Source of the DNA: an uncultured Alphaproteobacteria bacterium
Lineage (GTDB): Bacteria > Pseudomonadota > Alphaproteobacteria > HIMB59 > GCA-002718135
Assembly (NCBI GenBank): GCA_902628645.1
Contig: CACONS010000003.1
Location: 1,221 to 65,220, forward strand
DNA: 64,000 nucleotides
Direction: 5' to 3'
The translations under genes and the position numbers were made by a program. Every line of letters starts with the position of its first letter. Positions within the stretch are counted from its first letter, which is position 1. The notes beneath the pieces were generated by a model that was not told the origin of the DNA, did no database searches, and was given only the letters and a program-made list of their open reading frames with translations. This document shows positions 1 through 64,000 of this stretch, piece by piece.

Positions 1-124
1 TGCACTTTTAAATTAAATTCAAATAAATAAAAACAAAAAAATTTAAAATTAAACAAATTGTGTTTCGAATTTTCTAAAAGGAAATTCCATTTTACCAAAA
101 AATATGATATTTATTATAAAATAA

Positions 125-688
125 ATGCTTGTTGTGGATAATTATATTAGAGATGAAAAACTTTTAAATGAATTAAGAAGTGAAAAATTTTGGTCTAGTG
201 TTGGAAAATTAAATTGGTGGGATGGTTGGTGGATAATTGAACCAAGAAATATATGCGAACAATTTATACAAATTGTTTGGAAGCAATTTACAAATTTAGA
301 AAATAGAGTTGCTGGCTTCGAATATTGGAGTAATGTTCATCAAACTGGTGAAGGCTTAAACTGGCATGTTGATAAAGATGAAAAATTAATGAAAGAAAAA
401 AAAGAAGTGGTTATGCCAAATATGGGTTTAGTTTATTATGCAATTTCAGATGGATTAGATGGAGGTTATTTAGAAATTGCAAACACCCCTGATCGTGAAA
501 ATGTTGAACCTAATAAAATTGAAAGGTTAAAACCATTAGAAAATAGATTAATTATGTTTAATCCATCTTACCCGCATAGAGTAAGTCCTATTGAAGGAGG
601 TAGAAGAAGAGCTATAATCGTAAATGCTTGGCCTAAAAAACCATATACCTTTCAAGACTCAGAAAGTTATTCAAGAAATAATAAATAG
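125..688 (+). CDS. 2OG-Fe(II) oxygenase superfamily protein (prolyl-4-hydroxylase-like)
   Basis: HxD (NWHVDKD), distal His (SYPHRV) and basic residue (RRRAIIVNAW) in the order and spacing typical of the double-stranded beta-helix 2OG oxygenases. No signal peptide. Confidence 0.5.
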   Translation: MLVVDNYIRDEKLLNELRSEKFWSSVGKLNWWDGWWIIEPRNICEQFIQIVWKQFTNLENRVAGFEYWSNVHQTGEGLNWHVDKDEKLMKEKKEVVMPNMGLVYYAISDGLDGGYLEIANTPDRENVEPNKIERLKPLENRLIMFNPSYPHRVSPIEGGRRRAIIVNAWPKKPYTFQDSESYSRNNK

Positions 689-697
689 ATATTTTTA

Positions 698-1210
698 TTA
701 TTTTTTATATTTTTCTTTTAAAAAGGGAACCATTGAACTCCATACTCCATCTTTTTTTAAACGATGATAGGTTGCTGCTAAAATATGAATCCCTATAAAT
801 AAATAGAGTAAGTTAATAATTAGTTCGTGAATAGTAATAATAAAATCGATTAAAAAACCATTTTCAAATCCTAACCTGAATACAAAACCAATTAATAATC
901 CTGACAAAACAGTTCCTAATAATAAAATATACATTCCATTATGAACTATTTTAGAAGCTATTTTTTGTACCCTAGGTGTATTTTCAGGTAAGGATGATTT
1001 TTGTGTTTTTTTCATATAAATTAAACGGACTAATAGAAGAAATAAAAAAATTATTGCAAAAATAATTTCAAATCTAAAAAAAGCATTGTTTTCAAGTTGA
1101 TTTATATCATCAACTTGCTTAGCTACACCATAAATAAATAATAGGACAAAACCCCAATGAAATATCTTTGCTAATTTACTATAATGTAATTTATTTTTTT
1201 CTAGACTCAT
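698..1210 (-). CDS. cytochrome b561 family membrane protein
   Basis: Four hydrophobic helices with conserved His positions (KIFHWGF, IVHNGMY, TIHELI, ATYHRL), as in the CybB/YceJ family. Confidence 0.6.
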   Translation of the reverse strand: MSLEKNKLHYSKLAKIFHWGFVLLFIYGVAKQVDDINQLENNAFFRFEIIFAIIFLFLLLVRLIYMKKTQKSSLPENTPRVQKIASKIVHNGMYILLLGTVLSGLLIGFVFRLGFENGFLIDFIITIHELIINLLYLFIGIHILAATYHRLKKDGVWSSMVPFLKEKYKK

Positions 1211-1259
1211 AAATTTTAATGTAATACTTTAAAAATTATCTTAAGTAAATAAATCACAA

Positions 1260-1691
1260 ATGATCGAATATCAAAAAATACTAGATAATAATATGTTAAA
1301 TGTATTTAAAGATATTCTGATTAATATTAGGGATAAAGGATTATCAAATAATAATCATCTTTATATTACATTCTTAACTAATCATAAAAAAGTTGAATTA
1401 CCAAATTGGTTAAAACGAAAATATCCTGAAGAAATGACTATAGTAATTCAATATGAATATTACGATCTTGAAATAAATAAAAAAAATTTTTCTATTTCAC
1501 TTTCATTTAATGATATTAGAACAAATTTAAAAATTGACTATAGTGCTATTGTCTCCTTTGCAGATCCTTCAGCTAATTTTGGGTTAATTTTGAAAAAAAA
1601 TAAATTTCAAAGAAAAGTTAGTAAAAAAATAGAAAAGCAGAAGTCAAACAAGGATAATGTAATTAATTTTTCAAATTTTAAAAAAAATTAA
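1260..1691 (+). CDS. SspB-like ClpXP adaptor (alphaproteobacterial stringent starvation protein B family)
   Basis: N-terminal domain pattern (HLYITF...LP.WL...YP.EMTIVIQ..Y.DL....F...LSF) followed by a basic tail. The 4-nt convergent overlap with gpmA supports the stop position. Confidence 0.5.
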   Translation: MIEYQKILDNNMLNVFKDILINIRDKGLSNNNHLYITFLTNHKKVELPNWLKRKYPEEMTIVIQYEYYDLEINKKNFSISLSFNDIRTNLKIDYSAIVSFADPSANFGLILKKNKFQRKVSKKIEKQKSNKDNVINFSNFKKN

Positions 1692-2317
1692 TCTAAATAA
1701 TAAAATCTTTTTATTTGACCTTTATCATAATCCAAGCACAATGGTCTTCCAGTAGGAAGCTCTATTGAAGATATTTCTTCAGATTTATACATTCCAACCT
1801 TAATCATTATTGCTCTTAAAGAATTGCCATGCGCAACAATAAGAACATTTTTTTTATTTAATATAAGCGGTTCAATTGTATTAGAAAAATAAGGTGAAAC
1901 TCTATCAACTACATCTTTAAGACTTTCACCATTGGGTGGAGGTGTGTGATATGATCGTCTCCATATATGTACTTGTTCTTTACCAAATTTGTCTGCAGTT
2001 TCTGCTTTATTTAAACCAACTAAATCACCATAATCTCTCTCATTAAGTCTTTGATCTTTTTCATAAATTAGAACACCATTTTTATACAAATTTTTTATTC
2101 CTGATGCCTTCATTGCAATTTCTGCTGTTTTATTTGCTCTTTCTAAGACACTACTGAAAATTTTATCAATTTCTATATTATTTTTTTTTAATAAAAGACC
2201 TGCATTATTTGCTTCATTAATGCCTTTTTCAGTTAATGGAACATCCTTCCAGCCAGTAAATTTATTTTCTAAATTCCACTGACTTTGGCCGTGTCTAAGT
2301 AAAACAAGTTTGTTCAT
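1688..2317 (-). CDS. gpmA: 2,3-bisphosphoglycerate-dependent phosphoglycerate mutase
   Basis: LVLLRHGQSQWN (RHG catalytic motif), ERDYG and VAHGNSLRA. Length is typical. Confidence 0.9.
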   Translation of the reverse strand: MNKLVLLRHGQSQWNLENKFTGWKDVPLTEKGINEANNAGLLLKKNNIEIDKIFSSVLERANKTAEIAMKASGIKNLYKNGVLIYEKDQRLNERDYGDLVGLNKAETADKFGKEQVHIWRRSYHTPPPNGESLKDVVDRVSPYFSNTIEPLILNKKNVLIVAHGNSLRAIMIKVGMYKSEEISSIELPTGRPLCLDYDKGQIKRFYYLD

Positions 2318-2358
2318 AAGTTATCTATAATATGTTATAGTATATTTGTTAATTATTA

Positions 2359-3744
2359 ATGAAAAATAAAAAAAGAATAGAATTTGATAGCCTAGGTTCA
2401 AAAAAAATTGATAGAAACAAGCTTTGGGGTGCTCAAACGCAAAGATCCTTAGAAAATTTTAAAATTGGAAGTGAAAAAATACCGGTTGAATTAATTATTG
2501 CTTTAGGACAACAAAAAAAAGCTGCTGCTGAAGCTAATATTGAACTTGGTGTCTTAGACAGAAAATTAGGAAAATTAATTATAAATGCATGCAATGACAT
2601 AATTAATTTGAAACTTATAGAACAGTTTCCATTATTAGTATGGCAAACTGGATCTGGTACTCAGACAAATATGAATGCTAATGAAGTAATTAGTAATTAT
2701 ATAATTAAAAAATTAAGAGGAAAAATTGGAAGTAAAGAGCCTATTCATCCAAATGATCATGTGAATCTATCTCAATCATCAAATGATACCTTTCCAACAA
2801 TAATGCATATTGCAATTAATGAATTAACAACTAAAGACTTAATTCCAAATCTTAAAATTTTAATAAAGGAATTTCAAAAAAAGAAAAAGATTTTTAAAAA
2901 AATAATCAAAATAGGAAGAACTCATACACAAGATGCAACTCCAATTACTTTAGGAGATGAGTTCTCAGCTTTTTGTTCTCAATTAAGAGCTTGTTTAAAA
3001 AGAATAGAAATTGCAAAATCTGAATTGAAATATCTTGCCCAAGGTGGAACTGCTGTAGGCTCAGGGATTAATGCTCCAAAAAAATTTGATAAAGTTTTTT
3101 GTAAATATTTGAATAAACTCACTATTGATAATTACAAACCTTCTCCAAATAAATTTGAGTCATTAGCCTCTCATGATCCATTAATTAATTTTTCAAATTC
3201 TTTAAAAACTTTATCACTTTCATTATTAAAAATAATTAATGATATTAGATTTTTGGCATCTGGACCTAGATCTGGTTTGGGAGAGTTAATTTTACCTGCC
3301 AATGAACCTGGATCATCAATTATGCCAGGCAAAGTAAATCCAACACAAATTGAAGCATTAAGTATGGTGTGTGTTCAAGTAATTGGAAATAGTACAACTG
3401 TAGATCTTGCAGGATCCAATGGTCATTTTCAATTAAATGCTTATAAACCTGTTATTGCTTTTAACATTATTCAGTCAGTAAAACTTCTTAGTGATAGTAT
3501 TAAAAGTTTTTGTAATAATTGCTTAAAAGGATTAGAAGCAAACAAAAAAATTATTGATAATCATTTAAATAACTCTTTAATGCTTGTTACCTCTTTAAAT
3601 AAAAGTATTGGATATGATAATGCAGCAAAAATTGCAAAAAAAGCTTTCAATGAGAACTTAACTCTTAGGGAAGCTGCCCTAAAATTGAAATTAATTTCAG
3701 AAAAAGATTTTGATAAGATAGTCGATCCAAAAAAAATGATTTAA
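2359..3744 (+). CDS. fumC: class II fumarate hydratase
   Basis: GSSIMPGKVNPTQ lyase signature, TGSGTQTNMN, HPNDHVN..QSSND. 461 aa. Confidence 0.95.
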   Translation: MKNKKRIEFDSLGSKKIDRNKLWGAQTQRSLENFKIGSEKIPVELIIALGQQKKAAAEANIELGVLDRKLGKLIINACNDIINLKLIEQFPLLVWQTGSGTQTNMNANEVISNYIIKKLRGKIGSKEPIHPNDHVNLSQSSNDTFPTIMHIAINELTTKDLIPNLKILIKEFQKKKKIFKKIIKIGRTHTQDATPITLGDEFSAFCSQLRACLKRIEIAKSELKYLAQGGTAVGSGINAPKKFDKVFCKYLNKLTIDNYKPSPNKFESLASHDPLINFSNSLKTLSLSLLKIINDIRFLASGPRSGLGELILPANEPGSSIMPGKVNPTQIEALSMVCVQVIGNSTTVDLAGSNGHFQLNAYKPVIAFNIIQSVKLLSDSIKSFCNNCLKGLEANKKIIDNHLNNSLMLVTSLNKSIGYDNAAKIAKKAFNENLTLREAALKLKLISEKDFDKIVDPKKMI

Positions 3745-4620
3745 CTAAATGTATTCGTAGTTATTTTTATCAGCAAACAAAGACCTTAATAATAAATTAT
3801 TTAATTGATGGCCTGATTTGTTTCCTAAAAAATAACCTTGAATTGGAGATCCTGCTAAATATAAATCTCCGATAGAATCAAGAATTTTGTGTCTCACAAA
3901 CTCATCTTTAAAACGCAAACCATCTGAATTTAGTATTTTACTTTCTCCAACAACAACAGCATTATCTAAAGAACCACCGAGTGCCAAGCCATTTGATCTT
4001 AACATATCAACATCTTTTTCAAATCCAAAAGTACGTGCTGAAGCGATATCAGTTTTATAATTCCCATTTACTAATTGTAAATGACAGCTTTGTTTGCTAA
4101 CTAGCTTACTAGGGAAATCGATCTCGAAATCTATTGAGAACTGGTCATTAGGTTTTAATTCTACTGATGAATCATTATTTTCTACTTTAATATTTTTTTT
4201 AATTTTTAAAATCTTTCTTCTTTTATTTAAACTTTGAGTAGAAGTTTGATCAATAAGATCAACAAACTTTATTGAACTACCATCCATGATTGGTACTTCC
4301 GGTCCATCAATCTCAATTTTAATATTATCTATATGCAATCCTGATAAAGCACTCATTAAATGCTCTATAGTTGATACACTAGTACCATTTTGATTACTTA
4401 TAGTTGTACTTAGTTTTGTACTGCTTACATTTGACCATAAAGCCTCAATCACATTATTATACTTAACATCTTTTCGAATAAACTTAATTCCGTAATCAAC
4501 TTTAGCGGGATATAATTTCATATTTACTTCTGTCCCAGTGTGTAGTCCTATACCTCTTATTGATACTGGTTTGCTAATTGTCTGTTGTTGATTGCTAGAT
4601 GTGTTTAATATATCTATCAT
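3745..4620 (-). CDS. lpxC: UDP-3-O-acyl-N-acetylglucosamine deacetylase
   Basis: GIGLHTG, EHLMSAL, FVRHKILDSIGDL motifs, and conserved ftsZ-lpxC synteny. I place the start at ATG 4620 (MIDILNTS...). The ORF-track GTG start at 4647 lies inside the ftsZ terminator hairpin. Confidence 0.9.
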   Translation of the reverse strand: MIDILNTSSNQQQTISKPVSIRGIGLHTGTEVNMKLYPAKVDYGIKFIRKDVKYNNVIEALWSNVSSTKLSTTISNQNGTSVSTIEHLMSALSGLHIDNIKIEIDGPEVPIMDGSSIKFVDLIDQTSTQSLNKRRKILKIKKNIKVENNDSSVELKPNDQFSIDFEIDFPSKLVSKQSCHLQLVNGNYKTDIASARTFGFEKDVDMLRSNGLALGGSLDNAVVVGESKILNSDGLRFKDEFVRHKILDSIGDLYLAGSPIQGYFLGNKSGHQLNNLLLRSLFADKNNYEYI

Positions 4621-4623
4621 TTT

Positions 4624-4654
4624 AAAAAAAAGTGCCGAAATCAGCACTTTTTTT
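4624..4654 (-). terminator. Rho-independent terminator / attenuator after ftsZ (bidirectional A-run/stem/T-run)
   Basis: AAAAAAAAGTGC-cgaaatca-GCACTTTTTTT. On the minus transcript the stem is followed by 8 U. It lies 69 nt after the ftsZ stop and 4 nt before the lpxC ATG. Confidence 0.55.
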
Positions 4655-4722
4655 AATATATATTTTTGACGATCTTAACAACTAACCTAATATTTCAAAA
4701 TATTGCAAATATGCTCTAATTA

Positions 4723-6372
4723 CTAGTTAGCTTGTCTTCTAAGGAAGGTGGGTATATCCAAAAGTTCTTCCTCTGTTTCCTGATTGAACTCATCATCAAT
4801 TTCAGTAGATTCAGTTTCTTCAGCACTAAACTCCTCTTTTTCATCGATGCTTAAATTATTATCTTCAGAGTTTTTATCTTCTGAGTTATTTTCTTCAATC
4901 TTTTCTGCTGAAGACGCAAAAACAGGTTCAGTCTTACCTGGAACTTTATTTTCTGAATCAATTTCTTCAGATTTATTTGAAGCGGAAAGAGTATCAAATA
5001 AGCTCAACCTTCTTACACTTGTTTCATTTGGTTTTTCAATGTGTGAAGAAGAGTTTGAAACTTCATTAACAATATTATCACTTTCAATTTGCTCTTCAGC
5101 TTCTGAAACTTCATTATGTTCAAACACTTTATCATCAATATTTTCTTCTAAACTTGCAGTCTCAATTTGGTTAATATTTGTTTGCTCATCTAAAACAATA
5201 TTTTCAGAATTTTGATTATTGAGAATTTCTTCATTTAAAATACCATTGATCTCTTCATCTAAGGTGCTTCCTTCTTGTAAAGAATGTTCCTGCAATGCGG
5301 TACTTTCAGTCAATGACTCAGACTTTTCTGTATCTTGTTTATAAATATCATTATTTATATTTATTGGAGCAAAGTTTTCTATCGGCTTAGCTGATATATT
5401 ATTGTTTGCATCAATGCCTGTAGCTACGATACTAACTCTAACAACACCTTCCAGTCTATCATCACATGTTGTTCCGTATATAATATTTGCTTCTTCATCA
5501 ACTTCTTGTTTGATTCTATTTGCAGCCTCATCAACTTCATACAAAGTAATATCTTTACCACCAGTAATATTAATTATTAGACCTTTTGCACCTTTAAGAG
5601 ACACATCATCAATTAATGGATTTGCAATAGCTGCTTCAGCAGCTGCAATTGCTCTACCTTCACCTTGTGCTTCACCCGTGCCCATCATAGCTTTACCCAT
5701 TTCAGACATAACAGTTTTGATATCTGAGAAATCTAAATTTATCATTCCAGGTTGGACCATAAGATCAGTTACACCTCTAACACCTGCATACAGGACATCA
5801 TCTGCCATCTTGAATGCATCAGAGAAAGTAGTTTTTTCATTGGCAATCCTAAATAGATTTTGGTTTGGTATTGTTAGTAATGTATCAACATACTGTTGTA
5901 GTTCTTCAATTCCTTTCTCAGCTAATTTCATCCTTTGAGAACCCTCAAAATGAAAAGGTTTAGTTACTACACCAACAGTTAGTATTCCTTTTTCTCTTGC
6001 TAATTTAGCAATAACTGGCGCAGCTCCTGTGCCAGTACCACCACCCATACCAGCAGCTATAAAAAGCATATGACTACCTTCAAACTTTTCATTTAAATCT
6101 TGAATTGCTTCTTCTGCAGCTTGTCTTCCAATATCAGGTCTCATTCCTGCGCCTAAACCTTTAGTGCTGTTTAATCCTAATTGAATTTTATTTGGACAAC
6201 TTGAAATTTGTAAAGCTTGTGCATCTGTATTAGCTATTAAAAAGTCTACGCCCTCTAAATTTGCATTAATCATGTTGTTAACTGCATTTCCACCAGATCC
6301 ACCCACTCCTAAAACTGTAATTTTAGGATGTAAGTTTTGTGCTACATCTTGTATTGAAATATTGATAGTCAT
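4723..6372 (-). CDS. ftsZ: cell division GTPase FtsZ with long acidic C-terminal linker
   Basis: [11 protein letters not shown] tubulin signature, NTDAQAL, and the C-terminal conserved peptide [11 protein letters not shown]. Confidence 0.97.
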
Positions 6373-6451
6373 TGTAATCTCCGCCGTTTTAAATACTTTT
6401 TAACGAATTATATTCGAAATCGTCAATATAATTTACTATATATAGTATTAT

Positions 6452-7672
6452 CTAAATATATTGATCAAGCCAAGTAAAAAAGGTTGAAAATCCTCGTTTT
6501 TTTGATTTTTTTGAGGAGTTTGTAAGAAAATCAATTTTAAATAAGTCTCGGTCATACAATATAGATCCAATAATGTCACAAAAATTTGGTTTTTTAAAAT
6601 TATTTTCCAAGTTTAATTGATCTAACGGGTTTGATACTCTTACACCACTTGCAAAAATTGTTTCTACATATTTTGTAATATTATCCATCATTGCACCACC
6701 TCCAGTTAAAACTACATTATTTAATTTTTTATTTCTTAAATTATTATCTCTAATTTTTTGCCATATCATTTCTAAAGTTTCTTCAATACGAGGCCTAATA
6801 ATTGCATTTAAACTTGATCTTGTTATCTGTTTAAATGTATTTTTATCTCCTGAAACGATTGGAATTTCTATTATTTCATGATCATCGCTAGGCGATGAAA
6901 CTAGAGAACCATATAATGTTTTTAACCTTTCAGCACTTGAAATATTGGTTGATAAACCTCTAGCAATATCTAATGTAATGTTATTACTGCCAACTCCTAT
7001 TGCATCGCCATAGACAAATTTATTATTCTCAAAAACTGATATAGAAGATGTTGAATGACCTAAATCTATACATATAGTTCCAAGTTCTTTTTCATCTTTT
7101 GTAAGTGATGATAAAGATGAAGATAATGGCGAAGGAATATAGTTATCAATATTAAGTTTCAATTTTTTGATAACACTAGAAATATTAGCTGAATATTTTT
7201 TTTGAATGTATATTTTATAAAAATTAATTTTAATATTATCTGAATAATTTCCAATCGGGGCATTGAAGTACAGATTGTTATCGATATCATATGAAGTTAT
7301 ATTATTAAATATTTCAAATTTTTCACTAGGATTATTAAAATATTCCGATTGATTAATTATTTTTTTTAGATGTAATTCAGAAATTCTCTCATTTTTTAAT
7401 TCTATTTCTGAGTTGTAATAATAAGAATTAGAATTCAACAAAGATAAATTAAGATTAATAGAATTTAATTTGGTTTGGGATTGTTTTTCAGCGTCTTTTA
7501 CTAAAGATTTAATCTGATCATGTAAATTTTCAAAATTTAAAATAATATTTTTTTTAATATTATTATTAGGAACACTGGCAATGGATAAGATATTAATATT
7601 TTCGGTGTTCTTATAATCAGCAATAACAAATGATATTTTTGAATTCCCAATATCTAAACCAGCTTTAATCAT
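6452..7672 (-). CDS. ftsA: cell division protein FtsA
   Basis: Actin-fold phosphate motifs (GLDIGNSKI, IDLGHSTS, LTGGGA). Position between ftsQ and ftsZ. Confidence 0.9.
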   Translation of the reverse strand: MIKAGLDIGNSKISFVIADYKNTENINILSIASVPNNNIKKNIILNFENLHDQIKSLVKDAEKQSQTKLNSINLNLSLLNSNSYYYNSEIELKNERISELHLKKIINQSEYFNNPSEKFEIFNNITSYDIDNNLYFNAPIGNYSDNIKINFYKIYIQKKYSANISSVIKKLKLNIDNYIPSPLSSSLSSLTKDEKELGTICIDLGHSTSSISVFENNKFVYGDAIGVGSNNITLDIARGLSTNISSAERLKTLYGSLVSSPSDDHEIIEIPIVSGDKNTFKQITRSSLNAIIRPRIEETLEMIWQKIRDNNLRNKKLNNVVLTGGGAMMDNITKYVETIFASGVRVSNPLDQLNLENNFKKPNFCDIIGSILYDRDLFKIDFLTNSSKKSKKRGFSTFFTWLDQYI

Positions 7673-8438
7673 TTAAATTAATTAAGATTGTTTTTTTTAA
7701 ATTTCTTAAATCATATATTTTTACATTATTAATATCCGTTTCGCTAAGTTTATTTTGTATCATAATAAAATTCTGAATAGATTTATTTGGATCTTCTTCT
7801 GAAAGCATTAATTTCACATCGCTGTATAAATTTATATCCCATCTTCTTTTGTTAATGAATTCCAAACTCTCTATTTGGTATGATTTTACAAAATCATTAT
7901 TTTTTAAAATATTAATTAGTGAATTAGCTTTTAAGTTTGAAGAATTACCTTTAAAGATTAATAATGAAAGATTTTTCAAATCTGTAATGTAAATTTGATC
8001 TATAATTTTTCCATTTTCATCAAAAAAAAAGTATTTCTCGTTAAAAAAATAAATCCCAATTGGTTTATATTCTTCAATCCTAATAAATAGAGTGTCTTTA
8101 TAATTTGTATTTAAATATATTTCTTTGACCCAATTATTTTCTTTTATTGAATCATTAATTTGATCTAATGGTAATAAAAAAATTGAAGATTCTATATAAT
8201 TTTCCAGTTTATCTTCTATAAATTTTAATTCAATTTTTTCCAAACCTGAAATATCAAATTTTGTAAATTGATATTGAAAGTTTTCTGAAAAACTGTGAAT
8301 TATATTTTTAGAAATATCAATTATATAATTTTTATTAAAATATAGTAAAAAAGAAAAAAAAATTAAAAATAAAAAAAAACTGAAATAAATTAATGATCTA
8401 AAACTTAAAACATATCTTCTTCTATTAATATTGTTCAT
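7665..8438 (-). CDS. ftsQ: cell division protein FtsQ
   Basis: Short basic N-terminus, a single TM helix, then a POTRA-like region. Canonical dcw position between ddl and ftsA. Confidence 0.75.
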   Translation of the reverse strand: MNNINRRRYVLSFRSLIYFSFFLFLIFFSFLLYFNKNYIIDISKNIIHSFSENFQYQFTKFDISGLEKIELKFIEDKLENYIESSIFLLPLDQINDSIKENNWVKEIYLNTNYKDTLFIRIEEYKPIGIYFFNEKYFFFDENGKIIDQIYITDLKNLSLLIFKGNSSNLKANSLINILKNNDFVKSYQIESLEFINKRRWDINLYSDVKLMLSEEDPNKSIQNFIMIQNKLSETDINNVKIYDLRNLKKTILINLND

Positions 8439-8439
8439 A

Positions 8440-9390
8440 CTAATAATTCAAATTTTTGATCAAAATAAAAATGATTTCTGAAAATGATAAACCTTTATAA
8501 TTAGCTTGTTCAGGCAATAGAGATAAGGGAGTAAGTCCGGGCTGGGTATTTGTCTCTAAAAAAAAAATTTTATTTTTTTTTGTATCAAAAATAAAATCAG
8601 TTCTTGCAATTGAATTACAACCTAAGAGTTTATGAGCTTTAGTAGCGAATTTAAGACATTTAGTATAATTTATTTTATTAAATTTAGCTGGCAAAATATG
8701 TCTTGCAAAACCTTTTGAATATTTTGCTTTATAATCAAAGAAATTATTTTTTGATTTAATTTCTGTAACAGCAAGTGCGTGAATTTTTTTATCTAATTTG
8801 ATAGTTGAAACTGTAATCTCCTTTCCATATATGAATTCCTCTATTAAAATTTCTTTGTGATCAGTAAGTTTCCTTTTAAATTCTTCTAAATTAGAAATAA
8901 AAATATCAAATTCTTTTTGATTTCTAATTATTCTTATGCCAAAACTTGAACCGCTTCTATTAGGCTTAATAACAAATTTTTTAAACCTACTTTTGATAGT
9001 AATTAATTTCTTCTCATTCAAATCAATTATATCTAAAAGATAATATTTCGGAGACATTAATTTATTTTTAATAATCACTTTCTTAGATGCAGATTTGTTA
9101 AAACAAAGATTGGATGATTTTATATTTGAATGCGAATAAGGAATTTTATTTTTTTTTAAAATTTTTTGAGCTTGACCATCTTCTCCAAAAGGGCCGTGTA
9201 AAGCATTAATACAAATATAATTTTTATAATTAATTATTTTTTTATGAAAGTTTTTAGGATTAACTCTTAATGTTTTAAACTGCAATTTATTTTTATTAAG
9301 AATTTTTTGAATTTCTCTGGAGGTTACTAAAGATACATCATGCTCTTCATTATTACCACCTTCTAAAATTAAAATTTTTTTATTACTCAC
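8440..9390 (-). CDS. ddl: D-alanine--D-alanine ligase
   Basis: GG.N.EHDVSL N-terminus, ATP-grasp core, C-terminal ARTDF....FLETNTQPG. Confidence 0.9.
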   Translation of the reverse strand: MSNKKILILEGGNNEEHDVSLVTSREIQKILNKNKLQFKTLRVNPKNFHKKIINYKNYICINALHGPFGEDGQAQKILKKNKIPYSHSNIKSSNLCFNKSASKKVIIKNKLMSPKYYLLDIIDLNEKKLITIKSRFKKFVIKPNRSGSSFGIRIIRNQKEFDIFISNLEEFKRKLTDHKEILIEEFIYGKEITVSTIKLDKKIHALAVTEIKSKNNFFDYKAKYSKGFARHILPAKFNKINYTKCLKFATKAHKLLGCNSIARTDFIFDTKKNKIFFLETNTQPGLTPLSLLPEQANYKGLSFSEIIFILIKNLNY

Positions 9391-10276
9391 CTATTATTTC
9401 TACCTCCCATTCCAATTTTACATTGAATTTAGCATATACTTTTTCAACAATACTTTTACCTAAGTTTTCTATATCTGTTGCTGAAGCACTTCCCCTATTT
9501 ATCAAAAAATTCGCATGTAGATCGCTCACGTATGCATCTCCATAATTAATACCTTTACATCCTGCTTCCTCAATTAATTTCGCCGCATGATGATTTTTTG
9601 GATTTTTAAAAGTACTGCCAGAAGTTTTGTTTTTAATTGGCTGAGTTTCTAAGCGTTTATTTTTAATTTCATTAATCCTCTCTTTGATAAAATTTTGATC
9701 TCCATAATTAAAATTAAATATAGCTTTTGTGACTATATCTGTTTTATTTATATCTGAAGATCTATATTTTAGATTAATTTTATCTTTTGTTATTGTTTTT
9801 CTTTGACCAAAATTATCACAAATTTCTATACTATTTATAACATCTACTGTTTCCGAACCATAACAACCTGCATTCATTTTAACTGCTCCACCTATTGATC
9901 CTGGAATACCACTATAAAATTCAAAACCCTCAATATTTTGTCTCAAAGCATAATTTGATAAATTAATATCTAAAATACTAGCCCCAACTTCAAGTTTGTT
10001 ATCATTAATATTAATAGTATTAAATCCTTTGCCTAATTTTATAAGAGTTCCATTATATCCATTATCTCTAATTAAAATATTTGAACCTGAACCTATTATG
10101 TAAAAATTTTCATTATTTATTTCGTTTAGTATAATTTCTAACTCTAAATTATCTTCAACTATAGCAAATATTTTTGCATTACCTCCTGTTCTGAACCAAG
10201 TATGTTTACCAGCATTATAATCTAAGTAAATTTTACTTTTAAGCTTATCAGCCAATTCTAAAATTTTTTTTGACAT
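9383..10276 (-). CDS. murB: UDP-N-acetylenolpyruvoylglucosamine reductase
   Basis: FRTGGNA, GSGSNIL, GIPGSIGGAVKMNAG, SGSTFKNP motifs. Confidence 0.9.
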   Translation of the reverse strand: MSKKILELADKLKSKIYLDYNAGKHTWFRTGGNAKIFAIVEDNLELEIILNEINNENFYIIGSGSNILIRDNGYNGTLIKLGKGFNTININDNKLEVGASILDINLSNYALRQNIEGFEFYSGIPGSIGGAVKMNAGCYGSETVDVINSIEICDNFGQRKTITKDKINLKYRSSDINKTDIVTKAIFNFNYGDQNFIKERINEIKNKRLETQPIKNKTSGSTFKNPKNHHAAKLIEEAGCKGINYGDAYVSDLHANFLINRGSASATDIENLGKSIVEKVYAKFNVKLEWEVEIIGE

Positions 10277-11646
10277 TAGTTATTCAAATATTTTTTTGCA
10301 ATACTTGATATTGAACCCGCGCCCATAAAAACAATAGTATTTTGATTTATTGTATGAGGTTTCATTAATTTATTTAAATCACCTATATTTCTTAAATATA
10401 TAGTATTTTTATTTTTTTTTAATACTTTAGAAAATATATCTTTAGAAGTTGCACCCTTGATAATCTTTTCTCCAGCTGAATAAGTTTCTAACAAAAATAA
10501 ATAATCAACTTTAGATAAAACTTTTACAAATTCTTTAATTAGTATTTTAGTTCTAGTGTATCTGTGTGGTTGAAAAACTACTATTACTTTATTTTTTAGA
10601 CTTTTAGCTGCACTTAATGTAGCTGCAATTTCTGTTGGATGATGTGCATAATCATCATACACAAAGGACTTATTTTTTTTTCCAATAAATGAGAATCTTC
10701 TTTTTACACCTACATAATTAATCAATGCATTATTAATATCTTTATTTTTAATTCCATTTAGTTTGGCTGCAACAATACTTGCTGTTGCATTTAAAATATT
10801 GTGACTGCCGATTGCATTTATTGTAAATTTATAATTAGAAGAATGAATAATTTTATTTTTAATTTTTAATTTAAAGGAAGTTTTTAGTTTCTTTTGTATA
10901 ATATCAAAGATTAATACGTCTGCTTTTTTATTTTTTATTGAATAAGTTAAAATATTTCTAGTTTTTATTCTGTTAATTAATAGTTTTAGATTCTTATCAT
11001 CGTAACACATTATTGCAGTTCCATAAAATGGAAGAAGGTTTATAAATTTTTCAAAGGCATTAATTAAATTTTTCTTTGATTTATAAAAATCCATGTGTTC
11101 AATATCTAAATTAGTAATTATTGATATTTGATGTGGGAGTTTTAAAAAGCTTCCATCACTTTCGTCAGCTTCAACAATCATCCACTTCCCTTTTCCATAA
11201 CGATTATTGTTGGAAAAAGAATTTATAATACCGCCATTAACAATAGTAGGGTCTAAACCTGCTTCATTAAAAATATTTCCTACCAAACTAGTTGTAGTAG
11301 TTTTTCCGTGAGATCCAGCTATGGCAATAGATTTTTTATTTTTCATTAATTCTGCAAGCATATCAGCTCGAGAAAGAACAGGAATTTTTTTGATATATGC
11401 TTCTTTTATTTCAGGATTATTTTTTTTAATAGCTGATGAATAAACAATAGCATGAGCATTTTTAATATTTTTTTTATTATGTCCTAAAAAAAATTTTATA
11501 CCTTTTTTCTTTAATCTTTTGGTATTGTCATTTACTGATATATCACTACCCTGTATCGAATATCCTTTATCTAGCATCAATTCTGCAATACCAGACATTC
11601 CTATTCCTGAAATACCTATAAAATGAATTTTACTGTTAATTTGCAT
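10276..11646 (-). CDS. murC: UDP-N-acetylmuramate--L-alanine ligase
   Basis: IHFIGISGIGMSG, GSHGKTTTTS P-loop, DDYAHHPTEI. Confidence 0.92.
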   Translation of the reverse strand: MQINSKIHFIGISGIGMSGIAELMLDKGYSIQGSDISVNDNTKRLKKKGIKFFLGHNKKNIKNAHAIVYSSAIKKNNPEIKEAYIKKIPVLSRADMLAELMKNKKSIAIAGSHGKTTTTSLVGNIFNEAGLDPTIVNGGIINSFSNNNRYGKGKWMIVEADESDGSFLKLPHQISIITNLDIEHMDFYKSKKNLINAFEKFINLLPFYGTAIMCYDDKNLKLLINRIKTRNILTYSIKNKKADVLIFDIIQKKLKTSFKLKIKNKIIHSSNYKFTINAIGSHNILNATASIVAAKLNGIKNKDINNALINYVGVKRRFSFIGKKNKSFVYDDYAHHPTEIAATLSAAKSLKNKVIVVFQPHRYTRTKILIKEFVKVLSKVDYLFLLETYSAGEKIIKGATSKDIFSKVLKKNKNTIYLRNIGDLNKLMKPHTINQNTIVFMGAGSISSIAKKYLNN

Positions 11647-12721
11647 TTACTATTAATTTATAAATTAAAGTGTTACTGTTTTTAACTTTAATCATATCAA
11701 ATTTTTTATTCATTGATTCTAATTTACTTTCATTACTATATGTTTCATAAATATGTCTTTTTGCTTTGTCTAAATCATCATTATTTTGATCAAAAATTAT
11801 GGCTAAGTCATGTTTAGCTAATATTTCAGCATTAAAAAATTGATGATTATCTTTTGAAGAAGGTAAAGGAATTAATATCGAGGGAAGTTTAAAGTTAATT
11901 AAATCAACAATTGTTCCTGCTCCAGCTCTGCATATTGCTAAATTAGAATTAGCTAGTATTTCATCTACATTTATAAAAAAATCTTTCAAAATTATTGGTG
12001 ACTTAATATTTTGTAATTCTGCTTCATATTTTTTTATCAAATGTTTAGAACACTGAAATATAAATTTAGCTTTTATAATTTTTTCATCATCTATAATTTT
12101 AATTAGATTTGTTGCAAAATTTGATACAAATTCTGATCCTTGACTGCCACCAGAAATAAAAATTGTAAATTTACTATCAGAATTTTTATTGCTTATGTTA
12201 TTATTTTTTTGAAAATTATTTTCTGGAGAACCAACTACAAATATTTTATCTTTAAACTTTGAATTGATTTTAGATTTAATATCAAAATTTAAAAATAATT
12301 TATTTGAAAAATTCAAAAAAAATTTATTCGTTCTTCCTATTATTGAATTTTGTTCATGTATATAAAGTTTAACTTTATAAATTGGTTTAAATAACATACA
12401 TGTTAACATTGGAGAAAACGAAGCATAACTTCCAAAAGAAATAGAATGGGATGGTTTTAATAAAAATATAATAATGAATGATTGAATTAATCCTAATAAA
12501 ATTTGAAATATGCCAAAGATTTTAAATATTAGGTTTCCATTCAAATTTGACGAGCTAATTATATAAATTTTTCCATTATAATTTTCAAAATATTTATAAC
12601 CTCTTTTGTCAGTTATAATTGAGCAATTTATATTTTTTACAGACAAATAATTTGCAAAATTTTTTGCTGGTATAACATGTCCACCTGTTCCTCCTGTAAT
12701 TAGTAAAAAATTTTCTTTCAT
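11636..12721 (-). CDS. murG: undecaprenyldiphospho-muramoylpentapeptide beta-N-acetylglucosaminyltransferase
   Basis: TGGTGGHVIPA N-terminal motif, GGSQG, RAGAGT..D. dcw position. Confidence 0.9.
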   Translation of the reverse strand: MKENFLLITGGTGGHVIPAKNFANYLSVKNINCSIITDKRGYKYFENYNGKIYIISSSNLNGNLIFKIFGIFQILLGLIQSFIIIFLLKPSHSISFGSYASFSPMLTCMLFKPIYKVKLYIHEQNSIIGRTNKFFLNFSNKLFLNFDIKSKINSKFKDKIFVVGSPENNFQKNNNISNKNSDSKFTIFISGGSQGSEFVSNFATNLIKIIDDEKIIKAKFIFQCSKHLIKKYEAELQNIKSPIILKDFFINVDEILANSNLAICRAGAGTIVDLINFKLPSILIPLPSSKDNHQFFNAEILAKHDLAIIFDQNNDDLDKAKRHIYETYSNESKLESMNKKFDMIKVKNSNTLIYKLIVNAN

Positions 12722-13779
12722 AATTCTTCATTTTTTTTGTTTGTAAGAGATAATAAAAAACCAAATAAAATTGCTATTGATATCATGGAAGAACCTCCAT
12801 AACTTACAAATGGCAGTGTCATGCCCTTTGTTGGTATAAGGCCCAGCGAGCTAAAGATATTAATTAAGCATTGTAATCCAAATGAGCAAATTAAACCACT
12901 AATTGCTATAATTTTATATGGATCTTCAAGTTGTAGAACTTTTAATAAGCTTCTTATTATAATAGATAGAATTATAAAAATAATTATTAAACAAAAAATA
13001 AATCCTAATTCTTCTCCAGCAACAGCAAAAATAAAATCAGTGTTAGCATCAGGAATTTTTTCTTTTAAAATACCTTGCCCTGGACCCTTTCCAAGTAGCC
13101 CGCCATTTTTGAAAGCTTGAATACTTAAATCTATTTGGTATGTATCAGTCCCACCTAATCCCCCAAGAAATGAATTAATTCTTGATTGAACATGATCAAA
13201 AATAAAATAAGAAAAAATTGAAATTCCTAATATAAATAAAAATGCAACTATAACTAAAAAAAATGATAAACCAGCAACGAATAACTGGCAAAAAAAAGTT
13301 GCTGACAGCAAAACTGTCATTCCCAAATCAGGCTGCATAAGTATTAAAGATAAAAGCAAGAAGAAAAAAACAAACAGTAAAGGTAAATAAAATTTTTTAT
13401 CTTCTATAGATTTACTTATACACCATGCAGTCAATATGACAAAAATAGGCTTAATTATCTCTGAAGGTTGAAGTGTAAAGTTAAATATTTGAAACCATCT
13501 CTTAGCGCCTTTAACTTCGTAATCTAAAAAAAATATTAGCAGTATTATTATTAATAAAATAATAAATGAAAATAATGAAATTCTTCTAATATTTTTACTA
13601 TCTAAGTCTGATAACGCAATAAGTAAGAAAACTGAAAAAAGAAAAAAAATAGAGTGTCTATTTATGGATAAATTTTCATCTATGGAAAATGAAAGTATTA
13701 ATCCCGTAAAACCCAATGAAAATATTAATATAATGTTAATTCTATCAATTGAACTCCACCAATTTTTTAAATATTCCAT
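12718..13779 (-). CDS. ftsW: lipid II flippase / peptidoglycan glycosyltransferase FtsW (SEDS family)
   Basis: Polytopic membrane protein with QPSE..KP, TDFIF and LPFVSYGGSS motifs. Confidence 0.9.
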   Translation of the reverse strand: MEYLKNWWSSIDRINIILIFSLGFTGLILSFSIDENLSINRHSIFFLFSVFLLIALSDLDSKNIRRISLFSFIILLIIILLIFFLDYEVKGAKRWFQIFNFTLQPSEIIKPIFVILTAWCISKSIEDKKFYLPLLFVFFFLLLSLILMQPDLGMTVLLSATFFCQLFVAGLSFFLVIVAFLFILGISIFSYFIFDHVQSRINSFLGGLGGTDTYQIDLSIQAFKNGGLLGKGPGQGILKEKIPDANTDFIFAVAGEELGFIFCLIIIFIILSIIIRSLLKVLQLEDPYKIIAISGLICSFGLQCLINIFSSLGLIPTKGMTLPFVSYGGSSMISIAILFGFLLSLTNKKNEEL

Positions 13780-13781
13780 AG

Positions 13782-15098
13782 TTATTTTATATATTTTTTA
13801 ATTAATTTATTAAAATGTATGCCTCTTTCTTCAAAATTTTTGTATTGATCATAAGAGGCACATGCAGGAGCGAACAATATAGTTGATTGATTTGAATTTT
13901 TTTTGATATCCTTGAAGGTTTCTTTGATAACTGATTTTAAATTTGCCAATTTTTTTACAACTAATTCTTTTTTTAATTTTTTTTCAATAAAATTTCCTGA
14001 TTTTCCATAAGTATATACACAGCTAATTTTATTTTTATATTTTAGAAGAATTTCAAAATTTTTTTCTTTAGCTATGCCCCCTAATATTAGGTAAATATTT
14101 TTATAATTTACAACTGAATTTATTGTTGAATTTAAATTAGTAGATTTACTATTATTTACTATTTTTAATTTATTATTTGTAAAAATTGTAGATGATCTAA
14201 ATGGCAGACCCTTAAATGTTTTAATAACCTTAAGAAAATTAGATTCTGGAATTTTTAATATTTTACTACATATGTATGCTATTAAAATATTTTGAATATT
14301 AAAATTACCTTCTAAATCTTTTGAGATTTTTTTTATAAATAATTTTTTGTTTTTTTTGAAGTAATTATCTAGAATATAATCATTGTTAGCAAAACAATCA
14401 GCTGATTTATCGACTAAAGAAAAACTAATTTTATTTTTAATTTTTTTTTGATTAAATATCTTTCTTGAATAAATATCATCAATTGATAATAAATTAATTC
14501 CATTCTTAGTAATAATATTTTTCTTCTGACTAACATAATCACTAATACCTTTGTACCTATCTAAATGATCACCAGATAAATTTGTTATTACTGATATTCT
14601 ACTATCAACTGACTTGACTGTTTCTAATTGAAAAGAACTTAATTCGATAACATGAACTTTATATTTTTCTTTAAGAAGAAAAGCATTGCATAATGATTCT
14701 CCAATATTGCCCCCAACAAATGTTTTAATATTATTTTTTTTTAAAATGTCTCCTATTAATTTGGTTGTTGTTGATTTCCCATTTGTGCCAGTAATAGCTA
14801 CAATCTTTTGATTTGTTAAATTCGAAATATATAAATTTAAATCTCTATTTACTTTTTTAGATATATTTTTTCTTTTAAATTTTTTTTGTCTTAAAGATAT
14901 TCCTGGGCTAACAAAAATTTTTTTAAAATCATTCAAATTATCTTTTTTTATATTAAAAAAATAATCTTTATTGTAATTTTTTTTAATAGCCTTTCTTACT
15001 ATTGGATTATCATCCCACATCTTAAATTTTATTTTTTTATTTTCAAAATAATTTACTATAGAAAGTCCTGATTTTTGAATTCCATAAATTAAATACAT
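13782..15098 (-). CDS. murD: UDP-N-acetylmuramoylalanine--D-glutamate ligase
   Basis: AITGTNGKSTTT P-loop and Mur ligase fold. I place the start at ATG 15098 (MYLIYGIQKSG), which forms a TAATG overlap with the mraY stop. The upstream extension to 15155 would overlap mraY by 58 nt. Confidence 0.88.
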   Translation of the reverse strand: MYLIYGIQKSGLSIVNYFENKKIKFKMWDDNPIVRKAIKKNYNKDYFFNIKKDNLNDFKKIFVSPGISLRQKKFKRKNISKKVNRDLNLYISNLTNQKIVAITGTNGKSTTTKLIGDILKKNNIKTFVGGNIGESLCNAFLLKEKYKVHVIELSSFQLETVKSVDSRISVITNLSGDHLDRYKGISDYVSQKKNIITKNGINLLSIDDIYSRKIFNQKKIKNKISFSLVDKSADCFANNDYILDNYFKKNKKLFIKKISKDLEGNFNIQNILIAYICSKILKIPESNFLKVIKTFKGLPFRSSTIFTNNKLKIVNNSKSTNLNSTINSVVNYKNIYLILGGIAKEKNFEILLKYKNKISCVYTYGKSGNFIEKKLKKELVVKKLANLKSVIKETFKDIKKNSNQSTILFAPACASYDQYKNFEERGIHFNKLIKKYIK

Positions 15099-16186
15099 TA
15101 TCTTATTCTTAAAGTTGCAAGACCTATCAAAGCTAATACAATAGTAATTATCCAAAAACGAATAACTATTGTTGACTCAGGCCATCCCTTTTTTTCAAAA
15201 TGATGATGTAGTGGAGCCATTAAAAAAACCCTTTTTCCTGTCATTTTAAAAATGAATACTTGGATTACTACAGACAAAGTTTCTAGAACAAATAAACCTC
15301 CTATTATAGCAAGAAGAATTTCATGTTTGCATATTATTGCTACTGAGCCTAAAGAGCCGCCTAATGCTAAAGATCCTGTATCACCCATAAAAACTTTAGC
15401 AGGTGGTGCGTTAAACCAAAGAAAACCTAAAGCTGCACCAATTAAAGAACCACAAAAAACTGCTAATTCACCGGTTCCAGGAATATATTGGATAAGTAAA
15501 TAATTAGAAAAAACTATATTACCTGAAACATAGGCTATGAAAGCAAAAGACATAGCAACTATCATTACAGGGACAATTGCTAAACCATCAAGTCCATCAG
15601 TTAGGTTTACTGCATTAGCCGATCCAATAATTATAAATATGGAAATTAGAAAATAAAATATTCCAAAATCTATAATTAAATTTTTAAAGAAAGGAAATGT
15701 CATAGATTTGCTTATACTTGGATCTAAATTGATAAGAATTGAATATGTAATAAAAAAAGAAAAAATGATTTGAAATATAATTCTTATTTTTGATGAAATA
15801 CCCTTAGTTGTATTTGATTTGATTTTACTGTAGTCATCTGCAAAACCAATAGATCCAAAAATTAAAATAGTTGAAAGTAAAATCCATATAAAAATATTTT
15901 GTAAATCAGCCCAAATAATTGTTGAAACAAAAACACTTAGAATAATCAACAGGCCACCCATTGTAGGAGTACCTTTTTTTGCAATTATATGTGACTCTGG
16001 ACCATCATCTCTTATTGGCTGGCCAGTTGGCTGAACATTTGATAATTTGTTAATAATATAATTTCCAAATATGAGAGAAAAAAATAATCCAGTAAGGATA
16101 GAGGCGCCAGCTCTAAATGTTATATAGCTAAAAATATTTAGAAAACTAAATAAAGATTGGTATTCAAAGGCCAAATATTTAATCAA
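15098..16186 (-). CDS. mraY: phospho-N-acetylmuramoyl-pentapeptide transferase
   Basis: KGTPTMGG, NAVNLTDGLDGLA, MGDTGSLALGG, APLHHHFE motifs. Confidence 0.95.
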   Translation of the reverse strand: MIKYLAFEYQSLFSFLNIFSYITFRAGASILTGLFFSLIFGNYIINKLSNVQPTGQPIRDDGPESHIIAKKGTPTMGGLLIILSVFVSTIIWADLQNIFIWILLSTILIFGSIGFADDYSKIKSNTTKGISSKIRIIFQIIFSFFITYSILINLDPSISKSMTFPFFKNLIIDFGIFYFLISIFIIIGSANAVNLTDGLDGLAIVPVMIVAMSFAFIAYVSGNIVFSNYLLIQYIPGTGELAVFCGSLIGAALGFLWFNAPPAKVFMGDTGSLALGGSLGSVAIICKHEILLAIIGGLFVLETLSVVIQVFIFKMTGKRVFLMAPLHHHFEKKGWPESTIVIRFWIITIVLALIGLATLRIR

Positions 16187-17547
16187 ATCGATACCTGTTT
16201 TAATAATATTTTTGCAAACTTATTTATTTTTGTCGAATTAGAACATTTAATTAAAATAATGTCATTATTATGCACTTTCTCTTTTAAAAATTGCATAATT
16301 TTATTTGTATTTTTAAAATGGATAAATTCATTGTTTGGATTTAAATTTTTTACAGATAATTCAAAGAATTCGCCACATAAAATTACAAATTTAAAAATAG
16401 TGGCATCTAGTTGTTGTAGTAATTTATAATGAATTTTATAAGAATTATTTCCTAATTCATTCATTGTCCCTAGAATTATTATTTTTTTATTATTTTTTAC
16501 TTTGATATTTTCTAAGTTTTTTATGCTTTGCAACATTGTATCAGGATTAGCATTATAAGATTCATCAATAATATTTATTTTTTTTTTATTTAAAGAAATT
16601 TTATGAACTAATCCCCTACCTTCCACTGGTTTTAAAAACTTGAAACGATTTAGAACTGATTTAATTTTTAGAGAATTTTCATTATAAAATGCAAGACAAA
16701 ATAATAAATTATTTAATCTATGCATTACTATTGCGTCAGTAACAATATTAACCTTTTTTTTATTAATTGATAAAGTTACTTTATGCAATTTTTTATAGGG
16801 AGATATTTTTTTAATAAAATATTTTTTTGAAGAATTATCAATACGAATTATTTTAAGATTTTTTTCTTTTTTTGCTTTTGTGATTAAAATATTTTCAGAT
16901 TTAGAAGAAACATTGAGATATAGCTTTTTACTATTATTATTATATTTAGAAATAAATATATCAGCTTTTTCTCTGGCAATATTATTTTTATTTTGAAAAT
17001 TTTCTAGGTGAGTAGATTGTATATTTGTAATAAATACCTCTGATGGTTTAACTAAATTACTAAGAAATTTTATCTCACCAAAATTATTTGTTCCAATTTC
17101 AAAAATTGCATAATTTGATTTTAAATTTAAATTTAGTAAAGAAATTAATACACCTAAGTGATTATTATAACTTTTCTTTGAGTAAGAAATAGTATGATCT
17201 TTTTTTAAGAAAAATGCTAAAGTTTCTTTTAAAGTAGTTTTACCAGCACTGCCAGTAATGCCTATTACTTTACCTTTGTATAAATCTCGTTTCGTTTTTG
17301 CTATTTTTGAAAGATATTTATAAATATTATTTACATATAAAATTTTTTTATTTTTTTTGAAATTTTTATTATCAGTTACACAAAACTTTGCACCTTTATC
17401 TATTGCTTCATTTAAAAACTTGTTTCCATGAAACCTTTTACCTTTTAAAGCAAGAAATATATCTCCACTTTTAATATCTTTACTTGATATTTGAATTTTA
17501 TCTTTTTTAGATATTATATATTTCTCTAATTGATTTAATTCGATCAT
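16183..17547 (-). CDS. murF: UDP-N-acetylmuramoyl-tripeptide--D-alanyl-D-alanine ligase
   Basis: GITGSAGKTT P-loop, DESYNANP, Mur ligase architecture, dcw position. Confidence 0.88.
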   Translation of the reverse strand: MIELNQLEKYIISKKDKIQISSKDIKSGDIFLALKGKRFHGNKFLNEAIDKGAKFCVTDNKNFKKNKKILYVNNIYKYLSKIAKTKRDLYKGKVIGITGSAGKTTLKETLAFFLKKDHTISYSKKSYNNHLGVLISLLNLNLKSNYAIFEIGTNNFGEIKFLSNLVKPSEVFITNIQSTHLENFQNKNNIAREKADIFISKYNNNSKKLYLNVSSKSENILITKAKKEKNLKIIRIDNSSKKYFIKKISPYKKLHKVTLSINKKKVNIVTDAIVMHRLNNLLFCLAFYNENSLKIKSVLNRFKFLKPVEGRGLVHKISLNKKKINIIDESYNANPDTMLQSIKNLENIKVKNNKKIIILGTMNELGNNSYKIHYKLLQQLDATIFKFVILCGEFFELSVKNLNPNNEFIHFKNTNKIMQFLKEKVHNNDIILIKCSNSTKINKFAKILLKQVSI

Positions 17548-18965
17548 TAATTTAATAATTGTTTAACAACTGTAAAATCATCAAACTTAATTGTTTTATT
17601 TTTTAAAACTTGAAATTTTTCGTGCCCTTTACCTGCTACAATTAAAATTTCATTCATTTTTAATTCTTTAATAGCTAATTTTATTGCTTTTCTTCTATCA
17701 GATACTTCCATAGCTCTAGAACAATACTTAAGAATATTTTTCCTTATTTTAGATGGATTTTCGTTTCTGGGATTGTCATCCGTTATATAAATTTTATCAG
17801 CATATTTATTTGCAATTAATGCCATAGATTTTCGCTTAGTTTTATCTCTATCACCGCCACAACCAAATAAAATTGATGGTTTCATTTTTTTGATTTTATA
17901 AGCAAGTAGAATTTTTTTCAAAGCATCTGGTGTATGTGCATAATCAATAATAATTTTTGATTTTTTTTTCTTATACTCAATTGTTTGCAAACGACCTGGT
18001 GGATTTGTAACTTTCGATAATACTCTTATAATTTTACTTTGACTAATATTAAGTGCTAAGCAACAAGTAATTGCGCATTCTAAATTTTCTAATTCTATAT
18101 TTGTTTTAAGTATTAGATTTTTTAGTTTATATTTTGTATTGTTAATATTCAAATATACAAAATCATTTATTTTTATTAATTTTATATTTTTATTTCCGAA
18201 ATATTTAAATTTTACGTTTTTTTTTATCAATGTTTTTTTTAATTCAGATAAGATGTTTAATCTTGAATTAATTATAGCAAATCCAGAATTTACTAAATGA
18301 TTAGAGAAAAGTTTAATTTTAGATTTTTTATAATTTGATAATGTTTTATGGTAATCAAGATGATCTTTTGAAATGTTTGTAATAGCTGCAATATTTATAG
18401 GATAATTTCTTAACCTGTTTTGTTCTAGAGCGTGACTTGAAGCTTCAAAAATGTAAATATTTTTTTCTTTTTTATTCGAAGATCCATATCTAAATAATTC
18501 TTCATAGGCAGGTGTTGTTAAATTTATATCATTTATTTTTTTTCCATTTACAAAATGTCCTAAAGTACCAACCATTATATTATTATATTTTAGTGAATTA
18601 AGAATTTTTGAAATATACCAAACAACTGATGTCTTTCCATTGGTACCTGTAACTGCTAGTGTTTTAAAGGGAAGATTACTATGAAGCTTAGTTAATAAAT
18701 AATATATCTCAAAATTAATATTAGATACAACAAATTGAGGAATTTTTAAGTTTTTAATATATTTATTTGAAATTATGGCAGGAGTTTTATTCTTAAGTAC
18801 TTCATCTAAATAAATCTTTTTTACCTTTGTATTTTTGTCATAAACAAACAACGTTTTGTTATTAGTAAATTTTGAGTTAGAGGTAATTGCAGAGAAATAT
18901 TTATTTTTATTAAAGTTGTACGTTTCATTTACTCTTATAACTTTTGATAAATTAGACAGTAGCAT
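17547..18965 (-). CDS. murE: UDP-N-acetylmuramoyl-L-alanyl-D-glutamate--2,6-diaminopimelate ligase
   Basis: AVTGTNGKTS P-loop, DYAHTPDAL, GCGGDRD, TDDNPRNE (DNPR motif consistent with meso-DAP specificity). Confidence 0.9.
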   Translation of the reverse strand: MLLSNLSKVIRVNETYNFNKNKYFSAITSNSKFTNNKTLFVYDKNTKVKKIYLDEVLKNKTPAIISNKYIKNLKIPQFVVSNINFEIYYLLTKLHSNLPFKTLAVTGTNGKTSVVWYISKILNSLKYNNIMVGTLGHFVNGKKINDINLTTPAYEELFRYGSSNKKEKNIYIFEASSHALEQNRLRNYPINIAAITNISKDHLDYHKTLSNYKKSKIKLFSNHLVNSGFAIINSRLNILSELKKTLIKKNVKFKYFGNKNIKLIKINDFVYLNINNTKYKLKNLILKTNIELENLECAITCCLALNISQSKIIRVLSKVTNPPGRLQTIEYKKKKSKIIIDYAHTPDALKKILLAYKIKKMKPSILFGCGGDRDKTKRKSMALIANKYADKIYITDDNPRNENPSKIRKNILKYCSRAMEVSDRRKAIKLAIKELKMNEILIVAGKGHEKFQVLKNKTIKFDDFTVVKQLLN

Positions 18966-20601
18966 TTAATTTTCTATATAAAAAATTTGTGTCTACTTTT
19001 AGAAGATCATCATTTTTATCTTTTGAAATATTAAAGAGGCTTATAATATTAATAATAATATCTTTTACCAAGGGTGCATTTACTCTTGCTCCAGTCATTC
19101 TTTGTTTAGTGCCTGTTTCCTTTTTTGGATACTCAATAGCAGTGTAAACTACATATTTTGGATTATTTGTTGGGAATATTCCAATAAAGGACGTTAAATT
19201 TCTATCCTTATAATATCCTCCATTTGGATTTAGTAATTCTGATGTTCCCGTTTTACCTCCTACAGAATAACCATCTACTTTTACTCTAGGACCAGTGTAT
19301 TCGGTCTTGAGAACAACAGAATTTAATAAATTGATAAAGAATTTAGATGATTCTTTATTATTAAAAATTTGATTTTGTTCAAATTGTTTGTTTAATTGAA
19401 GTGTAGGAAAAACCTCATTCCCATTATTCGCTAATGAAGCATAAGCTTTAACTAAATGAAGAGGTGTAATTGCAAATCCATGACCAAATCCTATCGTCGC
19501 TGTTTCTAGCTTACCCCAATTATATTTATTTCCTAAAGGAGCTGAGCTTTCCTTATTTTCTATATTTATTTTTTTATTGAAACCTATTTTTTCAAAAAAT
19601 TCTATTTGGTTTTTTTTTCCAATCAAAGTAGCAATCTGAGCTGTACCAATATTGGATGATTCAACAATTATTTTTTCAACATCATAAATACCATTATCTT
19701 TGTATTTATCATGATCACTTATATTTAAATATTTTTTTGTAACATCAAAAGTCATGTGAGGATCTATAATATTTAAATCAAATCCAATAGTGGCAGTTAT
19801 TGGTTTGAATGTTGATCCCATTTCATAATTAGACTGAAAAACTCTATTCATTAAATTATTGTTATTATATGAGGATTTGTCCTCAGGATTATAATCAGGT
19901 AAGCTTACTGATGATAAGATTTGACCGTTAGTAATATCCATAACTATAGCTAAACCGGATTCAGCTTTATAATTATTTATGGTTTTTAAGAGATTTTCTC
20001 TAACCAACTGCTGTAAATTAGTATCAATACTAATAATTATATCTTGTGATTTTGCGAGATCATTTTCAAAATACCTCTCAATTCCACTCTGACCAATTTG
20101 ATCAATATCTACATATCCAAGAATATGTGACAACGTATTCTTATAAGGATATATTCTTTTAAATTCCTTATGAGCTTTGATGTTTATTTCACCAAGATTA
20201 ATTATTTCTTGATATTCAACTGGAGATATATTTCTTTTTATCCAAACAAATTGACTTGTTGATAATAATTTTTTTTCTATTTTTTTTATATCTAGATCAA
20301 GAATTAATCCCAATTTATTAGCAAGATCTTTTTTATTTCTTATCTTATTAGGATTAATTGATAAAGAGATACTTTCAATTGAGGTAGCAATTATATTTCC
20401 ATTCCTATCATAAATACTGCCCCTAACATCTTTTTTTACATAATTATTAGTATCATCAATCAAATCAGGAAAGAGCATAATTGATGATATTCTATAAATT
20501 GAAATAAAATAGACAAAGATAAAAATTGTAATTGAAAAAAAAACTCTTCTATGAAGTAATTTTAAAGAGTCACTATCAAATAATTTCAGTTTACTTAACA
20601 T
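18952..20601 (-). CDS. ftsI: penicillin-binding protein 3 (division transpeptidase)
   Basis: N-terminal TM anchor plus STFK (GSTFKP), SSN (ESSNIG) and KTGT (GKTGTSE) transpeptidase motifs. Confidence 0.9.
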   Translation of the reverse strand: MLSKLKLFDSDSLKLLHRRVFFSITIFIFVYFISIYRISSIMLFPDLIDDTNNYVKKDVRGSIYDRNGNIIATSIESISLSINPNKIRNKKDLANKLGLILDLDIKKIEKKLLSTSQFVWIKRNISPVEYQEIINLGEINIKAHKEFKRIYPYKNTLSHILGYVDIDQIGQSGIERYFENDLAKSQDIIISIDTNLQQLVRENLLKTINNYKAESGLAIVMDITNGQILSSVSLPDYNPEDKSSYNNNNLMNRVFQSNYEMGSTFKPITATIGFDLNIIDPHMTFDVTKKYLNISDHDKYKDNGIYDVEKIIVESSNIGTAQIATLIGKKNQIEFFEKIGFNKKINIENKESSAPLGNKYNWGKLETATIGFGHGFAITPLHLVKAYASLANNGNEVFPTLQLNKQFEQNQIFNNKESSKFFINLLNSVVLKTEYTGPRVKVDGYSVGGKTGTSELLNPNGGYYKDRNLTSFIGIFPTNNPKYVVYTAIEYPKKETGTKQRMTGARVNAPLVKDIIINIISLFNISKDKNDDLLKVDTNFLYRKLNATV

Positions 20602-20604
20602 TAA

Positions 20605-20919
20605 TTAATTATTTGAGCGTACAAGCTTTATATTTTTATCTTGATTTGAAAGTTCTTCGATTTTTACAATGAGAGGAACACTATTGTTTTGATTTTTATA
20701 AAAATACAACTCATACAGTGTTTTTAAATATGAGCTATTTTGATGAGCAGCTAATTCAATCTTATTAATTTTTAAATTTTCTGAAATTTTAGATATTTTT
20801 ATTTTTAAATTTTGATTATTTTTTTCGATTTCTCTTGTATTGTTGGCAATAAAAATCATTGAAAAAACCAGTATTAAATTTAGAATTAAAAAGAATATAA
20901 TCGATTTAGTATACTTCAT
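20605..20919 (-). CDS. ftsL: cell division protein FtsL
   Basis: 104-aa bitopic protein (TM helix then a coiled-coil-like region) in the canonical rsmH-ftsL-ftsI slot. Called mainly by position. Confidence 0.6.
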   Translation of the reverse strand: MKYTKSIIFFLILNLILVFSMIFIANNTREIEKNNQNLKIKISKISENLKINKIELAAHQNSSYLKTLYELYFYKNQNNSVPLIVKIEELSNQDKNIKLVRSNN

Positions 20920-20921
20920 TA

Positions 20922-21860
20922 TTAAATTTTCTGAGCTACCCGAAGTTTTGCTGATCTAGATCTGGGATTTTCTAAAATCTCAGAAGCTGATGGCAATATT
21001 GGTTTTTTGGTGATTATTTTAAGTTGAGTTGCCAGTTTATCAGGTAACTCCGGGTAGTGGCGGGAGGAACGCCATCGTTTACCACTATTGTGGTTAAAAA
21101 AATCTTTCACAATTCTATCTTCTAGACTTTGGAAAGAAACTACTAAAATTAAACCATCTTTATTTAGAATATTTAAAGTTTTTTCTAGACTTGTCTTTAG
21201 TTCACTTAACTCATCATTCACATAAATTCTAATTGCCTGAAATGTTTTTGTAGCTGGATGAATCTTGTTTTTTAATTGATTCTTTTTAGGTAAACATTTT
21301 TTAATAATATTTGATAATTCTATAGTGTCACTTATAAATTTTATTTTTCTGTTTTTTACTATTTCTTTTGCAATAACTCTTGAATAACGTTCTTGTCCAT
21401 ATTGATAAATTATGTCAGCTAAATTTTTTTCTTCATACTTATTAATTATATCATAAGCATTTTTATCTGAAGAACCCATTCGCATATCAAGTGGTCCAGA
21501 TTTGTTGAATGAAAAACCTCTTTGCGCATTATCTATTTGATTTGAGCTTGTACCTATATCGAAAAGAATTATGTCAAATTTTTTATCTTTCAACTTGGTA
21601 TTATTTACTATTTCTTCAATTTTACTAAATTTATCATTTATTAGAGAAAAATTTGAAAATTTGGATTCTATTTCTTTTGCAAATATTTTTGAAATTGGAT
21701 CCCTATCTATTGCTAACAATTGATTTACATTAAATTTTTCTAGGATAGTTTTTGAATAGCCACCGCCACCAAAAGTTGCATCTATTACATTTATTGATTT
21801 TGTTAATGGTAGAAAGGATATTATTTCTTTAATCATTACTGACTTATGTAAATTCTCCAT
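20922..21860 (-). CDS. rsmH: 16S rRNA (cytosine1402-N4)-methyltransferase
   Basis: HKSVM, DATFGGGGYS, DIGTSSNQID, FQSLEDRIVK motifs. Confidence 0.93.
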   Translation of the reverse strand: MENLHKSVMIKEIISFLPLTKSINVIDATFGGGGYSKTILEKFNVNQLLAIDRDPISKIFAKEIESKFSNFSLINDKFSKIEEIVNNTKLKDKKFDIILFDIGTSSNQIDNAQRGFSFNKSGPLDMRMGSSDKNAYDIINKYEEKNLADIIYQYGQERYSRVIAKEIVKNRKIKFISDTIELSNIIKKCLPKKNQLKNKIHPATKTFQAIRIYVNDELSELKTSLEKTLNILNKDGLILVVSFQSLEDRIVKDFFNHNSGKRWRSSRHYPELPDKLATQLKIITKKPILPSASEILENPRSRSAKLRVAQKI

Positions 21861-21861
21861 A

Positions 21862-22323
21862 TTATTTTTGTTGTGTTAACATCATTCGTAATGATTTTTT
21901 TTCTTTTAAAAGACGCCTTCTTGAATCTTCAGTATTGTTAAGACCTTTTTTTGGCTCCCAAATTTGAAAATAATGGCCTTGACCAAAAAAAGCAGCTTCA
22001 GTTTTAATGTCAGCGTATAATTTTAATTCTTCAGGAATTAAGAATCTTCCCTCTTTATCAATGGTAGTTGTAATTATTTCTGAAAATATTGATGTTGAAA
22101 AATCATCATAATCCTCGGAAAAAAAATCTAAATTATTAATTCTTTTTGCGATTTCTTTTAATCGTGCAACTCCACAACCCTCAATAGATGGTGTTTTGAT
22201 AGATTTGTATAAAATAATTTCATTTCTATTAGCTTTAGGAAGAACATTTCTAAAGCTGGAAGGCAGAGAAACTCTTCCTTTCTTATCTATTTTGTTAATA
22301 TATTTAGATACAAATAAATCCAC
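21862..22323 (-). CDS. mraZ: transcriptional regulator MraZ
   Basis: Duplicated SpoVT/AbrB-like DxxGR motifs (DKKGRVSLP, DKEGRFLIP). GTG start gives MDLFVSKYINKID, matching the alphaproteobacterial MxLF N-terminus. Confidence 0.9.
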   Translation of the reverse strand: MDLFVSKYINKIDKKGRVSLPSSFRNVLPKANRNEIILYKSIKTPSIEGCGVARLKEIAKRINNLDFFSEDYDDFSTSIFSEIITTTIDKEGRFLIPEELKLYADIKTEAAFFGQGHYFQIWEPKKGLNNTEDSRRRLLKEKKSLRMMLTQQK

Positions 22324-22328
22324 ATATT

Positions 22329-22368
22329 ATGGGTTATCATGGGATTATATGGGCGTCAATGGGTATAT
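22329..22368 (-). promoter_or_regulatory. putative MraZ operator: four direct ATGGG repeats at exact 10-bp phase, enclosing a TATAAT -10 candidate
   Basis: ATGGG begins at 22329, 22339, 22349 and 22359 on the + strand (CCCAT on the mraZ sense strand). A perfect TATAAT lies on the minus strand at 22349..22344, between repeats. The array ends 5 nt upstream of the mraZ GTG. MraZ is known to bind phased TGGGN-type direct repeats at its own promoter. Confidence 0.55.
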
Positions 22369-22411
22369 GAAATAATGATAAATGTTCTTTATATGTTCTC
22401 TGTAAATATAA

Positions 22412-22746
22412 AGATGGTGCATAAGCCGGGTTCTGTAATTTAATAAAAATTGATGATCATTAATCTAGAACAAATGTTACCATTTGTTTCAAGCAGTCTA
22501 CCCGAATAGCTCAGCTGGAACTGATTGCCATTCCTATTTGACCTTGCTCCAAAAAGGGTTTGCAAAGCCTTTTTTGTTACCAAAAAAGCGGTAAGCTCTT
22601 ACCTTACCTTTTCACCCTTACCTTTTCAGGCGGTATATTTTCTGTTGCACTTTCCCTAAGCTTTCACTTGCCAGGTGTTACCTGGTTTTTTTTCCAGTGG
22701 AGCCCGGACTTTCCTCTTGATTACTCAAGCGATCATCGCACCATCT
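22412..22746 (-). ncRNA. rnpB: RNase P RNA, bacterial type A
   Basis: Minus strand reads AGAUGGUGC...GAGGAAAGUCCGGGCUCC (P4 5' half), CCAGGUAACACCUGG, AGUGCAACAGAAA, GGUAAGGGUGAAAAGGU..GGUAAGAGC, GGAGCAAGGUCAAAUAGG, GGGUAGACUGCUUGA, ACAGAACCCGGCUUAUGCACCAUCU. The P1 helix is closed by AGAUGGUGC/GCACCAUCU. About 335 nt. Confidence 0.93.
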
Positions 22747-22751
22747 AGTTT

Positions 22752-22780
22752 ATTAATAAATTTATTTAATTTTTGGTCAA
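22752..22780 (-). promoter_or_regulatory. candidate sigma-70 promoter of rnpB
   Basis: On the minus strand: TTGACC (22780..22775, formed by the Leu-Thr codons at the amidase C-terminus), a 17-nt spacer, then ATTAAT (22757..22752; TATTAAT with the preceding T). The mature rnpB 5' end (22746) lies 6 nt downstream of the -10. Confidence 0.4.
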
Positions 22781-23512
22781 CAAAAAATTAAAGAGGTGCT
22801 TAATTAAAGTATTATATATGGATTTACTGTTAGTTATGTCCTCTCTATTCAGATATCTAATTTTGTATGCTCTTATAAGTTTATTATAAAGTTTAACATT
22901 TTTATGTACTTCACGTGTATCATATCCAATTAATGATAAAGCTAAAATTATTTTCTGTTTTTTTGAGATTAAGTTATTATTATTAAACCATTTTTCCATA
23001 ATTTTTACTTCATTCTTTTTTAATTTTTTAAAACTCATTACTAATCTTGAAGAAGAGAGTGATTGCCATGGAAAGTGTTTACCAGGATCTTTTTTTCTAA
23101 AAGGGGCAATATCTGAATGTGCTAAAACATTATTTTTATTAATTTTGTAATTTTTTTGTAATTTAAAAATAAGTTTTTTTAATGAATAAATCATCTTTAA
23201 TGAAAATTTATTATTTTTTCCTCTCGGATTATAATCAAGCTCTATGCCTATAGAGACAGAGTTAATATCAATGATTTCTTGCCAAAATGCCTGTCCTGCA
23301 TGCCATGCCCTAAATTTATCTTTTACTAAGTTGTATATGGTTCCATTTTGTGAAATTAGATAATGTGAACTTACTTTTTTTTCCTTATTACATAAATATG
23401 AAATAGCGTCTAATGTGTCTTTCAAGGCTGTATAATGAATTATAATTAATTGTATTTTTGAATTATTTCTTAAATTATAATTTGGAGATTTGTATTTAGT
23501 TATATATTTCAT
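22766..23512 (-). CDS. N-acetylmuramoyl-L-alanine amidase (amidase_2 / AmpD-AmiD type) with C-terminal extension
   Basis: IIHYTA, SSHYLI..G.I, RAWHAG, NSVSIGIEL and AHSDIAP motifs of zinc amidase_2. Confidence 0.8.
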   Translation of the reverse strand: MKYITKYKSPNYNLRNNSKIQLIIIHYTALKDTLDAISYLCNKEKKVSSHYLISQNGTIYNLVKDKFRAWHAGQAFWQEIIDINSVSIGIELDYNPRGKNNKFSLKMIYSLKKLIFKLQKNYKINKNNVLAHSDIAPFRKKDPGKHFPWQSLSSSRLVMSFKKLKKNEVKIMEKWFNNNNLISKKQKIILALSLIGYDTREVHKNVKLYNKLIRAYKIRYLNREDITNSKSIYNTLIKHLFNFLLTKN

Positions 23513-23545
23513 TCAAATTTTTAAATTTAAATATATAAATAAATT

Positions 23546-24349
23546 ATGATAAAAAAAATTATCTGTCTAATATTATTATTTCTATGCATTAGTTGTTCTA
23601 GTAATAACAATTCAAATATTGAAAAAAATAAGAATTTATTAAGTGAGCCAGAAACACTATATAAAGTAGCCAAAATAAATTTTGATGCACAAAACTTTGA
23701 ATTAGCAAGGGAACAATTCAAAGAGATAAGCAAACTATTTCCATTATCTAATGAAGCAATCCAATCAGAAATAATGATTGCGTTTATTGATTATGTCCAG
23801 ATGAATTACGATAATGCAATTATAAACTATAAAAAGATAATCAATAAATACCCATCTCACAAAGATTTGGATTATATTTATTATATGATAGCAATGTGTA
23901 ATTATGAACAGCTTCAAAATGCAGCATTAGATGGATTTTATAATGATCTTGCATTAAGTTCTTTTGATCAAGTTATTAAAAGATTTCCAAATAGTAAATA
24001 CTCAAAAGATAGTCGACAAAAAATTATATTAGTTAAATCAAATATAGCAGCAAAACATATGGAAATAGGAAGATTTTATTTAGATAATAAAAAATATGTT
24101 CCAGCATTAAATAGATTTAAAATAGTTGTAGATAAATTCTCAATGACTAAATTTACCCCTGAGGCGTTACACAGAATGGTAGAGGCTTATTATGAAATGG
24201 GTATGTATGAGGATAGCTATAATACAGCTGCATTACTTGGATATAATTATCCTGAATCTAAATGGTATAAATATAGTTATAACTTAGTTGAGCAAATTGA
24301 TGGAGAAGAAACATTCTTAAAAAAAATTAGAAATTTTTTTGATGAATAA
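23546..24349 (+). CDS. bamD: outer membrane protein assembly factor BamD (TPR lipoprotein)
   Basis: Signal peptide ending LFLCISCSS (Cys-containing lipobox-like). TPR-like repeats and the YxxA...RFP.S.Y..DA pattern typical of YfiO/BamD. Confidence 0.78.
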   Translation: MIKKIICLILLFLCISCSSNNNSNIEKNKNLLSEPETLYKVAKINFDAQNFELAREQFKEISKLFPLSNEAIQSEIMIAFIDYVQMNYDNAIINYKKIINKYPSHKDLDYIYYMIAMCNYEQLQNAALDGFYNDLALSSFDQVIKRFPNSKYSKDSRQKIILVKSNIAAKHMEIGRFYLDNKKYVPALNRFKIVVDKFSMTKFTPEALHRMVEAYYEMGMYEDSYNTAALLGYNYPESKWYKYSYNLVEQIDGEETFLKKIRNFFDE

Positions 24350-26354
24350 AGAAAAGATAATTTTAAAAAGATTGAAAGAGCTCGCTGATTTAATCAAAAA
24401 ACATAACTATAACTATCACACTTTAGATAGACCTAAAATAACTGATAAAGAATTTGATAAGTTAGTTAAAGAAAATGATACTTTAGAAAAAAAATATCCA
24501 AGTTTAATTTTAAAGGATAGCCCAAACAAAAATTATGGTAGTAAAATAAAAGATAATTTTAAAAAAATAAAACACAACTCACAAATGTACTCACTTGCCA
24601 ATGCATTTGATAATAATGATATAAAAGAGTTTATAAAACGTTCAGTGAAATTTTTAAAATTAGATAATGATAATGATTTTCAATATATTTGTGAACCGAA
24701 AATCGATGGATTATCTTTAAATCTTGTCTATAAAAATGGAAATTTAATATCTGCTGGTACAAGAGGAGATGGATTAATAGGAGAAGATGTTACTGAAAAT
24801 ATTTTGAATATAAAAAATATTCCATCAAAGTTAAAAAAAGACTTTCCAGACTTTATAGAAATTAGAGGAGAGGTATTCTTAAATAAGAGTGATTTTGAAA
24901 AACTTAATTCTAAGTTGGAAAATAAATCTAAATTTGCAAATCCAAGGAATGCTGCAGCTGGTAGCCTAAGACAACTTGATATTTCTATTAGTCATAGTAG
25001 ACCACTTAAATTTATACCTCACGGTTTAGGTAGATGCTCAAATAATTTTGATAAAATTGAAAATTATTATGAGCAACTTAAAAAATGGAACATTGCTCCA
25101 AATAATTTAATCAAAAAATGTCAATCTGTTGAAGAAATTATAAAATTTTATAATCAAATAGATCAAAAACGCTCAGGTATTGATTATGATATTGATGGAT
25201 TAGTCGTAAAAATAAATAGTTTTAAACTACAAGAAAGATTAGGTTATGTTGGAAAAAACCCAAGATGGGCAGTTGCCGTAAAGTTTTCTGCTGAAAAAGC
25301 TAATACTATAATTCAATCTGTTGATTTCCAAGTTGGGAGAACTGGTGCAATAACCCCTGTAGCTAGATTGCAACCTGTTAATTTAGGTGGTGTAATTATA
25401 TCCAATGCTTCTTTACATAATTTTGATGAAATAGATAAAAAAAAAATAAATGTTTTAGATCTTGTTGAAATTGAAAGAGCAGGAGATGTTATTCCATATG
25501 TTACTAGATTAGTTAAAAAAAATAGTAAATTAAATACTAAAATAAAACCTCCTAGAAATTGCCCTATCTGTAGAAGTAATGTTATAAAAGAAAAAGATGA
25601 AGCAATACTAAGGTGCACAAATACATATGGTTGTAATTCACAAAAAATAGGGAGAATAATTCATTTCATCAGTAAAAAAAGTTTAAATATTGATGGATTT
25701 GGTGAAAAACAAGTTAAACAATTATTTAATTTAAAATATATAAATAAAGTGGAAGATGTATTCAATCTTGAAAAGTTTGAATCAGAAATAATTAAGTTAG
25801 ATGGATGGGGTAAATTATCTTTTACTAATTTAATTAATTCTATTAATAATTCAAAAAAAATATCACTTGATAAATTTATTTATTCACTTGGCATTAGATT
25901 TATTGGAGAAGTTAATGCTGAAATTTTAGCAAACGAGTTTAAAACATTAGATGTATTTATTTCATCCTCAAATAATACAAGCTTGTTAGAAAATATTGAC
26001 GGTTTAGGGCCAAAAGCAATTTCTTCAATTATAGATTTTTTTTCAAAAGATATAAATAAGGAAACTATTAAAAAATTAAAAAATTATTTATCAATTACCT
26101 TTATAAAGAGTGAAACATTAGATAATTTTTTTTCAAATAAGCATTTAGTTTTTACTGGTACTTTATCTGAATTATCAAGAGACGAAGCAAAGTACTTAGC
26201 AAAAACTAAAGGAGCAAAAATATTGTCTAGTATCAGTAAAAAAACAGATTTTCTCATTGCTGGAGAAAAGGCAGGTTCAAAAATAAATAAGGCAACACAA
26301 TTAGGAATTAAAATTTTAAATGAAAAAGAATTCCTTGAAAAAATTAATCTATAA
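24339..26354 (+). CDS. ligA: NAD-dependent DNA ligase
   Basis: Adenylation motif CEPKIDGLS, OB fold, Cys4 zinc finger (CPICRS...C..C), HhH and a C-terminal BRCT domain (FTGTL...R.EA). Confidence 0.95.
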   Translation: MMNKEKIILKRLKELADLIKKHNYNYHTLDRPKITDKEFDKLVKENDTLEKKYPSLILKDSPNKNYGSKIKDNFKKIKHNSQMYSLANAFDNNDIKEFIKRSVKFLKLDNDNDFQYICEPKIDGLSLNLVYKNGNLISAGTRGDGLIGEDVTENILNIKNIPSKLKKDFPDFIEIRGEVFLNKSDFEKLNSKLENKSKFANPRNAAAGSLRQLDISISHSRPLKFIPHGLGRCSNNFDKIENYYEQLKKWNIAPNNLIKKCQSVEEIIKFYNQIDQKRSGIDYDIDGLVVKINSFKLQERLGYVGKNPRWAVAVKFSAEKANTIIQSVDFQVGRTGAITPVARLQPVNLGGVIISNASLHNFDEIDKKKINVLDLVEIERAGDVIPYVTRLVKKNSKLNTKIKPPRNCPICRSNVIKEKDEAILRCTNTYGCNSQKIGRIIHFISKKSLNIDGFGEKQVKQLFNLKYINKVEDVFNLEKFESEIIKLDGWGKLSFTNLINSINNSKKISLDKFIYSLGIRFIGEVNAEILANEFKTLDVFISSSNNTSLLENIDGLGPKAISSIIDFFSKDINKETIKKLKNYLSITFIKSETLDNFFSNKHLVFTGTLSELSRDEAKYLAKTKGAKILSSISKKTDFLIAGEKAGSKINKATQLGIKILNEKEFLEKINL

Positions 26355-28572
26355 TTTTCAAAAACTTCAAATATACCTTTTTTAAAGAAGTGTTCTCAAA
26401 ATCAATCAAAGCTTTATCACCATCTAGTTTTATAATTTTTCCATTTCCAAATTTTTGATGATAGACATTTTTTCCTTTAGAAACATCTACTTCATATTCA
26501 AAATCCTGATTAAAATCCCAATCAATATTATTTTTTTTTGAGTTTTCTAATAGTCTTCTTCTTCCTGGGGTAATAATTTCTTCACTAAATGAGTCACTTT
26601 CTAAAAAATTATCTAAAAAGTTATTATCTTGAATGTATTTGGAATCGTTTATCTCCACTTTATCTTCTGGAAGTTCGCTTATAAATCTTGATGGTAAATT
26701 ATAATCATGTGATGCAAAAGAATATCTATTTTGATTTACGTATGTAATATAAATTTTTTTTCTTGCTCTTGTTAATGCAACATAAGCCAGCCTTCTTTCT
26801 TCTTCTAATCCCTGATTGCCTGACTCCTCTATTGATCTTTGACTCGGAAAAACTCCTTCTTCCCAACCAGCTAGAAAAACATAATCAAACTCTAATCCTT
26901 TAGCAGCATGCATTGTCATAAGAGTTATTGTTTCTTCAGAAGTATTTGTTATATTTTCCATGACCAAAGACACATGCTCCAAAAAACCTTCTATGTTTTC
27001 AAATTCTTTTAAACTTTCTATAAATTCATTTAAATTGTCTATTCTCGATAAACTGTCAGGTTTGTTTGAGTTCTCTTCCTCTTTTTTTAAGTAATCTAAA
27101 TAACCAGAGTCTTCTATTATTACTTTAGCTAATTCAATATGATCAAATTTCTTCTTAACCTTTTGCCATTTTAAAATATTATCAGTAAAATTATATAATT
27201 CTCCCCTTGCTTTAGAATTACCCTTAAATGTCAACTGTTGTGCAGATTCAAAAAGAGAAATATTATTCATTCTTGCATAGCTACTAATTTTACTAACTGT
27301 AGATTTTCCTATTCCTCTTTTAGGTACGTTGATTATTCTTTCAAAAGCTAAATCGTCAGATAGATTATTTGTTAATCTTAAATAAGCAATTATATCTTTA
27401 ATTTCTTTTCTTTCATAAAATCGTAATCCTCCAATTATTTTATAAGGAAGTCCAAGATTGATTAATCTTTCTTCAAAAGACCTAGTATGTGCAGCAACAC
27501 GAAACAAAATTGATATCTCGCTTAAATTTTTTTTCTCTTTTATTATATTTTCTATTTTGTCTGTTACAAAAATAGATTCTTCTTTTGTTTCCCAAAATCC
27601 ATTAATTGTAATTTTTTCACCGATCTGATTTTTACTCCATAATTCTTTTCCATATCTTCCTTTATTTTTTGCAATAAGAGTTGATGCACAGCTTAATATA
27701 TTTCTTGTCGATCGATAATTTTGTTCTAATCTTATTATTGTTACATTCTCAAAGTTTTTTTCAAAATTCAATAGATTTGTAACATCTGCTCCTCTCCAAG
27801 AATAAATTGATTGATCATCGTCACCAACACAACATATATTTTTGTTTCCTTTATATAAATATTGAATCCACTGTTGTTGTATGGGGTTAATATCTTGGTA
27901 TTCATCTACATGAATATATTTAAAAATGTTTTGATATTTTGATAATATATTATTATTTTTTTGAAAAATTTTTATACAAAATAAAATTAAATCACCAAAG
28001 TCAACGGTATTTAATCTAAGAAGTTCAGACTGATAGATACTGTATATTTTTCGAATTTCTTTATCATTTTTCCGATATTTATTTTCACTCAATTCATTAG
28101 GGCTTATTCCTTTATTTTTTAAATTATCTATAGCTGATAAATAATATTTAGGTGAGGTTTCTTTTGTATCTATTTTTTCTATTTCACAAATATTTTTTAT
28201 TAATTTTAATTGATCATCTACATCAATAATTAAAAAATTTTTTCTTAATCCTACTTCCTCATAATGTTGTCTTAATATTCTTAGTGATAAAGAGTGAAAT
28301 GTTCCTACCCACATATTATCAATCGGAAAATTTAATGCATCTCCGATTCGTGACTTCATTTCGCTTGCGGCTTTATTTGTAAAAGTAACTGCTAGAATTT
28401 GCCTAGGAGTGGCAAGTTTTTTAATTAATATATTTAAGATTCTGAAGGTTAATACCCTAGTTTTTCCACTTCCAGCACCCGCTAAAACAAGAAGAGATCC
28501 ATTCGTTTGTTGTACAGCACTTCTTTGCTCTTTATTCAATAAATCAAGATAATTTTGCGAATTTTCTGTCAT
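26344..28572 (-). CDS. uvrD: UvrD/Rep/PcrA-family SF1 DNA helicase
   Basis: Walker A AGAGSGKT, VDEYQDIN, QNYRS, TMHAAKGLEF, YVALTRARK and a C-terminal Tudor-like tail. The exact orthologue (UvrD vs Rep) was not resolved. Confidence 0.85.
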   Translation of the reverse strand: MTENSQNYLDLLNKEQRSAVQQTNGSLLVLAGAGSGKTRVLTFRILNILIKKLATPRQILAVTFTNKAASEMKSRIGDALNFPIDNMWVGTFHSLSLRILRQHYEEVGLRKNFLIIDVDDQLKLIKNICEIEKIDTKETSPKYYLSAIDNLKNKGISPNELSENKYRKNDKEIRKIYSIYQSELLRLNTVDFGDLILFCIKIFQKNNNILSKYQNIFKYIHVDEYQDINPIQQQWIQYLYKGNKNICCVGDDDQSIYSWRGADVTNLLNFEKNFENVTIIRLEQNYRSTRNILSCASTLIAKNKGRYGKELWSKNQIGEKITINGFWETKEESIFVTDKIENIIKEKKNLSEISILFRVAAHTRSFEERLINLGLPYKIIGGLRFYERKEIKDIIAYLRLTNNLSDDLAFERIINVPKRGIGKSTVSKISSYARMNNISLFESAQQLTFKGNSKARGELYNFTDNILKWQKVKKKFDHIELAKVIIEDSGYLDYLKKEEENSNKPDSLSRIDNLNEFIESLKEFENIEGFLEHVSLVMENITNTSEETITLMTMHAAKGLEFDYVFLAGWEEGVFPSQRSIEESGNQGLEEERRLAYVALTRARKKIYITYVNQNRYSFASHDYNLPSRFISELPEDKVEINDSKYIQDNNFLDNFLESDSFSEEIITPGRRRLLENSKKNNIDWDFNQDFEYEVDVSKGKNVYHQKFGNGKIIKLDGDKALIDFENTSLKKVYLKFLKIID

Positions 28573-28577
28573 TTTTT

Positions 28578-28586
28578 TGCTATAAT
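28578..28586 (+). promoter_or_regulatory. candidate extended -10 promoter element for mlaA
   Basis: TGCTATAAT (TGnTATAAT) 66 nt upstream of the mlaA ATG. TATAAT-like strings are frequent in this AT-rich DNA, so support is weak. Confidence 0.3.
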
Positions 28587-28651
28587 AGAGATATATATAA
28601 TGTAATTTATAAACTATATTAAATAATAGTTTAGATATTAGTGATTAGTCT

Positions 28652-29437
28652 ATGAGTAAAAAAATTATAATTCTATTTTTTCTATTTTTTAGTTTACTGT
28701 CGTATAAGGTAGTTGCTAGCGAGGCTGATCAGGTAAATACTGATTCTGAGGATTTTGAAACAACCACTTTAGAAGATGAAATATATGATCCTTTTGAACC
28801 AGTAAATAGAGCTATATTTAGCTTTAATAATGTAGCTGATAGAATTGTTTTAGAACCAATTGCAAAAGGCTACAAGAAATTACCTTCTCCAATACAAAGT
28901 GGAATAAATAATTTTTTAAGTAATTTAAGAGCACCATTAGTTGTTGTTAATCAATTATTACAGGGTCAAGGTGAAAATGCTATTCAATCTACAGGGAGAT
29001 TTTTTGTAAATAGCACTGTAGGTGTTTTTGGCCTGATTGATGTTGCTGAAAAAATAGGACTTGAGGAAAAAGAAGAGGATTATGGACAGACTCTTGCTAC
29101 TTGGGGTGTTGGAGATGGTTTTTATATTGTTCTTCCTTTGTTTGGACCTTCAAACCTTAGAGATACATCAGGAATGGTATTAACGATGTTAACAGATCCA
29201 ATTAATGCATATGCAGTAAGTGAAGGAGAAGCCTGGCTGGTGCCAATGAGGACTGCAGTTAATGCTGTCGATACAAGATCGCAAATAATTGATGAAGTTA
29301 ATGCATTAAGAGATAATTCAGTTGATTATTATGCAGCAGTAAGAAGTTCTTACTATCAAAATCGAAAGGCAGCAATTAATAATGTGGATGACTCAGAATT
29401 AACACCTCTACCTCTTATTAGCATTGAATTTGAATAA
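28652..29437 (+). CDS. mlaA: MlaA/VacJ family outer-membrane lipid asymmetry protein
   Basis: DPFEPVNRAIF.FN, NNFL.NL..P....N.LLQG and FGLID motifs. The N-terminal signal peptide has no cysteine. Confidence 0.85.
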   Translation: MSKKIIILFFLFFSLLSYKVVASEADQVNTDSEDFETTTLEDEIYDPFEPVNRAIFSFNNVADRIVLEPIAKGYKKLPSPIQSGINNFLSNLRAPLVVVNQLLQGQGENAIQSTGRFFVNSTVGVFGLIDVAEKIGLEEKEEDYGQTLATWGVGDGFYIVLPLFGPSNLRDTSGMVLTMLTDPINAYAVSEGEAWLVPMRTAVNAVDTRSQIIDEVNALRDNSVDYYAAVRSSYYQNRKAAINNVDDSELTPLPLISIEFE

Positions 29438-30039
29438 TGAAGTTCAAGTTAATTACAATTTTTTTTATAATCTTTATTTCAAAAAATTTATATTCTGGTG
29501 AAAGTTCAGAATGGCTAAAAAGAGAAATAGATATTATTCTTGAAGCTTATAAAAATCAAAATCTCTCAAATGAAAACAGATTTCTTCTAATTGAAAAAAC
29601 AATAAATAATAATTTTGCAGGTACAGGTATTGCTAAATTTGTTGCAGGAGAAGCTTGGAAAAAATCAGATAAAAATACAAAAAAGATCTACATCGATAAT
29701 TTTAAAAGACATTTAGCTTTAAATATAGCTTCAATGATGCAAGGGTATTCTGAACAAACTTATGAATTAACAAAATCAAAGTATGATCAAAAAAATCAAG
29801 TTACTCTTATTGATATGGAGATCTTTTCAGATACTGGTTCAGTTGTTGTAACATGGAGGGTAAAAGAATCAAAAGATAGATTTTTTGTTATTGATTTAAT
29901 TGTTGCTGATATTTCACTAGTAGTAACAAAAAGATCAGAGTTTAACTCAATGTTAAAAAAAGTTGATAATGATCTTTCAAAATTTAATGAAGTTTTATTT
30001 GATCAAAATCAAATAAGTTATCAAAAAATTACTGAATAA
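29437..30039 (+). CDS. mlaC: MlaC / Ttg2D-family periplasmic phospholipid-binding protein
   Basis: Signal peptide, size and pattern (F......A.FV.G..W) of the toluene-tolerance Ttg2D family. ATGA-type coupling to mlaA. Confidence 0.7.
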   Translation: MKFKLITIFFIIFISKNLYSGESSEWLKREIDIILEAYKNQNLSNENRFLLIEKTINNNFAGTGIAKFVAGEAWKKSDKNTKKIYIDNFKRHLALNIASMMQGYSEQTYELTKSKYDQKNQVTLIDMEIFSDTGSVVVTWRVKESKDRFFVIDLIVADISLVVTKRSEFNSMLKKVDNDLSKFNEVLFDQNQISYQKITE

Positions 30040-30064
30040 AATCATATAAAATTCTTATTTGTAA

Positions 30065-31189
30065 TTATAATTTTAGATTTTTTATTTCTTCTTCAGTTAA
30101 TATTTCAGGTTGATTGGTAGTAGTAGACAGTTGATGATATTTATTTTCTTCAGCGGATTTTATAATTCCATCCATTATCTCTAGAACATGAAGAGATAAT
30201 TCAAGAGAACATCTTGCTTTTCGTTTATGAGATATAGAATCAATCATTTCTGAAAGACCTATTCCCCTATAATTTGCTTTTTTGTCACCATCCGCATCAC
30301 TTTTATTGGGAATACCTAATAACATGTTATCATTATTTATAGTTTCCCAATCACTATCTTTTTTGGAAATCAATAAATCACCACTAAAAAAATTTGGATC
30401 AGGAACTATCATTGAACCCTCAAGTCCATAGAGTTCAATTGTAGAGTGATTATTTTTCCAAACATCCCAAGTACAAAAAAACTGAACTTTTGCTTTGTTT
30501 TGAAACTCTAAAGAGCCCATCAGAGTTGTTGGTGTCTCAACTTTAATTTTATCACCGTATCTAGGTTGACTAGTTATTGTTCTTTCATTTGTAGCAGTGC
30601 CACTAATTGCATTTAATTGCTTTACTGGTCCAATTAAGTTTACTAATTGAGTAATGTAATAAACGCCAAGATCAAAAACAGGTCCTGCTCCAGGTTTAAA
30701 GAAAAAATCTGGGTTGGGGTGCCAATGTTCCATCCCATGAGACATTATATTAAAAGTGCCAAGAACAATTTTTCCTATTTTATTGTCTTCAATTAATTTT
30801 CTAGCTCTTTGCCCTGCTGCTCCCAGAAATGTATCTGGAGCACAACCAACATATAAACCCTTTTCATTTGCCAATTTTTGTATTTCTAAACCCTCTTGAA
30901 AATTCATTGCTAAGGGCTTTTCACTAAAACAATGTTTTCCACTAAGAAGTGATTTTGTAATTATTTCTTTATGGGCTGCAGGAATTGTTAAATTAATTAT
31001 TAAATCAATTTGATTATTTTCTAGAATTTCTTCAACAGATAAAACTTTAACATTATATTTAGATGCAGCATTTGATGCGGCATCTTTATTAATATCAGCA
31101 CAAGCAACTATTTTAAAATTGTTAAATATTTTTTGACATTCAAAATAAGTCTCAGAAATATTTCCACAGCCTATTATACCAATATTCAT
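30065..31189 (-). CDS. Gfo/Idh/MocA family NAD(P)-dependent sugar oxidoreductase
   Basis: N-terminal Rossmann GIIGCGNIS, the EKP motif (FSEKPLA), and a C-terminal alpha/beta domain. Confidence 0.8.
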   Translation of the reverse strand: MNIGIIGCGNISETYFECQKIFNNFKIVACADINKDAASNAASKYNVKVLSVEEILENNQIDLIINLTIPAAHKEIITKSLLSGKHCFSEKPLAMNFQEGLEIQKLANEKGLYVGCAPDTFLGAAGQRARKLIEDNKIGKIVLGTFNIMSHGMEHWHPNPDFFFKPGAGPVFDLGVYYITQLVNLIGPVKQLNAISGTATNERTITSQPRYGDKIKVETPTTLMGSLEFQNKAKVQFFCTWDVWKNNHSTIELYGLEGSMIVPDPNFFSGDLLISKKDSDWETINNDNMLLGIPNKSDADGDKKANYRGIGLSEMIDSISHKRKARCSLELSLHVLEIMDGIIKSAEENKYHQLSTTTNQPEILTEEEIKNLKL

Positions 31190-31962
31190 TATATATTTTC
31201 TAAATTTGCTAATGATTTAGTTGTGAATTCTTTATAATCTTTTGGATCATCATGCTCTAAAACAAATACTTCGCAAGATGTTTTCTTGACTTCAGTAATT
31301 AGTGTTTGCCAATCAATAAATCCTTCTCCAACTGCAGATTGTTCTTCATGTTCTAATAAATTTTTACTTTTATCGTAAAAATCTTTTAAGTGACATCCAA
31401 TAATTTTATTTGAATATTTATTTATCCAAGGAATAGGGTCGGCACCACCCGCAATGGTCCAGCCTAAATCAATTTCAAATTTCAATTTTTCATTATGATT
31501 CATCATACACTCTATAGGTAGCTTTCCACTTGGTAGTGGCTTGAATTCATAAGAATGATTGTGGTAACCAAGTGTTAATCCAGCATCTTCAAAAACATTT
31601 ACATAAGAGGATAATTTTTTTCCAAATTCCATCCATTCATCCTCATTCATATTAAATGTGTTTTTAAAGTCAGCATCTTTTCTTGCTGGAGGAGCAGGTA
31701 CAATAACATGTTTGATATTCATTTTACTTGCCCGATTTATGATATCACTTGGATCTATTAAAGATTCATAACTAACATGAGTAGACTTTGATGTAATATT
31801 TGATTGATCCATAATTGATTTAAATTCGTCTATATTCATTGACTCTAAGCCAAAAAGTTCAATATTAACGATACCTGAGTCTGATAAAAATTTTAGTATA
31901 CTATTATAAGGTTGAAAGTGTCTTGTAGTATAGAGTTGCATTGATATTTCTTTTTTTTCCAT
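31189..31962 (-). CDS. sugar phosphate isomerase/epimerase (xylose isomerase-like TIM barrel)
   Basis: E-D-H-E metal-site pattern (GYHNHSYEF, EIDLGW, CHLKD, VLEHD). Shares nucleotide 31189 with the downstream gene. Confidence 0.7.
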   Translation of the reverse strand: MEKKEISMQLYTTRHFQPYNSILKFLSDSGIVNIELFGLESMNIDEFKSIMDQSNITSKSTHVSYESLIDPSDIINRASKMNIKHVIVPAPPARKDADFKNTFNMNEDEWMEFGKKLSSYVNVFEDAGLTLGYHNHSYEFKPLPSGKLPIECMMNHNEKLKFEIDLGWTIAGGADPIPWINKYSNKIIGCHLKDFYDKSKNLLEHEEQSAVGEGFIDWQTLITEVKKTSCEVFVLEHDDPKDYKEFTTKSLANLENI

Positions 31963-31977
31963 TTTAAATTTTCTCCA

Positions 31978-32937
31978 TTAATTTAAATTTAACCAGTTTA
32001 TTTCTTCTTTATTTAATTCTATTTCTAAACAAGGAAGAGTGGTATCCAACTCACTAATTGATCTAGGGCCTATTAATGCAAAGGATGGAAAAGATTGGCT
32101 TAATGTCCAACTTGCTGCAATATTATTTGCAGAGCATCCTTTTTTTTCTGCTAATTCTCTAGCTCTTTTTTTTCTTTCCTTATTATCGTCACTATCATAA
32201 CAACTTATAGGTCCACTAGAATTTTCACCTGGTTTTCTCCAGGATGACTCAGCCTTTGTAATTTTTTTTTCTATTTCTTTTGTAATGTTATCATCTAAAA
32301 AATATCCTCTAGCTTGGCTTGACCATGACATATGGGATTTTTGAGTAGTCTTAAGATAATTTAATATTTCATTATCATTTGATGATAAACAACCATTCCA
32401 AAGTGGATTAATCATTTTGGCAAGAGCTAAATTGTTATTTAATATAGACATTTCTTGTTTATTGTTTTTTTGTGCCCAATCATTTCCCTTTTTGAATCTT
32501 TCAATAGTCCAATTAGAACCTCCAAATATTTTAATTCTCCCTTTTTCTTTTTCTTCATTCAAAACATCAATAAACTCATCAACTGGATAATCATTATTAT
32601 CTCGATGCATAATATAAATGTCCACATAATCTGTTTTCATTCTTTCAAGAGAAATAGTTAACTGTTTTGAGATAGATTCAGGGTTGCAATCAGGTGTGTG
32701 AGCACCTTTACCCAAAATTAGAATATCATCTCTATTATTATTATTTGTCAGCCATTGTCCTAAAACTTTTTCATGGTTGCCACCGCCATAAATAAACGCC
32801 GTATCAAACATATTTCCACCAACTTCAATCCAATGATCCCATAACTTAGAAGCCTCATTGATATCATCTTGGTTATCACATCCCATTACAAGTTTAGAAA
32901 TGTTCTTATCTATTCCTTCTATTTTATCGTATTTCAT
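31978..32937 (-). CDS. aldo/keto reductase
   Basis: FDTAFIYGGG.HE..LG, VDIYIMHR, IFGGSNW: the AKR catalytic Asp/Tyr/Lys/His scaffold pattern. Confidence 0.8.
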   Translation of the reverse strand: MKYDKIEGIDKNISKLVMGCDNQDDINEASKLWDHWIEVGGNMFDTAFIYGGGNHEKVLGQWLTNNNNRDDILILGKGAHTPDCNPESISKQLTISLERMKTDYVDIYIMHRDNNDYPVDEFIDVLNEEKEKGRIKIFGGSNWTIERFKKGNDWAQKNNKQEMSILNNNLALAKMINPLWNGCLSSNDNEILNYLKTTQKSHMSWSSQARGYFLDDNITKEIEKKITKAESSWRKPGENSSGPISCYDSDDNKERKKRARELAEKKGCSANNIAASWTLSQSFPSFALIGPRSISELDTTLPCLEIELNKEEINWLNLN

Positions 32938-33989
32938 TTTTCATCCTGTGGTAGCTTATAATTTACTTTCTGTCTCCAGATATCAAGAGCTTTAAGATTT
33001 CCTAATGTATCTTCCCAAGTCATTGCTGGATGAGGAGGTTCAGTTTTTTCTTTTGCAATGCATTGGCTAGCAAGTTCTCCTTCAAAGAAAAAAAGGTGTT
33101 CAGGTCCTTTGACATCGACTGTTTCTTCATTTTTACTTTTATTTTTATTTTTATTTATAATAATTTTTGCATGATATGGACCACCATCTCTACCAGGCAT
33201 CCAAGGATCTGGTAATTCAATTTTACCCTCTGAACCAATAATAATTGCATTATTTTTCATTGTTTCTCTAATGGCTGTAGATACTTTAGCTTTTATACCA
33301 TTTTTAAATTCTAAATTTGCATGAGCAATTTCATCAACTCCTGTTTCCCCTATTTTTGCTTCAGCATCTAAAAATTTTGGTTCTGAAAATTTATCTCCTA
33401 TTGCTACTCCTGCTATTAGTCTAGAAAAAGAAATTGGATATAGTCCAACATCAAGTATACCACCACCTGCTAAATTTTTATCAAATAACCTGTGATCACG
33501 TATTGTCTTACCCATATCAAAACCAAAAGAGGTTTCAATAGATATTACATCTCCTATCATTTTTTTTTTAATTATCTCAACTAGTTTTGGAATTTGTGGA
33601 TGACAACGATACATAAAACCCTCCATGTAAAATACGCCAGCTTCTCTTACAACATCAATAATTTTCTTTCCTTCATTAAAATTTATAGCTCCAGGTTTCT
33701 CACAAAGAATGTGTTTGCCTTTTCCAGCTGCTTTTATCGTCCATTCAGCATGTAAGTTATGGGGTGTAGAAATATAAATTGCATCTATGTGCTCTGAATT
33801 TATAATATCTTCATATGAATCAAATCTAAAGTCAGGATGAATATCATATTTGTCACCAAAAGTTTTTCTACGATCTTCACTTTTACTTGCTATACTTACT
33901 AATTGCCCTGAGTAGGAACCTTTCAATCCATCAGCAAAATTGTTTGCTATATTTCCAGGCCCAATTATTCCCCATCTAATCTTTTCCAT
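32934..33989 (-). CDS. Gfo/Idh/MocA family oxidoreductase (dimeric dihydrodiol / sugar 1-dehydrogenase-like)
   Basis: WGIIGPGNIA Rossmann motif, the CEKP motif, and GGGILDVGLYP. Confidence 0.8.
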   Translation of the reverse strand: MEKIRWGIIGPGNIANNFADGLKGSYSGQLVSIASKSEDRRKTFGDKYDIHPDFRFDSYEDIINSEHIDAIYISTPHNLHAEWTIKAAGKGKHILCEKPGAINFNEGKKIIDVVREAGVFYMEGFMYRCHPQIPKLVEIIKKKMIGDVISIETSFGFDMGKTIRDHRLFDKNLAGGGILDVGLYPISFSRLIAGVAIGDKFSEPKFLDAEAKIGETGVDEIAHANLEFKNGIKAKVSTAIRETMKNNAIIIGSEGKIELPDPWMPGRDGGPYHAKIIINKNKNKSKNEETVDVKGPEHLFFFEGELASQCIAKEKTEPPHPAMTWEDTLGNLKALDIWRQKVNYKLPQDEK

Positions 33990-34010
33990 TTCAATTTTTG
34001 TTTTTGCAAT

Positions 34011-35075
34011 CTAATTAATGACTGCTTTAAATTCTCCAGATTTGTATTTACTAGCCATTGCACCTAAAGAAATTGAATTAATAGAAGAAGCATTTCCTGC
34101 GGTTCCAAATTCTTGTAATCTACTTTTAACAACATCTTTCATAGCATCTTTAGAAAGTAATAAATATTTGCGAGGATCAAATTGTGAAGGATTTTCATAG
34201 AAATATTTTCTTACTGCAGCAGTGGCGGCTAATCTTAAATCAGTATCTACGTTAACTTTTCTTACACCATGTTTTATACCCTCTTGAATTTCGGAAACTG
34301 GCACTCCGTATGTCTCTTTTATCTTGCCTCCGTACTCATTAATAGTTTTTATTAAATCTTGTGGAACCGAGGATGAACCATGCATAACTAAATGTGTATT
34401 GGGAAGTCTTGCATGTATTTCTTTTATTCTATCTATTGCTAAAATATCTCCAGTTGGAGGTCTGGAAAATTTATAAGCTCCGTGGCTTGTACCAATAGCA
34501 ATTGCTAATGCATCAACATTTGTAGCTTTAACAAAATCTGAAGCTTCATTAGGATCGGTTAATAGCTGGTCATGATCAAGTTTACCTTCGGCACCAACAC
34601 CATCTTCTTTTTCGCCTGTTCCTGTCTCTAAAGAGCCTAAACAACCTATCTCCCCTTCAACTGAAACTCCTAATGCATGAGCCATATCAGTTGTTTCTTT
34701 AGTAACTCTTACATTATATTCAAAATCGGAAGGTGTTTTTTGATCATCTAATAATGAACCATCCATCATCACAGATGTAAAACCAAGTTCTATACAGTTT
34801 TTACAGTCTTTTGGAGAGCCGCCATGGTCTTGGTGCAAAACTGTTGGAATTTCTGTAAATTCATCCATTGCTGCTTCAACTAGTTTTTTCACAAAGATTG
34901 GTCCAGCATATTTTCTTGCAGCACCTGAAGCTTGAAGTATTACGGGACTATTCAATTCTTTAGCTCCTTCCATTATAGCTCTAATTGCTTCCAAATTATT
35001 TACATTGAATGCAGGTACACCATAATTATTTTCTGCTGCGTGATCTAAAAGTTGTCTAAGAGAAATTAAGGACAT
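34011..35075 (-). CDS. fba: class II fructose-bisphosphate aldolase (354-aa CbbA/long type)
   Basis: [28 protein letters not shown]-terminus, LHQDHG, and the GTSHGAYKF...HGSS zinc/cation site pattern. Confidence 0.93.
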
Positions 35076-35113
35076 TGAGTACTTTTATATTTTAAGAATT
35101 TAATTGCAACTAA

Positions 35114-35965
35114 TTATCCTTTTACTGCTCCAAATGTTAATCCTTGGATAAATTGTCTTTGCAATATAAAGAACATGATTACAGGAGGTAATGCCGCCAC
35201 AACAGATCCCGCTGAAACTAAGTTCCAAGCTGTGGTCCATTGACCTCTTAATACATCTAAACCAACAGTTATAGGTTTAACAGTATCTCCCTGTGTTAAA
35301 ATTAATGCCCAAAAATAATCGTTCCAAATAAAAGTAAATTCTAAAACGCCTAGTGCTGCAAGAGCAGGTATTGTTAATGGAATAATTATTTTTCTATAAA
35401 TCGTCCACTCAGTTGCTCCATCAGCTCTAGCAGCTTCAATAAGTTCAAAAGGTAGTTCTTTAATGAAATTTCTTAAAAAGAAAGTGCAAAAACCTGTCTG
35501 AAAAGCAATATGGAAAATAATTAAACCTAAATGACTATTATACATACCTAATTCAATTGATATACTTCTAACAGGTATCATAAGTATTTGATATGGAACA
35601 AAATTTCCTGCTATAAACATTGCAAATACCAACAAGTTTAATTTGAATCGATGCATAGCAAGTGAATAACCTGCAAGAGAACTCAAAAATAAAGTTCCTA
35701 TTACTGTTGGGATTGTAATAATAAGACTATTAAGGAAAAAACCTGCCATTTTTCCATCTGCAAATACTTCAGCATAATTAGAGATAAACGCTGTTTCTTT
35801 TGGAAAAGTCCAGTAATTACCTGCAAGAACATCATCAAAAGTTCTAATGGAAGTAAGCATAACAGCAATTAATGGTAATAACCAAATTACAAGAGTGATA
35901 ACAAGTATAACTCTATATCCTATATTAATTTTTAAAGAATAATTTTGAATTGGAGTTGGAAACAT
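35114..35965 (-). CDS. carbohydrate ABC transporter permease (CUT1, MalG/UgpE-like)
   Basis: Six TM helices and the EAA loop EAARADGATEWTIYRKIIIP. Confidence 0.88.
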   Translation of the reverse strand: MFPTPIQNYSLKINIGYRVILVITLVIWLLPLIAVMLTSIRTFDDVLAGNYWTFPKETAFISNYAEVFADGKMAGFFLNSLIITIPTVIGTLFLSSLAGYSLAMHRFKLNLLVFAMFIAGNFVPYQILMIPVRSISIELGMYNSHLGLIIFHIAFQTGFCTFFLRNFIKELPFELIEAARADGATEWTIYRKIIIPLTIPALAALGVLEFTFIWNDYFWALILTQGDTVKPITVGLDVLRGQWTTAWNLVSAGSVVAALPPVIMFFILQRQFIQGLTFGAVKG

Positions 35966-36879
35966 TATTTTTCTGAACTTTCATTTTTGAATAAACGATA
36001 TAAGAACCATGCAATATAAATATCCATTATTAAAAAAAGTATGGTAGCTATAGCTGCACCATATCCCATTCTGTAATTAAATAATGCCTCTTGATACATC
36101 TTATATGCTAAAACTTCTGAACTCCCCCAAGGACCACCAGCTGTCATAACAGCAATTAAATCAAATGCTCTGAGTGCACCAACTAGTGTTACAACAATTG
36201 CAATTAGAGTTGCTGCTCTTAATTGTGGTAATACAACGTGCCATAACATTGTCAATCCAGAAGCTCCATCTATTCTTCCAGCTTCAATCATTTCACGACT
36301 TACCCCAGTTAAACCAGTAATATACAATATCATTGTGTAAGCTATCCCTGGAAAAAATGATGCTATAATGATTCCATAAGTTGCTAAATTTTCATCTGCT
36401 AAAAAAGGTATTGGGTCTATACCAAAAAAACTCAATACATATGCTAAAGCTCCATATTTAGGATTATAAAACCACGTAAATATAACTCCTATAACAACAG
36501 CATTTATTACAAAAGGAAAATAAAATAATGATTTAATATATCTTATACCTAAAATTTTCTGATTAACAAAAAGAGCAAGTGCCAAGCCAATGGGAATAGC
36601 AAGTAAACTGAAAATTAACCATCTGATATTATTAAAAAGAGAAACATAAAACTCATCATCATCAGTGAATAAAGTTATATAATTTTTAAAACCAACAAAC
36701 TCCCAGTTAGGCTTTCCATTACCTCTCACTCCATCTTTGTCCATTCCATTCCACTCATGAAAACTAACCCAAATAGAATCAAAAATAGGATAAATTACAT
36801 AAATTAAAAAAATAAAGATTGCTGGAGCAAGAAAAAGAAATGGGGCTAATTTTAACTGATTACGTTCCCAAAAAGTCAT
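35965..36879 (-). CDS. carbohydrate ABC transporter permease (CUT1, MalF/UgpA-like)
   Basis: Six TM helices and the EAA loop EAGRIDGASGLTMLWHVVLPQL. 1-nt overlap with the next permease gene. Confidence 0.88.
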   Translation of the reverse strand: MTFWERNQLKLAPFLFLAPAIFIFLIYVIYPIFDSIWVSFHEWNGMDKDGVRGNGKPNWEFVGFKNYITLFTDDDEFYVSLFNNIRWLIFSLLAIPIGLALALFVNQKILGIRYIKSLFYFPFVINAVVIGVIFTWFYNPKYGALAYVLSFFGIDPIPFLADENLATYGIIIASFFPGIAYTMILYITGLTGVSREMIEAGRIDGASGLTMLWHVVLPQLRAATLIAIVVTLVGALRAFDLIAVMTAGGPWGSSEVLAYKMYQEALFNYRMGYGAAIATILFLIMDIYIAWFLYRLFKNESSEK

Positions 36880-36937
36880 TTAATTATAATATCTCTTCTT
36901 ATTTAGTTTAATAATATTAAATTTTAATAATAGAAAA

Positions 36938-36967
36938 ATAGAGGTGTAAAGAAAGTTACACCTCTAT
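36938..36967 (-). terminator. intercistronic stem-loop / partial terminator between binding-protein and permease genes
   Basis: Perfect 12-bp stem ATAGAGGTGTAA-(6 nt)-TTACACCTCTAT. On the minus transcript it is followed by UUUUCUAUUAUU. It starts 12 nt after the binding-protein stop. Confidence 0.5.
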
Positions 36968-36979
36968 TTAATATTTAAC

Positions 36980-38200
36980 TTATAATGCTCCGTGAATTCT
37001 AGCTCTTTCTTTTTCTAGTCGAGCTCTAATCTTATCTTCACGGTCAGGTTTAACCATAAACTCTTGGAAACCTTCCATTGCTGCACTTGCCATATCTGGA
37101 TTTGAATCTCTATCCCAGAATTGAGCAATATCATCAGCAGCTGCAAGCATTTTTGCACCCATTATTGAAAATCTATTTTCAGGTTTTGGAGCATTTTTGT
37201 TAGGACTTAACATACCTGCAATTTTTGCCCATTCCCCAGCTGCGTTTGCATTTGACATAAATGCTAAGAATTTTTTTGCATCCTCTACATTTTTAGCACC
37301 TGCAGGAATATGCATAGTGTCAGTGGGTGCATCTTCAGCTACACCTACACCTTCATTTATTGTAGGGAACTGGAAGAAGTCCATTTGATCACCTATACCA
37401 GCAGCTTCAAAAGTTGGTACGTAAAAATTACCAATTAAATACATAGCAGCTTCACCATTAATTTGTGGCGCTTGTGCATCTTGCCATGAAAAAGAAGCGT
37501 GATCTTCAAGGAAGTATCCTGGATCAATTAATTCTCTCCAGTGATCAAATACAGCGTCTAATCTTGGATCTTCATAACTTACTTTACCAGCGGTTAAATC
37601 CATATGGAATTGGTATCCATTAATTCTTAAATTTAAGTAGTCAAACCACCCGCCTGCAGTCCAAAGAAATTTAGTACCTATAGTAATTGGTGTAATGCCA
37701 TTCTTTTTGAGCATTGCACACACCCATTTAAATTCTTCCCAATCTTTTGGAACATTTAAGCCCAGTTGATCAAAAAGATCTTTTCTGTAGTACACACCCC
37801 ATTGGTAGTAACCCCAAGGAACACCATATTGTTTTCCGTCTACAGTTAAAGAACCTTTAGTTGATGCCATTAAATCATTTAATCCTGCATCGTCCCAAAC
37901 ATCACTAACATCCATGAATAAATTTTGATCAACAAAAAATTTCATTCTGTTTCCAGCAAACCAAATTGCTACGTCTGGAGACTCAGCAGTAAGAAAGTTT
38001 CTTATTGCTGTCTTATAAGCTTCGTGTTCAAATTCATTTACAACAACTGTTACTTCTGGATGAGCAGCTTTAAATGCTTCAACATATGAGTTGAAACCTG
38101 CCATTGAGGACTCACCTGACTGGTTAGAATTAATAACTAATGTACCAGCAGAGGCTATAGTTGAGGTAAATAAAATTACTAAAGTTAATAATTTTTTCAT
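36980..38200 (-). CDS. carbohydrate ABC transporter periplasmic substrate-binding protein (CUT1)
   Basis: Signal peptide MKKLLTLVILFTSTIASAGT and a Trp/Tyr-rich family 1 solute-binding domain. I place the start at ATG 38200, preceded by GGAGGAAAA. The ORF-track start at 38233 adds 11 residues upstream of the Shine-Dalgarno sequence. Confidence 0.88.
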   Translation of the reverse strand: MKKLLTLVILFTSTIASAGTLVINSNQSGESSMAGFNSYVEAFKAAHPEVTVVVNEFEHEAYKTAIRNFLTAESPDVAIWFAGNRMKFFVDQNLFMDVSDVWDDAGLNDLMASTKGSLTVDGKQYGVPWGYYQWGVYYRKDLFDQLGLNVPKDWEEFKWVCAMLKKNGITPITIGTKFLWTAGGWFDYLNLRINGYQFHMDLTAGKVSYEDPRLDAVFDHWRELIDPGYFLEDHASFSWQDAQAPQINGEAAMYLIGNFYVPTFEAAGIGDQMDFFQFPTINEGVGVAEDAPTDTMHIPAGAKNVEDAKKFLAFMSNANAAGEWAKIAGMLSPNKNAPKPENRFSIMGAKMLAAADDIAQFWDRDSNPDMASAAMEGFQEFMVKPDREDKIRARLEKERARIHGAL

Positions 38201-38279
38201 TTTTCCTCCAAAATTAATAACTTTTAGTAACATATCGATATATTTTTAAAATACTTAATTTAAATTAATAATGAAAATT

Positions 38280-38356
38280 TGGTGGGCCCTCAGGGACTTG
38301 AACCCCGGACCACCCCGTTATGAGCGGGGCGCTCTAACCAACTGAGCTAAGAGCCC
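38280..38356 (-). tRNA. tRNA with CAT anticodon (elongator Met or, more likely, lysidine-modified Ile2)
   Basis: The minus strand folds as a 77-nt cloverleaf: GGGCUCU/AGGGCCC acceptor, CCCCG-CUCAUAA-CGGGG anticodon arm, GGUUCAAGUCC T-arm, encoded CCA. The G1-C72 pair and absence of the GGG/CCC anticodon stem argue against an initiator. Confidence 0.9.
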
Positions 38357-38419
38357 TAAAAAGCCTTATATACAAAAAAAAATTTAGTAATATGGTTTTT
38401 TTTATTATACATAAATTTA

Positions 38420-39784
38420 ATGACTAAGCTAACTATTATTGGTGCAGGTAGTGCTGTATTTACAAAAAATATAGTAACTGACATTTTATCAATTAATAAT
38501 TTTAAGAAAATAGAGATTGCTCTTCATGATATAAATCCTGTTCGACTAAAAGCATCACATGAATTACTTAATATAATTTCTAAAAAACTAGAAGCTTCTC
38601 CAATAATTACATCTCATACTAATAGAAAAGAGTCTTTAAAAGGATCAGATTTTGTTCAAACTACAATTCAAGTTGGTGGCTATAATCCATCTACAATTAT
38701 TGATTTTAAAATTCCAAATGAATTTGGTTTGAAGCAAACCATAGCAGACACTCTAGGTATCGGTGGAATAATGAGAGGGCTGAGGACAATTCCCGTACTA
38801 CTTGATATTGCAAAAGATATAATGGAAATTTGTCCGAAAGCTATATGGTTACAATACGTTAATCCTATGTGTTCAAATATGATTGCAATCAATAAAGCAT
38901 TTCCAGAACTTAAAGTAATGGGTTTATGTCATTCAGTACAAGGAACTGCTGAAATGTTAGCAAAAGATTTAAATGAAGATATTAACAACATTGAATATTT
39001 GTGTGCTGGAATAAATCATATGGCTTTTTATAAGAAATTTGAAAAAAAAATTGATGGAAAATCTAATGAGGATTTATATCCAAAATTAAAAATATTAGCT
39101 GATAAAATTTTGAATAATGAAGCAGAATCTTCAAGAAGTAATAAAGTTGATAACGAGTCAAACAAAATTCTCTATGAAAAAGTAAGATATGAAATCTTAA
39201 AAAGATTTGGATACTTTGTTACTGAATCAAGTGAACATTTTGCAGAATATGTCCCTTGGTTTATTAAGAAAAATAGAGATGATATAATTGAAAAATATAA
39301 AATTCCTATTGAGGAGTATATTGATAGATGTGAGAACAATGTTAGATTATGGAATGATTTGGAAAAGGATATGTCTCCAATTTATGATCAGCCACTTAGA
39401 AGGAGTAACGAATATGCTTCCTATATTATTGATGGAATATTAAATGGAAGTGAAATTACAATAAACGCAAACATAATGAATGAAGGTTATATAGATAATC
39501 TCCCATCAAATTGTTGTGTAGAAGTTCCTTGCACTATTAATTCTAATGGGATTAAACCTCAAAAAATAGGAAAATTACCTGAGCAATTAGCTGCTTTAAT
39601 GAGAACAAACATAAATGTTCAAATACTTACTGCGGAAGCTGCACTTACTAAAAAAAGAGAGCATATTTATCATGCGGCTATGCTTGATCCCTTAACAGGT
39701 GCAAATTTAACAATAGATGAAATATATGATATGACTGATAAAATGATTGAAGCACATGGAAACTACTTACCTAAATATTATTAA
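38420..39784 (+). CDS. glycoside hydrolase family 4 (NAD+/Mn2+-dependent; MelA-like alpha-galactosidase/alpha-glucosidase)
   Basis: N-terminal IIGAGSAVFTKN dinucleotide fold, the GLCHSVQGT motif shared with MelA/AglA, and NHMAF. Confidence 0.82.
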   Translation: MTKLTIIGAGSAVFTKNIVTDILSINNFKKIEIALHDINPVRLKASHELLNIISKKLEASPIITSHTNRKESLKGSDFVQTTIQVGGYNPSTIIDFKIPNEFGLKQTIADTLGIGGIMRGLRTIPVLLDIAKDIMEICPKAIWLQYVNPMCSNMIAINKAFPELKVMGLCHSVQGTAEMLAKDLNEDINNIEYLCAGINHMAFYKKFEKKIDGKSNEDLYPKLKILADKILNNEAESSRSNKVDNESNKILYEKVRYEILKRFGYFVTESSEHFAEYVPWFIKKNRDDIIEKYKIPIEEYIDRCENNVRLWNDLEKDMSPIYDQPLRRSNEYASYIIDGILNGSEITINANIMNEGYIDNLPSNCCVEVPCTINSNGIKPQKIGKLPEQLAALMRTNINVQILTAEAALTKKREHIYHAAMLDPLTGANLTIDEIYDMTDKMIEAHGNYLPKYY

Positions 39785-40611
39785 TGACCAAACTAACTGT
39801 TAAAGATTTATTTGAAAAAAAAGGAAAAGTAAAATTAACCGAATTATATGTGACAAATGCTCTTGAGGCTTTCGCAGCTGAAAAAGCTGGTATAGATATC
39901 CAAATTGTATCTTTTAAAAAAGAAACTCTTAGAACTGGAGTTGCAACAAATAGATGGTTTAAAGATGCACATATAAAGGATATTAGAGAAGCTGCGCCAA
40001 ATACTTTTATGATATATGGGCTTGGTCAACTGTCATCACCTGAAAGGGCTATAGATGCTGCGCTAATAGCAAGAGACAATGGTGCAGATGCTGTTTACTG
40101 TGGAAATAGTCCAAAATATATAGAAGCTCTTCGCAATGAAGGTTTACCAGCAGTCAGTCATATTGGACTCATACCCTATAAGAGTACATGGACCGGTGGT
40201 TTTAAAGCTGTTGGTAAAGATTCTGAGTCTGCATTCAAAGTTTATCAAGATGCTATTTCGTATGATAATGCCGGCGCTATCGGTCTTGAAGTAGAATGCG
40301 TCCCAGACCGAGTAGCTGAAATAATTACTAAGAGGGTTAATTTACTTACATTATCAATGGGAAGTGGACCAAAATGTGATGTAGAATTTTTATTTATTCA
40401 AGATGTTATTGGCACCAACACAGAAAGAGTACCTCGCCATGCTAAAATTTTTAAAGATACAAATAAATCATATGAAAAACTTTTAGAAGACACAATTGAG
40501 GGAATTAAAAGTTATGTCAAAGACGTTAATACAAACAAATTCCCAACAAAATCAAATATTGTTAAAATTAAAGACGAAGAATTTGATAAATTTTTGAATA
40601 AGGTTGGCTAA
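39784..40611 (+). CDS. PanB-fold (ketopantoate hydroxymethyltransferase-like, ICL/PEPM superfamily) protein, probably not a canonical PanB
   Basis: The C-terminal half matches PanB (SHIGLIPYKS, GGFKAVGK, LEVECVP, SMGSGPKCD). The positions of GDSLGM, ADLPF and KIEGG are instead VSFKKET, YGLGQ and VYCGNS. TAATG coupling to the GH4 gene. Confidence 0.55.
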   Translation: MTKLTVKDLFEKKGKVKLTELYVTNALEAFAAEKAGIDIQIVSFKKETLRTGVATNRWFKDAHIKDIREAAPNTFMIYGLGQLSSPERAIDAALIARDNGADAVYCGNSPKYIEALRNEGLPAVSHIGLIPYKSTWTGGFKAVGKDSESAFKVYQDAISYDNAGAIGLEVECVPDRVAEIITKRVNLLTLSMGSGPKCDVEFLFIQDVIGTNTERVPRHAKIFKDTNKSYEKLLEDTIEGIKSYVKDVNTNKFPTKSNIVKIKDEEFDKFLNKVG

Positions 40612-41435
40612 ATAATTATTTTCAACAAATCTTTACCAATAACTGGGTCTTTGCCAAAATCATTTCTAACTATTTTTTTTAGTCTTGGAATATTAAATCT
40701 TGTTGGCACAAAATGAGTTAAGATCAATTTTTTACTTTTAGTAATATATGCAACTTTGCCAACTTGAGATGAAGATGTGTGATATTTTTTAACATTATGT
40801 AGTGTTTTTTTCGTTCTCATTCTATTAATTTCCTTAATTTCACCTTCAACAAAAACTTCGTGAAGTAATACATCTGATTTATAAGCATATTTCATTAAAT
40901 TTTCACAGGGTCTTGTATCTCCACTAATTGTAAGTTTTTTTGAATTATTAAAGAATGAAAATCCATATGCATATTTTACAGGTTTATGATCAACTTCAAA
41001 ATATTTTACTTTTAAATCTTTGAATGAATAACTACCATTAGAATTAAATTCAGTTACTTTAATATCAAACGCTTTTATTGAAGATCTTGATTCATAAGAT
41101 ATTCTTAACTTCCTTTCATCATGAAAAGCATCCATAATTTTTTTTACAAATTTCTTTGTACCTTTTGGTCCATATATTTTCCAAGGTTTTGTTCTATACG
41201 AATGCCAAGAAGATATAATTAATTGGTAAAGATCAACAACATGATCAGAGTGTAGATGAGTCAAAAATAATGCATCAATATTAGCTGAAGAAATATTTGC
41301 TTCATTTAGTCTTTGGGTAACACCTGACCCACAATCAACTAGTATTTTTACATACCTTGTGCTTACAAAGTTTGCTGAACCACATCTTTTATAATCAACA
41401 CTTGGACACCCTGTCCCAAGTAATATCAATTCCAT
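40608..41435 (-). CDS. MBL-fold metallo-hydrolase (RNase Z/BN-like)
   Basis: LTHLHSDH motif, an upstream LVDCGSG, and a C-terminal LTHF. 1-nt overlap with the rpoD stop. Confidence 0.72.
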   Translation of the reverse strand: MELILLGTGCPSVDYKRCGSANFVSTRYVKILVDCGSGVTQRLNEANISSANIDALFLTHLHSDHVVDLYQLIISSWHSYRTKPWKIYGPKGTKKFVKKIMDAFHDERKLRISYESRSSIKAFDIKVTEFNSNGSYSFKDLKVKYFEVDHKPVKYAYGFSFFNNSKKLTISGDTRPCENLMKYAYKSDVLLHEVFVEGEIKEINRMRTKKTLHNVKKYHTSSSQVGKVAYITKSKKLILTHFVPTRFNIPRLKKIVRNDFGKDPVIGKDLLKIII

Positions 41436-43597
41436 TATTCGTCTAAGAAAGTTTTGAGTTTTCTTGCTCTAGTAGGGTGTTTTAACTTTCTTAAAGCCTT
41501 GGCTTCAATTTGTCTTATTCTTTCTCTTGTTACACTAAATTGTTGTCCAACTTCCTCAAGAGTATGATCACTATTCATACCAATCCCAAAACGCATTCTT
41601 AGTACTCGTTCCTCTCTTGGTGTCAAAGAAGAGAGAATTCTTGTTGTTGTATCACGCAATGAACTTTTTACAGCTGCATCAATGGGAATAAGAGCATTTT
41701 TATCTTCAATAAAATCTCCAAGAGAACTATCTTCTTCATCACCAACAGGTGTCTCTAAGCTAATTGGTTCTTTTGCAATTTTTAAAACTTTTTTTACTTT
41801 ATCTAATGGCATATGTAGTCTATCTGCTAATTCATTTGGTGTAGGTTCCCTTCCAATTTCAGACATAATTTGTCTTGTAGTTCTAACAATTTTATTAATT
41901 GTTTCAATCATATGAACTGGTATTCGAATTGTTCTTGCTTGATCAGCAATTGATCTTGTAATAGCCTGTCTAATCCACCATGTTGCATATGTGGAAAATT
42001 TATAACCTCTTCGATATTCAAATTTATCTACCGCCTTCATAAGACCAATATTGCCTTCTTGAATTAAATCTAAAAACTGAAGACCTCTATTTGTATATTT
42101 TTTTGCTATAGAAATAACTAGTCTTAAATTTGATTCTATCATTTCTTTTTTTGCTCTATTTGCAGACCTTTCACCTTGCTGTACTGTACCAACTATTCTT
42201 CTAAATTCTGTTAGAGGTAATTCTGATGCTTCTTGAATTTCTTTGATCTCTTCAATATTTTTATTAATTTCAATATGATTTCTATTAATGAACTTTTCCC
42301 AATTTTTGTTTTTTGTGGCTAAAAGAGTTTGAATCCAGTTTTTTTCGAAGTTGAAATTTAGATATTGGGACACAAAATCTTCCCTTTTAACTCCTGAACT
42401 AGTTGCCATTCGCAGCATTTTACCTTCACGTAAAAGTAGTTTTTTGTTTAACTCATATAAAGCTTCCATTAGGGCTTCTATTGTTGATGAATTAAAATGC
42501 ACTGCCTTCATAGCTGCAACCATATCTTTTTGAATTTTTAAATATTTTTTTTCTAGAGAATTGTAGTTCTTTTCATTTTTTTTATCTGCATTTATTAGTT
42601 CCTGACTATGTTTTTGAAGTTTTTTAAATAACTTTGTTATATCATTAAAATCATTCAATACTTTTGGCTTAAGTTTTTCTTCCATCGCTGCAAGGGAAAC
42701 ATTTAAACTCTCATCTTCATCATCTTCTTGTTGCTGTTCTTCGCTGTTATTCTCTTCAGAGTTATTTTCACTATCATTTTTTTTCTTATCATCTTTTTTA
42801 TCATCGCCACCAGTTTCAATTAATTTGAGTGTATCCTCAAGTTTGGAATCCGAAATATCTGACATATCATAAGTAGCTTCTAGATCTACAATATCTCTCA
42901 AAAGCATTGTTCCATCTTTAATTGCATCCTTCCAATTTATTATTGATCTAATGGTCATAGGACTTTCACAGATAGCTCCAATCATTTTTTCTCTTCCAGC
43001 TTCTATTCTTTTTGCAATTGCTATCTCTCCTTCTCTACTGAGTAGCTCAACAGCACCCATATCTCTTAAATATAATCTCACAGGATCATCAGTTTTTCCT
43101 GTTTGTTTTTTTTCTTGATCTTCATTTCCTTCTTCAGTTTTAGAGTTTTGTTCTTTAGCTATGGAAATTAATTCTTGCGCCTCCTCTTCCGTGTAAATCT
43201 TAATATTATTAGAAATTATAAAATCTTGGAATTTTTTTATGTTTTCTTCAAGTCTAAATTTTTTTGGAATTGCCTTTTCAATTATTTTTTGAGTATATAT
43301 TCCATCAACTTTATGTTTATTTATTAGCTTAGCAAAAATTTCTTTTAATTTATCATTAAAACCGGAAATTGCCTTTGGAATTTTTTTAGACTTTTCTTCT
43401 TGAGCAGATTGATCTAAAGTCTTCTTAAGTTTTGAGGTTTTTCTTACAATAGTTTTTTTTGTTTTTTTTAATTTTGATTTTGAGTTTTTGTTGGACTTTA
43501 AAGTTGATTTTTTCTTCGATAATTTCTTTTTTATAGATTGTTTTTTTTTAGTTAAGTTAGTTTTTTTCTTAACAGATTTTTTTTTCTTTTTTACCAT
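41435..43597 (-). CDS. rpoD: RNA polymerase primary sigma factor (sigma-70) with lysine-rich N-terminal extension
   Basis: Region 2 ([27 protein letters not shown]), region 3, and region 4.2 ([29 protein letters not shown]). No in-frame Met between codon 1 and about codon 180. Confidence 0.95.
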
Positions 43598-43606
43598 TAC
43601 TTTATT

Positions 43607-45349
43607 CTATTGCTCTTCATTATTATGAAGTTTAAAACTAATATTTTTTAATTCATCCCAAGTCATTGAAGAGCTTATTTCTATATTATCTAGGCTTTTA
43701 TTTATTTTTTTCAAATTTGAAAGTCTTGTCTTTAAATTATTTATAGATTCTCTAATTTCTTTTAAGGCTTCTATGGAGTCATAATCTGAGTTAGAATATG
43801 GGAATAGTTGAAATATGCTAATATCCTTAGTATTTTTTAAGATTTCAGATACTTTATTAGGAAATTTTCCAGTTTCAATATTATAAATATCAGCCTCTAG
43901 AAATTCTGAATTATGAATAAAATTTAAAAATTCAGTCTGAATATTATTCAATAATTCAGAATCTACCAACAGCTTATAAATTTCGTGTCTTAGCTTTATA
44001 TGATGTAAATAAGCTGTAAGAAATGAATAAATTTGTTTTTCTTTTAATGATATCGATTTTGGAATAATTTTAATAGATTGTTTTTTATTAGAAAATGATT
44101 TTAGTTTGTTAAAAAATAAAGTTTTAAGCTCATTTTTATAAAAATATTTAATTTTACTGTCTTTGATATTGCTGACTAATTCATCTATATAATTATCGTA
44201 AATAACTTTGTTATCAGATTTTTTCAGATCAATTGATTTTGAAGATTCTTGAAATATAAAATCTACAATTGAAAGTGGATTTTTCAAATATTTTGCAAAT
44301 TTATTTAAAGAAAATTCATTAATATAAGTATCAGGATCATATTCATTCGGAAGAATAACAAATTGTAGTAATTTTGTAGGCGTTAAATAGGGTAATGACA
44401 TTATAGCACTTTTGAAAGAGGCCTTTAAACCTGATGTATCTCCATCAAACATCAATGTTGGTTTGTTAACATATTTCCATGATAATAAAAGATGACTATC
44501 AGTTAAAGATGTCCCAAGTGGGGCTACAGCTGTTTTAATATTTTTATCATACAAACTTATTACATCCATATACCCTTCGCAAATTAACATATTTTTTTTT
44601 GACCTTATGTTTTGTTTAGCATTGAAAAGATTATACAAAATATTTCTTTTTTTAAAAAAATGACTTTCAGGTGAATTAATATATTTAGGATTAGAATTAT
44701 CTAATACTCTTCCTCCAAATCCTACAATTTTTCCATATTCATTTGTAATTGGAAAAATAAGTCTATTGTAAAAGAAATCACGTATCTTATTATTTTTATC
44801 AAGTTTTACTACATTGCTTTCAAGAAGTTCTTTATCTTCAAAACCTTGTTCTTTTAGAAATTGATAAAGAGTTTGTTTTGAACTAGAAGAAAATCCTAAC
44901 TTAAAAAATTTAATAGTCTCGTCTGATAAGTTTCTTGTATTTAAATATCTTTGACAATCTTTATTTACTTCTAGATTATCTTGAAACCATTTTGTCGAAA
45001 TTTCTAAAATTTTATAAATTTTATCATTTTTTTTATTAATATTTGAATCAATATTATCAACTATTCTAATACCAACTCTTTGAGCTAATTCTTTTACTGC
45101 TTCAGGGAATGAAAAATTATAAAGCTCTGTATATATTGTAAATATATCTCCTTTAGCTCCACATCCAAAACAGTAATAAGAACCTAAATCATCATTTATC
45201 TTGCAAGATGGAGTTTTTTCATCATGAAATGGACAACAACACCAACTATCTTTTCCTTTTTTTATGACTTTTATTTTTTTTTCTATTTCTTGCGAAAGAA
45301 GAATTTTTGATTTTATTAATTCAAGATCATTTTTTGAAAATGACATCAA
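43607..45349 (-). CDS. dnaG: DNA primase
   Basis: Zinc ribbon CPFHDEKTPSC...CFGCG, TOPRIM (CEGYMDV, FDGDTSG), and dnaG-rpoD synteny. Confidence 0.92.
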   Translation of the reverse strand: MMSFSKNDLELIKSKILLSQEIEKKIKVIKKGKDSWCCCPFHDEKTPSCKINDDLGSYYCFGCGAKGDIFTIYTELYNFSFPEAVKELAQRVGIRIVDNIDSNINKKNDKIYKILEISTKWFQDNLEVNKDCQRYLNTRNLSDETIKFFKLGFSSSSKQTLYQFLKEQGFEDKELLESNVVKLDKNNKIRDFFYNRLIFPITNEYGKIVGFGGRVLDNSNPKYINSPESHFFKKRNILYNLFNAKQNIRSKKNMLICEGYMDVISLYDKNIKTAVAPLGTSLTDSHLLLSWKYVNKPTLMFDGDTSGLKASFKSAIMSLPYLTPTKLLQFVILPNEYDPDTYINEFSLNKFAKYLKNPLSIVDFIFQESSKSIDLKKSDNKVIYDNYIDELVSNIKDSKIKYFYKNELKTLFFNKLKSFSNKKQSIKIIPKSISLKEKQIYSFLTAYLHHIKLRHEIYKLLVDSELLNNIQTEFLNFIHNSEFLEADIYNIETGKFPNKVSEILKNTKDISIFQLFPYSNSDYDSIEALKEIRESINNLKTRLSNLKKINKSLDNIEISSSMTWDELKNISFKLHNNEEQ

Positions 45350-45801
45350 TTGCCCAGTAAAGATTTAGCTATTTTTCCTACTAAACCCATATCTATTTTT
45401 CCAGTATAGTTTTCCTTAATTATTTTCATAAGGGCACCCATTTCTTTTATTGATGTATAATTATTCTCTTGAATTATATTCTTTATGATCAATGTTGTTT
45501 CATCTTCGTCCATTTGTTTTGGTAAAAACATTTCTATTACTTTGATTTCATTAAGTTCCTTTTCAATAAGATCATTCCGATTCGCTTTTTCAAAAGCTTC
45601 TATTGAATCTTTTCTTTGTTTTACTAAACTTTGAAGTAAACTTAAAATATCAGAATCGGTCAAAGATTCTTTCTTACCTCTAAGAGAAATTTCCTTATCT
45701 TTAATAGCGCTCTTTATTAATCTTAAAGTATTGATGGAATTACTATCTTTTTCTTTGATAGAATTATTATAATCACTTTCAATTTTATCCTTTAAGCTCA
45801 T
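45346..45801 (-). CDS. GatB/YqeY domain-containing protein
   Basis: 151 aa with the typical YqeY pattern (L...I......R.....L.D.......L.K.R..S...). ATGA overlap with dnaG. Confidence 0.78.
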   Translation of the reverse strand: MSLKDKIESDYNNSIKEKDSNSINTLRLIKSAIKDKEISLRGKKESLTDSDILSLLQSLVKQRKDSIEAFEKANRNDLIEKELNEIKVIEMFLPKQMDEDETTLIIKNIIQENNYTSIKEMGALMKIIKENYTGKIDMGLVGKIAKSLLGN

Positions 45802-45866
45802 ATTTTTTCACTTTCTAATAAATTTAATTTAATAATATAATTCTTCTTTTTAATTTCAACTAATCC

Positions 45867-45895
45867 TTGACTACATTGTTATAAATGCCTACTAA
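45867..45895 (+). promoter_or_regulatory. candidate sigma-70 promoter for carAB
   Basis: TTGACT (45867..45872), a 17-nt spacer, then TACTAA (45890..45895), 27 nt upstream of ATG 45922. Weak in AT-rich DNA. Confidence 0.25.
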
Positions 45896-45921
45896 CTATC
45901 ATTTTGCTTCATCTAAATATA

Positions 45922-47091
45922 ATGGAAGTTTTAAAAAAAGAACCACATATACACAACAAAACTGCAGCTCTTGTATTAGAAAATGGTGAAATCTTATGGG
46001 GTTATGGATTAGGAGAGAAAAAGGCTGCCGTAGGTGAGCTTTGTTTCAATACCTCTCAAACAGGCTATCAAGAAGCATTGTCTGATCCCTCATATACAAA
46101 ACAAATCATTACATTTACTTTTCCACATGTTGGAATTGTAGGTACAAATCAAGAAGATCAAGAGTCAAAAAAAATCTTTGCTGATGGCTGTATAATAAAT
46201 CAACCATTATCAGATTATTCAAATTGGAGAGCAGAAAATGACTTAAATTCATATTTTTTAAAAAACAAAATTCCATGTATTTTTGGAATTGATACTAGAT
46301 ACTTAACTAAGAAATTATCTGTTGAGGGAGCTAAGAAGGCCGCAATTATTCACTTTGGAGAAGGTGAAAATAAAATTGAAAAACTTAAAACTCAAATTAA
46401 TGAGTGGAAAGGTCTTCAAAATTTAGATTTGGCGGGAATAGTATCGACAGAGCAAAACTATAATTGGAAAAAAGGAATATGGAAAAGTGATAAATCAATT
46501 AAAAGCAAATTTAAATATAATGTCACTTGCTTAGACTTTGGTATCAAAAATAACATTCTAAGAAATCTAAATGAATTTAATCTTAATCCAACTGTATTAA
46601 ATTTATTTTCTAGCTACGAAGAAATAATGGAAACTAATCCTTCAGGAATTTTTTTATCAAATGGTCCTGGTGATCCTTATGCCACAGGTAGTAAAATAGT
46701 TAATGTAATTAAAAAATTAATTGAAGATAATATTCCAATATTTGGAATATGTTTAGGGCATCAAATTTTAGGATTGGCATTAAATGCAAAAACTAAAAAA
46801 ATGTTTCAGGGTCACAGAGGCTCAAACCATCCAGTCAAAAATCTTACAACAGGAGTTGTTGAAATTACTTCACAAAATCATGGTTTTGAAGTTGATAGAG
46901 ATAGTTTTGACAAAGATATAATTGAAACTCATGTTTCACTATTTGATGGGACTAATGAAGGTTTAAGACATAAGCATTTACCAGTATTTAGTGTTCAATA
47001 TCATCCAGAGGCGTCGCCTGGTCCACATGATAGTCATTATTTGTTTGAAGAATTTTATAAACTTATTGAGAAAAATGCCAAAAAGAACTGA
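45922..47091 (+). CDS. carA: carbamoyl-phosphate synthase small (glutaminase) subunit
   Basis: GICLGHQ nucleophile elbow and a QYHPE His/Glu triad region. I prefer ATG 45922 over the TTG at 45904; the start is uncertain. Confidence 0.9.
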
Positions 47092-50000
47092 CATTAATAA
47101 AATATTAATAGTAGGTGCAGGTCCTATAGTTATTGGTCAAGCTTGTGAATTTGATTACTCGGGTGCTCAGGCATGTAAGTCTCTCAAAGATGAAGGTTAC
47201 AAAATTGTATTAATTAATTCAAATCCTGCAACAATAATGACTGATCCAGAATTAGCTGATCAAACTTATATCGAACCTATAACTAAAGAATTTGTAGAAA
47301 AAATAATAGAAATTGAAAAACCAGATGCTCTTCTTCCAACTATGGGAGGGCAAACTGCTTTAAACGTCTCAATGGAACTTTTTAATAATCGTATACTTGA
47401 AAAACACGGAGTAAAAATGATTGGAGCTAATCCAACAGCAATAGAATTAGCTGAGGATAGGCAAAAATTTAAAGATGCCATGAAAGAAATTGGTCTAAGT
47501 TGTCCTAAAAGTTACGTGGTTAACACTATTGAAGAGTCAAAAAGAGTAAAAAATGAATTAAATTTACCTCTTGTCATAAGACCAAGTTTTACACTTGGAG
47601 GTACAGGAGGTGGTGTTGCCTATGATGATGAGGGTTTTATTGATTTATGTAATAGGGGTTTAAATGCTAGCCCGACAAATCAGATACTTATTGAAAAATC
47701 TGTATCAGGGTGGAAAGAATTTGAAATGGAAGTTGTGAGAGACAATAAAGACAATTGTATTATTGTTTGTTCAATTGAGAATGTTGATCCAATGGGTGTG
47801 CATACTGGAGATAGTATTACAGTAGCTCCATCCTTAACATTAACAGATAAAGAATACCAAATTTTAAGGAATGCTAGCATTAAGGTTCTCAGAAAAATAG
47901 GTGTAGATACTGGCGGATCAAATGTTCAATTTGCAATAAATCCTGAAGATGGAGAAATTAATGTCATTGAAATGAATCCAAGAGTTAGTAGATCTTCTGC
48001 GTTAGCATCAAAAGCTACAGGTTTTCCAATAGCAAAAATTGCTGCAAAATTAGCCGTAGGTTATACTTTGGATGAACTTGAAAATGATATTACCACGACA
48101 ACACCAGCAAGTTTTGAACCAACTATTGATTATGTTGTAACTAAAATTCCAAGATTTACTTTTGAAAAATTTGTTGGTGCTAATGCTAACTTAACGACAT
48201 CCATGAAATCAGTTGGTGAGGCAATGAGTATAGGTAGATCTTTTAATGAATCAATTCAAAAGGGGTTTAATTCTCTTGAGTACGGTCTAACTGGTTTTGA
48301 TAAACCAAAACTTAGATCAAATGATAAAAATACAATTTTGAATGAACTTAAAATACAATCTTCTCAACGCTTGTTAGTTGTAGGAGAAGCCCTGAGGATT
48401 GGATTAACAGTTGATGAAATAAATCAAACTACAAAATATGATAAATGGTTTTTATATCAAATTAAAATAATAATTGATTTTGAAAAAATATTAAAAGAAA
48501 AAGGTCTAAACAAAGATATAATATTATATGCAAAGAAAATAGGCTTCTCGGATAGTAAAATCTCATCAATATTAAGTATTAAAGAAAAAGAAATAAGAAA
48601 ATTTAGAAATAATAAAGATATTAATCCTGTCTTCAGACTAGTAGATACTTGTGCGGGTGAATTTAGTTCTAAAACTCCATATCTTTATTCTACTTATGAT
48701 TGGGATTTTGAAAATACTAAATTCTGTGAAGCAAATCCTACATCAAAAGACAAAGTAATAATTCTTGGAGGTGGCCCTAATAGAATAGGTCAAGGTATAG
48801 AATTTGATTATTGCTGTGTGCATGCTGTCTATGCATTGAAAGAAAAGGGTATTGAAACAATAATGATAAATTGTAACCCAGAAACAGTTTCAACTGACTA
48901 TGATACTGCTGATAGACTTTATTTTGAACCACTTTCTGCAGAAAGTGTTATTGAAATTTACAATAAAGAAAAAAGTAATGGAAATGTTCTTGGTGTATTA
49001 GTGCAATTTGGAGGCCAGACTCCTCTAAAAATTGCTAAAGAATTAGAAGAGGCTGGAATAAAAGTTATAGGAACTTCAACTGAAGCAATAGATTTAGCTG
49101 AAGATAGAGATAGATTCAGTGAAATATTAATGAAACTAAAAATTGCTCAACCAAAAAATGCTTTTGCAAATACTGTAGCTCAAACTTTAGAAAAAGCTGA
49201 AGAAATTGGATATCCTGTTTTAGTTAGACCTTCATATGTACTTGGAGGAAGAGCTATGCAAATCGCATACGATAAAGATAATTTAGAATCATTTTCTAAT
49301 GAAGCTCTTGAAGTTTCTTCAAATAATGTAATTTTAATTGATGAGTATCTTGAGAATGCCAAAGAAATAGATGTAGATATAATCAGAGATCAAAATGGAG
49401 AAATATTTGTAGCTGGGATTATGGAACACATCGAAGAGGCAGGAATTCACTCTGGAGATAGTGCTTGTTCCTTACCTCCATATTCAGTTAGCAAAGAAAC
49501 TCAGAATAAAATAATTGAATGGGTATCAAAAATTGCCAATGAAATTAATGTTATTGGATTAATGAATACTCAATTAGCAATTAAAGATAACAAAATATAT
49601 GTTTTAGAAGTAAACCCAAGAGCCAGCAGGACTGTACCATTTGTGGCCAAATCAAAAGGTATTCCAGTCGCAAAAATTGCAGCAAAAGTAATGGTTGGCG
49701 AAAATCTTAATTCAATTTTGAATGATTATAAAATTAATGAATTAAAAAACTTTAATGTAAAAGAATCTGTTTTTCCTTTCAATAAATTTGATGGAGTTGA
49801 TCTAATATTAGGTCCTGAAATGAAATCTACAGGAGAAGTTATGGGAATAGATGAAACCTTTTTATCTTCCTATATAAAGAGCCAAATAGCCTGTGGTAAT
49901 ATTCTTCCATCTAAAGGGACGGTATTTATCTCAATAGATAATGATAATAAAAAGTTCATAATTGAGATAGCACAAAAGTTAAAAGAATTAGATTTTAATC

Positions 50001-50305
50001 TACTTGCAACTAAAGGGACTGCTGAATACTTAAATATCAATAACATCAAGACAAAAGTAGTAAATAAAGTAAAAGAAGGTAATCCTCATGTAGTTGACTC
50101 ATTAATTAATAATGAAATTCAGCTAGTAATTAATACAACAAAAACCCAATCATCTATAAGAGATAGCTATAGTATTAGAAGAACATCATTAATGTATAAT
50201 ATTCCATATTATACTACAATAGCTGGTGCAAAAGTTGCTGTAGATGCTATAGAGCACATTAAAACTCAAGAATTTACAATAAAAAGTCTTCAAACTATAA
50301 ATTAA
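47075..50305 (+). CDS. carB: carbamoyl-phosphate synthase large subunit
   Basis: [31 protein letters not shown]-terminus, a duplicated ATP-grasp domain and a C-terminal MGS-like domain. The true start at 47075 overlaps carA by 17 nt. The ORF-track start at 46991 is an out-of-frame read-through of the carA 3' end. Confidence 0.97.
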
Positions 50306-50345
50306 TTTTATTGACTATAAAAAATAAATAAATCATCATAAATTT

Positions 50346-50819
50346 ATGAATAAAATTCCTATGACTGCTGAGGGTTATGCTAATTTACAAGATGAATTGA
50401 AAAAATTAACCTCGGTTGATAGACCAAAAATAATTGAGGCAATAGCTGAAGCTAGAAGTCACGGTGATTTATCTGAAAATGCAGAATACCAATATGCTAA
50501 AGAACAACAAAGTTTAATTGAAGGAAGAATTATAGATTTAGAGAGTGCTATTAGTAAAGCAGAGATTATTGATGTTAAATCTGTTAAAGGCGATGATATT
50601 AAATTTGGAGCTACTGTTGAAATAGAAGATGATGAAAGTGGAGAAAGGAAAAAATATCAAATTGTTGGAGATTATGAATCTGATATTAAAAATAAAAAAC
50701 TTTCAATTAGTAGTCCTTTAGCAAGAGGATTAATTGGCAAAACAAAAGAGGATAATGTTGAAATTAATAGTCCCAAAGGTATAAAAAGTTACACAATAAT
50801 ATCAGTAAAATACATTTGA
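50346..50819 (+). CDS. greA: transcription elongation factor GreA
   Basis: 157 aa with an N-terminal coiled coil (A...GDLSENAEY..AKE.Q) and a C-terminal FKBP-like domain (SP.A..L.GK). Confidence 0.93.
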   Translation: MNKIPMTAEGYANLQDELKKLTSVDRPKIIEAIAEARSHGDLSENAEYQYAKEQQSLIEGRIIDLESAISKAEIIDVKSVKGDDIKFGATVEIEDDESGERKKYQIVGDYESDIKNKKLSISSPLARGLIGKTKEDNVEINSPKGIKSYTIISVKYI

Positions 50820-51775
50820 AAATAGACAATCTTAAAATTTGGTCATTAACCGATGGCTCTCAAGGTATGATAAGTCAGACTAAAGGTCTAGCAAATGAAT
50901 TGAGTGTAAATATAAAAGAACTTAAGACTGAAATAGTTTTTCCATGGAGCAGATTACAACCTGGTATACTTCCTATTTTTAGCTGGATATTTAAAAATAA
51001 TTTACCTAAAGATGAAATACCTGATGTCGTAATTAGTTGTGGAAGAAAAAGTGTTTACTTATCAATTTATCTTAAAAAAAAATATCCAAAAATAATAAAT
51101 ATTCACATTCAAAACCCAAAGATTAATTCAAAAAAATTTTCTTATATTATAGCTCCTAATCATGATAATTTTTTAGGCGAAAATATAATAAATTCTAAAG
51201 GTGCAATTCATCATTTTAAAAAATCTAATAATTTAAAAAATGAATTTAATTTTAAAACAAGAAATTTGCTTACATGTATTATTGGGGGAGCAAATAATCA
51301 CTATAATTTCTCAAAAGAAAATGCATTAGATCTATGTAAAAAAATTAGAAATTTAAAGTATAATGATAATAGTTATGAAATTTTAGTTGTTACTTCAAGA
51401 AGAACTAGTGAAGAAATTAAAATTGTTTTAAAAAAAGAACTCAGCTCTATATCTACTTTATGGTTTGGAGGAGAAAAAAATCCCTATGAATTTGCTATAT
51501 ATAATTCTAATTATTTTATTATTACTTCTGACTCTACTTCGATGGTTTCAGAAGCCAGTATATCAGGAAAACCAATTTATATTTATCAATTACCAATGAA
51601 AAGAAAAAGTAAAAGATTTATAAGATTCCATGAAGAATTTAAAAAAATGAATATTACAAAAGATTTAAAAAATTTAGACAAATTAGAAAATTGGACATAT
51701 ACAAAACTTGAGGAAAGCAAAAGAATCGCTGGAATTATAAAAAAAAGAATTATAGAAAGAAATAATGAATCTTGA
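50816..51775 (+). CDS. ELM1/DUF1022 family protein (predicted GT-B-like fold)
   Basis: N-terminal IWSLTDGSQGMISQTKGLA resembles the ELM1-like bacterial family. TTG start overlaps the greA stop. Function unknown. Confidence 0.55.
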   Translation: MKIDNLKIWSLTDGSQGMISQTKGLANELSVNIKELKTEIVFPWSRLQPGILPIFSWIFKNNLPKDEIPDVVISCGRKSVYLSIYLKKKYPKIINIHIQNPKINSKKFSYIIAPNHDNFLGENIINSKGAIHHFKKSNNLKNEFNFKTRNLLTCIIGGANNHYNFSKENALDLCKKIRNLKYNDNSYEILVVTSRRTSEEIKIVLKKELSSISTLWFGGEKNPYEFAIYNSNYFIITSDSTSMVSEASISGKPIYIYQLPMKRKSKRFIRFHEEFKKMNITKDLKNLDKLENWTYTKLEESKRIAGIIKKRIIERNNES

Positions 51776-52385
51776 AAATTTAGTTCATGCAGATTTTCCC
51801 TTTAATCACTGGGTATTTAGTAAATGTTTGGAAGAAGGTGCATTAGATGAAATCTCCTATAGTAATATACCGTCAGGTGACAGAATGTATGATGGCACAA
51901 GAGCTGCTGATCATACAGGGCAAGGAATTGATGGTAAATTAAGACTCTTTATAACGAAGGATAATTGCCAAAATTTTCCATATCTTACAAAGTTAATTCA
52001 ATCCTTACAAAGTTTAAAAATTGTCAATAAAATATCAAAAATAATTAATAAAGATTTATCAAGTTCATATGTCAGATTAGAAGTTATTGGCGATAAAAAA
52101 GGATTTTGGCTAAAGCCGCATAAAGATATAGCAGAAAAATTAATGACAATGATGGTTTGGGCAAATCCATACAATGAAGCAACAAATTTGGGTACAGACT
52201 TATATGATAAAAATTTTAAACTAGTTAAAACAATAGAATATATTCATAACAGTGGTTATTTCTTTTCTTCAGGAGAGGACACTTGGCATGGACTTGAATT
52301 AAAAGAAATTCAAAAAGAGAGAAGATGTATTCAAATAAATTATGTTACTTTTAATACAGATTGGCCTGTTGAAAAAAGTGACTGA
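51765..52385 (+). CDS. hypothetical protein, possible 2OG-Fe(II) oxygenase fold
   Basis: The ORF is well supported: 11-nt overlap with the upstream gene and a normal amino-acid composition. The function call rests only on a weak HxD (PHKDI) ... H (TWHG) ... R (RRCIQINY) pattern. Confidence 0.35.
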   Translation: MNLENLVHADFPFNHWVFSKCLEEGALDEISYSNIPSGDRMYDGTRAADHTGQGIDGKLRLFITKDNCQNFPYLTKLIQSLQSLKIVNKISKIINKDLSSSYVRLEVIGDKKGFWLKPHKDIAEKLMTMMVWANPYNEATNLGTDLYDKNFKLVKTIEYIHNSGYFFSSGEDTWHGLELKEIQKERRCIQINYVTFNTDWPVEKSD

Positions 52386-52402
52386 ATTATTAATTTAAAC
52401 AT

Positions 52403-53344
52403 ATGAGTGAAAAAATAGAAAATGATGTATTAATTATTGGGTCTGGACCAGCAGGTTATACTGCTGCAATATATGCAGCAAGAGCAAATTTAAAACCACA
52501 TCTAGTTTCAGGTTTAGAGCCAGGCGGTCAGCTAACTATCACTACAGATGTTGAAAACTATCCAGGATTTGAAAATGTTATTCAAGGCCCTTGGCTTATG
52601 GAACAAATGAAAGAACAAGCTGTAAAAGTTGGAACAATTTTTCATAATGATATTGTAAGTTCAGTAGATTTTGAAAAAAATCCATTTATTTCCAAAACTG
52701 AGTCAGGAAAAGAATTTGTATCCAAATCAATAATTATTGCAACAGGTGCTCAAGCTAGATGGCTGAATCTGGAAAGTGAAAAAAAATTTAAAGGTTTTGG
52801 TATTTCTGCTTGTGCAACCTGTGACGGATTTTTCTTTAAAGATCAACAAGTAGCAGTGATAGGTGGAGGTAATAGTGCAGTAGAGGAAGCAATGTTTTTG
52901 ACTAAATTTGCTTCAAAGGTATTACTAATCCATAGAAGAGATAGTTTACGAGCTGAAAAAATTTTGCAAGAAAGACTATTTAACAATAAAAAAATTGAAG
53001 TAGTTTGGAACAGTAAGGTTACTGAATTTGTTGGAGAAGAAAATCCAAATGAATTAAAAAAAATTATTTTAGAAAACACATTAGATGGCACCAAAGCGAC
53101 AATAGATGTAAATGGTGCATTTATAGCTATAGGACATGATCCTGCTACTTCACTTTTTATTGATAAGTTAAAAATGGATGAAGAAAATTATATAATTACT
53201 AAACCTGATAGCACTGAAACAAGTATCAAGGGAGTCTTTGCAGCCGGGGATGTAAAAGATAAAATTTATAGACAAGCTGTAACTGCTGCTGGTATGGGTT
53301 GTATGGCTGCTTTAGAAGCAGAAAAATATATAACAGAAAATTAA
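52403..53344 (+). CDS. trxB: thioredoxin-disulfide reductase
   Basis: GSGPAGYTAA FAD motif, the CATCDG redox centre, the GGGNSAVEEA NADPH motif, and a C-terminal GVFAAGDV. Confidence 0.93.
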   Translation: MSEKIENDVLIIGSGPAGYTAAIYAARANLKPHLVSGLEPGGQLTITTDVENYPGFENVIQGPWLMEQMKEQAVKVGTIFHNDIVSSVDFEKNPFISKTESGKEFVSKSIIIATGAQARWLNLESEKKFKGFGISACATCDGFFFKDQQVAVIGGGNSAVEEAMFLTKFASKVLLIHRRDSLRAEKILQERLFNNKKIEVVWNSKVTEFVGEENPNELKKIILENTLDGTKATIDVNGAFIAIGHDPATSLFIDKLKMDEENYIITKPDSTETSIKGVFAAGDVKDKIYRQAVTAAGMGCMAALEAEKYITEN

Positions 53345-53470
53345 TTATCCCTGTCTTGCTTTCATTCGAGGATTTTTCTTATTGATCACATAAATTCTAC
53401 CTTTTCTGCGAACAACTTTACAATCCTTGTCTCTAATTTTGGCAGTTTTTAATGAACATTTAACTTTCAT
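53345..53470 (-). CDS. rpmJ: 50S ribosomal protein L36 (zinc-independent alphaproteobacterial type)
   Basis: Not in the ORF track because it is only 41 aa. The minus strand translates to [41 protein letters not shown]. Its stop abuts the trxB stop. Confidence 0.9.
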
Positions 53471-53527
53471 AAAAATCGCTTTAAATTCTGGGATTTGTTT
53501 TGTCAAACATATATTATACGTTTTAGT

Positions 53528-55114
53528 ATGAGAAAGTTATCTTACCCAGGGAGATCTAATGTTTTAGCTCAAAATGGTATGGTGGCAACATCAAATCCAT
53601 TAAGTTCAATAGAGGCTATAAATGTGCTTAAAAAAGGTGGGAATGCGATTGATGCAGCTATTGCAGCTTCAGCTGTTCAAGCTGTAGTATGCCCTAGTGC
53701 AACAGGAATTGGCGGAGATTGCTTCGCTATTATTTCGATGAATGGAAAAAAACCAATTGCTGTAAATGGATCAGGAATTGCTCCCAAAAAGGCAAATTTA
53801 CAATTTTATAAAGACAATAAAATAAAACATATTGGTTTAACAAGCCCGCATTCAGTTACTATTCCAGGAGCAGTTCATGCATGGTGTTCTATGCATAAAA
53901 AATTTGGAAGAATTGATTTTAAAGAAGTTTTATCTGGAGCAGAAAATTTTGCTAGAAATGGATTTCCTATTCATGAAGTTGAAGCTATTGCTTGGAAAGA
54001 GAATGAAACAAAACTCAAAAAAAATCATAATTCTAAAAGATTATTTTTAAATAAAAATCTTAGTTATAGTTTTGGTGAAGTTTTTAAGAATGTCCCTTTA
54101 GCAAATACTTTAAGTGCAATCTCAAAAAATAAAATTAAAGGTTTCTATCAAAGCGAAATTACCAAAGATATGGTTAGGACACTAAACAAACTTGGAGGAC
54201 TACATACAGAAGAAGATTTCTATAATCAAAAAACATTATTTTCAGAAACAATAACTAATTTATATAGAGGTTTAAAAATCCATCAATGCCCTTTAAATAG
54301 TCCTGGTTTAGTTGTCTTGATGATGATGGCAATGACAGAAAAATTAAATATCAAAAAATACCATCCATCAAGTTTTGAAAGATATCATTTACAAGCTGAA
54401 ATTTCAAAAATATGTTTTGAAGTTAAGGAAACAATTTTTGGTGATCCAGATTTTAATAATATAAATGTAAAAGATTTTTTGAATAAAGAATTTATTAATA
54501 GTTTATGTGCCAAAATTAATAAGAAAAAGGTTTATTCATCAAAAAAAAGTTATGTGACTTCTCACCCTGAAACAATATATTTAAGTGTTGTGGATAAAGA
54601 TTTAAATTCAGTATCTTTTATTAATTCAATATGCCATGGTTTTGGAAGTGGAATTACTAGCAATAAAACAGGAATTCTTTTTCAAAATAGGGGAGTAAAT
54701 TTCAGATTAGAAGATGATCACCCTAACTCAATTGATAGTAATAAAAGACCTCTTCATACAATAATTCCTGGGCTGATAACTAATAAGAATAATGAGACAT
54801 TATATTCTTATGGTGTTATGGGAGGACAATATCAACCAATCGGTCAATCTCATTTGCTTCAAAATATACTTGACTACAACTTGTCAGTACAAGAAGGCTT
54901 AGATTTACCTCGAGCATTTGCTCTTAATGGTCTTTTAAATGTTGAAAATTCTTTAGATGATAAAATTGTAAAAAAATTAAAAAATATTGGTCATAAAATT
55001 ACAATAAATAAAAATTCTATTGGTGGCGGTCAATGTATAAAAATAGATAGAAAAAATGGAGTACTTATTGGAGGATCAGATCCACGAAAGGATGGTATGG
55101 CAATAGGCTATTAA
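53528..55114 (+). CDS. ggt: gamma-glutamyltransferase
   Basis: GGDCFAI, a nucleophile-Thr region (ETIYLSVVD), and [10 protein letters not shown] prefer ATG 53528 (MRKLSYPG) over the TTG at 53495. Confidence 0.87.
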
Positions 55115-55115
55115 T

Positions 55116-56153
55116 CTATACTTTCCCAAAAGTGTCATTATACTGATTATTTACCCTTACAAAAGTTGTGCACTTACTAAGTTGCTTTAATGATGAGGCT
55201 CCAACATAAGTACAACTACTTCGTACTCCTCCCAAAATATCTCTAATTGTACCATCTAATGATTTCTTCATTAAAATTTTTACTTTTTTACCTTCAGAAG
55301 ATCTATAGCTAGCTAAACCACCATAATGTTTTTCATTTGCCTCTTCAGAGCTTGACCCATAAAATTCTATAAATTTATTTCCATTTTCTTCTACTTCACT
55401 GCCTCCACCCTCTATATGACCTGCTAACATTCCACCAAGCATCACAAAATCAGCACCAGCACCAAATCCTTTAGCAACATCACCTGGACACGTACATCCC
55501 CCATCAGCAATAATATGTGCTCCTAGACCGTGTGCTGCATCTGCGCATTCCATTACGGCACTTAGTTGCGGATACCCTACTCCTGTTTGGATTCTTGTAG
55601 TACATACACTTCCTGGACCAATACCAACTTTTACGATATCAGCCCCACTTAATACTAGTTCTTGAGTCATATCAGCAGTTACTACATTACCTGCAATAAT
55701 AATTTTCTTTGGATATTTTTTTCTTACTTCTGAAACAAACTTACTAAAATTCTCAGAATATCCATTTGCGACATCGATGCATATAAACTTGAATTTTGGA
55801 AATTTTTTCAAAATTTTATTTAATCTGTCATAGCTATCTCTGCTAGTGCCACAACTAAGAGCAATTAAATTATAAAAGATACTTTTTTTATAAATAGAAG
55901 CGATTTGATCTATATCATGTTGCTTAGTTAACGCTGTCATTAAATTGTGTGAACTCAACTTTTTCGCAATACCAATTTCACCAACACCATCCATATTAGA
56001 TGCAATTATCGGAACACCTTGCCAAGATAATTTAGAGTATTTGAATGTGTATTTTCTATTTAAGTCCACATCTTTTCTACTTTTAAGAGTACTCCTCTTC
56101 GGTCTAAATAACACGTCAGAATAGTCAAGTTTTATTTCTTCTTCAATTCTCAT
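55116..56153 (-). CDS. guaC: GMP reductase
   Basis: [27 protein letters not shown]-terminus, [14 protein letters not shown] (catalytic Cys), and [14 protein letters not shown]. 345 aa with no CBS insert. Confidence 0.93.
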
Positions 56154-56215
56154 AAATATATTCGCCTAATTGTATTAAATAATTTAAAAATTAAAACAAA
56201 TATAAATTAATATCT

Positions 56216-57097
56216 ATGAACTTAAATACGTTAATAAATATAAACAAAAAAAAATTTGATTTAAAATTTAAAAAACTTTTAAACAATAAACTAGATACAT
56301 CGATTCTATCTAAAGCAATGTATTATGGCTCTATTAATGGAGGGAAAAGAATAAGACCATTTCTAGTTATGGAGTCTGCAAAAATTGCTAAGATTTCCTC
56401 AAATGATGCTTTTATTATTGCATCAAGTATTGAATGTATTCATTCATATTCATTAATTCATGATGACTTACCATCAATGGATGATGATGATTATAGAAGA
56501 GGTAAATTAAGCACTCATAAAAAATTTAATGAGGCCACTGCTATTCTAGCTGGAGATGCTTTGCATGATTTAGCATTTGAATTGATATCTGGAAACCTTA
56601 ATGACAAAAATTGTATCTCTAAAATTAAATTAATAAATTATCTTTCATTATGCATTGGACACAAAGGTTTAGCTCTTGGTCAAGCTTTAGATTTAGACTT
56701 TGAAAATAAAAAATTATCTAAAAACAAGATTCTAGATATGTATTCAAGAAAAACTGGCAAATTATTTGAATTTTCTTTTTCTGCACCTTTTATCTTAAAA
56801 GATAAAAGTAAAGCCGACATTCAGTTCGCAAAAGAATATGGGATGTTATTTGGTTTAATATTTCAAGTGATTGATGACTTAATTGATGAAATTGGAACTT
56901 TTAAGAAAATTGGAAAAACACCAGGTAAGGATGCTAAGCAAGGTAAAAGTACTTTGCTAGGTTTGATTGGTGAAAGACAGGTTATTAATTTATGCAAGGA
57001 TAAATTAAATAATTTTGCAAATAAATATAAGAGGAGATTAAATAAAAATCGTATACTTTTATACTTACTTGAGTTTGGAATTAGGAGGTTAAATTAA
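56216..57097 (+). CDS. ispA: (2E,6E)-farnesyl diphosphate synthase / short-chain polyprenyl synthase
   Basis: First Asp-rich motif IHDDLPSMDDDDYRRG and second Asp-rich motif VIDDLIDE. Confidence 0.85.
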   Translation: MNLNTLININKKKFDLKFKKLLNNKLDTSILSKAMYYGSINGGKRIRPFLVMESAKIAKISSNDAFIIASSIECIHSYSLIHDDLPSMDDDDYRRGKLSTHKKFNEATAILAGDALHDLAFELISGNLNDKNCISKIKLINYLSLCIGHKGLALGQALDLDFENKKLSKNKILDMYSRKTGKLFEFSFSAPFILKDKSKADIQFAKEYGMLFGLIFQVIDDLIDEIGTFKKIGKTPGKDAKQGKSTLLGLIGERQVINLCKDKLNNFANKYKRRLNKNRILLYLLEFGIRRLN

Positions 57098-57504
57098 TAA
57101 TGTACGATTTTTTTTGCTATATATAAACCGGTAGTAGCTGAAATAGCTGTCAAAGAACCTCCCCAAAACATATCAACGAATGTTACGGTTGGTGACCAGC
57201 CTTTAAGTACGGCCATATTTGTCAAATTATAAGTACCATATGCTACCAAGCCGAATATAAAACCTGTGTAAATAGTTTTAAACAAACTTCCTGAGTCAAC
57301 GCATGGTTGAATTACCACCAGTGACATTCCAAATACATATAAAATGTAAAACAGAGCGGCTGCCCACATTACAGGTTTATCAGATAATAAGTTACCAATT
57401 AGAGGTCTATAAAATGTTTTGGTTGCAAAACTTAACCATATTACATCGATTATTAGAAAAATTATCGAAGCAATTAGTGTTGCCACAATTAAACATTTAA
57501 GCAT
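57094..57504 (-). CDS. DUF2177-like small integral membrane protein
   Basis: 136 aa with four predicted TM helices. The family assignment is from memory and tentative. Confidence 0.45.
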   Translation of the reverse strand: MLKCLIVATLIASIIFLIIDVIWLSFATKTFYRPLIGNLLSDKPVMWAAALFYILYVFGMSLVVIQPCVDSGSLFKTIYTGFIFGLVAYGTYNLTNMAVLKGWSPTVTFVDMFWGGSLTAISATTGLYIAKKIVHY

Positions 57505-57557
57505 ATATTATAAATAAATCATATTATTAAAATTCAAGGTATTTTTTAAATTAATTG

Positions 57558-57632
57558 TGGTGGGTGTGACAGGGATTGAACCTGTGACCCCTGCCGTGTC
57601 GAGGCAGTGCTCTACCGCTGAGCTACACACCC
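57558..57632 (-). tRNA. tRNA-Val (GAC anticodon)
   Basis: 75-nt cloverleaf on the minus strand: GGGUGUG/CACACCC acceptor, A73, encoded CCA, CUGCC-UCGACAC-GGCAG anticodon arm, GGUUCAAUCC T-arm. Position 33 reads C rather than U. Confidence 0.85.
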
Positions 57633-57847
57633 AAAAACTTATAAATACTTTAATATGATAAAAAGAATATAATTACTTTTGCGACTAAAGCAATATTTGA
57701 TAAATTATGTAATGATATTAAAATTACTTAATTTAACCTTTTTTTTAATTATTAATCAAATGAATAATATATTGATCAATTTTTTATTAAATAATAGTCA
57801 AAGCTTAGAATTTTTCATAAAACAAGTAAAGGAATATTGAGAGATAG

Positions 57848-58348
57848 ATGAAGGTAAAAAAAAATAATTTTACAGAAAATGAAATCTCTAAAGCTCTAAA
57901 AATTTATAACTATTTTATTGAAAATTCATTCTCTAATTTCGAAGAAAAAAAATTATCTAAATTGACATTTAATTTACTATTGAAAAAAATTAAAAATAAT
58001 AAGTTGCCATTTATTTTAGCAATTGAAGATAATAAAGTTATTGGATTAGCTTTTGTAAATAAATTTAGAGAAAAAAGTGGTTATAGATTTTCATATGAAC
58101 ATTCAATCTATGTTGATCCAGATTTCATAAATAATGGTTATGGAAATAATATACTAAAAGAACTTGTTAAAATATGTAGAAAAATTAAAAAAATTAAAAA
58201 TTTAATAGCAGTGATTGGTGGAAAAGATAATTTTGCTTCTATCAAAATACATAAAAAAAATGGATTTCAATATATTGGAACTATAGAGAAAGCTGGTTTT
58301 AAAAAAAATAAGTGGGTAGACTCGATTTATATGCAGAAAAGATTATGA
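57848..58348 (+). CDS. GNAT family N-acetyltransferase (phosphinothricin/MSO acetyltransferase-like)
   Basis: Acetyl-CoA binding region (VDPDFINNGYGNNILKEL) and the HKKNGF motif. Confidence 0.72.
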   Translation: MKVKKNNFTENEISKALKIYNYFIENSFSNFEEKKLSKLTFNLLLKKIKNNKLPFILAIEDNKVIGLAFVNKFREKSGYRFSYEHSIYVDPDFINNGYGNNILKELVKICRKIKKIKNLIAVIGGKDNFASIKIHKKNGFQYIGTIEKAGFKKNKWVDSIYMQKRL

Positions 58349-58809
58349 AAAAAGTAAACGCAAAGAATTTTAAAAAAACACTTAGCAAGTTTTCAACAGG
58401 AATTACTGTTGTATGTGTTAAAGATAATAATTCTATTTATGGGAAAACTGTTAATTCATTTAACTCTTTATCCCTAAACCCTCCTTTGGTTTTGTTTTCA
58501 TTAGGTAATTACTCGTCTTCAATAAAGAATTTTTCAAAAGCTAAATTTTTATCAATAAATATTTTATCTAGTAAACAAAAGAAATTATCTGATAATTTTG
58601 CTTCAACTATACCTAAATTAGAGAATATTAAATTTATTGAAGGAAAAAATAGAACAGCAATAATACCTAATTGTATAGCAAATCTTGAATGTAAACTTAT
58701 AGATAAAATAAAAAAAGGTGATCATATAATATTTATTTGTAAGATATTGGAATTACAATCTAATGATAAATTAAAACCTCTTATATATTTTAATTCAAAA
58801 TATTTTTAG
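58345..58809 (+). CDS. flavin reductase-like (FMN-binding split barrel) protein
   Basis: FSTGITVV..........NSF.S.SLNPPLV.FS pattern. I place the start at ATG 58345, an ATGA overlap with the GNAT stop. Confidence 0.72.
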   Translation: MKKVNAKNFKKTLSKFSTGITVVCVKDNNSIYGKTVNSFNSLSLNPPLVLFSLGNYSSSIKNFSKAKFLSINILSSKQKKLSDNFASTIPKLENIKFIEGKNRTAIIPNCIANLECKLIDKIKKGDHIIFICKILELQSNDKLKPLIYFNSKYF

Positions 58810-60102
58810 GTGTTTAGAATTTTAAGATATGTAATTTTTATTTCTCTAATATCATCAGGATATTATTTTTTTATTTCTGAATACTTTAACTTATTAGAAA
58901 AAAATTTGTTGGAGAAAGAAATAGTAAAAAAAGAAATATTAGAAGAGAAAAAAGAGATTATTGAAGAAAACAAAGAAGAGGCAGCTTTACCAAATATTGA
59001 AAAAAATATTGATAAATCAAAATATGTTGAGAAAAAAATTGAAATTTTACAAGGTGACACTTTTGTCTCAATTTTAGAGAATTTAAATTTTAAACAAAAA
59101 AAAATTTACGAAATTGTAAGTAAGATAGAAGACACTTTTGACTTAAAAAAAATCAAAACTGGAGAAATAATAAGTTTATTTGAAAATAAATTTGGAGAAA
59201 TAATAAAAATTGAGTTTTTCAAGGATAGTGAGACTATTATCTCTATTGATTTAGATAAGGAAATAAATTTAAATATAAGAGTATTAAGAAAGGAGTCATT
59301 CATTGAATCAAAAGAATATACAATTACAGAATCATTATTTTCAGATGGTATTGAAAATGGTGTATCACCAGATATTTTAGTCAAAATTATAAGGCTTTTT
59401 AGTTTTGATCTTGATTTTCAAAGGGATATTAGAGTCGATACTATTGTTTCAGTATCTTATGAATTTGATGAAATAGTTGAAACAGGCAGACTAGAATATA
59501 ACGATATCAAATATGCTTCGATAAAAATTGATGGAAAACAATTAGAATATTTTAAGTTTTTTACAGAAGATGGTTATGTTGATTATTTTAACAGAGAAGG
59601 AAAAAATGTTAAAAAATCAATTTTAAAAACACCTTTAGATGGTGCAAGAATTTCATCAAACTTTGGTATGCGTAAACATCCTATCTCAGGTTTCAATAAA
59701 ATGCATAAAGGTGTTGATTTTGCTGCACCCACAGGAACACCGATTTATGCTGGAGGGAATGGAATAGTTGAGTACGTTGGAAGAAATGGAGGATATGGAA
59801 AATATATTCGTATAAGACATAATAATGGATATAAAACGGCTTATGCACATTTATCAAATTACAAGAAAGGCATTTCTAAAGGAGTAAGGGTTAACCAAGG
59901 CGAGGTTATAGGTTATGTAGGTAGTACAGGGAATTCTACGGGACCTCATCTACATTATGAAATTATTTATCAAAATAAACATATTAATCCTCTAAAACTA
60001 AAACTTCCTTCTGGGAAAATACTGGATGGTAAAGAGTTAGAAAAATTTCAAGTGGAATATAAAATGATATATGCAGATCATTTGAGTATGTTATACGAAT
60101 AA
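58810..60102 (+). CDS. M23 family metallopeptidase (MepM/NlpD-like murein endopeptidase)
   Basis: N-terminal TM anchor, plus HKGVDFAAPTGTPIYA and GNSTGPHLHYE zinc-site motifs. The GTG start immediately follows the upstream stop. Confidence 0.85.
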   Translation: MFRILRYVIFISLISSGYYFFISEYFNLLEKNLLEKEIVKKEILEEKKEIIEENKEEAALPNIEKNIDKSKYVEKKIEILQGDTFVSILENLNFKQKKIYEIVSKIEDTFDLKKIKTGEIISLFENKFGEIIKIEFFKDSETIISIDLDKEINLNIRVLRKESFIESKEYTITESLFSDGIENGVSPDILVKIIRLFSFDLDFQRDIRVDTIVSVSYEFDEIVETGRLEYNDIKYASIKIDGKQLEYFKFFTEDGYVDYFNREGKNVKKSILKTPLDGARISSNFGMRKHPISGFNKMHKGVDFAAPTGTPIYAGGNGIVEYVGRNGGYGKYIRIRHNNGYKTAYAHLSNYKKGISKGVRVNQGEVIGYVGSTGNSTGPHLHYEIIYQNKHINPLKLKLPSGKILDGKELEKFQVEYKMIYADHLSMLYE

Positions 60103-60516
60103 CTACTTTGTTGATCTTGTTCTTTTTTCTTTAGATGGCTCAGCTATAAATGGAATAGATTCAATAGAATCATCTTCTGCTTTATCACTATTATTTACCT
60201 CGATAGTTTCATTTTCTGTATCTGAAGTTTGTTCATTTGAAGTACTTTGTTTTTGCTCATCAAAATTTGTATTTTCTTCAACATTAATACCAAGCTCAAC
60301 CATTATTCTGAAATAGTGATCAGTAAATTGATAATAGTATTCAGATTGAATTCTATCACCTGATCTTGATGCTTCTTTAGCAAGTTTTAAATACTTGTTA
60401 TATTGCTGGGATACATTTCCTCTATTTCTATTATTGAAATTTTTGTATCCTCCAGGTTTCTTAAAACTGGTTCTTCTATTACTCTTATAAGCGGGTCTAC
60501 CGTTTTTTTTATACAT
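60103..60516 (-). CDS. DUF4167 domain protein
   Basis: Basic N-terminus, then the Y.KYL.LA......GDRI..E...Q..DHY.R pattern typical of this alphaproteobacterial family, then an acidic tail. Confidence 0.55.
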   Translation of the reverse strand: MYKKNGRPAYKSNRRTSFKKPGGYKNFNNRNRGNVSQQYNKYLKLAKEASRSGDRIQSEYYYQFTDHYFRIMVELGINVEENTNFDEQKQSTSNEQTSDTENETIEVNNSDKAEDDSIESIPFIAEPSKEKRTRSTK

Positions 60517-60594
60517 ATTTTTAGGAAATTAAAAATTTTATTAAATTATTAATCTTTTTTTAGTATCTATACAGTTCATTTAATTTATTTCAAC

Positions 60595-61425
60595 TTATAT
60601 CTTTGAAAAACTAAGGATTCTGTCGATTCCTTGCAGATCATGAGTAATATTAATTAAATCTAATCCTGAATTTTGAAAAATTACTTCACAATCTTGTCGT
60701 TGATTAATTCCAATTTCACATACAAAATAAGCTTTTTTATTCATCAAATTATGAAGAGTATTTGAGTATTCTCTATAAAATTTCAACCCATCATCTCCTC
60801 CGACTAAAGCTAATTTAGGTTCAAAATTTTTTACTTCTGGATCTGTATTATTAAACTGATCATTTGTTAAGTATGGTGGATTAGATACAATCAAGTCAAA
60901 CTTGGAACTAATATTTTTAAAATCAATGAGTTTAAATTGAATTTGATTACCACAATTATGTATTTTTGAGTTTTTAACTGCAACTTCTAATGCTTTTTGT
61001 GAAATATCTATAGCTGTAATAGACGCGTTTTCAAATTCCTTAGCAAGTGATATTGCAATACAGCCTGATCCAGTGCCAATATCTAATATTTTTAATTTTT
61101 GATTTTTGTTCTTATAAATAGTTAAAACTTGTTCAATTATTAATTCTGTTTCTGGACGCGGATCTAAAACAAAATTATTTACGTAAAAATCATATTTCCA
61201 GAAAGATTTATTATTAATAATTTTAGCTATTGACTGTCTGTTAATTCTTTTTTGAAGTGATTTTTTAAAAGTAGCGGTATCAATACTATCTATATTTAGA
61301 TTACTCAAAATAATTTCATTATTTTTTTTTGAAGCATGCTTAAGTAAAATTCTTAGATCTAGTTCTGGATTATTTATATTTTTTTGTTTTAATTTTTTTA
61401 AACTCTCTTTAATTAAATTATTCAT
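60595..61425 (-). CDS. prmC: peptide chain release factor N5-glutamine methyltransferase
   Basis: [13 protein letters not shown] motif and the NPPY substrate motif. An 8-nt overlap with prfA matches the usual prfA-prmC arrangement. Confidence 0.88.
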
Positions 61426-62494
61426 TTTTCATATTTGCTAACTTTGTACTCTCTTCTTCAGCAATTAAAGGATTTATCAACTCATCTATGTTACCTTCAA
61501 GTATTTCTGATAAATTATACAATGTAAGATTTATTCTATGGTCAGAAACCCTCCCTTGTGGAAAATTATATGTTCTTATTCTTTCAGATCTATCTCCAGA
61601 ACCTACTTGACTTTTTCTTTGTTCGGATCTTTCTTTATTTTTTTCTTGTATTTGATTATCTAGTAATCTTGAACGTAAAATCTTTAAAGCCTTTGCTTTA
61701 TTTTTATGTTGAGATTTTTCATCTTGTTGAGAAACTACTATCCCTGTTGGAATGTGTGTTATTCTTACAGCACTATCGGTAGTATTAACAGATTGTCCTC
61801 CAGGTCCACTTGACCTAAAAACATCAATTCTTAAATCTTTATCAAGAACTTCAATATCAACCTCTTCAGCTTCAGGTAGAACTGCCACAGTAGCAGCCGA
61901 TGTATGTACTCTTCCGCTACTTTCTGTTGTTGGAACCCTTTGTACTCTATGAACACCAGATTCAAATTTTAATTTTGAAAAAACATTTAATCCTGAAATA
62001 TTACAAATAGCCTCCTTTACACCTTTTAAACCGGTTTCTGATATTGATAAAATATCAAATTTCCATGAATTTAAATCGGCATATCTCTGATACATATTCA
62101 ATAAATCAGAGGCGAAAAGTGAAGCTTCATCACCTCCAGTGCCAGCTCTAATTTCTAAAATTGAATTTTTAGAGTCATTTTCATCTTTTGGTATAAGTAA
62201 TTTTAATAATTCCTGTTCAAGATCTTTGATTTGATTTTTTTTTTCAATGAGTTCTGACTCAGCTATTTTACTAATTTCTAAATCATTATCTTTTACTAGT
62301 TCATTAAGATTTAATATATCTTTTTGTAAATCATTGTATTCTTGAATTTTTTCTACAATTGGTCGGAGATCAGAATATTCTCTATTTAATTTAATTAATT
62401 CATTTGAGTCAATATTATTCATATTGTTTAATGAATTTTCTATTAATTTAAATTTTTCTAAAATTATTGTAAATTGTTTATCTAGATTTATCAT
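61418..62494 (-). CDS. prfA: peptide chain release factor 1
   Basis: SGPGGQSVN (GGQ) and [10 protein letters not shown] (PxT tripeptide, RF1 type). No frameshift site. Confidence 0.95.
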
Positions 62495-63722
62495 TTAGAT
62501 AGTTAAAAATTTGATTAAGCTTTAATTCTTTTTGTTCACCAGTCATTAAGTCTTTAATAGTAAAAAAATTACCATTAAACTCATTATCTCCAATAATAAT
62601 TACATGCGATGCTGAAGATGCGCTAGCTTTTGTAAATGATTTTTTAAGATTGTATTTAAAATTCCAGTAATATGAAATTCTATTTTCAGATAAATATTTT
62701 TTTAGATTAAGATAATAATCTGCAAATTTTACATTTGTCACTGCAATATGAACTGTTGATTTTATTTTTTTTTCGGACTCCATCAATAATATAATTCTTT
62801 CAATGCCTGCTGCCCATCCAATTCCAGGTATATCAGGACCTCCTAATACTTTTATTAAACCATCATATCTTCCTCCACCTAATAAGGTGTCTTGACTTCC
62901 TAAATTATCTGATTTGTATTCAAATACAGTATTACAATAATAATCAAGGCCCCTAACTAGATTAGGATTTTCTTCAAAATTAATTTCAAGTAGATTTAAT
63001 GACCTTTTTATATCTTCATAATGCTTTTTAGCTTCATCAGTTAAATATTCATATATTTTTGGTGAAGATTTAGAAATTTCAATATCTTCCTCATTTTTTG
63101 AATCTAATATTCTCAATGGATTAGTATTAATTTTTTTAATGCTTTCTTCTGATAATTTTTTTTTATGAGTATTGAAATATTTTGATAGACTTATTTTAAA
63201 ATCTAATAAAGTATTTTTATCACCTAAAGAATTAATATAAAGTTTAATATTAGATTTAGGTAATAGTTCTTTTAAAATATTATTTGATAGAAAAATCAAT
63301 TCGACATCCGCAAGAAAATCTTTAGTTCCAAGTATTTCAAAATTTATCTGATTGAATTGCCTATACCTACCCTTTTGTGGTCTTTCTCTTCGAAACATTG
63401 GTCCAATACCAAAAATTTTAAGTGGAAGATCATTTAAAAGATTATTTGTTATTGCAGCTCTTATCATAGGGGTCGTATACTCAGGACGTAGTGTTAAAAA
63501 TTCATTATTTCGATCTTCAAAAGAATACATTTCTTTCAACACAACGTCAGATTGCTCACCAAGAGGTTTTGCAAATAAATCACTAAATTCAAAAATTGGT
63601 GTTTGAATTTCTTTAAATGTTTTTAAATAAGCATTTTTAGAAACAATATCTGAGATCCGTTTAAATTTGTCAATTTCTTCTCCAAAAATATCATGCGTTC
63701 CTCTTACTGATCTTATTTTCAT
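62478..63722 (-). CDS. hisS: histidine--tRNA ligase
   Basis: Class II motifs ([25 protein letters not shown]) and a C-terminal anticodon-binding domain. Confidence 0.93.
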
Positions 63723-63723
63723 T

Positions 63724-64000
63724 TTACTGATTTAACTCAAGTTCTTTTGTTTTTTTTCTAATGATTTCTTCAAGATAATTTTCTAAATCTACATTTTTTA
63801 CAACATTATTTTTTTTACCATCAAGATAAATCATGTGTGTATCATTCCCCCCACCTGTTATTCCAATATTTGTCATCGTTGCTTCACCTGGACCATTTAC
63901 TACGCATCCTATTATTGACACTGTTATAGGTGTAGAAATATCATCTAATTTTTTTTCAAGATTTTTTACAGTTTTTATTACTTCAAATTGTTGTCTAGCG
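63724..64000 (-). CDS. ispG: 4-hydroxy-3-methylbut-2-en-1-yl diphosphate synthase, 3' portion (gene continues beyond the window)
   Basis: C-terminal [4Fe-4S] domain motif [12 protein letters not shown]. The reading frame stays open to the window edge. Confidence 0.8.

Follow-up and report, generated by a model that had tools for sequence, protein, structure and literature searches.

Sequence comparison identified positions 30065 to 38200 of the 64-kb stretch of DNA analyzed here (the window) as belonging to a modular carbohydrate island that occurs in several versions in genomes of Pelagibacteraceae (SAR11), a group abundant in the ocean, and more precisely as a deletion variant that, judged against its close relatives, has cleanly lost a LacI repressor, a second importer (importer B), and the MalK ATPase. 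We consider it an even call that the region encodes an unregulated galactose/galactoside importer, which draws on an ATPase from another part of the genome and feeds oxidize-eliminate-reduce sugar chemistry.

The region consists of eight tightly packed minus-strand genes, all with intact ORFs, encoding a binding protein (SBP; ORF at 36980 to 38233, SBP_bac_1), permease A (35965 to 36879; BPD_transp_1, MalF/UgpA-like), permease B (35114 to 35965; BPD_transp_1, MalG/GlcU-like), a class II FBP aldolase of the CbbA type (FBA; 34011 to 35075, F_bP_aldolase), a GFO_IDH_MocA oxidoreductase (Gfo2; 32934 to 33989), an aldo-keto reductase (AKR; 31978 to 32937, Aldo_ket_red, 148 bits), a TIM barrel (TIM; 31189 to 31962, AP_endonuc_2), and another GFO_IDH_MocA oxidoreductase (Gfo1; 30065 to 31189). 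The gaps from the SBP gene to the Gfo1 gene are 100, −1, 38, 21, −4, 15, and −1 nt, matching those in the preliminary description, whose claim of a single tight operon was borne out and whose eight family assignments were upheld by profile matches. Translational coupling is seen for Gfo2-AKR (4-nt overlap) and TIM-Gfo1 (1-nt overlap). Although the SBP ORF is open to 38233, its start is most likely at 38200, giving 406 aa, and the RBS and ATG at this position are conserved across seven aligned loci. Absent from the preliminary description were the affiliation with Pelagibacteraceae (SAR11), a tRNA-Met gene (CAT; 38280 to 38356, minus strand; ARAGORN; Rfam tRNA, 68.6 bits) and the divergent, plus-strand genes for a GH4 enzyme (38420 to 39784) and a PanB-like protein (39784 to 40611). 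The tRNA-Met gene shares the strand of the SBP gene, from which it is separated by 79 nt on the upstream side, occupies the same position in all variant-A loci checked, and is invariant in the alignment; it anchors the island and is a possible source of read-through transcription.

Comparison of ∼60 related loci, which bear Pelagibacteraceae (SAR11) source names and have GC contents of 22 to 34%, showed that the island is modular and that its chromosomal position is fixed, with rpoD-MBL-tRNA-Met on one side and mlaC-mlaA-uvrD on the other and the same flanking genes in all SAR11 loci. Its constant core is formed by the two coupled pairs, with Gfo2-AKR being constant across variants and TIM-Gfo1 being kept in all ∼45 SAR11 loci and one HIMB59-type locus. 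The variable part includes importer A (AcbH-like), importer B (GtsA-like, of the glucose/galactose type and accompanied by the MalK ATPase of the island), importer C (whose permease is fused), a LacI repressor, GH4 or GH1 glycosidases, a PhyH dioxygenase, and an FBP aldolase (class II or class I in one slot), from which the window combines GH4, importer A, and the aldolase with the core. The order importer A-FBA-Gfo2-AKR-TIM-Gfo1 without MalK was found in eight GTDB species representatives and eight metagenome or single-cell contigs, and ∼28 loci carry MalK and importer B ahead of TIM-Gfo1, with LacI after Gfo2-AKR where the locus reaches far enough; both modules are present in L011 and L100.

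The SBP (SBP_bac_1, 131 bits) has a signal-peptide-like N terminus (MKKLLTLVILFTSTIASAG), and among solved structures it is most similar to that of AcbH, which binds galactose (3OO6; E = 5e-60; residues 29 to 400). Orthology to the glucose binder SAR11_0769 (8HQQ) was rejected, with a score of only 36 bits. Profile models indicated that permease A is UgpA/GlcT-like, while permease B matched the GlcU model at 155 bits. Importer A retains 88 to 93% amino acid identity to distant lineages at 44 to 64% identity of 4-fold synonymous sites (near saturation), which indicates strong purifying selection, and such selection also operates between the window and L004, which have different alleles. Within the 100-nt spacer between the SBP and permease A genes, a hairpin and T-run (36936 to 36969, minus strand) comprises a 14-bp stem followed by the T-run (fold z = −3.7), and in 12 related loci compensatory substitutions preserve the stem; it is likely a partial terminator or mRNA stabilizer giving surplus binding-protein mRNA. 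Because protein identity is this high despite the divergence at 4-fold sites, and because the hairpin is conserved, importer A appears to be functional. The GH4 gene (Glyco_hydro_4 and 4C in Pfam; PRK15076, 587 bits versus a cutoff of 486) is predicted to encode an NAD+/Mn2+-dependent glycosidase of the MelA (alpha-galactosidase) subfamily, and the SBP-encoding importer A module adjoins GH4 in L004, L010, L012, L026, L027, and L084-85; together, the adjacent GH4 and AcbH-like SBP narrow the substrate toward galactose or alpha-galactosides. The PanB-like gene (Pantoate_transf, 133 bits; below both NCBIfam panB cutoffs) is coupled to GH4 and, among the loci compared, occurs only in the window and L004; it is a lineage-specific addition of uncertain membership in the system.

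The TIM barrel is predicted to be an Mn2+-dependent 3-keto-glycoside 1,2-lyase of the AtOGE/AL1/BT1 kind, since sequence, catalytic residues, and modeled fold all agree. Of the proteins with solved structures, AtOGE, a 3-keto-O-glycoside beta-eliminase, is the nearest to it (8BVK; E = 1.5e-27) and is matched over full length (residues 6 to 253). The H134-N-H136, D165, H191, and E236 of the TIM barrel align with AtOGE H132/H134/D163/H189/E233; conservation of all these metal and catalytic residues (H-x-H, D, H, E) shows a lyase-type active site. For the AF2 model (pLDDT of 92.9), the top Foldseek matches were AtOGE and the AL1/BT1 3-keto-glucopyranoside lyases. The link to 3-keto-sugar routes drawn in the preliminary description thus held. 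Gfo1, its coupled partner, has sugar C3 dehydrogenases as its nearest characterized relatives, with matches to levoglucosan dehydrogenase (68 bits over the full length), DgpA1 (54 bits), WlbA (48 bits), and the BT_2159 family (41 bits), all far under family cutoffs, and is a candidate sugar C3 dehydrogenase/reductase whose regiochemistry is a guess. For Gfo2, the nearest characterized enzymes are anomeric-carbon (C1) dehydrogenases or keto-sugar reductases.

The FBA gene scored 587 bits against the TIGR01521 equivalog (cutoff of 496), and its homologues (two proteins, 78% and 84% identical, on eight contigs) occupied the same operon slot on every contig examined, with a class I FBA filling the slot in L027 and L092-L101. 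On SAR11-like contigs, a distinct class I FBA gene is part of a tkt-pgk-fba cluster, and the operon class I copies form clades separate from these housekeeping copies. Because the slot is conserved, class I replaces class II there, and the operon class I clades are separate, the aldolase seems tied to the module. An FBP aldolase is indeed embedded in the operon, as described previously, but it is probably not the housekeeping copy that it was taken to resemble.

In the working of the system that we propose, the operon would be expressed without a dedicated repressor, possibly through read-through from the tRNA-Met promoter, and the hairpin 3′ of the binding-protein gene would yield an excess of its mRNA. 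Importer A would take up galactose or a small galactoside, driven by a MalK/MsiK-type ATPase from elsewhere, and the MelA-type GH4 enzyme would cleave alpha-galactosides; Gfo1 would oxidize C3 of a (beta-)glycoside, from which the TIM barrel would then eliminate the aglycone, and the extra aldolase, in a putative role, would link the pools of triose phosphate and hexose bisphosphate for the carbon that the route supplies. Several observations speak against this scheme. The importer may be dead in this genome, with any candidate ATPase lying outside the 64-kb window; the window lacks both a hydratase partner (AtHYD/LgdB2 type) and another TIM barrel; and the cleavage of glycosides is already provided for by GH4 here and by GH1 in relatives, making the lyase route partly redundant. 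Moreover, Gfo1 matches C3 dehydrogenases only weakly (41 to 68 bits), distant TIM homologues outside SAR11 mostly have no Gfo neighbor, and monosaccharides, the ligands of the solved relatives of importers A and B, offer no aglycone to eliminate. The aldolase would also be without an obvious substrate source if the genome lacked phosphofructokinase, an absence reported for Ia, the dominant subclade of SAR11 (PMC10308909).

Another reading is a Leloir-independent conversion of free galactose to glucose, modeled on the Escherichia coli YcjQRS scheme, in which one dehydrogenase makes 3-keto-galactose, the TIM barrel epimerizes C4, and a second reductase (the AKR or a Gfo enzyme) yields glucose; we consider such a monosaccharide-conversion module, which would cleave no bonds, unlikely. 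In its favor, AcbH, the closest match of the importer A SBP, is galactose specific, both glucose and galactose are ligands of relatives of importer B and SAR11_0769, the GH4/GH1 enzymes at the locus already liberate monosaccharides, two to three oxidoreductases of different families would suit an oxidize/reduce epimerization, and galKMT are reported missing in SAR11 (PMC10308909). The 3-keto-glucoside 4-epimerase YcjR shares the TIM fold, but only at Foldseek rank 32 (E = 6e-9, versus 1e-14 for the lyases), and phmmer gave 100 bits to AtOGE with YcjR undetected at E < 0.01. Ketose and keto-glycoside epimerases typically have an E/D/H/E active site, which would set them apart from the lyase-type H-x-H/D/H/E site that the TIM barrel carries.

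The remaining oxidoreductases bear on another improbable reading, oxidative catabolism, by which Gfo2 and/or the AKR would be aldose 1-dehydrogenases producing lactones and acids for a non- or semiphosphorylative Entner-Doudoroff-type route elsewhere, as a relative of the SAR11 "glycolysis operon." Gfo2, which shows EKP and D-x-G-x-Y motifs, scored 101 bits with the model of the haloarchaeal xylose 1-dehydrogenase Gfo6 and matched dihydrodiol/xylose dehydrogenase (104 bits), the KijD10 3-ketoreductase (100 bits), aldose-aldose oxidoreductase (90 bits), GFOR (83 bits), and anhydrofructose reductase (83 bits) in the PDB. Characterized relatives of the AKR are distant (IolS, 80 bits, partial; DepB keto-reductase, 66 bits), and its link to L-galactose dehydrogenases is weak (44 bits). 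A variant Entner-Doudoroff pathway tied to a variable sugar operon is predicted for SAR11 in the literature (PMC3448164; PMC12636525). However, the window lacks a lactonase, a dehydratase, a kinase, and a KDG(P) aldolase, the SBP is not the SAR11_0769 orthologue, and the lyase-type TIM barrel and its obligate coupling to Gfo1 would be left unexplained.

The absence of an ATPase, kinase, and regulator from the 64-kb window, claimed previously, was confirmed: a six-frame scan for ABC signature and Walker A motifs found none, tblastn with SAR11 MalK, LacI, ROK kinase, class I FBA, GH1, and PhyH gave none at E < 1e-3, and the remaining window ORFs scanned with Pfam were housekeeping genes. As a design feature, however, this absence did not stand, because LacI, the glucose-type importer, and MalK lie between AKR and TIM in 7/7 of the closest relatives sampled, contigs picked through MlaC (92 to 95% identical to that of the window) blind to operon content. 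In the window, the 15-nt AKR-TIM spacer (TGGAGAAAATTTAAA; 31963 to 31977, minus strand) resembles the final 15 nt of malK (GAGGAGAGAATTTAA) preceding TIM in variant B and is probably the scar left when LacI, importer B, and MalK were deleted; the deletion reading follows from this malK-like junction and from the retention of all three in the MlaC-sampled relatives. That the deletion left importer A motorless and the operon a decaying remnant heading for loss is a very unlikely reading, although the closest relatives keep MalK in cis, the scar is visible, no ABC ATPase occurs within 64 kb, and the window and L004 represent a minority form within their lineage. Against it, none of the eight ORFs is disrupted, strong purifying selection acts on importer A (also between the window and L004), and the MalK-less architecture is stable in at least eight species-level lineages whose flanking proteins differ by 20 to 40%. 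Sharing of one ATPase by several importers of this type is, furthermore, well documented (MsiK in Streptomyces and MsmX in Bacillus).

Cyclitol (inositol-type) catabolism by an Iol-like system, a match suggested in the preliminary description, was rejected and has next to no chance, because, although the same broad families occur (Gfo/Idh/MocA, AP_endonuc_2 TIM barrel, AKR, and class II aldolase fold) and IolS is the best PDB match of the AKR, the iolG models scored 60 to 93 bits (cutoff of 355) and iolE 41.5 bits (cutoff of 290), the aldolase proved to be a genuine FBA of the CbbA type rather than IolJ, IolE and IolI fell below the lyases in the fold search, no kinase or other Iol-type family was found among the window ORFs scanned with Pfam, and a glycosidase lies alongside, as does a sugar-type binding protein.

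Returning to the preferred scheme of import followed by oxidation, elimination, and reduction, its predicted lyase closely resembles recently discovered enzymes that break sugar bonds without hydrolysis, and in the AtOGE operon of Agrobacterium such a lyase is likewise paired with a Gfo reductase (PMC10628242).

Eight ORFs occupy the minus strand from 30065 to 38200, at the positions and with the spacing given in the preliminary description, whose family calls were all confirmed by Pfam and NCBIfam: a family-1 solute-binding protein, two BPD_transp_1 permeases (A and B), a class II FBP aldolase (FBA), a Gfo/Idh/MocA oxidoreductase (Gfo2, 32934 to 33989, minus strand), an aldo-keto reductase (AKR), an AP_endonuc_2 TIM barrel (TIM), and a second Gfo/Idh/MocA oxidoreductase (Gfo1, 30065 to 31189, minus strand). 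The binding protein, which has a signal-like N-terminus, matched SBP_bac_1 (131 bits) and SBP_bac_8 (116 bits) in Pfam, and the best solved relative of importer A (the binding protein plus both permeases) was the galactose-binding AcbH (E = 5e-60 with the binding protein). One permease is UgpA/GlcT-like and the other GlcU/UgpE-like, so that the secreted binding protein and two MalF/MalG-type permeases of a CUT1-type importer are present. The most probable start of the binding-protein gene is 38200, because the ribosome-binding site and ATG there are conserved in seven loci and the resulting length of 406 amino acids is that of the homologues. The 100-nt spacer 3' of this gene contains a 14-bp hairpin with a T-run, the stem of which varies in sequence and keeps its pairing in twelve related loci (GAGGTGTAA/TTACACCTC, GAGGCGGAA/TTCCGCCTC, and AAGGCGGAA/TTCCGCCTT); thus, the hairpin is a selected element, and it probably gives an excess of binding-protein mRNA.

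Upstream of the operon, a tRNA-Met (CAT) gene (38280 to 38356, minus strand) lies between the GH4 and binding-protein genes, 79 nt from the start of the latter, with no terminator-like hairpin found between the two. The tRNA gene holds an identical position in all importer A-bearing loci checked; it could cause the operon to be transcribed by read-through or flag an anchor point for recombination. A sigma-70 promoter scan performed no better than shuffles (55 sites versus 56.8 expected). The GC content of 22 to 34% and the source names place the window in a Pelagibacteraceae (SAR11) genome. The divergent GH4 glycosidase gene (38420 to 39784, plus strand) belongs to the MelA alpha-galactosidase subfamily (PF02056, 192 bits; PF11975, 201 bits; PRK15076, 587 bits against a cut-off of 486), and its product shows an NAD-binding glycine motif (IIGAGS) and a Cys-His metal motif (GLCHS), with no close relative among solved structures (best, 125 bits). 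The GH4 stop codon overlaps the start of a PanB-family gene (39784 to 40611, plus strand; Pfam, 133 bits, below both NCBIfam panB cut-offs), which was found only in the window and in one relative, L004, and whose 90% cluster has two members.

As the preliminary description had noted, the 64-kb window encodes no ABC ATPase, as judged by motif scans and tblastn with SAR11 MalK, and no regulator or kinase, as judged by tblastn with LacI and ROK kinase. Likewise, tblastn of the window with class I FBA, GH1, and PhyH gave no match, and no kinase or other Iol-type family was detected by Pfam among the window ORFs scanned; the other ORFs scanned were housekeeping genes (ftsZ/A/Q, ddl, lpxC, fumC, carAB, greA, trxB, ggt, prfA, and others). 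Related loci were collected by scanning one genome per GTDB species with a TIM-homologue alignment (29 SAR11-type loci), by look-ups seeded with aldolase and MlaC homologues (15 further loci), and by a metagenome scan seeded with class I aldolase (80 further loci); their ORFs were mapped to the window proteins by BLASTP, and unknown ORFs were checked with Pfam. All SAR11 loci occupied a single chromosomal site, bordered at one end by rpoD, an MBL-fold gene, and tRNA-Met and at the opposite end by mlaC-mlaA-uvrD-ligA. The MBL-fold gene (40608 to 41435 in the window, minus strand) is assigned to Lactamase_B_2, with an Apyc1-like family among its precomputed Pfam matches, and is conserved in every locus, where it separates rpoD from the island. 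The island also adjoins a fully conserved housekeeping block (6452 to 22323 and 22766 to 28572) comprising the dcw cell-division and murein cluster, an amidase, bamD-like yfiO, ligA, and uvrD; therefore, the site is easy to find in any SAR11 genome.

Constant in the SAR11 loci were two translationally coupled pairs, Gfo2-AKR and TIM-Gfo1, the stop-start overlap of the latter being kept in every locus, including the HIMB59-type locus L028. The remaining modules varied. For instance, a second importer type (importer B) has a binding protein closest to a Pseudomonas glucose/galactose binder (251 bits) and scoring 219 bits with SAR11_0769; it is followed by a MalK-type ATPase, and a LacI-family repressor gene, read from the opposite strand, separates AKR from importer B. 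A third type (importer C) has a fused 608-aa permease. GH4 adjoins importer A as a variable module, and a GH1 beta-glucosidase gene lies between Gfo1 and mlaC in three importer B-bearing loci (L020, L021, and L023; e.g., L021 11901 to 13262). A PhyH-family Fe/2-oxoglutarate dioxygenase gene is located directly upstream of Gfo2 in several relatives (L004, 7151 to 7984; L172, L176, L178, and L179, about 19780 to 20603; also L100); it is not in the window, where the FBA-Gfo2 gap is 21 nt. The TIM-Gfo1 pair was also observed in the HIMB59/AEGEAN-169 lineage (L028, a MAG, 5204 to 11492), beside a ROK-family kinase-like gene, a PhyH gene adjoining TIM (6109 to 6924), a GH38-like gene, and an ABC importer of another kind. 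The window architecture (importer A-FBA-Gfo2-AKR-TIM-Gfo1, lacking MalK) was seen again in eight species representatives and in eight more contigs, with flanking proteins only 60 to 80% identical to those of the window. Two loci (L010 and L012) carry LacI in addition, and two others (L011 and L100) carry both importers plus LacI, with MalK seen in L011 and the sequence of L100 ending before that point.

A sampling seeded by MlaC, and hence blind to operon content, recovered seven contigs of the window's own lineage (MlaC 92 to 95% identical). All seven carry Gfo1-TIM-MalK-permease-permease-binding protein B, and the six that reach further all continue with LacI-AKR-Gfo2. Five genes between AKR and TIM are missing from the window and from the 95%-identical L004, and the 15-nt AKR-TIM spacer of the window (TGGAGAAAATTTAAA) resembles the final 15 nt of malK before TIM in the relatives (GAGGAGAGAATTTAA). 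The window is a deletion variant relative to its close relatives. Since these relatives carry the five genes, the missing ATPase and regulator have a historical explanation rather than a functional one, and the deletion largely explains the oddities specific to the window. Moreover, one 48-kb Pelagibacteraceae contig bears NCBI accessions ending in 406 (Gfo1), 417 (permease B), and 420 (GH4), a numbering (rather than a sequence) that would fit a 15-gene composite island in the window's lineage. A MalK/MsiK-type ATPase is absent from the 64-kb window and present in cis in relatives; most simply, importer A would draw on an ATPase encoded at another locus. In composite islands, importers A and C have no ATPase of their own where the MalK of importer B is present, and this MalK presumably serves all three; the only other ATPase seen in an island was a more distantly related MalK, encoded upstream of importer A in L097. 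The MalK-less variants would serve as a natural experiment on the sharing of an ATPase in a streamlined genome.

The codon-level comparison shows strong purifying selection on importer A and indicates that it is still functional. Its binding protein and permeases are 88 to 93% identical at the protein level to those of lineages whose UvrD is 68 to 79% identical, while four-fold synonymous positions are only 44 to 64% identical, close to the level of unrelated alleles in an AT-rich genome. An earlier idea, drawn from protein identities of 88 to 92% against 68% for UvrD, was that SAR11 subclades had recently exchanged importer A by horizontal transfer; it was dropped because the codon analysis revealed near-saturated synonymous sites and strong purifying selection, and the identities reflect this selection together with older exchange of modules. 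Between the window and L004, DNA identity is 94 to 96% in the flanks and only 84% in the binding-protein gene and 87% in the permease A gene, and positions 35965 to 38200 are a recombination tract in which protein identity is still 93 to 95%.

The class II FBP aldolase in the middle of the operon, called housekeeping-looking in the preliminary description, scored 587.2 bits with the CbbA-type equivalog TIGR01521 (cut-off, 496.35) and far under the cut-offs of the tagatose-bisphosphate models. In the eight contigs examined, its close homologues (two proteins, 78% and 84% identical) all sat in the corresponding slot, with permease B on one side and Gfo2 on the other. In L027 (6964 to 7980) and eleven metagenome contigs (L092 to L101 and L104), this slot is taken by a class I FBP aldolase (Pfam Glycolytic, 399 bits), an in-place replacement by a non-homologous enzyme. 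In about 65 further low-GC contigs, a class I aldolase is instead part of a transketolase-PGK-aldolase-ThiE-EF-P cluster, a classical housekeeping context, and the operon copies formed clades of their own in a neighbour-joining tree. Considering the conserved slot, the replacement of class II by class I, the separate housekeeping cluster, and the separate clades, the operon aldolase is most likely a second, module-linked enzyme rather than the housekeeping copy, with FBP-aldolase activity itself as the selected property.

Profile and PDB searches of the four enzymes, with a fold search for TIM (31189 to 31962), were most informative for TIM, which they connected with known lyases, and returned weak or no close characterised relatives for Gfo1, Gfo2, and AKR. 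Among proteins of solved structure, TIM is closest in sequence to the Agrobacterium 3-keto-O-glycoside beta-eliminase AtOGE (8BVK; E = 1.5e-27; residues 6 to 253 of 257). His134, Asp165, His191, Glu236, and His136 of TIM align with His132, Asp163, His189, Glu233, and His134 of AtOGE, respectively, its published metal ligands and catalytic base, and all five are invariant in 13 homologues. The top PDB neighbours of the AlphaFold model (pLDDT 92.9) were an uncharacterised Parabacteroides protein, AtOGE (TM 0.88 on target), Alistipes AL1, and Bacteroides BT1, with the hydratase AtHYD, IolE, IolI, the 4-epimerase YcjR, and ketose 3-epimerases ranked below these lyases. The link to 3-keto-sugar routes made in the preliminary description thus agrees with sequence, residues, and fold, all of which point to an active site of the Mn2+-dependent 3-keto-glycoside 1,2-lyase type (catalytic His and H/D/H/E metal site), with lyase activity as the prediction. 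TIM falls into two deep allele classes among the window and L013 to L024 (84 to 95% versus 63 to 67% protein identity), and in genomes with split alleles the neighbouring Gfo1, mlaC, and uvrD are 91 to 98% identical, which suggests allele exchange or functional divergence. Distant TIM homologues (25 to 30% identity; Caldilineaceae, Cohnella, and others) had inconsistent neighbourhoods, with a Gfo neighbour in only 11 of 51.

Gfo1 had only weak characterised relatives, most of which were sugar C3 dehydrogenases (68 bits over the full length with the levoglucosan dehydrogenase model; DgpA1, 54 bits; WlbA, 48 bits), its best scores with C3-dehydrogenase models being 41 to 68 bits against cut-offs of 450 to 650. 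Relatives of Gfo2 act at C1 or reduce keto-sugars (xylose/dihydrodiol dehydrogenase, 104 bits; KijD10 3-ketoreductase, 100 bits; GFOR, 83 bits; anhydrofructose reductase, 83 bits), and AKR had no close characterised relative (DepB keto-reductase, 66 bits). Gfo2 and AKR are both candidate 3-keto-sugar reductases, neither with close orthology to characterised enzymes. With regard to a hydratase, either a second TIM barrel or DUF1080, a single AP_endonuc_2 protein was present, tblastn revealed no paralogue, and Pfam scans of the window found none. The incomplete match to the myo-inositol (Iol) system considered in the preliminary description did not hold, as none of the four enzymes came near an Iol equivalog cut-off (iolG models, 60 and 93 bits versus 355; iolE, 41.5 bits versus 290) and the aldolase is a TIGR01521 FBA.

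Going beyond what the data show (the gene content and its variation, the deletion, the selection on importer A, and the lyase-type active site), we infer that the operon would be expressed without a dedicated repressor, possibly via read-through from the tRNA-Met promoter, and that importer A, powered by an ATPase encoded elsewhere, would import galactose or a small galactoside. GH4 would split alpha-galactosides, Gfo1 would oxidise a glycoside at C3, and the TIM lyase would eliminate the aglycone; the keto-glycal would then be hydrated spontaneously or by the same enzyme and reduced to the hexose by Gfo1, AKR, or Gfo2. GH4 enzymes carry out oxidation, elimination, water addition, and reduction within one active site, the same chemistry as that proposed here in split form for Gfo1 and TIM, with the substrate of the window GH4 being a prediction. 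Weak points of this scheme are that the window has no hydratase, that the lyase route would be partly redundant with GH4 and GH1, that the nearest binding proteins bind monosaccharides, and that the aldolase has no evident step in it. The chief alternative, in which galactose would be turned into glucose via 3-keto intermediates in the manner of YcjQRS, would suit a clade in which galKMT is reported to be absent (PMC10308909), but it has to contend with a TIM active site of the lyase type, and we regard it as quite improbable. Returning to the lyase route, the core (Gfo2-AKR plus TIM-Gfo1), found at one site in 7/7 genomes sampled from a major SAR11 lineage and in several other SAR11 lineages, could constitute a self-contained, hydrolase-independent pathway by which the most abundant heterotroph of the ocean would cleave and recycle small beta-glycosides (candidates being laminarin-, galactolipid-, or anhydro-sugar-derived compounds) via 3-keto intermediates with no dedicated hydratase; the second FBP aldolase would provide a phosphofructokinase-independent link to central carbon, and the swapped importers, glycosidases, and PhyH would set the algal sugar used by each ecotype. 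This broader reading of the core is tentative, and we consider it unlikely.

Which sugars SAR11 uses, and how it does so without standard glycolysis, is a long-standing question of the marine carbon cycle. The locus makes this question concrete and testable, with a fixed site, a four-enzyme core, and swapped importers, glycosidases, repressor, and aldolase, and the core TIM enzyme closely matches recently discovered 3-keto-glycoside lyases in structure and active site. If confirmed, metagenomic counts of island modules could be read as ecotype-specific sugar niches. The proteins are all members of known families, with an importer of an ordinary carbohydrate ABC type; the broader island, which is directly testable, is a more interesting object than the oddities of the window itself. 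Our literature search revealed no paper tying SAR11 to 3-keto-glycoside lyases or to a GH4/AcbH-like module, and one study did not find galactoside-type importers in SAR11 (PMC10308909).

The island is related in theme to known systems, the nearest by clade being the variable glucose-uptake or "glycolysis" operon of SAR11, reportedly described by Schwalbach in 2010. That operon, with SAR11_0769 (Clifton 2024, PMC11485210), likewise has an importer of this sugar ABC class that is variable and tied to ecotype, and it points to patchy sugar use, whereas the window importer is of a different type. The window binding protein was rejected as a SAR11_0769 orthologue (8HQQ, only 36 bits, E = 3.5e-8, partial alignment, versus 219 bits for importer B of relatives). 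Sugar ABC importers with a shared ATPase are served by MsiK in Streptomyces and MsmX in Bacillus, and the window similarly encodes a binding protein and two permeases without an ATPase of their own, although sharing in SAR11 is a proposal only. In Escherichia coli, ycjQRS-ycjNOPV performs 3-keto-glycoside epimerisation beside an ABC importer with its own ATPase (PDB 6WN6 and 8VQK are, by their names, presumably proteins of this cluster). Both clusters have a Gfo/Idh/MocA dehydrogenase, a TIM barrel of 3-keto-glycoside type, a second dehydrogenase, and a sugar ABC importer of the same class, YcjN being among the weak binding-protein matches and YcjR among the TIM fold matches; however, TIM is lyase-like rather than YcjR-like, the window has no phosphorylase or mutase, and ycj has an ATPase of its own. 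AL1 and BT1 (3-keto-beta-glucopyranoside 1,2-lyases; PDB 8TCD, 8TCR, and 8TCT) are top structural neighbours of the TIM model and have the GYHNH motif region in common with TIM, with the sequence match confined to about 75 residues (44 bits) and with Gfo1 and Gfo2 scoring only 22 to 41 bits against their partner dehydrogenases (BT_2158/2159 type; cut-offs, 650 to 750). The Agrobacterium tumefaciens operon GlycDH-AtOGE-AtHYD-Gfo degrades glycosides (Bitter et al. 2023, PMC10628242) by oxidising at C3, eliminating, hydrating, and reducing (PMC10628242), and the lgd (levoglucosan, Bacillus smithii) and dgp (C-glycosides) operons are analogous to it. In contrast, the window has neither an FAD-type periplasmic GlycDH nor a hydratase paralogue, AKR replaces the second TIM barrel, and the enzymes lie within an operon that also encodes an ABC importer and an FBP aldolase. 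TIM is only about 24 to 33% identical to AtOGE, its lyase activity being a prediction, and both operons pair a TIM-barrel Mn2+ enzyme bearing an H-x-H/D/H/E site with Gfo/Idh/MocA oxidoreductases.
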